DNA of 64,000 bases from Chiloscyllium plagiosum (Eukaryota), in the NCBI RefSeq assembly GCF_004010195.1, contig NC_057718.1:66535351-66599350 (forward strand). The letters are read 5' to 3'. Below are positions 1-64,000 of this stretch, in pieces. Numbering within the stretch: position 1 is the stretch's first letter; each line of letters begins with the position of its first letter. Both the position numbers and the translations under genes were made by a program. A model generated the notes under the pieces. It did not search any database. It was given only the letters and a program-made list of their open reading frames with translations, and was not told the DNA's origin.

Positions 1-1010
1 ATAGGAAACGGGTATAAGGAAAATCATCTCTCAACTCCTAACATTTAGTTCAGTTGGCTTTGATTCATAAATTTTTCAAATTGCATCTGCTACATTACTG
101 GGTATTCAGTAGAACACACACCTTTGTGATGCGCAAAAGGCTTGAATCCCAAGGGTGCTGTATACTCGGGTGTGGTGTGCATCTGTTACTTTGTCTACAC
201 AGCTCAGTGCATTTTATTCTTTGTCTATGAAGTACAGATCAGGACAGTGATAAACTGATGTGGATATTTAGAGGCTGGGGTCCAATTTTCACTCAGGTAT
301 TTATTTGAATTTTGGTGCAATTAAATCAATGGATTTCATGTATTAAAACAAATTAAATAAATTAATTTATCTTTTGTCTTAAGGAAAATCAAAGAACAGA
401 ATACAGTGGGGATTGGTGACTGCCAATCATCTAGGTTTTGACCCAGGAAATTTTAAGATTATCTTTATATTTTGTGTTTTTTATTAGTTTTAAAAACTGT
501 AAAATAATTGTAGTCCTAGAATTAAAGACCTTTTCATTGAGCAACGAGTTTTCAGTGAAATTAAACTGAGCTGATCCAAAGCAGAGTACATTTTTTGTTT
601 CTCTTCTCGTTTTCATCTTCTCAACTGAAGATGTTGGTTATTTAGTGATTGTACTAGATATGTGCATGTACTATTTTTGCATTAACTTAAATGAAGTAAT
701 TTGCAGAACAAAATTGATTGGAGTTGACTGAGATGTGCATCCCAGCTGCAGATCTTCAATTTCAGGAACATTTGGTTCTTTTCCCTTGAATTGACACTGA
801 CCTGGATCACCCCAGTTCACAAAGTCCAGATATCAACTCCCCCTACATTGAGTCCATTACATACCTTAAACCTTTTTTTGCAATTGGCATCAAATAATAC
901 ATTTCTTCTCTGTCATCCAATTCTACGGTATTTTAAAATGAGCTAATGCAGAACTAGAATATGAAATGGTGTAACTTAATAATTGATTCATTGATTTTGA
1001 TTCTCTCTAG

Positions 1011-1190
1011 AGTGCAGAACAGGTTTCAACATTCTGTCGTAGCTTACATGAGCTGCAATTATCTAATATGGATGGACAGAAGGAGAACATTGATCAAGAT
1101 CTAAGGCCATTAGCACGGCATCTCTCTGATGCAGAGAGACTTCGGAAAGTTATCCATGAACTCCTAGACACAGAGAAGTCCTATGTGAAG
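1011..1190 (+). CDS. TIAM2: TIAM2 coding exon (linker and start of DH domain)
   Basis: ttctctctag|AGT...AAG|gtatgc; encodes SAEQVSTFCRSLHELQLSNMDGQKENIDQDLRPLARHLSDAERLRKVIHELLDTEKSYVK, matching TIAM2 'LARHLSDADRLRKVIQELVDTEKSYVK'; 180 bp, phase 0/0. Confidence 0.96.
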
Positions 1191-2624
1191 GTATGCGTGA
1201 GGGTTAAATTGACGGCATTGATGTATTATGAATTAAATTTAAGCTTTAGAATATGAATTGCCTGTGCTTTGTGTCATCAAATAGATATTTATTGGTTTTC
1301 TTGAAATGTCTCCCTTTTATTCTTATGCCATTGTTGCTCAGGTATCATTCCACAGCCACTGATCCAACACCTCCACATTCAAGTTGATGTATGTATTATT
1401 TGTAGGCAACTGAACTGGATTCTGACTTGATCGAACTTTCAAGTATGCACTTTCTAGCAGGGTCCCTGGATAACAACCAGGAATGGAAATCATGACAATA
1501 ATTCAGGCCAATTGTATTGTCCCAGAGATACTCTGAGTGGGCAGAGACCTTTGCCTGAACCTTCTGGTCTACACTTCTTAGTCACTAAAGCATCAGGAAG
1601 TCTCAAATAAAAAATAATTACTCCCATCATAGCAAATGCTACAGCTGTTCCATGATGCCATAATTTAAAGTAATGGCTTTTAAGTAACTTTCTAAATATT
1701 AATTACATCTATTCTTTGTAATGACCTGACTTTGAAAGCTCCGATGTTAAGGGCAAAATATCCTATTTGTTGTTTCTTTTATTGCTGCTCAGACAAGCAT
1801 TTTAAGAGGAATAGAGTTATGATCTAATAGCATGTGATTGATGGCTCAAGAGACCTAAAAGTTGGTGCCTTGTATATAGATATTTACAAAACGAATTACA
1901 GTTTTAGATGACATTGACAGAAAGTATTAGAATACCACAGAACTTGATTATGTGCCTGATTTCCTGTTAAATTCATGATGTCTGCTCCATCACTCCAAAA
2001 GCGCAACTGAGGATTGAACAAGGCCTTGGGCAAAGGTCACTCAGCTGCATTTTTCAGTGGTGTATTTTGGAGTTATCAAAGTGAGTTGTTAAGAGCTGGA
2101 GAATATGTAGCAATTTACATTTTGGGCTCCTGATGTTAGAAAAAAACACTTACTGTTTATGATTATTTCAACTGAACCTACAGTGAAGGTTTGTTTTTCC
2201 TAGACCAACAACATCACTAAACACTAAGGATAGTAATCCACAGTCAGTCCATTCCGTTGTCTCTTTGAGATTATACTTTTGTGCTTAATTAGGATAGTTT
2301 CATGTTGTGGTAACTCAACATGCCAAATGTTTACATTTCATTTAAGCTATAATGGTCAAGTTATTTGGCCTAGAAAACTCCTAATATGAAAAATGGAAAG
2401 TGTTCATGCATTTTTATCTGGGAGTGCACCATCACGGACCAGAGAGAGAAAACCATCTGCTTGGTGGTCCTCTGATTTCTAGGCCAACTGATCACATTCC
2501 AATATAAATTTGGATTATTGAATTTGAATAAATTTGATTAATTCTGTTTGTTCTGGAATTTCGATTTCTTTGCACAGAGTACCAACTTCTTTGCAATTGA
2601 ATAGGTATATAGTTTACATATACA

Positions 2625-2760
2625 GAGAGGTGATAGTATGGATAGCATTACTGCCTCTGAGCCAAAAGCTCCAGATTCAAGTCCCATTGAAAACTCTGAT
2701 GGCCAAAGAAGCATTTACAATGCATCCAAAGAAATTGAGCATTAGACTGTAAAACTTTGT
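2625..2760 (+). mobile_element. degenerate tRNA-derived SINE head
   Basis: A-box-like start and B-box-like 'gattcaagtccc'. Confidence 0.35.
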
Positions 2761-2984
2761 TGGAAGAGGAGGAGCAGGATTGCTGCTCAGCCAAGAGATT
2801 TGAGTGTAGGCTGCTGTGTTTTGTGCCCCACCCAAAGTCCCTGGCCTCTTAAGTCTTGCCACTACTATAATGGAAAAGGGTCCTTTACCCACGCTTAATG
2901 TGATATTAGATCGTTTGCAAATGGAAATAAATCTTTGGAGGTCGGTTTGCATTGAGGAAGCTAATGTCGTTTTTTTAAATAAAG

Positions 2985-3135
2985 TGTTCATTTCTGGGTT
3001 GTGGATATTGCTAGCTGGGCCAGTATTTATTACCCATCGAGACTACCACTTAGCTCGAATTTCACAATCTTATGGTGGAGATTCAAATCCATGTCCCCAG
3101 AACATTCGCGTGGAATTCTGGGGTTCTAGTCCTCT
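2985..3135 (-). mobile_element. degenerate SINE, same family as 36225-36490 and 42760-43040
   Basis: shared motif 'gccagtatttattacccatc' / 'atttattgcccatccctaa' and tRNA-like end. Confidence 0.45.
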
Positions 3136-3509
3136 CTTGCTCTGTTGTTGCCAGTGCCATCTTCAGGTAATTTGCTCACTTTTTGTTACAAGCAAGCCAC
3201 AGGGCTAATTTTTCCTACATGCAGCATCAACCTGGGGAGGAAGTGGGTGGAGCAGAGAAAAAGTTCTCTTACCAATCACTCAATAAAGCAATCAATTGTT
3301 GAGGCCTATTCTTTCTTCCGTGTTGACTGTCAATCCATGATTTTTGCTGACCCTAACCCATTGAGCTTCCCTTTCCGGCCTCTGCAACAGGTCCTGCCCT
3401 CCTCTGCTAATCACCAAGCGTCCTCCTCTCCCACTTCTAACTTCCTGATTGGTCTGGCCTCCCATGATTTATCAACACATGTGCCTATTTTCTAGAGGAG
3501 CTCCATGAT

Positions 3510-4215
3510 GCTAGTAAAGTTTAATAAAGTTAGGTCGTATGGGATTCAGGGTGCATTTGCTGTTTGGATACGAAATTGACTTTGATAGGAGACAGAGGGT
3601 GGTGGTGGAGGGTTGTTTTTTGGACTGGAGGTTTGTGACCAGTGGTGTTCCACAGGGATAAGTACTGGGTCCACTGCTTTTTGTCATTTTATATAAATAA
3701 GTTTGGATGAGAATATAGAAGGCATGGTTAGTAAGTCTGCAGATGACACCAAAGTTTGGTGGCATGTTGGACAGTTAAGATGGTTATCTAAGATTACAAA
3801 GAGATCTTGATCAATTGGGTCAGTTGGCTGAGGAATGGCAGATGAAGTTTAATTTGAATAAACATGAGGTATTGCATTTTTGTAATACAAACAAGGGTAG
3901 GACTTACACAATTATTAGGGGACTGAGTAATGTTCAAGAAAGCAGAGACTTAGGGGTTCAGGTACATAATTCTTTGCAATTTAGGAGACATGTAGACTGG
4001 TTAAGGTATTTAACACACTTGCCTTCATTGCTGAAACCTTTAAGTAGAGAAGTTGGGATGGTCTGTTGAAGTTGTACAGGATGTTGATGAGGCCTTTTGT
4101 TAAGAACTGTGCACAGAATGGTCACCCTTGGATGTTGCCAGGAATGCAGTGTTTGAGGTATAAAAACAGACTGTAGAGGCTGGGACCTTTTTTTCACTGG
4201 AGCAGAGGAGATTGA
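3510..4215 (+). mobile_element. CR1 LINE RT fragment
   Basis: translates to SGVPQG*VLGPLLFV, SKSADDTK, EEWQMKFN and DLGVQVH with stops and frameshifts. Confidence 0.9.
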
Positions 4216-5360
4216 ACTCATGTACCTCTGGAGTACATCTAGGAAAAATTAACAAACAGTGAAATTCACAACTGATCTGGAGGAACCTGTGTGGTAGAGT
4301 TCACAACACAGGAACAGAAAAGTGTGTAGTTTTTCATGTGTACCTTGCTGCAAGTCTACAGTAGTGAGTAGAGTGGGTTCTTTCTTGATTATATGTTTTA
4401 TTGAAATCTGTCTCTTGATTAGATTTTAAACCATAAGCACTAAGTCAGATTTGGGCTGACAAGTAGCAGGTAAGAGTTGCACTACATTTAAGTGTCAGGC
4501 AATGACCATCTTCAATCAAGAGAAAATCTAACCATCACCCCTTCACGTTCAATGCCATCACCATAACTGAAATCCCCACTATCAACATCCTGGGAGGTTA
4601 CCATTGCCTAGTCGTATAATTACAGAGGTTACAAGAGCAAGTCAGAGACTAGGATCGTGAAGTGAATAACTTACTTTTGATTCCTCAAGGCCCGTCCGCC
4701 ATCTACAAGGCATAAGGCAGGTACGTGATGGAATATTCCACTTGCCTGGATGAATTTAGCTTCAGGGAGAAAGTGACAGTCTCAGATTCCTCCCTCCCCT
4801 TCCTCGACCTTTCTATTTCTATCTCAGGCGACAGAATCAACACGGACATCTACTACAAACCGACCGACACCCACAGCTACCTGGACTACACCTCCTCCCA
4901 CCCTGCCCCCTGTAAAAACGCCATCCCATTCTCCCAATTCCTTCGACTCCGCCGCATCTGCTCCCAGGAGGACCAGTTCAAAATACGTACAACACAGATG
5001 CCCTCCTTCTTCAAGGACCGCAATTTCCCCCCCGACATGGTCGACGATACTCTCCACCGCATCTCTTCCACTTCCCGATCCTCCGCCCTTGAACCCCGCC
5101 CCCCCAACCGCCACCAGGACAGAACCCCACTGGTCCTCACCTACCACCCCACCAATCTCCATGTACAGCGCATCATCCGCCGTCACTTCCGCCACCTCCA
5201 AACAGACCCCAGCACCAAGGATATATTTCCCTCCCCACCCCTATCAGCTTTCCGTAGAGACCACTCCCTCCGCGACTCCCTTGTCAGATCCACACCCCCC
5301 ACCGACCCAACCACCACTCCCGGCACCTTCCCTTGCAACCGCAGGAGGTGCAACACTTCC

Positions 5361-5371
5361 NNNNNNNNNNN
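5361..5371. other. assembly gap (11 N)
   Basis: run of N. Confidence 1.
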
Positions 5372-5437
5372 ATATCAAAGTTGAAACTTTATTGCTGGAA
5401 CAGCACAGCAGGTCAGGCAGCATCCAGGGAACAGGAG

Positions 5438-5473
5438 ATTCGACGTTTCGGGCACAGGCCCTTCTTCAGGAAT
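5438..5473 (-). ncRNA. minimal type I hammerhead ribozyme motif in a PLE terminal repeat
   Basis: minus strand AUUC-CUGAAGA-A-GGGC cugu GCCC-GAAA-C-GUC-GAAU: intact core, 4-bp helix I, 4-bp helix II, palindromic ACGU at helix III. Confidence 0.8.
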
Positions 5474-5745
5474 GAGCAGAGAGTGTTCAGCAGGAGAAGA
5501 TAAAAGGTAGGGAGGAGGGACTTGGGGGAGGGGCGTCGGAAATCCCCCTACCTTGTCTCAGTCAAATCCATCGAATTCAGCACCGCCTTCCTAACCTGAG
5601 ATCTTCTTCCCGACCTCTCCGCCCCCACCCCAGTCTGACCTATCACTCTCACCTTGACCTCTTTCCACCTATCACATTTCCGACGCCCCTCCCCCAAGTC
5701 CCTCCTCCCTACCTTTTATCTTAGCCTGCTGGACAAACTTTCCTC

Positions 5746-5781
5746 ATTCCTGAAGAAGGGCTTATGCCCGAAACGTTGATT
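5746..5781 (+). ncRNA. minimal hammerhead ribozyme motif (PLE)
   Basis: AUUC-CUGAAGA-A-GGGC uuau GCCC-GAAA-C-GUU-GAUU; GUU triplet, one helix I mismatch. Confidence 0.7.
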
Positions 5782-8700
5782 CTCCTGTTCCCTAGATGCT
5801 GCCTGACCTGCTGCGCTTTTCCAGCAACACATTTTCAGCTCTGAATTTAGCTTCAATAAAACTCAGCTTTACACCATTCAGGATAAAGCAGCCTATTTGA
5901 TTGGCACCACATCCACAAACATTTAATCCCTCCACTGCTAACAGTAAGTAGCACCAGTGTGTACCATCTGCAAGATGCACTGCAGAAATTCACCAAGGCT
6001 CCTTTGACAGCACCTTCCAAATGACTACCATTTAGAAGGACAAGAGCAACAGATACATAAGAACATGACCGTCTGCAAGTTCCTCTCCAAGTCACACTCA
6101 AGACTTAGAGCTTTATTGCTGTTCCTTCAATGTTTGTTGCTCCCTCCCAAATGTCATTGTGGGTGTACCTACACCAAATGAACTGCAGCAGTTCAAGAAT
6201 AAAACATGCCACCACCTTCGTAAGGGCATCTAGTGATCTTATTCATCCTGCAGGTAATTGATAGGAGCTCAATTTGTTTGGAGTGTTATGGTAGTGTCCT
6301 GTTATCTCATGTAATCTCATCTTAGATGTCTGCTTTATATTATCACTTTCCTGCAGATTCTGATTCCTTCATTTACCCATTGTATTTGAACAACTGAAGG
6401 CATTAGTTGAATGATCTAATAAGTTGGTCTTATTGGTCTTATAGGTTGTATCAGGTGCAGCTTTGGAACTGCATTGGTCTGAACAACATGCACATGATGT
6501 AAAAGTAATTGTGCTGACGGCCAAAGGCAGAAATATTCACTTGTCAGTGCTTGTCTGGTACTGACATAAGAGCTTCATAACTATCCAGCTGAACATTTTG
6601 AGGACTGAAGATGTCATTTAAGTCAGCAAATCTGGGCAGTTGATTTAATTTCATCAGGACATTGGGACAGCCCTCTTTATAAACCTTGAAGGGATTAAAA
6701 TAACTTACTCAATGGATTGTACTGATCTCTGTGGAGCTAACCTATAATAAGACTTGAAATCCCCCCCTCAGCTGCAAAACTCAATAACACAAGATTAAGC
6801 TGGACAGTATATTCTTTGCTGTTCACAAGCACTTGTTAGAATCTATATGTATCCTTAATAACCAAAGAGAGAGATTCTGAAATTGTTAAGTGTAAGCTTC
6901 ATTGGCTAAAGTGAAGCATTTCTTCAGTCTAGGATAATTCTGAATTACACTTTGACAACAGAAAGTCCACGATTTTGGAAATGTCAAGATGCAGTCCTCT
7001 ACTACTTGGCCCATGGTCTCCACAGCCATTAATTAGCTTCAGATAGAACTTGTTTGCCCTTTTAGGACAGCTAATTAAATGCCAGCAGCTTTCGTGACCA
7101 CTGCTGCCTTCAAGCAATCCCACAGACAAGTGAATCGGGTTTCAAGATCTTGGGTCTCTCCAAGGCAAGGCTGGGGTGAGGCAGTTAGGTGTCTGAGGTA
7201 AACAGGGCAGGGACAGGAAACCCAAGGTGGGATGATCGTAGTGGGTGTACAGTCCTCCAATAGGCACGGGCCTATAAAGGAGATGCTCCACCTTTACTAG
7301 ACACTACCCAAGCAACGAAAGCCGCCAAGGCAAACGCACTTGATCAGGGGCCTCTTTTGTTGCTGTGCCAGGTAGCAAGTATGTCTTCTGCTGCTGATAA
7401 AATTCCAAGGCTTGCCAATACTCCCCACAGAAGGCTGTAAAATCCAGATTAATATTTTCAACCATAATGTGCAAACAGCACACCTCCTGCAGGTTACCAT
7501 TTAAATCGAATATGTCGGTTTGATACAGTAAAATATGTACAGAGACAATGTCTCAAAAGCAGCACAATCAAGCTGCATCTATGTTGGATTTCAGATCTTG
7601 CCAGGTTTCCAGTCGGGTTGGATACTTCTTCAGTACTGTGTTGGGTGCAGTTGAGGGCTGCTTGGGCCACAGAAAAAGAAAGGCATAGGGAGCTGATGAC
7701 TTATCAACACACTATTAGTCTAATGCAGCACCTAATAAAAGATGAGTAATTGTTTCACTCTTAATAATTAAAAAATCATTGTATGGCAGCTTAAAAGAAG
7801 TCAAGTTTTCAGATCGCAAGATTTGAGACACCGTACCTGTATTCTTAAAATGGTTTTCCTGCATTCATTTATTTAGGCATAAACAATTTAACAGAACAAA
7901 CTTCTGTTTTAACCAGCATCTTATGAACTGTCACTCTTGTTAAACCAGCAAAAATTATATACCTCAAATACCATGAAGTTGACTATTGTTCTGTCCAATG
8001 GTTAAATTTTTCAAATTTATTTATGTCACTAAATATAAACAGTTGATTCAATTTTGAGTCGATGTTTCCTCAAATAATTGTAATCTACCATGATTTCTGA
8101 GTAGTCACTTGAGGGGGCAAGTGAGAAGGCTCTCTGCTGGTAAGTTTTATTTAAGACAAAGTTGCATTATTATTTGTGATTTATGCTGTAAATAAAGTAC
8201 ACACCATCATGGTTATAGCCCCTGCATTACGTTTCTATTACTTAGTGTGTGTTTTCACATTGGTTATGTGGACCTCTTGATTATCTGGTATATTTAATAA
8301 TCAACACACTCCTGGTCCCATAAGATAATAAAAACTTTACTGTAGTGAGTACAACATTAAAAGGGTCAGGATAATCATAATGAACAACAAGTACATAAAT
8401 GGCTGTATGAAAAAACAATATAAAATCAATGCTGATCACCAAACAAGTGGAAAAGAAAGTAATGCAATTAATTGGGATAATAGTGACCAAGTCCCAAGAT
8501 AGCCTGCTGTCAGTCTCATAGTGAATTTTATATCAGGTAGAGCTTCATATTGTTTGGTTTACGTGACACAAAATTTGAATGTGACATGAAAGTTGGAAAT
8601 ATATAGATATTCTTCTCCTGAATACTTGTTTTGAGCTCCTGAAACAATGATTAAATCCCATAAATTTCAAAATTGACTGCTGCGAGATTTAAAGGTAAGA

Positions 8701-9117
8701 AAAGAAGGATTTTATATGTCAAATCTGTGGATATCATATATAAGATAAAGGTTAAGGAGACCACTATTCATTGATGCAGATAAGTAGGAATAAAGCAGAC
8801 CAGTGAGTCACACTTGAAATAAATTACACTGATCTCTGAGCCTTCTCCAGCTACTTGATCAAATATTGCTTCAAAACCATGGAACTGAATTGAGGTATAT
8901 TCAGCAAAGTTGGCATGATGAATAATATGACTGTCGAGCTAATTTGGCTATTCAAATGCCAATGTTCCAAAACACAGTGCAAACATAGGTTAGTCTGGGA
9001 ATCCATCCCTTCATCTGGAAAAAAAAATTGACAATCATTAAAAGAAAGCACATTTAATTAGATAGCTAGCTTCCAGCAACACTTGGAAAGTCCACTTGTC
9101 TGAATCATAACCTGACT

Positions 9118-9295
9118 ACATAAGAACATGGGAAATAGGATCAGGAGTAGGCCATCTGGCCCTACAAGCCTGTTCCACGCTTTAATAAAATCATGGCTGA
9201 TCTTTTTGTGGCTTCAGCTCCACTTACCTATTCTCTCACCATAACCCTTAATTCCTTTATTGTTCAAAAAACTGTCTATCTTAGCTTTAAAAACT
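9118..9295 (-). mobile_element. CR1 3' end fragment
   Basis: acataagaacatgggaaataggatcaggagtaggcc..., the reverse complement of the CR1 3' UTR seen at about 16850-16910. Confidence 0.75.
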
Positions 9296-11199
9296 GATTG
9301 TATAGTTTTGATATCACTTGTGAAGCCCTCCAGTGAAATGAAGAAGGGGAATCTAAGATCCAACTTGAGTAACTGCCACTAACAATGTCTAAAGCATGTA
9401 GAATAAAATTGAAAAGGCTGAACTCGAACAGTTACTGTAGAACCACACATTAACATTATCCATCAAAACATTCAAACAGTCTCCATCTACATTTCCTGCA
9501 AACTGTCAGTTTCTCCTGCTAATAATCTTTCAATTTAAAACTTAATGAGAGAGGCTGATTCTTCCTAGTTCAGTTCATGAATAGTTCTTTTAGGTCTACT
9601 TCCTGCTAATCAGTTTGTGATTATATTGGACTGGTTAATCATCAACCACACCAGGCATTTTTATGCCCATCACCTCTCCTTATATCAGAAGTCCTCAGAC
9701 AGTGGATTTTTCAAAACATCTGGGCATATTATAAGGCTGAATTCTGATTGTAGAGTTCAAACTGTAATTATAAATTGCTTGTTTATTCTTTTGGTTTGAG
9801 TTCTACATCCCACAATAAGATCAACAACTTGAAACGATGCATTGCGATTCATTATTTTGTTACTATGCTCAGCTGTATAGTTTTTTCGATATTGCAACTC
9901 TATGGTTTGTTTCACTGTTAGTTTCTTTGTTTCTAAATATTTTAATCTTTTATTTTTCTTCTTTGCTTTATATTTTGTACACCTCTGGTTGCATTTTCTT
10001 GCGGTATTCTTTCAATTTTTCTTATCATTTGCTTATTGCCTCTTTTGATTCTTAAATTAACTATCTTTCTTTCACTGTCCTTCTCTCATATTTCAATGTA
10101 CAGAGGCATCATATTCATTTCTCTCAAAATTCAGTAATCTGTGCCTAATTTGTTTTTCACTCGGTCCCTCACAGCAAGATTTTCCTTCCCCTGTGATTCA
10201 TCACCATGACTACCTTCTGCTCTCCAGGTCTCTGAACTTCAAATCATTGCCTGAGATTTTAAACGAGGACTCTTAGGAAAAGAACCCAATATAATTAACA
10301 TATGTGCATTCATTGCTCTGCCACCTTCCTACCCATCACGCAAAAAAAAAATTGCTGTAGAACTACCCTTTTATTTTCACCTCGTGCAGGGGTTTTCTCC
10401 ATACCAGTTGCTTTAGAAATTTGTGTTTGGGTTGATCTGTCCTCAAATTTTCATTGCTTCCCTCAGTGTAATATTCACTTCCTCCAGTTACCAGCCTGGC
10501 AAGGAACTGACCATTGATGAAGCAATTGAGTGAATGTGGAAGTTTCTAATTGCTCCATTGGGCAATGTGCAAATGTAGTAACACAGAAAAGTCATGCTAT
10601 TCTTTTTGATATAAATTATTGCATGCATACTTAGAACAAATGAGTGTTTTAATAATTGTAGTTATCTGTTTTAAGGAAGTTCACTTATTGTGCTCACAAA
10701 GTGATGAATGTTCATGTTGGACTTCAAGCATCATGTCTTAATATCAGGCTGTACACGTAAATCACTCAGATGTGGAGTATAGCTTCCTCTGCTCAACAGA
10801 GTAAATCATCTCCAACTTCAGCAGAGCATTACTGCTGTAGTAGTATGGAATTTTTAGAATTTTCCAAGGCAGTCATTCTATACCTCAAGTGAGATTGACA
10901 AATTAGTATATCTTTTGAGTTTGTGGCTAATTCCATATAAGACCATTGCAGTCAGCAGTCAAAGGGGTCTAATACCCCAGCAATCTAATCTGGGTTGAAT
11001 CTACTGAACTAGGTTATAATTTTCCTTAATTCTGCAGAGCAATCCTTAAGACCACCTTGATGTCAGTTGAAAAATATCAAATCCAAAGAAAATTGGAAAT
11101 GCCTTAGCTTTTAGTTTACATCAACTTCTCAGATTTCTAGATGCTCAAGAATTTTAATAAAATATATTTGCTAATTACCATGACATGTTTAAATTTTCT

Positions 11200-12990
11200 A
11201 GCAAATGGGAGCAGGAGTAGGCCATTAGCCCTTTGAGCCTGTTCTACCATTCATTATGATCATGACCTGATTATCCAACTCCATAGTCTGCCTCTGTTTT
11301 TCCCCTTATCTTTGATTCCTTTTGGTCCAAGTGCTATATCCAATCCTCCTCAAAATCATGCAATGTATCGGCCTCGACTGCTTTCTGTGAGAGTGCATTC
11401 CACAGGTTTACCACCTTCTGGGTGAAGAGATTTCTCCTCATCTCAGTAGTAAATTGTTTACCTCTATCCTTAGACTGTGACGCCTGATTCTGGACTCATC
11501 GGAACATCCTTCCTGCATGTTGACTGTCTATACCTCTTTAAAATTTGAAAGGTTTCTATGAGATGGTTTCCTCCTCCTCCTCCTCCTCCTCCTCCTCCTC
11601 CACACCCCCATTCTTGAACTAAACCAATAACCTGTCCTCATTGACCAGTCCTGCCCTCCCAAGAATCATGTGGTCGACCTTTGCTGCATTCCCACCATAG
11701 CCAGAACACCACCACCCTTTCTTTTCCCCCCCCAACCTCCCTCAGGCTCAGATAAGGAGACCAAACTTCTCTCAATATTCCAGGTGTAGTCTCACTAAGG
11801 CCCTATGACACTGCAGGAAAACAGCTTTGTTCCTGTACTTAAATCTCACTCTGAAGGCTAACAAACCATTTGCTTTCTTGACGGCCTGCTGCAACTGCTT
11901 ACTTTCAGTGGCTGGTGGTACAAGGACAGCCAGGTCTCTCTATCTGTCTTCCTTTCTGTTTTGGTTGCAAAGTGGGTAACCACATTTATCAATGCTACAC
12001 TGCATTTGCCATGCATTTTCACACTGAAGCCTCTCTGCATTGTCCTCGGAGCTCATCCCCTCCACCCAGCTTTGTGTTATCTACAAAGTTGAACATATTG
12101 TATTTCGTTCCCTCATCTAAGACATTATGTATTGTGTATAACTGGGTTCCTAGTATTGATCTTTACCCCCCGTGTCACTGTCTGCTATTTTGAAAATGAT
12201 CTATTTATTCCTACTCTGTTTGTTTCTTGTCTGTGAACCAGTTTTCTATCCATTTCAATCCCATGTGCTTTAATTTAACATGCTAATCTCTTGAATGGGA
12301 CTGTTGAAAGTCTTCTGAAATTCCAAATAAAAGAGATTCACTTGTTCCTCCTTATCAACACTGTGTGTTACATCTTCTAATTTCAGCAGACTTATTAAGC
12401 ATAAGTTTCCTTTTGTAACTCCATGCTGACACTGGCACTGTTTTCTAAGTGCTCAGTTATTAAATAATTTGAGATGGATTTTGGCATTCTCCCCCAGTAC
12501 TAACATCTGGTCTATAATTATTGTTTTCTTTTCTCCCTCCCTTACATTAGGAGTTACATTAGCTACCCTCTAATCTGTAGGAATTGTTCCAGATTCTATA
12601 GAATCTTTGTAGATAGCCACCAATGCATTCTCTATTTCTAGGTCCACTTCCTAAGTACTCTGAGATTAGTTGATCAGGTTTTGGAGATTTATCTGCTTTC
12701 AATCCCATCAATTTTCCCAAAACTATGTACCTACTAATACTGATTTCCTTCAGTTCTTTTCTCACTAAATTGCATTTCTCAACATTTATTCTGTTATTTT
12801 TGTCCCCCTTTTGTGAACAAAGAACCAAAGGATGTAGTTGGTGGTTCAGGCATTTCTTTGTTGCCCACTATAAATTCCCTGTTCTGACTGGAAAGGACCA
12901 TAATTTGTCTTCACCAATTTTATTTCTCTTTATATACCTATAAAAACTTTTAGTCTGACTGTTTCCCACAAACTTACTCTCATACTGTTT
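11200..12990 (-). mobile_element. degenerate CR1 LINE
   Basis: 3' UTR motif at 11205; ORF 12559..12828 has VLGKLMGLKADKSPKPD. Confidence 0.85.
11569..11601. repeat. (TCC)11 microsatellite
   Basis: direct reading. Confidence 0.95.
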
Positions 12991-13784
12991 TCCCTTAATG
13001 AATTTGAATGGCTGTTTTGATAATTTCCTGTTGTCATTTCTTTTCTTTTACTGCATACCTAAGCCAAGGATGTTGTTTGAGAAAGGAACTATTTCAGGGT
13101 CTCCATACTTAGCACAGGGAAATGCAAATAAAGCCTCTTCTACCATATCCTAACAATATGCCTTGCTTCAAACTTCATTTGAGTGCAACAGCTATATCAA
13201 TATCATCCTTGTACCATATCCTACACTGATCATCCTGTCCTGCCTTTGAGAAAGATCATCAATTAGGGATACTACTGTGTGGGGAGACCCATGCCCCTGA
13301 GAAATGTGACTAATACTGTCTAATCATATCTGACATAAGATCATCACATTTAGAGGACTTTTGTCCCTTTTACTGAACTCCAGTATCCTTCAAGCATATT
13401 TATTTTAGGATGCAGATCAGATGATAATGTCTTTGAAAATTTCAAGGTTTCAATGACTGAATTACATTAAAGCCAGCTTAATTTTGTTTTTAGTTGCAAT
13501 TAATTGCTTGTTGTGGATCTATTTTATAGAATTCTTTTAGATTTTCATCAACTGAGGAAATGCTTAATTGCTGATGTCTTCGAAAGAAACTGTGAATTTT
13601 CAGGTTTAGGAACAAACAGTAGATAAAATAATCCCAGAGCGTGTTCAGATGTTTAAAAGGATTGATGAAGTGAAGTACTAAGTAATGGTAGAATGCTTGA
13701 ATATAATACAAAAGTACTTAAAATGTTTTAAGATGAATGAAGGTTTCATAATTTTTGGATGATTTATGGTTGTATCTTTTATAG

Positions 13785-13853
13785 GATCTGAATTGTCTGT
13801 TTGAAGTATACCTGGATCCCCTACAAAATGAGACTTTCTTAACACAGGATGAG
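13785..13853 (+). CDS. TIAM2: TIAM2 coding exon (DH)
   Basis: ttttatag|GAT...GAG|gtatga; DLNCLFEVYLDPLQNETFLTQDE; 69 bp; too short for the ORF track, found by reading. Confidence 0.95.
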
Positions 13854-14129
13854 GTATGATGTTAGAATGTTTATTTTCAGAACACTTGTGTTTAAGGCCT
13901 TTGCCTATTGTTTTCACGACAACCGTTAGTTTATGCGAACATTTCTTTCTCCTCGCGTCCTGTTATTCTGCTTCACATCTGCCATTATTACCCCTTGACT
14001 CCATCTTTCTCACTGGCCACCATCTCTAACTACCATTTTCTGTCAAGTCTGAAACACATTGTTTTCCAAATCCATGCCCTTTTTTTTTGGAACTGCATGG
14101 TTAAATTCTTGAAATAAGGATTCTAAATA

Positions 14130-16912
14130 GTACCAAAATAGGTCATATCAAACGCTCAAAAAAGAAATGAGCTTGTGACACAGATTGAAATTGATAGGCA
14201 TGATGTGGTGGGCATCACGGAAAATGGCTGCAAGGGGATCAGGATTGGGAGCTGAATAGTCAAGATATACATCCTGCTGAAAAGATAGGCAGGTGAGCAG
14301 AGGGGGTGGAGTTGCCTTAATGCTAAAAAATTAAATTAAATCAATAGAAAGAAATAAAGTAGAGTCAAATAATGTAGAATCTGTTTGGGTAGAATTGAGG
14401 AACTGCAAAAGTAAAAAATAAACCATAGTTGGAGTTATGTACAGGCCTCCAACTAGTATTCAGGAGCTGGGGAGCAAGATGCACCAGAAGTTAGAAAAGA
14501 TGTGCAGGAAAGGCAAAGTTACAGTGATCATGGGGAATTTCAATATGCAGGTGGACTGGGAAAATCAGGTTGGTAGTGGATTGCAAGAAAAGGAATTTGT
14601 GGAATGTCTAGGCAATGGCTTTTTGGAGCAGCTTGTGGTGGGGCCCAGTAGGGCACAGGCAATACTGGATTTAATGCTTTGCAATGAGGCAGACATGATA
14701 AGGGAGCTTAAGGTGAAGGAACCCTTCAGAGGCAGTGACTATAATATGATTGAATTTACTCTGCAATTTGAGAGAGAGAAGATTAGAATCAGAGGAAATG
14801 TATTACAGCAGAATAAAGGCAAGTACAGAGGCATGAAGGAGAAGCTGGGTAGAATTGACTGGGAGATGAGCCTAGCAGGAAAGACAATGGAACAGCAATG
14901 GAAGGAGTACCTCAAAGTAATTCAGGATACACAGCAGAGATTCACCGTGAGGAAAAAGAAGCATGGTGCAGAGAGGATGAGGCAACCATGGCTGACTAGG
15001 GAAATCGGGGATAGCATTAAAGCAAAAGAGAAAGCATATAATGTGGTGAAGGGCAATGGGGAACCACAGAATTGGGAAGTTTACAAAGACCAACAGAGAG
15101 CAATGAAAAAATGGGGGCGAAGATTAAATATGAGGATAAGCTAGCCAGTAATATAAAGGAAGACTGTAAAAGAGTTTCTTTAGATCTATAAAGGGCAAAT
15201 GAGAGGCAAAAGTAGACATTGGGCTGCTGGAAAATGACACTGGAGAGATAGTAGTGGGGAACCAGGAAATAGCTGAGGAATTGAGTAATTACATTGCGAC
15301 GGACTTGACTGTGGAAACACTAGTAATATCCCAAAAATTCAAGAGTGAGGGAGCAGAACTGAGTATAGTGGCCATCAAAAAGGTGAAGATGCTAGAAAAA
15401 CGGAATGGCCTGAACCAGATGGACTCTAACCAAGAGTTCTAAAGGAGATAGCTGAAGAGAGTATGGAGGCATCAGTGATGATTTTTCAGGAATCGCTAAA
15501 TCAGGGAGGGTCCCAGAGGACTGGAAAATTGCTAATGAGCTACTCCTATTTAAAAAAGGGAGTAAGGCAAAATACGGAAAATTGCAGACCAATTAGCCTA
15601 ACCCCTCTCATGGGTAAGATCCTGGAATCCATTGTGAAGGATGAGATTTCTGAATTTGTGGAAGTGTATAGTAAAATAGAGCAAAGCCAGCAAGCTTTCA
15701 TCAAGGGCAGGTCAGACAAATCTGCTAGAATTCTTTGAGGAAATAATGAGCAGGTTAGACCAAGGAAAGCCAATGGATGTTATCTACCTGCACTTTAAGA
15801 AGGTTTTTGAGAAGGTAGCACACAGAAGACTACTAAGTAAGATAAGAGCCCCTGGTGTCAGAGGCAAGATGCTAGAAGCCTGGCTGTCTGGCAGAAAACC
15901 GAGAGTGAGGATAAAAGGGTCTTTCTCAGGATGGCAGTGACAAGTAGTGTTCTGCAAGTCTCCGTTTTGGGACCACAACTTTTCCTTTTATACATTAATA
16001 ATCTAGACGAAGGAGTAGAAGGCATTCTGGCTAAGTTTGCAGACAATACAAAGATAGCATTGAGGATGCGGCGAGACTGAAGAAGGATTTGGTCAGGTTA
16101 GGAGAGTGGGCAAAGAAGTGACAGCTGGAATACAATGTGGGAAATTCATGCACTTTGGAAAAATAGAGGCATGGACTTATTTCTAAATGGAGAGAAAATC
16201 CATAAGTCTAAAATGCAAAGAGACCTGGGAGTTCTAGTCCAGGATTCTCTCAAGGTAAACTTGCAGGTTGAGTCGATAGTTAAGAAAGCAAATGCAATGA
16301 TGGCATTTATTTTGAGAGGACTTGAATGTAAAAGCAGGGATGTACTTCTAGGGCTCTATAAGACGCTGGTTCGACCACATTTGGAGTATTGTGCACAGTT
16401 TTGGCTCCCACATCTCAGAAAGCATGTACTGGCCCTGAAGCGTTTCAGAGGAGGTTTACGAGAATGGTCCCAGGAACGAAAGGTTTAACATACAAGGAAT
16501 GTTTGAGGACTCTGGGTCTATACTTGATGCAGTTTAGAAGGTTGAGGGGGGATCTAATTGAAACTTACAGAATGCTGAAGGGCCTGGACAGAGTAAATGT
16601 TGGGAAGATATTTCTATTGGTAGGAGAAACTAGGACCAGAGGGCGCAGCCTTCAAGCAGAGGGAAGACCTTTTAGAATGGAGATAAGGAGAAACATATTT
16701 TCAGCCAGAGAGTGGTGAATCTATGGAATTCATTGCCACACAAGCTTGTGGAGACCAGGTCATTGAATATATTTAAGACTGAGTTCTTGCGTATCAAGGG
16801 TTATGGGTCAAAATTGGGAGAATGGGGATAAGAAACTTATCAGCCATGATTAAATGGCAGAGCAGACTCGATAGGCTGGATGGCTTAATTTCTGCTCCTA
16901 TGTCTTATGGTA
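14130..16912 (+). mobile_element. CR1 LINE ORF2 (APE endonuclease and RT) through 3' UTR, frameshifted
   Basis: YRPP..VIMGNFN..DW..LDL..SDYN (EN); NCRPISLT, DVIYLHFKKVF, LAKFADNTK and LVRPHLEYC (RT); tail ctcctatgtcttatgg. Confidence 0.95.
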
Positions 16913-17149
16913 TTCCCCAATGATCATTCTTGATTGCCTGATGTTTCTAAACTATGTCTTGCTCCTTTTTTTAAAAAAAAGTTTTGATATTGATCAAACT
17001 GGTTATCCAACATCCATTATTGAATTGTTTGGGTTAATTTTTGAAACTAAGGTTTAGGATGTTCCCTAAAACAAATTTTGTTCCCAATCACACTCTCCAT
17101 CACACTCCCTGCCAATTGATCTGAAATTAGTTTCTAAACAAACGTCTAC

Positions 17150-17445
17150 ACAAATTTCTGAACCTATCACTGCCTTTAGACTATTTGATGCTGAAACTCT
17201 ATGTACTTGACAATTTCAAGCTCATCTGGTTGGAATCCAAATCTACTCTGTATAAACTTGAGGTCATCCAAATTTCTGCTTGTCTTATGTCCCATTCATT
17301 CATTACACCTGTGCTCACTGATCTACATTGGTTCCTGCTCAAGCAATGCCTCAATTTAACTTTTTTGATCCTTGTTTTGAAGGCCCCCACCTCCCATGGA
17401 CTTTCCCTTGCCCAGCTCTTCTCCTCCAGCTATGAAACCCTGTAC
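17150..17445 (+). mobile_element. L2 LINE fragment (continues at about 20085-20395 and 22820-22890)
   Basis: LEVIQISA..ITPVLTDLHWFL..LILVLK is the L2 RT C-terminal motif; L2-type 3' end at 22830-22890. Confidence 0.65.
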
Positions 17446-20080
17446 GACCATAAGATACAAGAGTTGAAATAAGCCATTTGGCCCACCAAGTCTGATCCAC
17501 CATTCAATCATGGCTGATTTTTTTTTTCTCAACCTCATTTTTTTGCCTTTCCATAACCCTTGATCCCCTTACCAATCAAGAAACTGTCTATGTCTGTCTT
17601 GAATACACTCACTGATTTGGTCTCCACAGCCTTCTCTTGAAATGAGTTCCAAAGATTCACCACCCTCTGAAGAAATTCCTCCTTATCTCCGTTCTAATGG
17701 ATTGTCACTTCACTCTGAGGTTTTGCCCTTGGGTCCTTGTCTGTTTCCAGACCCCTCAGTGTTCTGTAAATTTCAATCAGATTCCATCACCCCCCCCCCC
17801 CCCTCCCCCAATCTGTTTTAACTTAATTAAGTACAGACCCAGAGTCCTCAACTGCTCCTCATGACAAGCACTTCATCCCTGGAATCGTTCTCATGGACCA
17901 TCTCTGGTCTCCTTTCAATGTCAGCGCACCAATCCTTGGCTATGGGACTCAAAACTACTTACAATACTCCAAATGCAATCTGACTAGAACCTTACACAGT
18001 CTCATCAGTATATCTCTGCTCTTGTATTCTTGTCCTCTTGATATGAATGCTAACATTGCATTTGCCTTCCTAACTGCCAGCCGAACTTGTACGTTAGCCT
18101 TAACAGAATCCTGAATGAGGAAACCCAAGTCCCGTTGCGTTTCAGATTTCCGAAGCCTTTTCCCATTTAGAAAACAGTCTATGCCTCTATTTCTACCAAA
18201 GTGCATAATCTCTCAATTTCCCACACAGTATTCCATCTGTCACTACTTTGCCCACTTTCCCAGCCTATCCAACTGCTTCTGCAGCTTCCCTGCTTTCTCA
18301 ACACTATCTGTCCCTTTATCTATTTTTGTGTCAGCTGCAAATGTAGCAAAAGTGGCCTTAGTTCCTTTGTCCAGATATTTAATGTTGTAATTGTAGTCCT
18401 AACATTGACCTTGTGGAACTGCACTAATCACTGGCTGCCATCCTGAAAAAAGCCCCTTTATCCCCATTCTCTACTTTCTGCCAGTCAGGGAATCCTATAT
18501 TCATGTCAGTACCTTGCCTCGAACACTATGGGCTCTTATTTAGCATCCTCCTATGAGGAATTTTGTCAAAGACCTTATGGAAATCAAAATAGATCACTGG
18601 CTTTCCTTTGTCTAACTTGTTAGTTACCACATCAATAGATTAGTCAGGCATGACCTTCCTTTAAAGCCATGCTAACTCAACCCTATTTTACTGTCCGTTT
18701 CCAAGTACTCCACAATCTCTTCATTAATGATCGATTCTAAAATCTTCCAAGGTTTGATTAACTTGCCTTGTTTCATATATTGCATATACTTATGTAGAAC
18801 AGTCTTATCCTGTGTTGACTGCCGTCCTTCTCATAGCTGTCCCTTCGTCTGTTGTGCCTGAACTTAGGTTCCTGATCCTTTCCATACACTGTCCTATTAT
18901 TTAATCCAGAAACTTTCATAATCCTTCTTGAGCAGCCCCCCTTAACTTCTGCCATGCTACAGAACCCACAGTCCCCCATTATTTAATTTAAGTCCTATCT
19001 ACAGCCCTAGTTTTGTGATTAGTCAGGACTCTGGTCCCAGCATAATTCAGGCGGAGCCTGTCCCACTGGATCAGTTCTCTCCTTCCCTAGTACTTGTGCC
19101 AATGTCCCATGAGCTCAAACCCATTTCTCCTACTCTCTGATCTTGGAGCCATGCGTTTATCTCTTTAATCTTGTTGACCTGTGTCAATATCCTCATGGCT
19201 AAGGTAGTAATCTGGAGATTATTACGTTTTTGGTTCTGCACTTCAATTTAGTTGCCTCATTTTCTTGACAGAACCTCTTTATTAGTGGTACTTATGTGAG
19301 CATGACAATTGAATCTTTCCCCCTCCCACTCCTTCTGCAGAAGTTCTTCTGCAGCCCAGATGAGATTGCCTGCCTGGTGCCCAGATTCAGCATATGCAGG
19401 ACTTCAGGACTCTCGATCTGCCCCAGAGAGCTGTGTCTATTCCCCTGACTATACTGACCCCAATTAGAACTACATTTCTGTTTTCACTCCTCTCTTCAAC
19501 ATTTCCCTAGACTTCAGTGCTACAGTAAGTTTGCTTATCCTCCTCCGAGCCCATCACACTCATCCCCACAGGGAGCAATAATCTCAAATTGGTTGACAAA
19601 CTCCAAGGATTGAGGCTTCTTCAGCACCACCTCTTGGTTCCCTCTACCTGCTTCACACGTAGTCACACACTCCTGTACTTGACCACTGACCAAATTTGAG
19701 GCAGATGATCTAACAGGTGTGACTGCCACCTGAAACAGCCCCTCCCTGATGAGTTGCAGTGTTCGATGCTCAGACTCCAGCTTATCAACTCTGAGCCAGA
19801 GTGCCTGAAGCAACCAACACTTGCTACAGATGTGGTAACTATGAACTGCAGTGGGGTCCAGAGCTCCCATGTCATGCAAATGCAACACCTCACCTGGCCC
19901 AGTACCTCCTGTTTTATTTACAGAGTTCTAAATTTGACTTTTTAAAATTTCCTATTGGTCTTTTAGCTTGTAACCTGTAGATGTTTTTCCAATTTACGTT
20001 CAATCTGAAAGTAACATGTAATAGTCAAATTAGTAGCTATCACCAATCAATTAGCTTACGTTTTCCTATGATGTCGCTCT
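17446..20080 (-). mobile_element. CR1 LINE with esterase-type ORF1 and a large internal deletion
   Basis: 3' UTR at 17446; RT motifs KANAMLAFISRG and LVRLHLEYC; ORF1 remnants HICSKCWLLQALWLRVDKLE and VVLIGVSIVRGID (GDS-like motif). Confidence 0.88.
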
Positions 20081-20395
20081 TTTGTGCTGGGCCCCCAATC
20101 CTGGACTTCAATTTCTTCTGTTTAAAAGACTGTACAAATTTGGCTATGTCTCACTCTGGATGTGATCTTTCTTTCCTGACCATGCGCAGCTGCACTCATC
20201 AAATGTTTAGCTTCTAAGTAATCTACAATTTAAATTACTCCAGTATTGTTGGTTGTGCTGCAAACTTCCCCAAGCTTGGTCATTCTTTGCCGAATTCCAT
20301 TACCCCTCCCCCCTTCTCCCCCCCCCACCCCCCCTCCTCACTTCACCATTTGCCATAATATTGCCATCTGTAGTATGTTGTCAATTCTTAATTTA

Positions 20396-22815
20396 TAAGA
20401 CCATAAAACATAGGAGCAGAAATCAGGCCATTCAGCCCATCAAGTCTGCTCCAACATTCTGTCTTGGCTGATATGTTTCTCAACCCCATTCTCCTTCTAA
20501 CCTTTGATCACTTGACAATCTTCTCTATCTCTGCCTTAAATATACTCCATGACCTGGCCTCCACAGTCTTCTGTAGCAATGAATTCTATAGATTCACCGC
20601 TGTCTGGCTAAAAAGGTTTCCTTTACTCGAAGGCTGTGTCCTCAAGTCTGTCCTGCTAATGGAAATATCTCCTCAACATCCACGGTATCCAGGCTATTCA
20701 GTAAGTTTCAGTTCAATTCCCCCCTCATCCTTCTAAACCCCATCGAGTATAGATCCAGAGTCCTCAACCATTCCTCATTTGTTAAGCTTTTTATTCCTGG
20801 GGGGTGATTATTGTGAACCTACTCCAGATCTGCTCCAGGGCCAGTGCGTCCTTCCCAAGATATGGAGCCTAAAATTGCTCTCAGAATTCTAAGTGTGTCT
20901 GACAGAGCATTATAGAGCCTCAGAAATATATCCCTACTTTTATATTCTAGTCCTCTTTAAATAAATGCCAATATTGCATATGCTTTCCTAACTACCAACT
21001 CAACTTGCAAGTTTAATCTTGAGAATCTTGGACTAGGACTCCTAAGTACTTTTGCACTTCCAATTTCTGAATTTTCTCCCTATTTAGAAAATAGTCTGTA
21101 CCTGTATTCTTCCTATCAAAGTGCATGGCCTTACACTTTCTCCATTGTATTCCATCTGTCACTTTTTTGCCCAAACTCTAAACTGTCTAAATCCTTCTGC
21201 AGTCTCCTTACTTCCTCAATACTACTTGTCTTCCTATCTATCTTTGTATCATTTCCAACCTTAGCTAGAATGCCCTCAGTTCCTTCATATAGATCATCAA
21301 CGTGTAAAGTGGTCCCAACACTGACCCTTGCCAACACCTCTAGTCGCTGGCTGCCATTCTGAAAAGATCTTTGTACCCCCACTCTCTGCTTTCTGCCAGA
21401 TGGCCAAGCTAGTATCTTGCCTCTAACACCCTGAGCTCTTATCTCACTCAACAGCCTCCTATGCAGCACTTTGTCAAAGGCCTTCTGGAAGTCCAAGTAG
21501 ATAATCTGCATTGGCTGTTCTTTGTCTAATCTGCTCGTTACATCCTCAGAATTCTAGCAGATTTGTCCGGCATGATCACCCCTTGATGAAACCATGCTGG
21601 TTTTGCCGTATTTTGCCATATACTTCCAAATATTCAGAAATCTTTTCCTTCTGAGTGGACTCTAAAATCTTACCACCGACCGAGATACAGGCTAATCAGC
21701 CTGTAACTTTCCATCTATTGCCTCACTTTGTTCTTAAACAGGGGGGTCTACATTAGCAATTTTCCAGTCCAGTGATTCAAATGATTTCTGAAAGATCATC
21801 ACTTACGTCTTCACTATCTCTTCAGCTTTCTCCATCAGATTCTGGGGTGTAGCCCATCTGGTCCAGGTGATTTATCCACCTTCAGGCCATTCAATTTTTC
21901 TGGCCTTCTCCTTTGTAATGGCCACCATACTCCCCTTTGCCCTCTGACCCTCTTAAAGTTTTGGCATGTTATTTGTCTTCCACCTTGAAGACTGATGCAA
22001 AGTACTTGTTCAGTTCCTTCACCATTTCTTTGTTCCCCATTAATATTTTTCCAAGGTCATTTTCCAGTGGCCCAAAGTCCAATTCTGTCCCTCTTTTATA
22101 TACCTAAAGAAAGTCTTGCAATCTTTTTCTTTGTTACTGGCTAGCTTACCCTCCTATTTAATCTTCTCCTTCCTTATTTCTTCTTCATCCTCTATTGGTC
22201 TTTGTAGGCTTTCCGGTCCCCTGACTTCCCATTGCCTTTTGCCGCATTATATGTTTTCTCTTTTGCTTTTATGCTGTCCCTGACTTCCCTGGTCAGCCAT
22301 GGTTGCCTCGTCCTCCCTTTTCCTTAGGGATGAATTTTTGCTGTGTCTCCCAAATTACTCCCAAAAGCTCCCTGCCATTGTTGTTCCACTGTCTTTCCTG
22401 CTAGGCTCTTCTCCCAGTCAATTCTGGCCAGCTTATGCCTGTGTTGTTACCTTTATTCAACTGTAATGCTATTCCATCTGATTCCAGCTTCTCCATCTCA
22501 AATTTTAGAGTAAATTATATCATATTATGGTCACTGCAGCCCTAAGGGTTCATTCATCTTTAGTTCCCTTCTCAGGTCTGCCTCATTTTACATCACTAAA
22601 TCCAGTATTCTCTGTTCCCTTGTGGGCTCTACCACAAACTGCTCCAAAAAGCCATCTCGTAGATATTCCACAAATACCTTTTCTTGCAATTCATTGCCAA
22701 CCTAATTTTCCCAGTCAACCTGCATATTGAAATTCCCCCATGATCACTGTAACCTTGCCTTTCTTACACTCCTTTTCTATCTCCTGCTGTATCCTTTTGC
22801 CCCACATCCTGACTA
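20396..22815 (-). mobile_element. CR1 LINE ORF2 remnant
   Basis: IYLDFQKAFDKVLHRRLL (ORF 21131..21511); EN region near 22500-22800; similar to the element at 14130-16912. Confidence 0.93.
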
Positions 22816-24107
22816 TTGCTATTTACAAATTGCGAAACACCTTCGAGACGCTTCATAATGTTAGATGCAATATAGATATATTTTGTTTTTAATGTAAATT
22901 CCTTGAGCACCTTTTAAAGAACAGCACAGCGCCTGTAGGGCAACGTCATGTTGCTACTTCTGACCCCACAGAGATATGAACGGTGGTTCCATTTAAGTGT
23001 TGGGTGAAAATATGATCATATCTGATCTTTCAAAATTACATGTTCAAAATGTTTAGGAAAACTTTTTGGGGCTTATTTCACGTCATTTGGTTTGAGTTCA
23101 CGCCTGGTTACAGTAATATTTCAGACAGCGTGAAGCCAAAACGATACAAGTCAAAAAGTAGTCTTGCCTAAAGCGTAATTTTGTTTAAATAGCCCTGTGT
23201 TTTTTGATATTGTAAAAGATGAATTTGTATGCCATTAAAGTTTTTATATTCTACTTAGAGTTGATTCCATGGTGAAATGGAAGTAACCAGAACAATGCAT
23301 TGCTAGCCAGCTGGATGACTGGTAAAATAAGTAAAATCTTCAGTGCAAATGGACTTCAATTAGACACATCCGTTTTAGCAGTTGCCTTGTTACATAGAAA
23401 TAGGAGCAGGAGTAGGTCTGTTCCACCATTCAATGGCTGATCTTTATCGTGGCCTCAGCTCCACTTAGCCACCCTCTTACCACAACCCTTAATTTTGAAC
23501 AGTAAAGGAATTATCTATCTTAGCTTTAAAAACATTAAATTTTTAACTTCACTGAGCATGGAATTCCACAGATTCACAACCATCTGGGTAAAGAAGTTCC
23601 TTCTCACTTTGATCCTAAATCTGCTCCCCCTAATTTTGAGGCTATGCCCGCTTGTCCTCGTTTCACCTGCTAGTGGAAACATCCACTCGACTTCTATCTA
23701 ATCTATTCCCTTCATAATTTTTTATGTTTCTATAAGACCCCCTCATTCTTTTAAATTCCATTGAATATAATTGTAGTCTACTCAGTCTCTCCTCGTAAGC
23801 CAACCTCCTTAATTCTGGAATTAACCTTGTGAACGACCTCTGCACCTCCTCTAGTGCCAGTATATCTTTTCTCGAATAAGGAGACCAAAACTGTACACAG
23901 TACTCCAGGTGTGGCCTCCCAGCATTCTATACAGCTGCAAGATAACTTCCCTGCTTTTAAATTCAATCCCTTTGCCAATGAAAGACAAAATTCCATTTGC
24001 CGCCTTAATTTCCTGTTTAACCTACTGACCAACCTTCTTTGATTCATGCACAAGGATACCCAAGTCCCTCTGCATGGCAGCATGCTGCAAGTTTTTACAA
24101 TTCAAAT

Positions 24108-24546
24108 TGTTACGACATGGTGGTGGATCCTTCTGCTAATTAAACCAACACACAGGAAAACTCACCTGGCCTCATCATCTGTTAAAGTATGAGTGACGAA
24201 GAACTCCCCAAATTCCACTATTTAAAGAAAAATATCATTTTTTTCTTTAACTCTAAAAGTGAACATTAAACAAAAACTATTTACAACTCTAAGCTTCCTT
24301 TTTCTTAAAGGTTTGTTATCTACCTCCAACTCTATTACAGTATACTGATCCAGTAAAAGCCCCTTTTAAAATTATATCAACTTAATTTTTCAAATCAGAC
24401 AGCGGCTGTCATCATTGGCATCTGTTTTCCTCTGGCTGTAGATCTCCCTGAGTCATCTTTGGTTTTTTGCTGCAAAAGGTTTTGTATGAAAAAGGTACCT
24501 TTTGATAGTGTTTTGAATGGCAGTCTCTCTTGCCGCCCTGCTCTCG

Positions 24547-24601
<55 letters not shown>

Positions 24602-24934
24602 CCCCCCCCCCCCCCCTCTCCCCTTCTCCCTCCCTCTCTAGATGGTAGGTTGTTGCTGTCTTTCTGGATAACACTCAAAATACTGACTTATTTATACCCC
24701 AAACATCAGATCATCTCATTGGTTCGATGTTGTCAAAATAATAAAATTCAGCTTTGATTGGGTTTTAGTACGCTGGGGCATAATTTAATCTGGTTAAGTT
24801 TGAACTGTTGTGAGCACAGCAGCCAAATGTTAAATATTTTCAATTGTCCACTACACTTTGAGACTGTAAACACTGTCTTACAATAGCTTTCACTCTCTCT
24901 TAAAGGTATAGTACACGCCTTTCACTTCATTACA
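24108..24934 (-). mobile_element. solo LTR (Gypsy-like), 827 bp, 4-bp TSD AAAT
   Basis: TGTTACGA...TCATTACA termini; aaat at 24104-24107 and 24935-24938; the host CR1 rejoins across it; minus-strand CCAAT x2 and TATAAA (24691-24696). Confidence 0.8.
24541..24616. repeat. (CTCTCG)2-(CT)n-polyC compound microsatellite inside the LTR
   Basis: direct reading. Confidence 0.95.
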
Positions 24935-25840
24935 AAATAATAATCCTTTTTACTGTTGTTCCTACCAAAATGGATGACTTTACAGTTAATAATATTGTAC
25001 TCCATCTGCAAGACCTTTGCCCACTCACTTAAACTATCTATTGTCCCTCTGCAAAGTTTCACAGTCCTCTGCAAACTTTGCTGTACCACTCACCTTATTG
25101 TCATCCGCAAACTTTGACATAATGTACGTGGTCCCCAACTCTAAATCATCTATGTAAATTGTGAATAATTGCAGTCCCAATGCTGATTCCTGAGGTACAC
25201 TACTAGTGCCAACCAGAAAAATGCTCATTTATCCCCACTCTTTGCTTCCTGTTCTCTATCCATGCTAATACATTACCCGTAATGCCATGCATTTTTATCT
25301 TTTGCAGCAGTTTTTTGTGCAGCACCTTTTAGAAATCTAGATATACCACGTCTACTGTGTCCCTGTTGTCTACTATGCTCCTGATATCGTCTTAGAATTC
25401 CAGTAGGTTAGTTAAGTGTGACCTGCCTTTCATGAACCCATGCTGCTTCTGCCCAACAGGACAGTTTCTGTCTCAATGCCTTGCTATTTCTTCCTTGATA
25501 ATAGATTCAAGCATTTTCCGCCTACAGAAGTTCAGGTAACTGGTCTATAATTCCTCATCTTTCATCTACCTCCTTTTTTTAAGCAGTGGCATCACATTTA
25601 TTGTTTCCTAATCTGCTGGAACTGCCGCAGAGTCTAGCGAATTTTGGAAAATTACCGCAAGTGCATTTGTTATTTCTCTTGCCGTCTCTTTTAGCATCCT
25701 GGGATGCGTTCCATTAGGGCCAGGAAACTTATCTACCTTTAGGTCCATTAGCTTGCCCAACACCACTTCTTCCGTGATAACAAATGTTTCCAAGTCCTCA
25801 TCTATCTTACGTTTTGCTATTCTTATGCACACTAGGTGTC

Positions 25841-27475
25841 TGTTATAAATTGTTGGGGTAATGTACTGGAAATCAAACCCCATTATTCTAGAGTCATCAC
25901 AACAGTTAAAGATTTTAAAAGTGCACAAGTTTATCTTACTTTCAGGCCGATGTTGATAGAAAGCATGGACCAGGTTTCTTTACCTAAAAAAAAAATCTAT
26001 TTATTACAAGTAATTCGACTCCAGTTCTAGTTCAATCCCTGTTATAAATTGTTGGTTTATAATAATTATTAATTAAAACTCTAATCTCCAAATAAAGTCC
26101 CCGTTATGCACGCACACAAGCACACGCATACACACACACACTAAAATAGGTTATGGACAGAGGGGGCAAAAATGGGACAGATAGTTCAGTAGTCTTTGTT
26201 CTAACATACCTTTATTCATATATCCTTTTTTTGTTGGTTAATGCGTTGCTTCAATGATCTTTCTATGGATTGATGAGTCATTATTGGTTCTCTTATTAAA
26301 AAGTCACTCACTCATTACTTAAAAGTCACAGCTTATAAAAACTATTGCAGCAAATATAAAGTTTTTCAAGTCTTAGTGAGTTTTGACAGCAGAATACGAT
26401 GGCCCACTCTGGAACTGGGGAGTACTCTCTCTAATTTATTCTCAGCTCCAAACTGTTCAGTTACCTGAGAACCAATCTCCAGTTGTTATTTGCCAAAAAA
26501 GTTTCCATTTTTAACTGGTCACTAGTCCACAGACCAATAAACTATTTGTTACCAGGAAAAGCTGCATTTATATATCGCTTAGCTTCAAATTGTCTGCAAT
26601 TGAAGCTCCAATTTCTGCTTGTTCAAGCATTGGTTATGAATCTTGCCGTGGGTGTAAGGTTACTTGCTTTTGAAACTTATACCCTTTCAAACACTGGTTT
26701 CAAAACAACTGTCTCGTTTCAGTTTCCAGTTTTGTTTTGTTATGATATAGGATAAGACCTCCTGCTTAACTTAAACAAGCAACACAGAAAAGATTTATCC
26801 CATGCAATAATCTGTGAAAATTCGAGAGGCTACGAACTAATTAAAGTAAAAGTAACAACTTTATTTCTTAAAGTATAACAGAGAATAATTAACTAACAAC
26901 TATTTACAACTCCTTCCTCTAACCTATCTTTTACTTTCCCTTCATTAATACTAGTCCAATAAAACACACCAATTAAGATTTGCTGAAAAAATTTGAATTT
27001 CAAAACCAGTCAGATTTCAAATCCTCTCTTCTTCTTAGGGATTTCTGCTTTACAGGTTACTGATCAATTAAAGGTACCTTTCAAAGAGTTATTTTTCAGG
27101 CAGTCTCTACATGCAGATGACATGGCAGTTCTCTTCCCAACTATTCAATTTTCTCTAGTCTTATATCCCCAAAGCACCTGATTGTGTCATTGGCTTTTAA
27201 GGTTGTCAGTATACTAAATTCAAACTTGATTGGAGTTTATTTTTTGGAGTATAATTTTAAACTGATTGTCCTAATTTTTAAATCTGTTTAGTCATTTCCA
27301 GGCAACTCAGCTAATCTAGCTTTCGACCAAGTGTTACATTGTTACCTTATTGAGAACACTTGGTGTTGTCAGGTAGTTCTGCTAGATTTTAACTTTCTGA
27401 AAGGCACAGTGCATCCATGTCTTCATAACAGTTTTTAGAAAAGACAAAAATGAAGAGAAACAGTTTCTATAATAA
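25841..27475 (-). mobile_element. possible older LTR-like element hosting the 26738 LTR
   Basis: starts TGTTATAA, has tttatt about 160 bp in, right end degenerate (ctataata); no TSD found. Confidence 0.4.
26738..27430 (-). mobile_element. solo LTR (Gypsy-like), 693 bp, 4-bp TSD GTTT
   Basis: perfect TGTTATGA...TCATAACA termini; gttt at 26734-26737 and 27431-27434; shares blocks with the 24108 LTR (aactatttacaactc; terminal aaagg.a.agt..a...cttcat.aca). Confidence 0.83.
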
Positions 27476-27676
27476 CCAAAAATAACTTTTAATGAAACTA
27501 TGTGCAAATCAGACTGATTTGATATCACCGACTCTTGCTGCACCCGTTGGTGAAGCATTCATATATTCAGTAGTTGGATTTGTGTTTCCTGTACCCAAAG
27601 TGTGTAGACAGATGACAGGAATGAATTTCTGCACTGCATAGAATACCAGACATCCTCTGTTTCCATGTTTTTGCAG

Positions 27677-27802
27677 ATGGAGTCATTGTTTGGAAGTTTG
27701 CCAGAAATGCTCCAGTTTCAGAAGATGTTTCTGCAGACACTTGATGATGGTGTTGCCTTATCACCTGATTTTAGCAAGCTGGACACTCCATCTCAATTTA
27801 AA
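27677..27802 (+). CDS. TIAM2: TIAM2 coding exon (DH)
   Basis: tttgcag|ATG...AAA|gtaagt; MESLFGSLPEMLQFQKMFLQTLDDGVALSPDFSKLDTPSQFK; 126 bp. Confidence 0.96.
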
Positions 27803-28482
27803 GTAAGTGAGCAATTGGAGTGCAGAATCAGGGATTCAGTAAGTGGGCTATAACGGTCTAATAGAATTACAGTGACTACTATTAATATTCATTTAAAAAC
27901 TCAGGATAGTTGTTCTGTGTATTATAATTTAAGATTAATTCAGATCCAATATCTGCAGTATTCTTAAGGTCGAAGCTAACATATCTGATCTGAGCTGAAT
28001 TAAAATATCTGATCTGCATCTAAATTGTTTCAAAGTTCTTTGCTGTTTACAGAAGTATTTACATCAACTGAGCACAAATTGTGATAAAAATTATGTGCAA
28101 GGTTTGGTCTAAAGTAGCTCAGTTGTACTCTGAATTGATGTTCCAGCCAGCCAAATATAGAGCCAGACCGTTTTCCAGCTGGCCACACATTGCTTATACC
28201 TATGGACTGATTTGAAGGGAGTTGACATATTTCAGTAAATAAAAAGATAGATTTTAGTGCAGTTAATTTCAGGGGTTTGCACAGTCCCAGGTACAGCGTT
28301 CAATCTGGAAAAGGTCTGTTCCTTTAAATGATCTGGTTGGAGCTGTCAAATCAGAATGCAACAGAACCTCTTAGTTATTCCATAGAATAACTTGAATTCA
28401 TATACAAGTGCTTTTGGCATCTTAAAGTGCTTTAGTGGAGTGTTACCAAATAAAATCTGACACACAACCAGACAAAGAGGTA

Positions 28483-29035
28483 AGACCATAAGAAATAAGA
28501 ACAGGAATGTATGTTCAACACCTCAAGCCTGCTTTGTCATTCAATATGATCATGGCTGATCCAAAAATCCTCACATCCAGTTTTCAGCCCTGTTCCCATA
28601 ACCCTTGATTTCCCTACTGATCAAGAGTCTATCTGTCTCAATCTTCAATATACACAAGGACTCTGCCATAACAGCTGTCTGTGGTAAGGAGTTCCAAAAA
28701 CACACTTCCCTCTAAGAGAAGAAACTCCCCCTCCTCCTCAGTCTTAAATTTGCACCCTTAAAGTCAGAGTCTATGCCTTTTGGTCCTAGACTCTCCCATC
28801 AGGGGAAACATCCTCTCAGCATTTACCCTATCAAGCCTCTTAAGAATCCTGTATGTTTTAATGAAATCACCTCCTGTTCTTCTAAACTCCAATGATCAGT
28901 CTCAACCTTTTTAACCTTTGCTCATAAGACAATCCCTCCATACTGGGAATCATCCTAGTGAACCTTCTCTGTGCTGCCTCCAATGAAACAGTTTCTCCTC
29001 GTAAATGAGGTAACCAAAACTACTCACAGTGCTCT
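28483..29035 (-). mobile_element. CR1 3' fragment, preceded by an L2-type 3' end at about 28385-28480
   Basis: agaccataagaaataagaacagg... 3' UTR followed by RT C-terminal sequence. Confidence 0.8.
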
Positions 29036-30219
29036 GATATTTTGAGTAGTTTACAAGTTGGATGCTAAATACATAACGTATGCAATACTGTTAGATTGAC
29101 ATTTTTTCCCAAGCAGTGTGATAATTTTCATACCTTAGGTTTCCTGTGGTTTATGCTTAATTTCCACAAGACTTGTTGGAATTTTTTATATTTTATAGTT
29201 CATACATTTTGATTTCGTTGATGTTTAGAACCTGAGTAAGTTTTGTGCTATTCAGTGGGACTGCTTTACATCTGGTTACTAAATGATATGTGCATTTTGT
29301 TATTGGGTACAGGTTGGACTACGTAATATGAAATTAAGTAGCCAACTAGAAAAGGAAAATCCATTCCAAGCCGGTCAGACTGAAATGTTTAGAATTGATC
29401 ACAGATGTAGGGCATTAGCACCTTGAATTTATACATCAGATTCCTATCCAGTGGTCACTGCTAAAAGGTTCTCCCCGACTTTATATCATACGAGATTGGG
29501 ATGAAAACTTTGCTTCGCCGCATTACCACAGACCATTAGTTCATCAACCAAAGCCACAGGAAATAAATGGTTTACAAAGTAATGTAGCAATTAAAGTGAA
29601 GTTAACACAGTCTCTCTGCTTTTTCTTTTAATATGTACGTAAGTTTTTTGACTCATCATCAAGCCAGTAAGCATTTGTTAATGCACAAACGTTATAACCA
29701 AACATTTTCCTTGATCTCTTCTGAATACTCCACAAAGGTGGTTTAAAGTGGGGGGTCACTGGATAGTAATCAGGATTAATATTCACGTAAAATAGTCTGT
29801 CAACATTTCCTGTCTAGGTGCATCGTAAACTGGAGCCACTTAAAGTCCCAGTGAATCATGAAGTCAGTGGACCACAACAGTCAGCACCTTCCGGAGAGCT
29901 TGATGATGCAATTTCCCATCACCCATTCTTGGGGTCTCTCCCAGTTTTGTTGCTGTTGTGAATGGTGCATTTGTATCTAAACTGGTGCTGACCAAATATA
30001 CACAGAAAACAAGTGTTCAGCCCATTGATTAAAGCTGCTTTATTCTTTATCGCCCATTAGGACTGCAATTTAAACTTTTGCACCTCACAACCCCTCTGAT
30101 GTATTTGAATGTCGTGCTTTACAGAATTATCACTACAGATATAGCTTCAGGGCTTTAGCTCACCAAGTGTCAAGGCTGTGTTCACTTTGTATTGCAATCA
30201 TTTGATGTGTATGTTTCAG

Positions 30220-30328
30220 AAGCTCTTGTTTTCCCTGGGAGGTTCGTTCCTCTATTATGCTGACCACTTCAAACTCTACAGTGGCTTTTGTGCAAACCAC
30301 AGAAAGGCCCAGAAAGTTTTGGAAAGAG
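30220..30328 (+). CDS. TIAM2: TIAM2 coding exon (DH)
   Basis: tttcag|AAG...AGA G|gtaagc; [36 protein letters not shown]; 109 bp, ends phase 1. Confidence 0.96.
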
Positions 30329-32102
30329 GTAAGCTAGCATAAAGGATAAATATTATGAAATCTCCATTAAATATCGAATTTTTTGAGGGCACAGCAAGAA
30401 TGTATTGTCTTACGCACTCCTGTTGGATTACCACTCCACACCCTTTCTTACATTGGGACCTAACTCCACATTTCTTCCTTGCTCTCCTGAAAGTGGTTAC
30501 TCTGCTCCTTAGTTTAAGTGATTGTGCTTCCAACAGTGTTCACTCCAACAGAACATCACTCTCTTATCACCCCAACAGTAATCAACAATGATCAACACTG
30601 AGTGATTAGAATTCCTCACCCTCCTCTAGCTGTGATCAAATCCCCTCTTATGCCCCCTGATAGTGATCTCCTCTCATACCTCCTAACAATTCTGATTCTT
30701 CTGACTGCCTAAATATAAGCCAGGCATTTGAGAAGGTGCACCAGGAGAGTGGACACTGGGCAGTGTGAGCCCTGATTATGGTCTAGGACTGCAGGGCATT
30801 TGAAAAGGGTTTCAGCACGGTCTTTGGTTCAAGGAATAGAAGAAGGGTGAGTGCAAAACAGTCTTTGGGGATGTGACAGGTGTGAGTGAATGTGAGAACT
30901 GTTCATGATCTGAGAAGTAGGTGGGTTGGGTACAAGTGGTTTTGAGCACTGTCTGTGGTTCAGGAAAGGTGCCAGTAATAAAGATGTTGGAGGGAGGTGG
31001 TTGTTGTTCAGCACTGTTGTGTGGGGCTAAGTGGTACTTTGGGTATTGGAGCTTTAATATTGCAGCTGAATTACCTAGAGGTACGCTACACAGCAGGCTT
31101 CAGAGCTACCAAAAAAAACAAAGTAAATCCATGTAAAAGAGCAGGGCAAGTATAGACAAAATCGCAAATGGCTGTGTGGTTCTGGCCATTTGTGGAGCAA
31201 TTGTGGAAAGAGTGAAACCAGCAACTGGTTTCATGTAAACCTATTTATGTAAACAGGTTTATGGTACTTAACTCATGTAAACATATTTATGGTACTTACA
31301 TCAGGACTTCCTCAGGGTCCAGAAGAGTTTCAGAAATACAAATCGAATCCGAGGCCTCATCCTGTATTGGAAAATCTAGGCCATTAAATGAATGGTGCAG
31401 AATCTCTGTAGTGCTGTATTTTGGTCAGAAGTAGTAATTGATGTGTACAGCACTGGAATGGGTTTCTGCCTCAGTTGCTGACTGAAATCCCACTGTTGTT
31501 TCAAGAATGCAAGAAAACTGATTTGGTGTTCCATTTTTCTCAAAGCGAATTAAGTTTAGAAGCAGTGAGGAGGAAAACCATAAAAACTCCATTCATCAAT
31601 AATTGCCAATGATGTGCCACATTTATCAGTTAATTACCAACACTGAACGCCTATCTTAAGGCAACTTTTCTTTCATTGATGCATTGCTTCTATTTTTTTT
31701 TCTGATTTACATTTTTGCTCAAATTAAATGCAGAGTTTAATTTTCAATTTCATCAACATTTTGAAGATTTGTGGTTATAGCCCCATCTGCCTGTAGTACT
31801 AATGTGTTGTACCAGTACTTTGTGAATTGAAATTGAGGCATTTCTCTTTTGGACTTGAGATTTATTTTGATAATTGCACTAGTATTTTAGAGACTACATG
31901 TGAGAATGTGGGATGACTTTTTGCTATCCTACAGGATAGCATGTCGAAAATTATATTTGAAGATCCTGCACTTGTACAAGCCACTAGAACCTATTTTTCC
32001 ATGGTCATGTACTGCAATGAAGTCTCATGAATTTGATTACCATCACACCACCTCCCATAAAATCCTGTAGCAACATCTTTGAGTTCCCAATTTAGGTTGT
32101 AT

Positions 32103-32325
32103 TAAAATAATTCCACAGAAACTGGTATCCACCATCAAATCGCCCTTTATTTACACTTGAACAATCCTGGACTTTAGTACTGCCTCATTCAGAATTAGGT
32201 ACCAGAGTGTAATCATCTCACCACCTATATGTCAGCCAGAGCTGCTAATTGGACCAGATTAACAGCCCCAAATAGGGAACTCACATTTTGAGGTCCAGCT
32301 GGCTGACCTCATTACAATCACTACA
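32103..32325 (-). mobile_element. short solo LTR, about 223 bp
   Basis: minus strand starts TGTAGTGATTGTAATGAGG, has CCAAT and an AATAAA near its end; flanks gtat/gcat as an imperfect 4-bp TSD. Confidence 0.55.
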
Positions 32326-32904
32326 GCATGACTCCAGGGAGAATGACCTGTTGATATTAAACTCCTCCATGGGACAGTAGAAGTATTTTGGAGCCAGTGT
32401 CAAGGCATTTCCAAGCTGAAAGTTGTTTGAAATCGAAAAGCAATTGAATTATATTGATCACTCCGGTGAGTGCAGTTGGTTCACAAATTGGGATTGGTAG
32501 AAATGCTAGCAAACAAATTAGATTGGATAGTGCCCATATTTTTGGTGCCACAGGTAATATTTTGGTTCTAGATTTTGGCTGTTGTTTTCAGATATTTAAA
32601 GGTTTGTACTTAAAGTTGAAGAAGTTTGAAAGGAGTGTTGTGGTGCAGAGTGCAGTCTCTCACTTTCTCCAAGTCATGCATACTGTAGTTTCTATGCCTT
32701 AGGCCTGTGGTGTGACAGGAGAATGAACAGAGGCAACACACAGGAATATTAAATACTAGATGTGGGAGGAAGAGGACCTTTTAAGCAGTAAACCAAATCT
32801 CTCCAGAAATTTAAGAGCGTAAGTTTTCTATCTCAACCTCAGCAAAGATCATGCTTGTATGCTAAGTATGAACGATATCTCTATTCCACTGAGGAGATTA
32901 TTTT

Positions 32905-33130
32905 CTTCACCCTCCCCACCAACCTATCACAATTACCTTTTACCTCCCACCTGAATCCACCTATCACCATCCCACCTATCTTTCCCACTTAGCCCCACCC
33001 CACCCCCCATTTATCTCCTTCCCCCTCCACATTCTTGATGAAGGCCTTATGCCCAAGACATCGACTCTCCTGCTCCTCGGATGCTGCCTGACCAGCTGTG
33101 CTTTTCTAGCGCCATACGTTTTGACTCTTA
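32905..33130 (+). mobile_element. PLE terminal repeat with decayed hammerhead
   Basis: ttcttgatgaaggccttatgcccaagacatcgactctcctgctcctcggatgctgcctgacc, homologous to 5746-5830. Confidence 0.8.
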
Positions 33131-33221
33131 CTAATGTCCTGTACAACCTCAATATGATATCCCAATTCCTATACTCAAGGGTCTGTGCAATGAAGGCAAG
33201 CGTGCTAAATGGCTTCTTAAC

Positions 33222-34395
33222 CACCTTTCCTTCCCCAGCATCTCCATTTCAATTTCTGGGGATAGGCCGACCACTGATATCCACTACAAACACACCAACT
33301 ACCAGTTTCTCTGTCTCTGTTATGTCTGGTCTGACAATATCACTTTCCACAGGGTAGGGCCTCCAGAAATGTCCACCTTTTTCCTCAACTGAGGATTCCC
33401 CACCACTGAAGTTGATAGGTCAGCCATGTTTGATCCATTTCCCACACTTTGGCTCTCACCCCTTTTCCCTTCCCACAACAGTGATAGCGTTGCTCAATCC
33501 TCACTCCCCACCTCACCAGATCCACAAAGGAACGTAAGCCACTAATTCCGCCACCTCCAGCAAGATGTCACCATCAGACATGTATTCTCTTTCCCTCCCT
33601 TTCAGCCTTCCTCAGGGGACTGGTCTCTCCAGGACACTGATCAATGCCTCCCTAAGGCAGCTTCCCATGCAATCACAGAAGATACAGCACTTTTCACTCA
33701 CTATCCAAGTCTCCATACACACCTTCCAGGTGAAGCTGCAAGCTACCTGCATTTCATTCAATTTAGTCTACTGCATTTATTGCTTACACGTGGTCCCCTA
33801 TACATTGGGTGACGAAATGCAGCCTGGGCAACTGCTTTGCAGATCGCCAATGTTCTATTCGCAGAAATTATGCCGAGCTTTCAGTTGTCTGCCTGTTCAA
33901 CACAGCACCTTGCTGCCTGGCCGGCATTTCTGTATCAGGCTGCCTTCAGTCATCCACTAAGACCCGATGCAAGGTGGATGAAAAACATCTCATTTTATGC
34001 TTGCGGATCCTAAAGCTTTCAGCTCAATATTGCATTCAGTAATTTTAGAGACTGAACACTACCACCTCTGACCTTTGACCCACCCTCAAACCCCCAGGCT
34101 CTGTCATGGCATGGGCTGCTTTCAGCAGAGTCAACCCACTTCCACTTACTTATGGTCCATGTTACCAGCTGCTTTTCTTCTCTTGCTTACTGTTAACCAT
34201 CTGTTTACCTGATTTTTTTTTCTCTCTCTGGGCTCCATCTCTACCCACCCACTCTCTCCTCCTCTCCCCAGCACCACCACCATGCCCCACCTTGTGCGGG
34301 CTGCTATCAGTTCTGAAGAAAGGTCACTGGTCTAGAAACATTAGCTCTACTTTCTCTCTGCAGATGCTGCCAGGCTCCTGAGTTTCTCCTCTAAT
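33222..34395 (+). mobile_element. older decayed Neptune-type PLE (RT thumb, GIY-YIG, pLTR)
   Basis: ISISGDRPTTDIHYK; NLVYCIYC..YIG; terminal ttctgaagaaaggtcactggtctagaaacatt...gcagatgctgcc. Confidence 0.82.
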
Positions 34396-34824
34396 TTTTA
34401 TTTTTGTACTTTAATAACAAAAACTGTTTATTCATATGGTCCCTGCCATTATATTGAAAACTCTACTCAAACATTACTCATTAAAGGAACAACTTACAAC
34501 CTGACACACAAGAATCCCACCAGCAAGCAAGTATGGAAAATACCAATCAAAAATCACGATTCAGAAAGTAGCTAATAATTAACAAAAAGCATGTTTGAAA
34601 ACCGCTTTCTACGTTTAGTAACCTGAATACAGTAAGTGCTTAAAAATAGTCAACACAATCATTGTTCCTTTCCATAGAGTTACTGTTCATGTGCTTGAAA
34701 TCACTTCAGCAGTGATACCCCTCAAAGCCTTAGCCATATGGTTGAAGTCACAGTCATGCATTTAAAAAAAAAACTGTTTTCTCTAATCTCGTTCTTTTCA
34801 GTGTGTTTTATGATATTCCAATTG

Positions 34825-35237
34825 TACATCATAGAAACAGACCTTTCGGTCCAACTTGACCGTGCCGACCAAATTTCCCAAACTAAAAGTAGTTCCACTT
34901 GCCTACGTTTGGCCTATATCCTTCTAAACTTTTCTTATTTGTTTACTTATCTAGATGTCTTTTAAGCATGTAACTACACCTGTATCTACTGCTTCCTGTA
35001 GGTGTGTATATGAATAGGAAGAGTTTAGAGGGATCTGGGTCAAATGCTGGCAAATAAGACTAGATTTATATAGAATAACTGGTCGGTATGGACGGGTTGG
35101 ACCAAAGGATCTGTTTCTGTGCTGTACATCTCTATGGCTCTGTTAGTTCATTCCACATACAAACTGCCCTCTGTGTAGAAAAGGTTGCCACTTAGTTCCC
35201 TTTTAAATCTTCCTCCTCTCATCTTAAATTTTGTCCT
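34825..35237 (-). mobile_element. CR1 3' end with a nested opposite-strand CR1 3' end (about 35000-35143)
   Basis: HER1-type tails in both orientations. Confidence 0.75.
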
Positions 35238-35259
35238 AATTAAGTGTTTTTTATCCTAG

Positions 35260-35439
35260 CTAAAACTTACAAAGCCTTCAAAGAATTCTTGGATGCCCGG
35301 AATCCAACAAAACAGCATTCTTTTACCCTGGAGTCTTATCTGATCAAGCCTGTTCAACGTGTTCTGAAATATCCGCTCCTGCTGAAAGAGCTCGTGTCTC
35401 TAACTGATCCAGAGAGTGAGGAGCATTATCATCTAACAG
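35260..35439 (+). CDS. TIAM2: TIAM2 coding exon (DH)
   Basis: atcctag|CT...ACA G|gtcagt; [60 protein letters not shown], containing the DH signature [19 protein letters not shown]; 180 bp. Confidence 0.97.
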
Positions 35440-36224
35440 GTCAGTACTAAATGACAAGCCAAAGATCAAGACATGACTAGTCTTAAAATCCCATTGAATT
35501 TCTTTTTACCCAAAAGCATTATCTCCAGAAGTGGTAGGGGTTGAGGAGTGTTTAGTTAGCTGTATTTGGTGTCCAGTGCCAGCCTGGTCCCAGCTGTTGG
35601 GTAATGAATTGAATGGAAAGCAATTTCAGAATCTTATAGCAGGAAAATATGGGGGAAAAATTTTGAGCACCATCTTCACAGTTATCCCTCGGATTAGACA
35701 TCTAATCTTTATTAATTTCTAAAGCTCCCTGAGTCTAGCACCTTTTAATAATTCTTAATCTAAAATTATTCAGTACAGTTTACAGGAAAAGCTTTGATCA
35801 GGTTCTCATTTGGAAACTTGCATGCACACACATATTGTCATACAACAGGGAAACACACCATTTAGTTCAACTTGTCCATGCCAACCAGGTTTCCTTAACT
35901 CCCATTTGTCTACATTTGGCACATATCCCTTACATGTCCTATAAAAGTAGTTGGCAAAACAAAAGCCATTACTGTCATTCCGGATAGAAATCTAGAAGAG
36001 ATGAACATTTCTTTTGGTTTGAGTTTGGTATATGTAAATCCTCCCGTCTCAGTTCAACCCCCCCCCCCTCTGAAGGCAGGCTGCGTATGCATCCTGCCCT
36101 GTTTTAAACCCCAATCTTTGTCTAGTTACCTTATCAAATTACTTTTACCAACTTTGTACATTATTTTTATGTATGAATAGATGTTTTTCAAAGGTTTTCA
36201 GATGCTATCATCTTTTATCTTCTA

Positions 36225-36490
36225 TTTGCTCACTCATGGGATGTGGGCTCTGGGTCTAGAAGCACTAGACGAGGTAAGGATGACAGATTTCCTTCCCTAA
36301 AGGATAGTAGTGAATCACATGGCTTCTTACAACTGACATTGGTCATCTTTGAGCATGGGTTTTATTCCAGGGTTGTCTTTTTCTTTACTGAATTCAAGTT
36401 TCGCCATCAGCCATTGAACATGTTAGGATATTAGCCTGGAGTTTTGGATTACAAGTCCAGTGACATTGCCATTTCATCACTCGCTCTCAT
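36225..36490 (-). mobile_element. tRNA-derived SINE with a conserved central domain (MER131/MetaSINE-like)
   Basis: minus strand ttcactactatcctttagggaaggaaatctgtcatccttacc; family assignment from memory. Confidence 0.5.
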
Positions 36491-36671
36491 GAGGAATGCA
36501 ATATTACTGATTGTTGCTTGAACATGTTTTAGCCAGTAGCACAAGGTTTTCACTAGTAGCTCTCCTAACCTATCACTCTTCAGTTTTACCCTAGTAAGTG
36601 GCTTGGACAGTGGGAGTTGGGATCTGAGGAAGAATGCAAGTTTTAAGGGAGAAAGGAATACTCCAATGGTA

Positions 36672-36860
36672 AGACCATTAGATGTAGGGGCTGAAGTAGG
36701 CCATTGAGTCAGCTCCACCATTCAATGAGATCAAAGCTGACCCGTTGATCGTCAACTTCACTTTCCCTTTCCCCATTCCCTTGATTCCCTTATTCATTAA
36801 AAATTTAATACTTTAATGACCCAACCTCAACAGACCGCTGTGATAAAGAATTCCACAGAT
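36672..36860 (-). mobile_element. CR1 3' end fragment
   Basis: agaccattagatgtaggggctgaagtaggcc...gaattccacagat. Confidence 0.7.
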
Positions 36861-36894
36861 AACAAAATTTGTTAGCTGAAGTCTTTGGAAAGTA

Positions 36895-37420
36895 ATGATA
36901 TGGAGGTGCCGGTGTTGGACTGGGATGGATGATGTTAGAAATCACACAACACCAGGTTATAGTCCAACAGGTTTATTTGGAAGCACTAGCTTTCGGAGCG
37001 CTGTTTCTTCATCAGGTGGCTGTGGAATATAAGATCATAAGACACAGAATTTATAGCAATAGATTACAGTGTCATACAGTGATATATTGAACAGTCTTGT
37101 TAAGTCTTTCATCTTTTAGACTGGTGTGCTGGTTTTGGTTCTTTAATATGTAAATCCCAGAATTTCTCTTCAGTCACATTCTCAAGATAACTTAAGGTTT
37201 TAAAACAAAAGGTGACACCTCAGCTCAGATAATGCCTTAAAGGTGTGAGGTTAGAGCCTGCATCCCAATCATAAGTCAGACTGGTTCTATTTCCAAAGTG
37301 GAATTTACAAAATGTTACACGGATTGACTGCCTGCAGGTTCTGCATATTTGAGCAAAATAGAATGTATCTGCAAATATAATTCTGAAAATACAAATTTAC
37401 CTATAAACTTATGCATGCGT
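36895..37420 (-). mobile_element. second PLE family terminal repeat with hammerhead motif (36984-37018)
   Basis: minus strand CAC-CUGAUGA-A-gaaac agc gcucc-GAAA-G-CUA-GUG; homologous to both arms of 55241-55570. Confidence 0.72.
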
Positions 37421-37844
37421 GATTAGCAAGGTTTTCCCTTGGAGTTTCTATACATAATGATCCAACTCAGGTGAATGAAGTGAGATTCTTGTCACTGCTA
37501 ATCTTTTGTTAGTCTCATTCTATATTTTCTACACCAGTAGAAAATGTCACCCTGGTGCAGTGGAAGATGTTTTACTGAGACCATAACTGTATATTAAAGA
37601 TAGGACAGACAGTGAAAGTTTTACTAACCAGCAGTAGTTGCTCACTTCTAGTTGCTGAAGTCAGACAAAATACCTTTTCTTGAAATTTTACATCTTTCAC
37701 TCTGATCAACAAAAGCGAAGCCAAAGAAGGTAGCCATCTGTAAATATTTTGCTGACGTACATGCAGATTATTGAGGATTTAAGGATGAAAACCAGCAATT
37801 GTAATTTTTTTGCTGAATGACTTTGTTTTATTTTTCCATTCCAG

Positions 37845-37963
37845 AAGCTCTAAAGGCAATGGAGAAAGTGGCCAGTCATATTAATGAGATGCAAAAAATC
37901 TATGACGACTATGGCACAGTATTTGACCAGTTGGTTGCAGAACAGCCGGGAACTAAAAAAGAG
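37845..37963 (+). CDS. TIAM2: TIAM2 coding exon (end of DH)
   Basis: ttccag|AA...GAG|gtaata; EALKAMEKVASHINEMQKIYDDYGTVFDQLVAEQPGTKKE; 119 bp. Confidence 0.96.
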
Positions 37964-38105
37964 GTAATACTGTTAGCATCAGCTACTTATTTCTTCCTCT
38001 TTTTGCCCCCCTTATGCTTCACACAGGTTACCATTTCGTGCCTCTGCATAGTGGACAGTCCTTGCAATTAAGCTGAGACCGTGAGTGTCGGCATACTGTA
38101 AAGAC

Positions 38106-38203
38106 CGGGTAAAAGCAATGACTGCAGATGCTGGAAACCAGATTCTGGATTAGAGTGGTGCTGGAAACCACTGCTGTGCTCTTCCAGCACCACTCTAATC
38201 CAG
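38106..38203. mobile_element. 98-bp inverted PLE-terminal insertion, 13-bp TSD
   Basis: atactgtaaagac at 38093-38105 and 38204-38216; starts with tail-like 'gactgcagatgctgg'; perfect 22-bp inverted repeat. Confidence 0.8.
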
Positions 38204-39012
38204 ATACTGTAAAGACATCACAGTCAAATCCAGTGTGGTCCTCAATCATACAATTCCATTTGGGTTTGTAAGTTAGCAATCCGATGTAAGAATCTTGACT
38301 GAATTTTCATTTCCTTAACAAAGCTTAAGAAACTGAAATCAATTCTCAGGTGTAACTGAGCCAAATAACTTCAGCATGAAATGGATATCAGACTTCCGGG
38401 TCTTGGTGGATGGTTTGTATCCTGAAAATCAAACCTGGATGAATTATTTTAGGCAATAACATGCAAGCAGACCCTTTAGAAATTGATTCATTAACATTCT
38501 TGGATATTACTATTTTCTGTCCAAGTATTAATGGATGGTAGTTAGAACCATTATTTTTAGAGTCTAAGGCATTCAAACCCCAGTCGAGTATGCCAGGGCT
38601 TTGGAAGTGTTCTTGTATCCCATGTGTGCATTCTGCTCTAGAATAATTCCACAAACTACTGACTGAAAATTAATACAAGCTAATGTTGTAATTCTGACAT
38701 TGTCAATTTCATCAGAACATGTTCATTACGTAACACTCAAGATTAGTCCACTCATCTTTTGTTTAAGAGCCAGACCTCAAGGGAGATTCAGCTATATGTT
38801 CCCCTTACCCATGGAGAGTATGTTATCTGAATTCTGTTACATTCCTTTTTGCACTGACATCAAGTTTGGAAGGACAGGCAGATGATCAATAATTTAATAC
38901 AGACTGTTCCATGTGCACATAGATGTACTCTAGTGTATTCTGTTTCATCACACTATTATCAACAAGAAAATTTGCACAAATTTAATTCACTCCTGATCTG
39001 ATTTTGCCTTTA

Positions 39013-39160
39013 GAATCACAGAAACCCTAGAGTGTGGAATCAGGTCATTTTGCCCATCAAATCCACACTGACCCTCTGAAGGATATCCAGACCCAGCCCA
39101 TTCCTATAACCCCACATTTCCCAAGGCTAATCCATCTAGCCTGCACATCCCTGGACACTT
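39013..39160 (-). mobile_element. HE1-like SINE 3' fragment
   Basis: reverse-complement similarity to 42030-42160 (gatgtgcagg..tag..ggattagcc; gtgtgga.ttg.tgggc). Confidence 0.65.
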
Positions 39161-39279
39161 AGGAATTCAGCAAGATCAAATTCACCTTCCACTGAGCCAA
39201 TGTTGTTGTCCTTGTCTTTGGCAGTCTTTTAGGGATTTGCTTTTGTTCTGGAGCTTAAATATTCAACTTGCTGTTTTAG

Positions 39280-39388
39280 GTCACAGAGCTTTCAATGGGT
39301 GAGCTATTATTATACTCTTCAGTTACCTGGTTAAATCCATTCCCATCCCTGAGTCGAATGAGGAAAGATCCTGAACTGACAGTCTTTG
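39280..39388 (+). CDS. TIAM2: TIAM2 coding exon (PH start)
   Basis: ttttag|GTC...TTT G|gtaagt; VTELSMGELLLYSSVTWLNPFPSLSRMRKDPELTVF; 109 bp. Confidence 0.95.
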
Positions 39389-39624
39389 GTAAGTACTGAA
39401 TGTGGGGTTGATTAAGGGTTTTCCTTGATTTAATTAAGCTTTACCAGATTGAGTGAGTAATATGCATAAACTCTCATTTATGGTTGAGAAAAAAGCAAAT
39501 TCCCATTGGAGCAGCAAACTGAGTCCATGTGTATGTTTCTCAGTCCTCTGACCTGAGGATGCAAATGTGGTTCTGTTGTTTGAAAAGTATACAAAAGAAG
39601 TGCAAAATAATTATACTCCAGCTA

Positions 39625-40772
39625 GTCATAGAGATGTACAGTATGGAAACAACTCGTCCATGCCGACCAGGTATCCTAACCTAATCTGGTCCTATTTACC
39701 AGCACGTGGCCCATATCCCACTAAACCCTTCCTATTCATATACTCACTCAAATGCCTTTTAAATGCTGTAATTGTACTAACCCCCACCACTTCCTCTGGC
39801 AACTCATTCCATACACACACCACCCTTCGTGTTTAAAATGTTGCCCCTTAGGTCTCTTTTATACCTTTCCCCTCTCACCCTATACCTATGCTCTCTAGTT
39901 CTGGACCCCCCCACTCCAGGGAAAAGACCTTGCCTATTTATCCTCTCCATGCCCCTCATGATTTTATAAACCCCTAAGGTCACCCTTCAGCCTCTGATGC
40001 TCCAGGTAAAACAGCCCCAGCCTATTCCATCCTCTCCCTATTGCTCAAATCCTCCAACCTTGGCAACATCCTTGTAAATCTTTTCTGAACCCTTTCAAGT
40101 TTCATAACATCTTTCCGATAGGAAGGAAACCAGAATTGCACACAATGTTCCAAAATTGGCCTGACCAATGTTGTGTATAGCCACAACAGGACATTCCAAC
40201 TCATATACTCTATGCTCTGTTCAATATAGGAAAACTTTTCCGATAGGAAGGAAACCAGAATTGCACGCAATATTCCAAAATTGGCCTGACCAATGTTGTG
40301 TATAGCCACAACAGGACATTCCAACTCATATACTCTATGCTCTGTTCAATATAGGAAAACTTACCAAATGCTGTCTTCACTATCCTATGTACTTGTGACT
40401 CCACTTTCAGGGAGCTATGAATCTGCACTTTAAGGTCTCTTGTTCAGCAACACTCCCTCAGATTTTACCATTAAGTGTATAAGTCCTGCCCTGATTTGTC
40501 TTTCCAAAATGCAGAACCTCATAATTATCTAAGTTAAACTCCATCTGCCACTCCTCAGCCCATTGGCCCATCTAATCAAGATCCCATTGTACTCTGAGGT
40601 GACCTTCTTTGCTGTCCACTACATCTCTAATTTTGGTGTCATCTGCAAACTTACTAACTAAACCTCCTGTGTTTACATCCAAATAATTCTATAAATTACA
40701 AAAAGCAGTGGACCCAGCACCGATTGTTGTGGCGCGCCACTGGTCACAGGCCTCCAGTCTGAAAAGCAACTC
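39625..40772 (-). mobile_element. CR1 (HER1-like) 3' fragment containing a 125-bp tandem duplication
   Basis: LVRPILEHCVQFW..LERVQKRFTRMLP; 3' tail 'tctctatgact'. Confidence 0.92.
40113..40362. repeat. tandem duplication, 2 x 125 bp
   Basis: 40113-40237 and 40238-40362; two substitutions seen. Confidence 0.95.
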
Positions 40773-40784
40773 TTTAGTCTTTCT

Positions 40785-42345
40785 TCAATGGTGGGCAAAT
40801 TGTTAGAATCAATCCTGAGATCAGATAAACTGACAATTAGAAAGTCATGGACTAGTCCGAGATAGTCACGGTGGATTTAAGGGAAAGCTGTGTCTTTTAA
40901 ATTTGACTGTATTCTTTGAGCAAGTGACGAGGAGAATCAGAGGATGTTGTCTTTATGGATTTTAGTAAGACCCCACATGGCAAACTGATTAAAAAAAAGT
41001 AAAAACCCTTAGGATACAAGGTAATGTGTCAAAGATTCAAAGTAGGCTTAGTAACAGGAAACAAAGGGTAATAGTCGATAGTTGCACTTGTGAATGCAAA
41101 GCTGTTTGAAGTGGTGTTCTGCAGGGCTTGGTGTTGGGACCCTTGCTGTTTCTGTTATACATCGACGATTTCGATTTGGACTTGGACCTGGGGGGCACAG
41201 TTTGGAAATTTCAGACAACACAGAAGTTGGCCATGTAATGGAGTGTGGAGGATAGCTGTAAGCTCCAAAATGAGAGAAATTGGTTGGTGAAGTGGGTGAG
41301 AAAGTGGCAGATGGAGTTCAACTCAGTGTGAGGTAATGCATTTAAGGGAGGTCGAACAGTAAAATACATAAATGGGAATACACTGAGAGGGATAGATTAA
41401 GTGAGAATACCTTGGCGTGCAAGTGCATTGGTCCCTTAAGGTAGCAGTAAGGTAGATAAGGTTGTAAAGAAGGCAAATGGGGTGCTCTCATGCATTGACA
41501 GAGATATAGAATAGAAAAGTCAAAATTTCATGATTAAACTAAGACATTGGTGAAGCCACAGCTGGAGTATTGTGTGCAGTTCTGGTCACCACATTACGAG
41601 AACATAATCGCTGTGGAGAGACTGCAAAGAAGATTTACTAGAATTTTGCCAAGGCTGGGGAACTGTAACTATGAGGTGAGATTAAAGAAGTTGGAGTTGT
41701 TTTCGTTGGAACAGAAAAGGCTAAGTGTATGATTGAGATATACAAAACTCTGAGGGGATAAAGATGAAGCAGATAATAGGGACTTGAATCCTTTGGCAGT
41801 GTGTTCAAAAAACAGGAGTCATAGATTCAAGCTAAGCAGCAGAAGGGTAAGAGGGATGTGAGGAAAAACCTTTTTCTTTGAGAGTGGGTGTCTGGAATTT
41901 GCTATCTGAGATGGTGGTGGATGCAAAGACCCGGGTTCAATTCCTGCCTCAGGCGACCGACTGTGTGGAGTTTGCATATTCTCCCCGTGTCTGCGTGGGT
42001 TTCCTCCGGGTGCTCCGGTTTCCTCCCACAGTCCAAAGATGTGCAGGTCAGGTGAATTGGCCATGCTAAATCGCCCGTAGTGTTAGGTGAAGGGGTATGG
42101 GTGGGCTGCGCATCGGTGTGGACTTGTTGGGCCGAAGGACCTGTTTCCACACTGTAAGTAATCTAATCTAATCTCCATTCTTAAAAAAGTACCTGGATTT
42201 GGATCTTAAGTGCTGTAAGGTGCAGAGCTCTGTGCCGTGTTCAGGAAGATGGGATTAGAAAGGGCACCTGGGTGTCTTTGAGTTGGCATAGACATGATGG
42301 CAAAATTGGCCCCCCCTTCTATGCTGTATCATTTATATCATTCTA
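40785..42345 (+). mobile_element. old CR1 RT-to-3' fragment interrupted by an HE1 SINE
   Basis: VLQGLVLGPLLF; LVKPQLEYCVQFWSPHY..RLQRRFTRILP. Confidence 0.85.
41926..42174 (+). mobile_element. HE1-type (V-SINE) SINE, 5'-truncated
   Basis: B-box GGTTCAATTCC; V-domain 'tgtgtggagtttgca.attctccccgtgtctgcgtgggtttcctccgggtgctccggtttcctcccacagtccaaaga'; CR1-like tail and (TAATC)n end. Confidence 0.9.
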
Positions 42346-43150
42346 TTTGGAAATTGGCAGTGTAGTGCAAAGCAACTGAAAATTTCTTAATTACTTTATG
42401 ATGAGAGGTTGAAGTAGAAAAAAGCTTCAGATATCAACACCTGTTTGGCACAACAACTATCTTTCATGTATAAGTCTGGACAGGGGTGACCAATTGGCAG
42501 TAGAAAGAGATCACAGCCAAGCCCAATCATGTCCCCAACGAACATGCATACTTCCAGAATTAATCACCTAGATAATGATTAGACTGCAAACTTAAATCAA
42601 TTTGCATCCTTGCCTTGTACAATCAGGCCACTCGTAGCAACATCTTCCCTTTATCACTGTTTTACACTTAAGATTATCAAATTTACTCCAGACATCTGGA
42701 TGCCTGAGTTTCATAATACATTTATCCACTGAATTAGCAGGGAGCAAGCTGAGAATTTTTTTATTATTCATTCAGGGGCATGGGCACCACAAGTTAGGTA
42801 GGTAAGGTTGTAATGAAGGCAAATGGGCTGCTCTCATGCATTGACAGAGGTATAGAATAGAAAAGTCAAAATTTCACGATTAGACTAAGACATTGGTGAG
42901 GCCACAGCTGGAGTATTGTGTGCAGTTCTGGTCACCACATTACTAGAAGAACATAATCGCTGTGGAGAGACTGCAAACAAGATTTATTGCCCATTTATTG
43001 CCCATCCCTAATTTCCCAGATGTCAATTAATCAGTCACATTGCTGTTACATTTATATTTTTTAAAAATTGTGGTCTTGACTTTTGAGCAAAAAGATAAAA
43101 AAAATTTAGGATTGTCCTTCCTACAGTGTTACTATTTAAAATGCAGGTTG

Positions 43151-46100
43151 GGGAGAACCATGATGGCGGCAACCCAGAAAGTCTGAGTCTGTAGTGCTCT
43201 GTCCAAGACTCAGGCAAAGTGGGCTGCCCACCTCCACCACACCTGCCAAACCATTCAAAGTAACTTTTATTTAATACAGTTAGTCATTTTGCATCAAACC
43301 TGAGTAATTTGGTGCTTTGTTAAAATGACAGGCAGGAACCTCTCCCCCCACCCCCTCCCCAGCTGCAGCAGAGATGTCCGCCCCAGGGGACTTACCTACG
43401 GTGGCTAGTCTTGTTGTGTTATTACTAAGCTGGAAGAGAAAATCGACGTCTTCATAGAAGAGTCCAGAAGTAGGTGGGAATCGCTCTCGGTCGCACTGCA
43501 AAAGCACGACCGAAATATTGAAAAAAATCAAACATAGAATTGGAGGGGGCAGAGCTAAAGGCCCCGACCTCTGAGGTTGCTGCAGAATTAGCTGTGTTGG
43601 ATCCAGACTCTCGAACAGCGAGTCCGGGCCTTAGAAGATCACATCCACCTCGAGAATCGGGGCCGTCAAAAAAATATTTGTTTGCTGGGCCTTCCCGAAC
43701 GGTAAGAGGAAGGCCAGCTTGCAGTGTTTTTGGAGCAATGGCTCCCTCAGATGTTGAAGCTGGAGGCTGAATCAGGCCAGGTGCGGGTAGAATGAGCCCA
43801 CCGGGTTGCAATACGCAGGCCCGGGTCAGGCCAGCGCCCCCGCCCGGTCCTGTTCCGGCTTCAATGTTACAGAGAGAAGCAAAGCTCCTGGAAGCCTCCG
43901 GAACCCTCTGGAAAGATCCCCAGGCCATGACATATAAAGGATCTAGGGTTATGCTGTTTCAGGATTTTTCCCCAGCTTTGGTCTGCAAGAGGAGGGCGTT
44001 TGATGAAATGAAGAAGCGTCTAAGGGACTTAAACATCCAGTACTCCTTGCGCTACCCAGCGATGCTGCGTTTTGACCACGAAGGATCTGTCTATAACTTT
44101 GGATCGCCGAAGAAGGCCAAGGAATTTTTGGACTCTCTTAAATAGATTGTAAGAATTAATCCGTGTGGTTAATGATACTGTAGGGGAGTACTCATTCTCA
44201 TTTGGAAGAATCTCCCTTTCAAAACCTTAAGTCAGATAAAAGAAGAATCTGGACGGTACATACTGATTAAAGCCCTTATAAATGGAGAGGAATATGGATT
44301 TTGAATCTTTATTGTTCCCCGGCACATCCTTTCAAATTTATAATGGAAGCATTCTCCAAACTGATGGTTCTCGGGGCTCATTACACAGTTATAGGAGGAG
44401 ATTTTAATTGCGGTATGGATTCGGAGATAGACAGGATACCCAGCAGTACTGCCGGTATATCCCCCAGATCCAGGCAATTGGCGGATTTGAATAAAGAGCT
44501 AGGATTGGTAGATGTGTGGAGGTGCCTCCACCCGAGTGTCACACCAGAATTGATATGTTTTTTGCCCCCTCTACCTTTTTGAATTCCATATTATCCTGCA
44601 AAATAAGTAATATAATTTCCGATCACACTGCAGTGTATATGGAAATCCAAGACTAGGAACAACGAGATGCCCCCCCCCCCGACATTGGCGTATGGATTCT
44701 TTCTTAATAAAGGATAGTAAATTCGTAAAATATTTCTCTCAAGAATTCAAAACTTTTTTTTGGAAATTAATTCAGGTAAGGCTAGTAACTCGTCGATGAT
44801 GTGGGAGACCATTAAGGCTTATGCGCGGGGTCTGATCATTTCATACTCGGCGATCCAGAAAAAACATAAGGGAGAACAACAGCGTCTACTCGAGGCTCGC
44901 TTAAAGGCAGCTGAGACAGTGTACGTTGATAGGCCCTCTGTTGCTAAATTACAAAGGATTACGGCCCTTAGGATAGTCCTGAATACCACGCTTATCCAAA
45001 CAGCAAAGATTAATGAATATGGCGATAAGCCTGGTAGATACCTAGCGTTTCTCGCAAGGAAAAAAAAGGCCCCTCAAGTATCACGCCCATCAGGGAAAGT
45101 GTTGGTACTCTGACTCACAATCATAAAAGGATCAACACATTCTTTAGAAAGTTTTATTTTGATTTGTACAAATCGCAGGATTGTGAAGATAGAGCCAGGA
45201 AGATGGAGTCCTTTTTTAAAAGCCTGGCCTTTCTGGATTTAACCCCGGAACAGGTGTCGGTCCTGAATGCTCCCCTTACAACCCAGGAAGTACTTGATGC
45301 AATCAGGCAGCTTCAGAGTAGTAAAGCACCTGGTCCAGATGGATTTCAGCTTGAATTCTACCAAGAGTTTACAGGAGTATTAGCTGGTCCACTTCTGGAC
45401 ATGTACAACTACTCATATAGTCAAGGCTGTCTCCCGCAAATATTTCTCTCATTTTCAAAAAAGGAAAGGACCCAGAAGATTGCACATCATACAGACCAAT
45501 ATCTTTGCTAAATGTAGATTTTAAAATTCTTTCTAAAACATTAGCATTGAGGCTAGAGAGGGTATTGCCATATATCATATTAGAGGACCAGACTGGGTTT
45601 ATCAAGGGCTGTAGACCATCTAATAATATTAGAATGGTTTTGAATGTGATTAAGTCTGTCATCAGGAAAGAATACCAGGAATAGTAGTCTCATTGGACAC
45701 TGAAAAGGCATTTGACAGGGTTGAATGATCATACCTGTTCTATAGACTGGAAAGGTTTAGCGTTGGAAAGGTATTTGCTAAATGGGTCTCAATATTGTAT
45801 AATGACCCCAAAGCAGCCATGATCACCAATGGTTTAGGCTCGGATAGCTTCAGTGTGGGTAGGGGCTGCCGTCAGGGATGTCATCTCTCTCCATTACTAT
45901 TCACACTAATAATTGAGCCATTAGCAGAAGCTATACGGGCTGATTCTAATATAACGGCCCTGGGGGTTGGCACGGGTAAACATAAAATTACCCTTTATGC
46001 AGATGATGTTCTCCATTTTCTTAGTAATCCTTTGATGTCCGTGCCCCACCTGATCAAAGTTTTAATTTATTTAGTGCATTCTCAGGTTACAAAATTAACT

Positions 46101-48047
46101 TATCAAAATCGGAGGCCATGCCGATGGGTGGTCTCGCTAGTATGTCCCACTTATTGGATAGATCTCATTTTCCTATTCGGTGACCTCTGGAGGGTTTTTT
46201 ATATTTAGGTATTTTTATCACCCCAGTATTTGGCCAGCTGTACAAGGTCAATTTTGTGCATTTACTGGAAAGGATAAGGCCGGACCTTCAACGTTGGGGG
46301 GATCTTTCAATTTCTTGGCTAGGTAGAATAGCTCTAATTAAAATGAATGTCTTGCTCTGTCCCTTATCCCCTATGAGAATGCTCCCAGTGATGCTGCCAA
46401 GGTCGGCGTTGCTCAGATTATATGGTTGGCTTGGTTCTTTCATCTGGAATCATAGACGGCCCCTCATTAAGTTAAAGAAGCTACAGCTTCCACATGCAAG
46501 GGGAGGGCTGGATTTTCCAGACTTTAGGAAGTATCAGCTGAGTTCTCTATTAAGCTACATAGCCGATTGGGTCTCGTCTGACCTGCAATCAATCTGGCTG
46601 GACATCGAGGCTTCTCAAGCAAAGTGACCGCTTATAAAAATAAGATGAAAGTCATTATGGACCATTGTAAAAATCCTATAGTATTAAACACAATTAAAGC
46701 CTGGAAGATGATGCGGCAAAAAGAGGGTAATTCACATAAAACCTCCCCTTATACTCCTATAGTAGGGGCATGGGGTTTTCAACCCGGGCTCTCAGATGCC
46801 ACATTTAAATCCTGGAGGTACAGGGGGTATCCTCCTGTTTAGAGGGTCTGTTTGATGAGGGGGTATGATGTCTTTTGGACAGCTGCACCAGAAATTTGGA
46901 CTACCTAATGGAGACCCCTTTTGATACTTCCAAATTCGAGATTACATACAGAAGAAGACTACGTTATTAGATAGCCTTTATAAATCAGATAGGGAATGAA
47001 AAGTGTTGTGGCCAATGGGTTTACCCTCGGTCAGCACTCTCTACCATTTATTACATAATGAAGTTTCGGAAGATATGGAACGATTGCTTAGAACATGGGA
47101 TCAGGAATTGGGGTTGGAAATATCCACAGAAATATGGGACGACATCTGGGAAAATGACAGAAAAATCTCCACCTGTAATAGAACCCATGTCATTCAATTA
47201 AAGATACTCCATAGGATTCATATAGCACCGGAACAATTGGCAAAATTTAGGGCAGGAGCATCTCCAATGTGTCCCAAATGTAAAATAGAGGTGGGCACTC
47301 TCACACACTGCTTGTGGACATGTCATAAGATCTGCAAATACTGGGTCAGAGTAGCAAATGCTTTGATAGAAATCTTGGGAGCGGCAATTAGAGTAAATCC
47401 AGTATCTCTTTTCCTGGGCTTTTCGAGTTTGCCTTCCCTGGATGTGCACGGGAGGAAATTATTCTCCATTCTCCCATATTGTGCAAAAAGAATATCTAAG
47501 TAAACTGGGTAGCTGAGGGCCCTCCAGGACTTTCGAATTGGTATAGGTTGGTCATGGAATGTATTCCCCTTGACTTTCTTACAAATATGATGCACCAAAA
47601 AACTGAATTATTCTATAAAATATGGCAGCCCTTCCTGAATTATATAGATAGATATTTCGGTCATTCTGTCAAGGGCTTTCATCTAGCTGTGGTAGCGGTT
47701 CTGGCTGGTCCGGGGGCCTTTGGGGGAGGAATCCCGCATGAATACGGGATTTATCACGACTTGATGTGAATTCGTTCCGAGCATGTACTTCACAATTTAA
47801 TTACTATGTTATCTTTATTTTCTCTTGAGTAATGTAAGATATTTTATTATATGCTCTTTTTAGTTATAGGTTAAATTAGTGGTTAGTTGAGTTTTGTTTT
47901 GTTTTGTTTTTCTTCTTTATCTCTTTTTGTTATTAAGTTTTGGTTATTATTTATTTAATATTTAATTGTATATTAATGTTTGTATTTATGTGTATTATTT
48001 TGTAAGTTTGTAAAAACATGTTAAATTTTCAATAAAAATATCTTAAA
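43151..48047 (+). mobile_element. 5'-intact decayed L1-clade LINE (ORF1 and ORF2)
   Basis: ORF1 LENRGRQKNI.L.GLPE and FQDFSPAL..KRRAF..YSLRYPA; EN VIGGDFN, LVDVWR, SDH; RT KAPGPDGF, GCRQGCHLSPLLF, LYADD; CPKC..H..W.C; T-rich 3' UTR; AATAAA at 48031; TSD aaaatgcaggttg (43138-43150) / aaaatgcagatta (48048-48060). Confidence 0.95.
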
Positions 48048-48362
48048 AAAATGCAGATTATATCTTTACATTTTACTAATCCACCCATGGACAAGAATAA
48101 AGGAGAAACAATGGAAATATTTCAAAAAATCTATTCCTTTATTTAAAATGCAGTTTTCAGAATTTTACTTTTATTTTGGTAGAGAGAAACATGGCTTTGT
48201 TCTGTATTTATAATTAACTTCAAGATTTTGTTCACCTCTCTTTTCTAGCAACTAACATTCTGCTTAATTGTGAATGTGTCACTCCTACAACTCATATTAA
48301 GCTTTATTTAAATCAACAGCCAGAAGGCTGAGATTAACCACTATGTCTTTTTCATTCCCTAG

Positions 48363-48421
48363 TTTTTAAGCGAGCTGTCATTCTGGTGTATAAGGAGCTC
48401 TACAAATTTAAAAAGAAAACC
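48363..48421 (+). CDS. TIAM2: TIAM2 coding exon (PH)
   Basis: ttccctag|TT...ACC|gtaagt; VFKRAVILVYKELYKFKKKT; 59 bp. Confidence 0.94.
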
Positions 48422-48554
48422 GTAAGTGACACATTTAACTCTTATCAATGCATACACAGTGCCTTTTTTTTGGCATGGACCTTGCCCTTCCTTGTACAAG
48501 TATTCTCTAATTGGGTTTAAATTTTTGACTACCATAATTTGCCTTCTTTCCTAG

Positions 48555-48660
48555 GGAACAGTACCACGCTCCGCTTACATCCTTGGTGATATCGATCAGT
48601 TTAAATTCAGATGGCTGATTCCACTGTCAGCTCTTCAGGTCAGATTGGGAAATGCTGCAG
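48555..48660 (+). CDS. TIAM2: TIAM2 coding exon (PH)
   Basis: tttcctag|GGA...GCA G|gtaatt; GTVPRSAYILGDIDQFKFRWLIPLSALQVRLGNAA; 106 bp; follows a 133-bp intron. Confidence 0.94.
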
Positions 48661-48779
48661 GTAATTCAATTCAGTGATTGAAATTAAATTGCAAACCTTA
48701 GATAAATTACCCCATAAAAGACTCTTTAACAAAGTGAAAGAAAGGGCAATGAGGGGACAAGTGTCAAATGGATTGCTGG

Positions 48780-50140
48780 CTGATTTCAGCACAGTGTGTT
48801 GAACGAAGGGCTGATGGAGTTTGACTCTGATGAGTGTGAGGTAATGTGTTTAGGGAGGTCAAACAGTAAAATACATGGAATGTACTGAGGGGCATAGATG
48901 AAGTTAGACATCTTGGCGTGCAAGTGCACAGGTCCTGAAAGGTAGCAATGCAAGTAGATAAGGTTATAAAGAAGACATTTGGAATGCTCTTATTCATTGG
49001 CAGAGGTATAGAATACAAAAGTAAGGATATAAATATGAAATAAGACTCTGATGAGGGCACAACTGGAGTATTGTGTGCAGTTTTGGTCTACATAATTATT
49101 GCCCATCCCTAACTTCCCAGATGTCATTTAAGAATCAGCCACATTGCTGTTACATATACGTTTTTAAAAAAATTGTGGTCTTGACGTTTGAGCAAGAAGG
49201 ATAAAAATGGTTAGGGTCGTCCTTCCTACAGTGTTACTACTTTAAAATGCAGGTTGTATCTTTACATTTTACTAACCCACCCATGGGCAATCATAAAGGA
49301 AACTAAATAGAAATACATGGACATAATTGCTCTGGAGAGAATGCACAAGATGGGGATTGTTTACATTAACAATGGACTATGGAATTAAAAGACCAAATTC
49401 TAAGTTTTCAGAAGGCACTAAATTGGGAGGTTGTAAACACTGGAGAGGATTCATCAAATGATAGAATGATATTAGTAAACTGACAGAATGGGTTAATAAT
49501 TGACAAATTAAGTTCACCAATAAAAGTGAAGTAGGAAGATGTGTACATTTTGTAGAAGGAATAGTGAGGTCAGAGTTTACATGTAAAGTGCAAGTTTGGG
49601 TGAGGCAGAGAAACAAAGGGATCTCAGATGTAGTTAAGCTGTCACCAAAGGTTGCACCACAGGTTAGCAATGTAAAAAAAAATAAATTAAATATTAGACT
49701 TTCCTTTATACAGGGATGGAATTGAAAAATGGGAAGCTATGCTAAACCTGTATCGGGACCAGGGATATGTGCATTAGGCAAGATTTGACAGGCTGTTTTT
49801 TTGTTTTAAAATAAAGAGACTAAGGGGTACCAATGGAGTTGTTTAAATCATGATAGAGTTTTGACAGAGTACATAGAGAAAGCATGTTTCCTCTTGTGCG
49901 GAAGAACATGACTGTAGGCCATCAATATAAAAAAAAAATTCAATATAGATTTCAGAAGAACCTTCTTGACAAAACAAAATGGAACTCAATTGAAGTGAAT
50001 ATGATAGATGTATTTAAGGGGAAGCTGAACAGCATTTTGGGGAGATTCCAATATCAGATTTAGGAGCACACCAATAGGGCAGGTTCAGGTACAATACCAA
50101 CATGAACTAGTTAGACCAACTGGCCTGTTTATTTGCTGTA
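48780..50140 (+). mobile_element. old CR1 fragments, with a locally copied segment at about 49095-49317
   Basis: caactggagtattgtgtgcagttttggtc and decayed RT-to-3' UTR sequence. Confidence 0.7.
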
Positions 50141-50460
50141 TATCTTTTGAAATTTTAAAAAATATAATCCTAGTGCCCTATTTACATCCGTACAGTTCTG
50201 TGAAGCATTTCATGGATTTGGTTTGTTTTTGCATACTTTTTTTCCTTAAACAATGATTTGTTAGTCGCCAGTAAGATATAGTTATGGATCAAGACTGCTT
50301 TGTTCCTCTGATCTATGATAGTGGAACACAAGGAATGTCATCGGAAGTAACAAACATCGGTAGTAGTGGATTGATGAAGTAGTATGTGAAGGCAGTCAGT
50401 TTGGCTTTTGTATACTGTTTGCCTACATAGTTGTCAGTTTCATGATAAAAGGTAATGGTA

Positions 50461-50564
50461 GCTGAAAATGTGTTGCTGGAAAAGCGCAGCAGGTCAGGCA
50501 GCATCCAAGGAGCAGGAGAATCAACGTTTCAGGCATGAGCCCTTCTGCAGCCCTCACTTTCTCC
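50461..50564. mobile_element. 104-bp inverted PLE-terminal insertion, 14-15 bp TSD
   Basis: taaaaggtaatggta at 50446-50460 and 50565-50579; minus pLTR arm joined to plus tail 'tgcagccctcactttctcc'. Confidence 0.9.
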
Positions 50565-51149
50565 TAAAAGGTAATGGTACTAATGTGTTGGCTATGGTAG
50601 ATGAGAGGATTAAGACATTGAGTAAATTGGTTTTCAAAGATAGTACAAGTTAATAGAATAGTGCAATGTAAGAAGATTTTCTGACTACTTATGGTCCATT
50701 TTGCAATTACATTGAAACCAAATCTCCTCACGACAGTATTTTAAGGGGAGTGATTTAATATAAATGCACCCCACATAATCAATAAAACTTTATTTTCCAC
50801 AATTAAATTTATTTTTAAGCTCTTTTGTGCCCAAATGTATGACAATACAAGCAAGCATTTTATTCTAACTGTTGAAAAGTCCTCCACAGAGCTATAACTA
50901 TTTTTGTAAAACAGCATAGAAATTGATTTTACCAGCAGTAACCTTCAAGAACCATTCCAATTAATTCCATGAATGTGATTTGAGTTTTCTGTAAGACCTG
51001 ATTATTTTAGAGGCCATTGCAGCTTTTTAAGGGTCTTGGTTTACAGCTCTTGTTCCAGAAACTCCAGAATCAGGAAGTGGCATAAAAACATTGCAAGAGA
51101 CATTTTCATTCTGCAGTTGCCTTCACTAATTGGTTCTCTTTTTGTTCAG

Positions 51150-51237
51150 GGACAGACACCAACTGCATCTGGGAATTAATCCACACTAAATCTGAATTAG
51201 AAGGACGGCCTGAAACAATTTTTCAGTTGTGTAGCAG
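51150..51237 (+). CDS. TIAM2: TIAM2 coding exon (PH)
   Basis: ttgttcag|GG...AG|gtaact; GTDTNCIWELIHTKSELEGRPETIFQLCS; 88 bp. Confidence 0.95.
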
Positions 51238-54189
51238 GTAACTTGAATACTGCCTTTCAGTATGTAAGATCACCTTCCAGAAGGGTTTTAAATATGACTT
51301 CTTATGGACTTAACTTTTCCTATGCTGTACAATGTTATTATCTTCAAAGAGTTGTATGAGTCTGTTATAACAATATCTCTTATCCACCACTTATCCATCG
51401 TTAAAAGTTTGGGAGTTAACCACTCACTAATCTATGGAACCATTAGTCCAGAGTTTCCGATAGCCAGGCATTCGTTATTCCAATATAATGTGAGCTGTGC
51501 ACAAGGCCCTGCAGAGTCCTCATTGTACCAGACTCTGGAAAAAATTGCCCTAGAAATTGAAAATTATCCTTTATGCCTGGAGCTCCCAATGTCTTCATTT
51601 AAATCAGAGAATTTGAAGGGTTCTGATGGAATTGAGTAAATAATTACTGAGGAAAAAGTTAGATTGTTAATTCCATGGTCTAACCTAGTTCCATGGTCCA
51701 TGTGTAACTATTCAACTGGCCCTACACTTTCTCAGACTGTAACCAGAACCACCCACCAGCAGATATCCCATGGTGCCAGACACACTCCCTGTTTTCCCTC
51801 AGCTAGAGATGGGTCTCATTCCATACTCCGTCCTTCAGTGCTGTTGGACACACACACACTCCCTATTTTCTGGTTCTGCCCTCTCTACCTCCTTCCCCCC
51901 CCCCTGCCCTATGCTGGAGTTGCATCCACTTTCCCAGCTCCACAGTTGACCATCACGCCCCAATGTCTTACACCCTAACCATCTGGCTTTCTATCCCTTA
52001 TTCCCTGCCCAGATTGCAACCTACTTAACTGGGAACTTGTCCAACCTACTCCTACCCCTGGTCTGACCGGCACCCTACTACCTCTAAAACTAACTGATTG
52101 ATTGCTTTCCTGCTAGTGGGGTTCCTAAATGGTATCAATTGTTATTTTTTCACATATATATTTTCCAAGTGTTCAGTCCCTTCCACTCCTTGTCCGAACT
52201 TCTGATTTACTACTCTGCTTATTGCCATGACCTATTTATATTTTTGTTGCTTGCCAAGTATTCTGCCTTTTGCACTTCAGATTTTCACTGGCTTTTCAAG
52301 CTTAAGTATGCTGTGAAGTCTGCTTCTCTTTTTAGGATTTCCCCCACTTGATCACTGGTCTGCCCTCATAGATCACACTTTATCCATGTACTGTCGTTGG
52401 GCTTCAGGATCATCTTATCACTAGTCTCTAGTCCTGTGGGTCTGGTTACCACTGCTATTATTTGAAATTTGAGGTCTGCATTCTTGAGTTAACAGCTTTC
52501 CAGAAGGAGACTGAAGTGTTGAGCAACATCATTATTACTTGAGGTGTCTGCTTTGCAGATAGCAAGATTAGACATAGCTGAATCCCTGCCTAATGGACAA
52601 TGATGTCATGTGATCTGACTTTTAAAGTGACAGTCCACCAAACTTGCATATATACATAGTACAATCATTTACAAAGCATTTAGGGTATAGGTTTGATATC
52701 CAAAGCATGCTAAGGGAGGACATACTGCTGAAGACTGAGGCTTAAGTCCAATATGGTCTACAAGCAGATGACATCGCTGCTTTCACACAAGATCAGTAGC
52801 TATTCTTAAAATGAAGAAAACTTTACCCGAACCCATAGGGAACTTTTTTTTGTGCTGAAAGTAAGCTGAACGTTGTGTTCTGGGAGAAGTATCAGTAATG
52901 TGGTGTGAAGGTGAAATTCATAGGGAATGTAGTTTTCAATGTTGCATCAAAACTAGCATTAAGGTTTGCATTCTGGATTTTATTAGACTTGATCTATCCT
53001 GTGAGAATAATTATTGGGCTAAATTGTAATGGAAATGTAATTGTGTTAATAGAATACACCACTACTAATATGCAAATCAGTCATCAGCTCTCCGGATTTG
53101 AAATAAGAACCTACAGTTGTTGTCCCCCTGCCTCTGGTTTCTTAACTCATCTTGATCTTTTCATTGAGAACTGTCAGTATGACATTGCCTGGCTTAAATT
53201 CTCTGCTCTCTACTAACTAGTCTTCCTCTGAACCTGCTAACTCTATACCATTAAGTCCAACCGTAACATTGTTTGTCTGCAGGTCTGATAACATACTGCT
53301 GTTCTTGTCTGGTGTATTGATACCTTGCAGAGGTGGAGTGCTAAGTCTCCGAAATTTGTTTCTTTTCTCCTAGACTTTGGTGATAGAGCCAAACATCAAG
53401 CCATTGTTTCCTAGACTATCATTGACCCCATCTTCCTTTGGAGATGTTCCCTTCATGGTTACTGACCTCTTAGTCCACTAACCCTGTTCAGCCTAATTCT
53501 ACCTTATTCCAAAAATGCATAATAATAGGGCTGTCATTTTTAGCTGTTGTTGTCCTACTGAACTGACTTTTTTTCTTCCTTTTCTTCCCTTGTCGACTCT
53601 TTCTATCTTGCATGTGCAATTATTTGATGCCATACATTTCACTAACTTTCAGTTTCTTGGCCATGGCCATTTTCACTTGTCTCTCTGGGTTTTCTGCTTC
53701 ATTCTTGAAAATTGGCCAAATCAGTCACCATCCAACGCTGATCCATCTCTGCCTGATCATGTTCTCTCCAAGAAAATTTTCTCCTTTAAATTGACTCACT
53801 TTCTCCAAAAATAAAGTGCTTTTCCCTAGTGATATTTTTGTTTCTTTGCGAGATTCAGACAAGTCTTTATTCCAATCCTACTCAAGCTATCTCCCCTAGA
53901 TCTTTTTTGCCTAGTATATTGATGACTGCTCTCACTGGATCTGAAAATTGTATCAACTTAGCTTCTAATTTCCACTCATGTCCCATCATCATTTTCAGCA
54001 CTTGCTTCATTTCTTTGGCTCCATTGTCTATTAATTAAAAAGCCACTGACTTCTCCAGTTAGTTCAACTATATTTCTTTATAGCTTGCCTCCTGTAAACT
54101 TTCAGTCTCCCAGTTTCTTCTTTTCTACCATGTGAATTTGTGCATTATCAAAATAGACAAGTTTTCTGTGTCATCTTCTCTCTCCACTG

Positions 54190-55212
54190 AAGACACTAAT
54201 CTAATTAATCATCCAACTCAGTACCCTGTTCACACTTTCTTCCCATACCTGTTAATCCCTTTAGCACTAAGAACTATAATTCCTTCTTGAAAATATTCAA
54301 TGTTTTAGCCTCAAACATTCTTTGTGGCAGAGAATTCCACAGGCTCACCACTCTCTGGGTGAATTTCTTCTCATCACGGTCCTAAATGGCCTACCCCATA
54401 TCCTTAAACTGTGAACTCCCCAGTCATAGAGATGTACAGCATGGAAACAGACCCTTCGGTCCAACCCGTCCATGCTGACCAGATATCCCAACTCAATCTA
54501 GTCCCACCTGCCAGCACCCAGCTCATATCCCTCCAAACCCATCCAGATGCCTCTTAAATGTTGCAATTGTAACAGCTTCCACGACTTCCTCTGGCAGCTC
54601 ATTCCATACACGTACCACCCTGTGTGTGAAAAAGTTGCCCCGTAGGTCTCTTTTATGTCTTTTCCCTCTCACCCTAAACCTATGCCCTCTAGTTCTAGAC
54701 TCCCCGACCCGAGGGAAAAGACTTTGCCTGTTTACCCTATCCATGCCCCTCATAATTTTGTAAACCTTTATAAGGTCACCCCTCCCTCAGCCTCCAACGC
54801 TCCAGGCATTGGGACCATTCTTCCTGTGTTTACCCTGTCCAATAAGTAGCACCCTAAAGGCTGGGACATTTTTCTTTGGAACAAAGGAGGTTGAGAGGTA
54901 TGAATAGAGTTGATGGTAGTTATCTTTTCCCTGAGATGCGGAATTTCAAGACTAGAGACCACATTTTTAAGGTGAGAGCTGAAAGGTTTAGAAAAGACAT
55001 GAGGCAAATTTTTTACAGAGGGTGGTTCAAGTGTGGAATGAACTTCCTGAGGAAGTGGTGGATGCAGGTACAAGTTGCACTGTTTGAGACATTTGGATGG
55101 ATATGGGCCAGGAGTAGGCAGATGGGACTAGTTTAGTTTGGGATTATGGTTGGCATGAACAGGTTAGACGGAAGGGGTCTGTTTCTGTGCTATGTAACTC
55201 TGACTATGATAG
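54190..55212. mobile_element. cluster of CR1 3' fragments (minus about 54190-54805; plus about 54865-55212)
   Basis: MRGMDRV..SRTRGH..NFFTHRVVRVWNELP; EQRRLRG. Confidence 0.85.
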
Positions 55213-55214
55213 TT

Positions 55215-56115
55215 ACAGGATGCTTGCCTTTATCAGTCATAGTTAAAAATCTCACAACACCAAGTTATAGTCCCACAGGTTTGTTTGGAAGTACTAGCTT
55301 TCGGAGTGCTGCTCCTTCAGGTAGCTGTGGAGCAGGATCATAAGACACAGAATTTATAGCAAAAGATTACAATGTCATGCAACTGAAATGATATATTGAA
55401 CAGTAATCGTTTGCTATAAATTCTGTCTTATGATCCTGCACCACATCTACCTGATGAAGAAGCAGCACTCCAAAAGCTAGGACTTCCAAATAAACCTGTT
55501 GGACTATAACCTGGTGTTGTGATTTATAATTTTGTCCATGACAATCCAATACTGGTACCTCTGCATCATGTTTATCAGTCATGGCATAAATTAAGTATGA
55601 GAGGTCATGTTGCACCTGTATACAACTCTGGTTAGGCCACAACTGGAATATTATGTGCCATTCTGGTTATTACGCTCCAGGAAGGATGTGATGGAGGGAG
55701 TGCAAATGATGATGCCTGGATTGTAGCATTTCCGCTACAAAGAGACACTGAATAAGCTTTGGAGCAGAGTAGTTACAGATCTGTAAAATGAAGGGCATCA
55801 CCAAGGTGAGGAGAAAGCAGCTGCTACCCTTACGCATAGTGTATAATCATAAGGGAATATAATTTGAGTGAAAGGTAGGTGGTTTACTGGAGATTTGGGA
55901 GAAAAAAAGTATTCATGCAATGTAGTGATTGTCTGGAATGCACTACATGGGAGGATAGTTAGATGGGAAACCTCTATCTTTTAAAAAATACTTGGATGAG
56001 CACTTGAAATGTCATAATATTCAAGGCTATGGCCCTAGTGCAAATAAGTGGGTAGCACAGGTAGTAATATATTTTTGAGGCTGAAGGGCCTCTTCTGTAC
56101 TATATTATTCTGATA
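55215..56115 (+). mobile_element. old CR1 3' fragment hosting the palindromic PLE insertion
   Basis: GMLAFISH before the insert and VMLHLYTTLVRPQLEY after it. Confidence 0.75.
55241..55570. mobile_element. 330-bp palindromic PLE-terminal insertion (second family), 12-bp TSD
   Basis: tttatcagtcat at 55229-55240 and 55571-55582; inverted arms about 55241-55370 and 55403-55535; two decayed hammerheads. Confidence 0.85.
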
Positions 56116-56156
56116 TTTTGTATATATTTATGTAACAGAAATTATTTTATTTCCAG

Positions 56157-56314
56157 TGATCCCGAGAGTAAAACAAACATAATTAAAGTGATACGTTCAA
56201 TTCTGAGAGAGAATGTTCGCCGCAATATGACCAAGTCAGAAGTGCCATTTGAGAAACTGAATAAAGATCATATAACTCCTCTGAGAAACAGAGTGCCATC
56301 CTCTGCTAAAATTG
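56157..56314 (+). CDS. TIAM2: TIAM2 coding exon (PH end)
   Basis: tttccag|T GAT...ATT G|gtaaga; SDPESKTNIIKVIRSILRENVRRNMTKSEVPFEKLNKDHITPLRNRVPSSAKI; 158 bp. Confidence 0.95.
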
Positions 56315-56744
56315 GTAAGAAAACCAGTGCTTAGATTTCACTGTCACAAAAGCTAAATTCATTTGGAATTATGTAATCTAATTTTTCTTCGATCAATATT
56401 TTATTTATAAATGTCATTTAATAGATTGTCAAGGCTTTATATGTGAGAGAATGACATCTGTTTGTAGGATGGTATATTCAATTAACTTTTAATCATCTTT
56501 CTAGCTTTTCTTGATCCTCCTTGTCCTAATTCATTTTATCCTGTCATCTCCCTTCAAAATAGGGACTGAGTTTGCACATTAGTAATTTATACTCTGTAAT
56601 AAAACCAGTTTTTAAAAAAAGTGCAGGATGAAACCCTGGAAGAATTTCACATGAACCCCAAGTTATATGCAGACTTAAAACAAATTACAAACTAGATTGT
56701 AATAGTTAAAACTGTTTAATATTGTGATTTGTTCTTTTCTTCAG

Positions 56745-57367
56745 CATCAACACGAGCATCAAAGTTGTTCAAACATTCTCCATCTTATTGGAGTCAGGAC
56801 TCTGGGAGGAGTAATGCTGTTGATTCTGACGAATGTAGCCTGAGCAGTGGAACACACAGCAGTGGCTGCCATACCTCGGAGAGTGGACTGGAGCACAGTA
56901 GTCTTTCGTATCCAAAGCAAGAACACAGTAGTGCAGAGGAACAACAGGAAGATGAAGTAAAAGAATCAGACATTTTGAGTGATGCTGAAGATTGCTGCAA
57001 ATCAAAGGATGAGACTTTGGCAAATGAAATCAAAGAACAATTTGAAAAATTGCAAATTGATGTTGATAAAGTGGATGTAGAGCAGGCATCAAACAATAAC
57101 CATCTGGATACAGAAGAGGTGGAACAAACAGATGGTCACCCCAGGCTTGTGCGAGGCCACTTCTGTCCAATCAAAAGAAAAAGTACCAGTACAAAGAAAA
57201 AAAAAGGAAGTCTGTTGCCCATGCACAAGCACAACCGATCTCTAGATAGTCAATCTGATGGGCCAAATGTTGACTTGAATTCTGTTTTGGAGAGAGAGTT
57301 TAGTGTCCAGAGCCTAACTTCTGTAGTTAATGAAGACTGCTTCTATGAAAACATTGAAAGTAACTGA
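56745..57367 (+). CDS. TIAM2: TIAM2 last coding exon (C-terminal tail)
   Basis: ttcttcag|CA TCA...TGA; TIAM2-type motifs KESDILSD, PRLVRGHFCPIKRK and DLNSVLEREFSVQSLTSVVNEDCFYE; within ORF 56729..57367. Confidence 0.97.
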
Positions 57368-58162
57368 GAGCCTTAGACTCAGCATCTCAAATGAGTGCTG
57401 CTGTGCATACAATGATCAGGAATTGTAGTTAGTTTATTGTCTTGTCTTTATTTTAAATCTCCAAGTTATACTGTTCTGGTCAGTTTTCAATTTTTGGAAG
57501 TAAATATTAAGTTTTCTAAAGAAAAGGAATGTTTAGTTTGCCTTACTGCTGTCTACACTAAGACCACAGCCTCAAAAATATAGACTTAATACTTGTTTTC
57601 GTTAAAGAAAATAATTAGCATATTAGCCAATAGTTTCAGTTGTGTCAAATAAAATTGTTTAGTTTCTACAATACACTAATTTTGTATTGGAATTAAGGCA
57701 GGTATTGAACAGCTAAAGTAATATTTTCAGGAAAGGTTAAATTGCTTATTTTAATAAGCTATAAATCTTAATTTTATTTATGGATGGAAAATATTGGTTT
57801 ACATTATAGCATCAAGATAATGGAATTTATTCCATTGTGTCTGGTTTGAGTTTTTAGAAAGCAAAGTATGGCACTGTTTTCTTTTATCTGTTTGCCAAGA
57901 TAAACCTCTGGTGCCCTGACACACACACTCTACATATTTAACAGTTTTCAGCACTACAGCTTTTGTAGGGGCTGCAGTAATGCATGTGCCTCTTCATGCT
58001 CACATTCTTAAGGTGTCTTTTCGCTTTGTACATAAACTTTGGAGATTGTGTATATTGTAATTTTATGAAAACTGCATTGTAAAACTAGTTTTAACTGGTT
58101 ATATTTTGTATCCTTTTGAATGACTACTTGACATCACAGGCTGAAAAAAATGTTGGACGTGA

Positions 58163-58168
58163 AATAAA
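58163..58168 (+). terminator. candidate TIAM2 polyadenylation signal (alternative AATAAA at 57648-57653)
   Basis: AATAAA about 800 bp after the stop, followed by GT-rich sequence (tcgttgt...tgtctgctgttct). Confidence 0.5.
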
Positions 58169-58557
58169 TATGCTCGTTGTATTCCAGATGTCTGCTGTTC
58201 TATTGATGAAATTAAGAAAGTTGTCATATTGTTGCCAAAGTATCTTGCCTCAAAGGGCTAAGTCTAATCAAATTTAGAATATTTATATAAGTTTGATTAA
58301 CTGAAGGATATTTTGGGAACAAATCCTACTTCACACAATATATTAGAATTTTTTAAAAAAATTTAGAGTTATTCTGAAATAGAAGAATGTATATTCCCTA
58401 ATTTTGCTTGTGCTGATTGGAGGCTTGGGTAAATTGAGTGATTCCATAATGGTTGCTCTCAGAAGTGGCTGATGACACCTTGGAGGAAAATGTAAGATTT
58501 GATTTTTATTTTAAATCACAAAATATCCATCATAGGATTACATGTGTAATTCACTTC

Positions 58558-58720
58558 AGCAACAACTTGCATTTATGTAGTGTCTTTAATAAAATATCCA
58601 ATGCTGTTTTATAGATATTATAAAGAAAACCTGACACTGAGGTATATCAGAGATATCAAAAAGATTGGTGGAAAAGACAGCTTGGTCTTTGGAGGAAAAT
58701 TGGGTAAGGAGATTCTAGAA
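58558..58720 (-). mobile_element. L2-type 3' end
   Basis: caacaacttgcatttatgtagtgtcttt...ctgacactgag. Confidence 0.55.
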
Positions 58721-58914
58721 CAGAGTATATGTGTGAGAGGCCAGAGTTACAAGATAGAGAAGGGGACCCACCAGACTAACTTAACCCTCATTTTTAAAAT
58801 TTTGAAATTGTCACAAACCTGGAGCTAGGGTAGGTCAGTGAGCACAGGGATAGTGAAGAAAAGGCATTTGTCACAAGCTTTGCCACTGCTATCCTATCTT
58901 AAGTTTATAGAAAT

Positions 58915-58992
58915 GCTGTATGCTTACCTTTGGGCAAGGCGGCCAAGGTTCAAATCCCACCTGCTCCAGAGGTGCAATACCATCTCTGAATT
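58915..58992 (+). mobile_element. tRNA-derived SINE head fragment
   Basis: B-box GGTTCAAATCC followed by cacctgctccagaggtg. Confidence 0.45.
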
Positions 58993-59719
58993 TTTCTTGC
59001 TAATGAAGCTGTTCAATGAATTTTTGAGAGCACTGTAGAGATCAAATATGCTATCCATCAGTGCCATTATGATGCAATCAGTATGCTGAATTGAGCTTGT
59101 GAGATAAACAGCTGTAATTAAACTTGCTCTTTGGTCAATTGATGCATCAATATGCTATCTGTATAATCCAAACTCTGGAGATTTTCAAAGCTAGTTTAAC
59201 CTCAAGGTTCAGTAGAGGGAGGCGAAGAAAAGAAATTAATGTAATTTGGTACAAGTGAGCATACCAATCTCTACAATCCTTACTGCACAATCTGTTGTAA
59301 ACTCAACCACGTATCATAATATCTTAGGAATGTATCCAATACTATTTGTCTTTGCCCTCAGCCACTCATCCCACCTCAACTAGCTATCTTGAATATTTCC
59401 TGAACACTGGTCCATGCTTTTGAACTCGAAATTTTAACAGCTTCTTCTCAGGTACTGATATCTGTCTGGGAAGCTACAGCCATAAACCCATATTTATAAA
59501 AACTATTGGTCAATGTATTAACATAAGTACAAAATGAACGCAGTTTGAAATCACCAACATAATTTACCTCATTATTCAGCCTCAGAGCTTTTCTGCTATA
59601 TTGCCCATGAATACACTGGATAAAACAGTGCAGTCCCTAAAAATCAGCTTTCAATTCCTTCTATTGCAAATGCATAGTGCTTTGCCCAAGTTAGATGTAA
59701 ACCATTCTAATGGAAGCAT

Positions 59720-59768
59720 TTTATTTGAGATGATATATTATAAAGCAGATCTTAAGAGCATTTTTATT
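59720..59768 (-). terminator. candidate TFB1M polyadenylation signals
   Basis: tttatt on + (AATAAA on -) at 59763-59768 and 59720-59725; another at 58505-58510. Confidence 0.3.
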
Positions 59769-59836
59769 GAATGTCAATTTGATATAGCCTTAGTAACTAA
59801 TACAAATATCCAGATTTTCGAAGTTTTAACCTTCGC

Positions 59837-60148
<312 letters not shown>

Positions 60149-60302
60149 TTAAAACTAAAAGTGAATGCTTGGTAATGTAATTATGAGAGTTGAACAGTCC
60201 TTGTCGGCCAGATTGAAGCGTCAACTCTGCTCATTTTAGCCAACCTGGTGCTTATCTGTGGGAATCAAGTAGGATGCATCTATTGGAACAGAATGTTTTT
60301 AC

Positions 60303-61697
60303 AAGATGGTGGTGCCACTATTTAAGAAGGGTGGTAAGGACAAGCCAGGGAACTACAGACCACTGAGTCTGATGTCGATGGTGGGCAAGTTGTTGGAGGG
60401 AATCCTGAGGGACAGGATGCATGTATTTGGAAAGGCAAGGATTGATTAGGAATAGTCAACATGGTTTTGTGTGGGGGAAGTAAAGACTCAAACTTTGTTA
60501 CTTCTTCAAAAAAACCTAATCAAGAGGATTGATGAGGGCAGAGTGGTAGATGTGATCTATATGGACTTCAGTAAGGCATTTGCCAAGGTTCCCCATGGGA
60601 GACTGATTAGCAAGGTTTGACCTCCTGGAATACAGGGAGAACTAGCCATTTAGACACAGAACTGGCTTGAAAGTAGAAGACAGAGGGTAGTGATGGAGGA
60701 TTGTTTTTCAGATTGGAGGCCTGTGACCAGTGGAGTGACATAAGGATCTGTGCTGGGTACACTACTTTTCATCATTTATATAAATGATTTGGATGTGAGC
60801 ATAAGAGGTATAGCTAGTACATTTGCAGATGACGTCAAAATTGGAAGTGTAATGGACAGCGAAGAAAGTTACCTCTGGTTACAATGGGATCTTGATCAGA
60901 TGGGCCAATAGGCTGAGGAGTGGGAAAGGAAATCATAGCAGGACCTATATACTTAATGGTAAGGTCCTAGGAAGTGTTGCTGAACAAAGAGACCTTGAAT
61001 TGCAGGTTCACAGCTCCTTGAAAGTAGAGTCACAGGTAGATAGATAGGATAGTGAAGGCGGTGTTTGGTATACTTTCCTTTATTGGTCAGAGTGTTGAGT
61101 ACAGGAAGTGGGAGGTCATGTTGTGGCTGTACAGGACACTGGTTAGGCCACGTTTGGACTAATTGCATGCAATTCCGGTCTGTTTTCTATTGGAAAGACG
61201 TTGTGAAACTTGAAAGGGTTCAGAAAAGATTTACAAGGATGTTACCAGGATTGGAGGACTTGAGCTACAGGGAGAGGTCGAATAGGCTGGGGCTGTTTTC
61301 CCCAGAGTGTCCAAGGCTGAGGGGTGACTTTATAGAGGTTTATAAAATCATGAGGGGCTTGGATAGGATAAATAAACAAGGTCTTTTTCCTGGGTGGGGG
61401 AGTCCTAAAGTAGAGGGCAAAGGTTTAGGATGAGAGGGCAAAGATACAAAAGAGACCTAAGGGGCAACGTTTTCATGGAGAGGGTGGTATGTGTATGGAA
61501 TGAGCTGCCAGAGGAAATGGTGGAGGCTGGTACAATTGCAACATTTAAAAGGCATCTAGATGGCTTTATGAATAGGAAGGGTTTGGAGGGATATGGGCCA
61601 GCTGCTGGCAAATGGGACTAGATTTGGTTGGGATATCTGGTCGGCATTGACGATTTGGGTCTGTTTCCGTGCTGTATATCTCTATGACTTTATGAGA
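60303..61697 (+). mobile_element. CR1 (HER1-like) RT-to-3' end in the last TFB1M intron
   Basis: PLFKKG..PGNYRP, DVIYMDFSKAF, FADDVK and LERVQKRFTRMLPG; tail tctctatgactttatga. Confidence 0.93.
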
Positions 61698-62106
61698 GAC
61701 TCCTTCTTGATGAGCGACCATAATATGACAATTCTTCATCAAAATGCAAAGTAAGGTAGATGATTCTAAGAATAGGGTCCTGAATCGTAATAAGGGAAAC
61801 TATGATGGTATGAAATGAGAGTTTGTTCTGATGGATTGGGAAATGTTATTAAAAAGAATGACAGTGGATAGACAATGGCAAACCTTCAAAGAGCAAACAC
61901 AAAAAAGTTTATTCCTATTGGGCACGAGTCGAAAGACAACATGGTTTACAAGGGAAGTTAGAGATAATTTGCTGTAAAAAGAAAGCATACAAATTGGCAA
62001 GAAAAATAAGCCCAAAGGAATAGGAACAGTTCCAAAACTCCGCAAAGGAGGTTCAAGAGATTGATTAAAGAGGGGAAAATAGAGTACAAGGATAAGCTTG
62101 CAAGGA

Positions 62107-62304
62107 GCTGAAAATGTGTTGCTGGAAAAGCGCAGCAGGTCAGGCAGCATCCAAGGAACAGGAGAATCGACGATTCGGGCATAAGCCCTTCCTGAAGAAG
62201 GGCTTATGCCCGAAATGTCGATTCTCCTGTTCCTTGGATGCTGCCTGACCTGCTGCGCATTTTCAGCTTTGATCTCCAGCATCTGCAGCCCTCACTTTCT
62301 CCTC
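62107..62304. mobile_element. 198-bp palindromic PLE-terminal insertion, 14-bp TSD, hammerhead core at its centre
   Basis: taagcttgcaagga at 62093-62106 and 62305-62318; CTGAAGA at 62192-62198, GGGC-ttat-GCCC, GAAA at 62212-62215, GTC. Confidence 0.92.
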
Positions 62305-62544
62305 TAAGCTTGCAAGGAACATACGACTTGAGTAAAAACATTCCTGTTGATATGTAAAGAGAAAAAGATGGGAAACTAATATGGGGGATTTACATTCAGA
62401 AATGGGGGATTTAATAATAAAAGGGGGAATGAAGAAATGGCTAACAAACTAAATTTGTACTTCTATCTTCACAAAGGAAGACATGAATAATGTACCATAA
62501 ATGTTAGGGAACACAACTTAGCTGAGGGGGAGGAACTGAAGCAA

Positions 62545-62670
62545 CTAGGAGAAAGTGAGGACTGCAGATGCTGAAGATCAGAGCTTAAAAAGAAGGGCTT
62601 ATGCCCGAAACGTCGATTCTCCTTCTTGGATGCTGCCTGACCTGCTGCGCTTTTCCAGCAACACATTTTT
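62545..62670. mobile_element. 126-bp inverted PLE-terminal insertion, 14-bp TSD
   Basis: aggaactgaagcaa at 62531-62544 and 62671-62684. Confidence 0.92.
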
Positions 62671-62919
62671 AGGAACTGAAGCAAATCTATATTACAGAAA
62701 TGACATTGGAGAATTTGATGGGATTGAAGGCTAATGAATTCCCAGGGCCTGATAATCTACATCTCAGAGTATTTAAGTGGCCCTAGAAATAGTGGATGCA
62801 TCGGTAGTCAACTTCCAAAATTCTTGACTCAAACAGTTCCTGCAGATTAGACCTTAAGACACAAGAGCAAAAATTAGGCCATTTGACCCATCAAATCTGC
62901 TCTACCACGCAATCATAGT

Positions 62920-64000
62920 TACTGACAAAAGTACTTTGGATCCAGCCTCCGTGTAAGTAAGCAGGAGGCAGGAAGAACACAGCAAGCCAGGCAACATCAG
63001 AAGGTGGAGAAGTCAACTTGTCAGGTATAACTCTTCTCCAGGAATGGAGGTGGGGGTAGGGGGAGCTGCAGATAAGCGGGGAGGAGGGGACATACTGACA
63101 GATGAATACAGGTGGTTGTTAGGAGGAATGAATCCTGTTGGTAGCTGGTGGAAAGGGTCGGTTGGAGGGATGGGAGGCAGGCCTGGGAAGGGAGTTGGGG
63201 GATGGGTGGGAAGATCACTTGAAATTGGAAAACTAAATGTTGAGTCAGAGTCATAGAGTCCTAAGCACGGAGAAAGGCCCTTCGGCCCTAACTGGTCCAT
63301 GGCGATCAACATGTCTACCCATGTTATCCCAGTTTCCCGGCACTTGGGCCCATATCCTTCTAAATGTTTCCTATCCACTTAAAAGGCATTTGGACAAATA
63401 AATGTTGTTAATGTACCCGCCTCAACCACTTCTGCTGGCAGCTCATTGTATGTACATACTATCCTCTGTATAAAAAAAGTTGCTCCTCAGGTTCACTTTT
63501 ATTCTTTCCTTTCTAACCTTAAACTGAGTCCCTGTAGTCCTCGATTACTCAACCCTGTGAAAACATCCTCTGTATTGTAGGCTGCCTAGGCGCAAGATGA
63601 GGAGTCATTCCTCCGATTTGCAGTCTGATTCACTGTGGCAATGAAGGAGACCAAGGATGGACATGTCAGAGAGGGTGTGGGAATAGGAATTGAAACAGGC
63701 AGTGACCGGGAGGTCAGGCTGGCCCTTAGCAGGCCTGGCTGAGATGCTCGGCGAAACATGCACTTAGTTTACGTTTGGTCGAACCAATACAGAGAAGATC
63801 ACATGAGGAGCACTGGATACAGTAATCTAGGGTGGAAGAGAGGCAAGTGAACTGCTTCACCTGAAAGGACTATTTGGGGCACTGGCTATAAGTGAGGGAG
63901 GTGATGTGGCATTGGAAGGTGCCAGGGAATGTGTGTGTGTGTGTGTGTTGGTTGGTGGGAGGGTGAAACAAACCAAGGAGTGGTGAAGGGAATGCTCCTT
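62920..64000 (-). mobile_element. decayed PLE (pLTR and GIY-YIG) interrupted by a CR1 3' end at about 63248-63562
   Basis: minus strand LDYCIQCSSCDLLCIGSTKRKLSACFAEHL (GIY-YIG-like); pLTR ttcctggagaagagttatacctgacaagttgact...tgatgttgcctggcttgctgtg. Confidence 0.75.
63930..63948. repeat. (TG)n microsatellite
   Basis: direct reading. Confidence 0.85.

Follow-up and report, generated by a model that had tools for sequence, protein, structure and literature searches.

Does a hammerhead motif lying in an intron of the shark Chiloscyllium plagiosum cut the transcript of its host gene? The window (the whole stretch of 64,000 nucleotides analysed here, contig NC_057718.1, positions 66,535,351 to 66,599,350) carries two such motifs on opposite strands between positions 5438 and 5781, and a first-pass annotation had proposed that sense-strand copies are transcribed in the TIAM2 pre-mRNA and could cleave it if they dimerise. 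We are highly confident that both are minimal hammerheads from the terminal repeats of a truncated Penelope-like element (PLE) inserted in an intron of a TIAM-family gene. They are very likely inert at this site, since a fold-back of 170 bp is predicted to hold the single sense copy against the other arm.

The host gene was identified from its exons. The exon 1009-1190 (+) matches the start of the DH domain of the TIAM1 structure 1FOE (E value of 1.2e-4) and is also contained in spliced contigs. The DH exon after it begins at 13785, and more exons lie beyond on the + strand (located with short motifs). The intron between them is the following:

1191..13784, + strand: 12.6-kb intron of the TIAM-family host gene, separating its first two DH-domain exons, with GT at 1191 and AG at 13783-13784.

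The last exon of TFB1M is found at 59840-60148 (-). The TIAM-family gene was labelled TIAM2 because of this proximity and of human synteny, in which TFB1M is the neighbour of TIAM2. A long open frame at 56720-57364 (+) is likely the last exon of TIAM2, the two genes being arranged tail to tail about 2.5 kb apart. Since the TIAM-family gene is read on the + strand, its pre-mRNA contains the weaker motif only, the perfect one being antisense. The two motifs are:

5438..5473, - strand: minimal hammerhead of subfamily B with a perfect helix I, antisense to the TIAM-family gene, predicted cut between 5442 and 5441.

5746..5781, + strand: minimal hammerhead of subfamily A with a U.U mismatch in helix I, sense to the TIAM-family gene, C17 changed to U at a CpG.

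Both motifs read as the annotation described them, with the core, the 4-bp stems on the minus strand, and the loop uuau and GUU triplet on the plus strand. The minus motif (5473-5438) is composed of a helix I AUUC/GAAU of 4 bp, CUGAAGA, an extra A, the hairpin GGGC-cugu-GCCC, GAAA and CGUC. In the two copies, the CUGANGA, GAAA and NUH core elements follow each other in type I order, the palindrome ACGU replaces helix III, and helix II is closed by G10.1-C11.1 with an unpaired base after A9, two traits also found in five families of the genome. The short helix I comprises 4/4 pairs in the minus copy and 3/4 pairs in the plus copy (AUUC/GAUU), where the U.U mismatch, which the annotation had not mentioned, is common to the whole subfamily. 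The core, helix II and the palindrome are intact in the sense copy. At position 5777, the window has a U where 375 of 427 family RNA reads have a C, a CpG change that creates the GUU triplet; since GUU is native in two other families, this triplet alone does not disable the sense copy. Folded with RNAfold, the minus 36-mer adopts the hammerhead as its MFE structure (-7.1 kcal/mol), and the MFE structure of the plus 36-mer contains helix II only. Neither isolated fold is better than those of shuffled sequences (z of -0.81 for the minus and -1.48 for the plus 36-mer), and a search of the whole window against Rfam at gathering thresholds gave 0 matches. The motifs are considered real on account of their repetition and covariation, and not of their folding energy.

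The repetition was evaluated on the whole genome (3.56 Gb). The pattern combining core and helix II gives 110,558 exact matches and its reversed control 0; the pattern restricted to the core gives 171,859 and its control 721, which represents one motif per 21 kb. The minus 36-mer itself is present in 8,512 exact copies. Because these counts far exceed those of the reversed controls, the motifs of the window are not chance occurrences. The 62 core-only matches collected in 1.4 Mb from 13 other genes fall into five families. Between families, the first pair of helix I is C-G, A-U or U-A, pairs 2-3 of helix II change on both sides, the palindrome is ACGU or AGCU, and two of the five have a native GUU. 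When the window was added to the 13-gene sample, 64/65 motifs were palindromic, 63/65 had a paired helix II and 57/65 had the first two positions of helix I paired; these matches are copies of few families, not independent events, and the evidence lies in the five families. The covariation of the stems that the annotation had asked for is therefore found as compensatory changes between the five families, that is at the level of the master elements. One family, with an 18-nt helix II region and a native GUU, occurs mostly as opposite-strand pairs (8/12 matches; L093:1318-1659, L104:570-737, L131:4668-5586, L147:39-426).

These traits are those of a known class. PLE minimal hammerheads are defined in the accessible text of PMC4209133 by the same core, an unpaired base between 9 and 10.1, G10.1-C11.1, a palindromic 15.2-16.2, a short helix I and no helix III. 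The extra base after A9, which the annotation had noticed, is in the accessible part of that paper a standard trait of PLE hammerheads. The motifs described there are also mostly solo truncated copies, and opposite-strand pairs 100-700 bp apart are read as debris of truncated PLEs. Two differences were observed with the accessible data of that source: helix II is of 4 bp in the shark versus 7-8 bp in Schistosoma, and the shark count is about 19 times the highest one there (4,000 copies in coelacanth, 9,000 in Xenopus), obtained with a different search. No shark is mentioned in the accessible text of PMC4209133 or in its supplement file 2, and no paper on shark PLE hammerheads was found in a search of mostly open-access literature, outside Repbase.

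The two motifs belong to one PLE insertion (4765-5841), as expected from the annotation, which had related them to the terminal repeats of PLEs carrying minimal type I hammerheads with a palindrome; they sit on a PLE ORF fragment and match the published definition. The insertion is organized as follows:

4751..4764, + strand: left target-site duplication of 14 nt, identical to 5842-5855.

4765..5360, + strand: 5'-truncated PLE ORF fragment in an open frame, comprising the end of the RT, the thumb and the linker up to the CX2-5CXXC finger.

5361..5371, no strand: assembly gap of 11 N.

5372..5543, - strand: inverted pLTR piece and tail of subfamily B, about 98% to B copies, beginning at ATT, with AATAAA at 5393-5388.

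5544..5841, + strand: end of the ORF followed by the pLTR and a short tail, of subfamily A (96.7% to an A copy, against about 85% to B copies).

5842..5855, + strand: right target-site duplication.

The host site of the insertion is an older repeat whose two flanks are close together in 2 other loci, and a DNA contig (sequencing run X1) spans 4467-4804, across the left junction. The ORF fragment encodes 198 residues and reaches 98.1% to other genomic copies. No Pfam family was detected with this 198-residue fragment; in the longer copies, the three scanned (3/3) display RVT_1 above the cutoff and GIY-YIG just below it (E value of about 3e-4), the window holding a fragment only. The linker of the shark element contains the CX2-5CXXC finger (CNRRRCNTC in the copy L054) and the DKG motif is also present. 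The finger marks the Neptune and Nematis PLEs in the accessible text of Craig et al. 2021 (PMC8557442), and the sequence features agree with an EN+ Penelope-like element having a linker finger of Neptune/Nematis type. Other likenesses with these PLEs, as far as that text goes, are the order RT then GIY-YIG, the 5' truncation, an inverted copy, an optional tail of about 30 nt and trouble in assembly. The shark element differs in that its inverted piece lies inside the insertion and belongs to another subfamily. No pLTR-ORF-pLTR tandem was seen in 25 loci: among the loci retaining the front part of the ORF, 0/25 had a hammerhead joined to the ORF and all 25 were 5'-truncated.

The distance between a linker probe and the hammerhead is 593-613 nt in uninterrupted copies and the element of the window has its hammerhead at the same place, in the pLTR. 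Compared with the longer element, about 386 nt of endonuclease sequence are absent at the gap 5361..5371 or hidden in it. In many other copies (L032-L050), 200-440 nt separate the linker from the hammerhead, against 593, and no gap intervenes; the endonuclease part is often deleted or collapsed. As the two arms come from different subfamilies, a B stub was likely inserted into an A copy or joined to it by template switching. The inner arrangement is compatible with a nested insertion, a template switch or a mis-join at the gap. If the last one applied, the true locus would be a single A-type element with one hammerhead; the inverted arm does adjoin the N gap, the subfamilies of the arms differ, and the copy L052 breaks at the same three letters ahead of a gap. 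We nevertheless regard such a mis-join as improbable, the joint 5543/5544 having a short AT-rich overlap that resembles other junctions of the family and inverted arms being frequent in it (41/75 stubs examined). No contig among those listed spans the 5543/5544 joint.

The tail of subfamily B deserves a separate observation. In 26 single-cell reads, a loose end resembling poly(A) lies about 10 nt after the AATAAA that this tail carries (region 5393-5379 of the window, minus), and B copies may act as polyadenylation sites, which at this locus would be antisense to TIAM2. The AATAAA-bearing B tails found in introns are 4 in sense and 9 in antisense orientation (p = 0.27), too few copies for a conclusion.

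The inverted piece places the two motifs in facing arms:

5375..5844, + strand: inverted repeat with 169-nt arms, 89% complementary, and a 132-nt spacer; predicted fold-back burying both motifs.

The + transcript is predicted to fold into one long duplex of about 170 bp (-302 kcal/mol, z of -24 against shuffles). The MFE is -308.5 kcal/mol versus -263.1 kcal/mol when the sense core is forced open, so that about 45 kcal/mol would be needed to free the core, and the bases of the sense core are predicted to pair with the other motif with a mean probability of 0.94; these values come from equilibrium folding of the assembly as given, where the gap beside the inverted arm may hide sequence or a mis-join. 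A dimer would also require a partner. The motif at 5746 is the only sense match with a paired core in the window, where no second intact same-strand partner was found, and one more match, with a broken helix I, is located within 60 kb upstream.

Orientation and spacing of the family were examined in 14 gene intervals (1,456,200 bases), the direction of the genes being taken from the strands of Pfam exons and not from an annotation. Of 214 family copies, 101 are sense and 113 antisense. The intact ones number 23 in sense and 15 in antisense (p = 0.26), showing no sense depletion (n = 38, with a LINE control equally devoid of bias). The sense/antisense counts of the remaining classes are 7/19, 45/44, 17/18 and 9/17; the first of these, with core intact and stem broken, has an antisense skew (p = 0.029, uncorrected, one of five classes) for which we offer no explanation. 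In the same intervals, the LINE control gave 80 sense against 88 antisense fragments, so the orientation test is deprived of a working positive control and has limited weight. This absence of antisense bias among CR1-like LINE fragments (1.46 Mb) is an observation in itself, unlike mammalian L1, which shows an intronic antisense bias. An inverted family copy is present within 300 nt of 14/36 intact copies, and an intact same-strand neighbour under 1 kb in 4/36.

In the RNA run X21, 1,455 family reads were found, 91% of which come from other loci and none of which lies on the unique flank of the insertion; the run X22 gave 0 matching reads. The accumulation of RNA 5' ends that the annotation had suggested looking for at the motifs was not seen in the family reads, where no position gathers the starts or the ends of many molecules; these reads are shallow, 3'-biased single-cell data and not specific to the locus.

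Once inserted, the copies lose their catalytic bases at a neutral rate. Among copies long enough to be scored, the non-CpG sites of the core are changed in 34/946 cases versus 61/1517 for invariant sites of the tail (p = 0.67), and G12, which belongs to a CpG, is changed in 21/95 cases versus 97/475 for the other CpG sites (p = 0.68). The extra conservation of the core across genomic copies that the annotation had asked for was not seen in this sample. Selection would keep the motif only in active master elements, the pasted copies drifting. In the master elements, the target of the motif would be the RNA of the element itself, cleaved by a dimer or with the aid of the element's protein.

The cleavage of the TIAM2 pre-mRNA by the sense copy is not supported. 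Against it stand the predicted duplex, the mismatch of helix I, the lack of an intact cis partner in the window, the neutral decay, the absence of sense depletion, and the behaviour of published PLE minimal hammerheads, which show no cleavage as monomers and a weak one as dimers, and in one case require the protein of the element. In its fuller form, this idea would have the sense copy cut through a trans dimer with another PLE transcript, or with a PLE protein, thereby tuning splicing or termination. The intact core, helix II and palindrome speak for it, as do the transcription of the PLE family somewhere in the genome (the 1,455 reads) and the palindrome-centred dimer of the isolated sense 36-mer, favourable in silico (-21.5 kcal/mol); a PLE protein can moreover switch on a PLE hammerhead, according to the accessible text of PMC11167929. 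The antisense arm, however, is transcribed first and is predicted to pair with the sense motif, and the points raised above (helix I, cis partner, neutral decay, undepleted intact sense copies and, from weak data, RNA ends with no accumulation) apply equally, so that we judge such cleavage of the TIAM2 pre-mRNA highly improbable. Another possibility is that the insertion acts on the pre-mRNA through its long double-stranded hairpin alone, by A-to-I editing or slowed splicing, catalysis having no role. Long intronic duplexes undergo editing, the 170-bp duplex is predicted with a z of -24, and head-to-head pairs are common in the family (the 14/36 intact copies mentioned above). The insertion is nevertheless distant from the flanking exons (4.2 kb and 7.9 kb), no RNA read that could show editing falls on the unique flank, and the duplex hinges on the joint beside the assembly gap; we consider it unlikely that this is how the insertion acts. 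The preferred reading remains that of a likely inert PLE fragment, and the locus shows no sign of acting on TIAM2.

Two other classes of hammerheads were considered and rejected. RECK-type intronic hammerheads are single-copy, conserved at an orthologous site and provided with a full helix III with loop contacts. A domesticated intronic hammerhead of this amniote type is discarded here by the young high-copy repeat, the absence of helix III and the neutral decay. Non-LTR retrozymes share with the shark motifs the type I hammerhead, the high copy number and the link with PLEs, in the accessible parts of PMC7229834 (up to 120,000 retrozymes in axolotl) and of bioRxiv 10.64898/2026.07.22.740005 (retrozymes in one chondrichthyan). 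They are described there as head-to-tail tandems with demonstrated self-cleavage, whereas at the locus the two motifs stand in opposite orientation on an ORF fragment and no tandem array was found, and an intact same-strand neighbour under 1 kb accompanies only the few intact copies counted above. The shortage of retrozymes in Xenopus introns, given in the accessible text of the same preprint, is mild evidence that tandem active forms can be harmful there. For PLE minimal hammerheads, no monomer cleavage and a low dimer cleavage are reported in the accessible part of PMC4209133.

The 5' ends of the copies raise the question of what the ribozyme does for the element itself. Of the 214 copies, 75 begin at -10 to -1 of CUGA, 4 at -20 to -11 and 7 at +25 to +33, around the cut site; older subfamilies with another upstream sequence could inflate the main cluster. 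That the stubs begin at the cut site was rejected on these counts (7/214). Besides the 41 of the 75 stubs with an inverted arm, 17 of the other 34 have a target-site duplication of at least 9 nt (22/400 in the control). The 3' ends of family copies cluster near +76 to +97 and +121 to +129. Genome-wide, a 16-mer occurs in 66,081 copies, of which 48,338 keep the upstream C of the element and 17,743 do not; a G replaces this C in 57 of the first 100 among the matches listed (hand count), against 27 expected. Examined for a cap-templated G, the stubs flanked by target-site duplications have a single extra G in 1/17 cases; the G lies within the duplication in 5/9, and of the 23 cases with a G, 12 belong to inverted arms.

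Since the stubs contain an uncut site, their templates were uncleaved RNA, as in the PAc Poseidon element of Anolis (Frangieh et al. 2024, PMC11167929). In the accessible text of that study, cleavage is assisted by a protein, the RNA used for insertion is uncut, the tail is defined by RT starts at internal positions, cutting at ATT is preferred and no RNA ends lie at the cut site. The shark family resembles PAc, to the extent of that text, in having about 100 nt after the hammerhead, tails with two end points, a template of uncleaved RNA, ATT at the junctions and no RNA ends at the cut site. It differs by its clade, and by the ORF of PAc starting inside the hammerhead, the 5' end of the shark element having not been recovered in 25 loci.

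On this basis we propose, quite tentatively and with low confidence, that the first base of helix I is the transcription start of the element. The RT would start 85-130 nt downstream and run off the uncut 5' end, yielding tens of thousands of stubs made of a hammerhead and a tail. The ribozyme would in that case act as a switch by which the element's RNA loses its capped first 32 nt, and not as a tool for cutting tandems or host introns. The sequence TC-A-TTCC at the beginning of helix I fits the initiator consensus. A cluster of 5' ends due to endonuclease cutting or to microhomology at ATT explains the data as well. No paper on the 5' junction at helix I of PLE hammerheads was found in a search of mostly open-access literature. 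This sharp junction makes the purpose of the PLE hammerhead testable.

Other repeats are scattered in the window. Decayed copies of the same PLE family, and one of the AGCU family, are located in other TIAM2 introns at 33031-33123 (+), 50460-50550 (-), 34313-34338 (+) and 36991-37019 (-). The last intron of TFB1M contains two more stubs (62110-62310 and 62550-62672): one is a head-to-head palindromic pair and the other has a rearranged core and an apparent flanking duplication. Further PLE-like pieces on the minus strand (62950-63770) and a broken L1-like element with ORF1-like, endonuclease and RT frames (43500-47800, +) were recognized by eye in the ORF list.

The motif is of a known kind, the PLE minimal hammerhead, and the locus is one of about 170,000 similar motifs. 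With one motif per 21 kb, the density in this shark is far above the counts given in the accessible parts of the papers compared. Thousands of sense-strand intronic copies appear to be tolerated, an argument for PLE minimal hammerheads being inactive by default except within the RNA-protein complex of the element itself.
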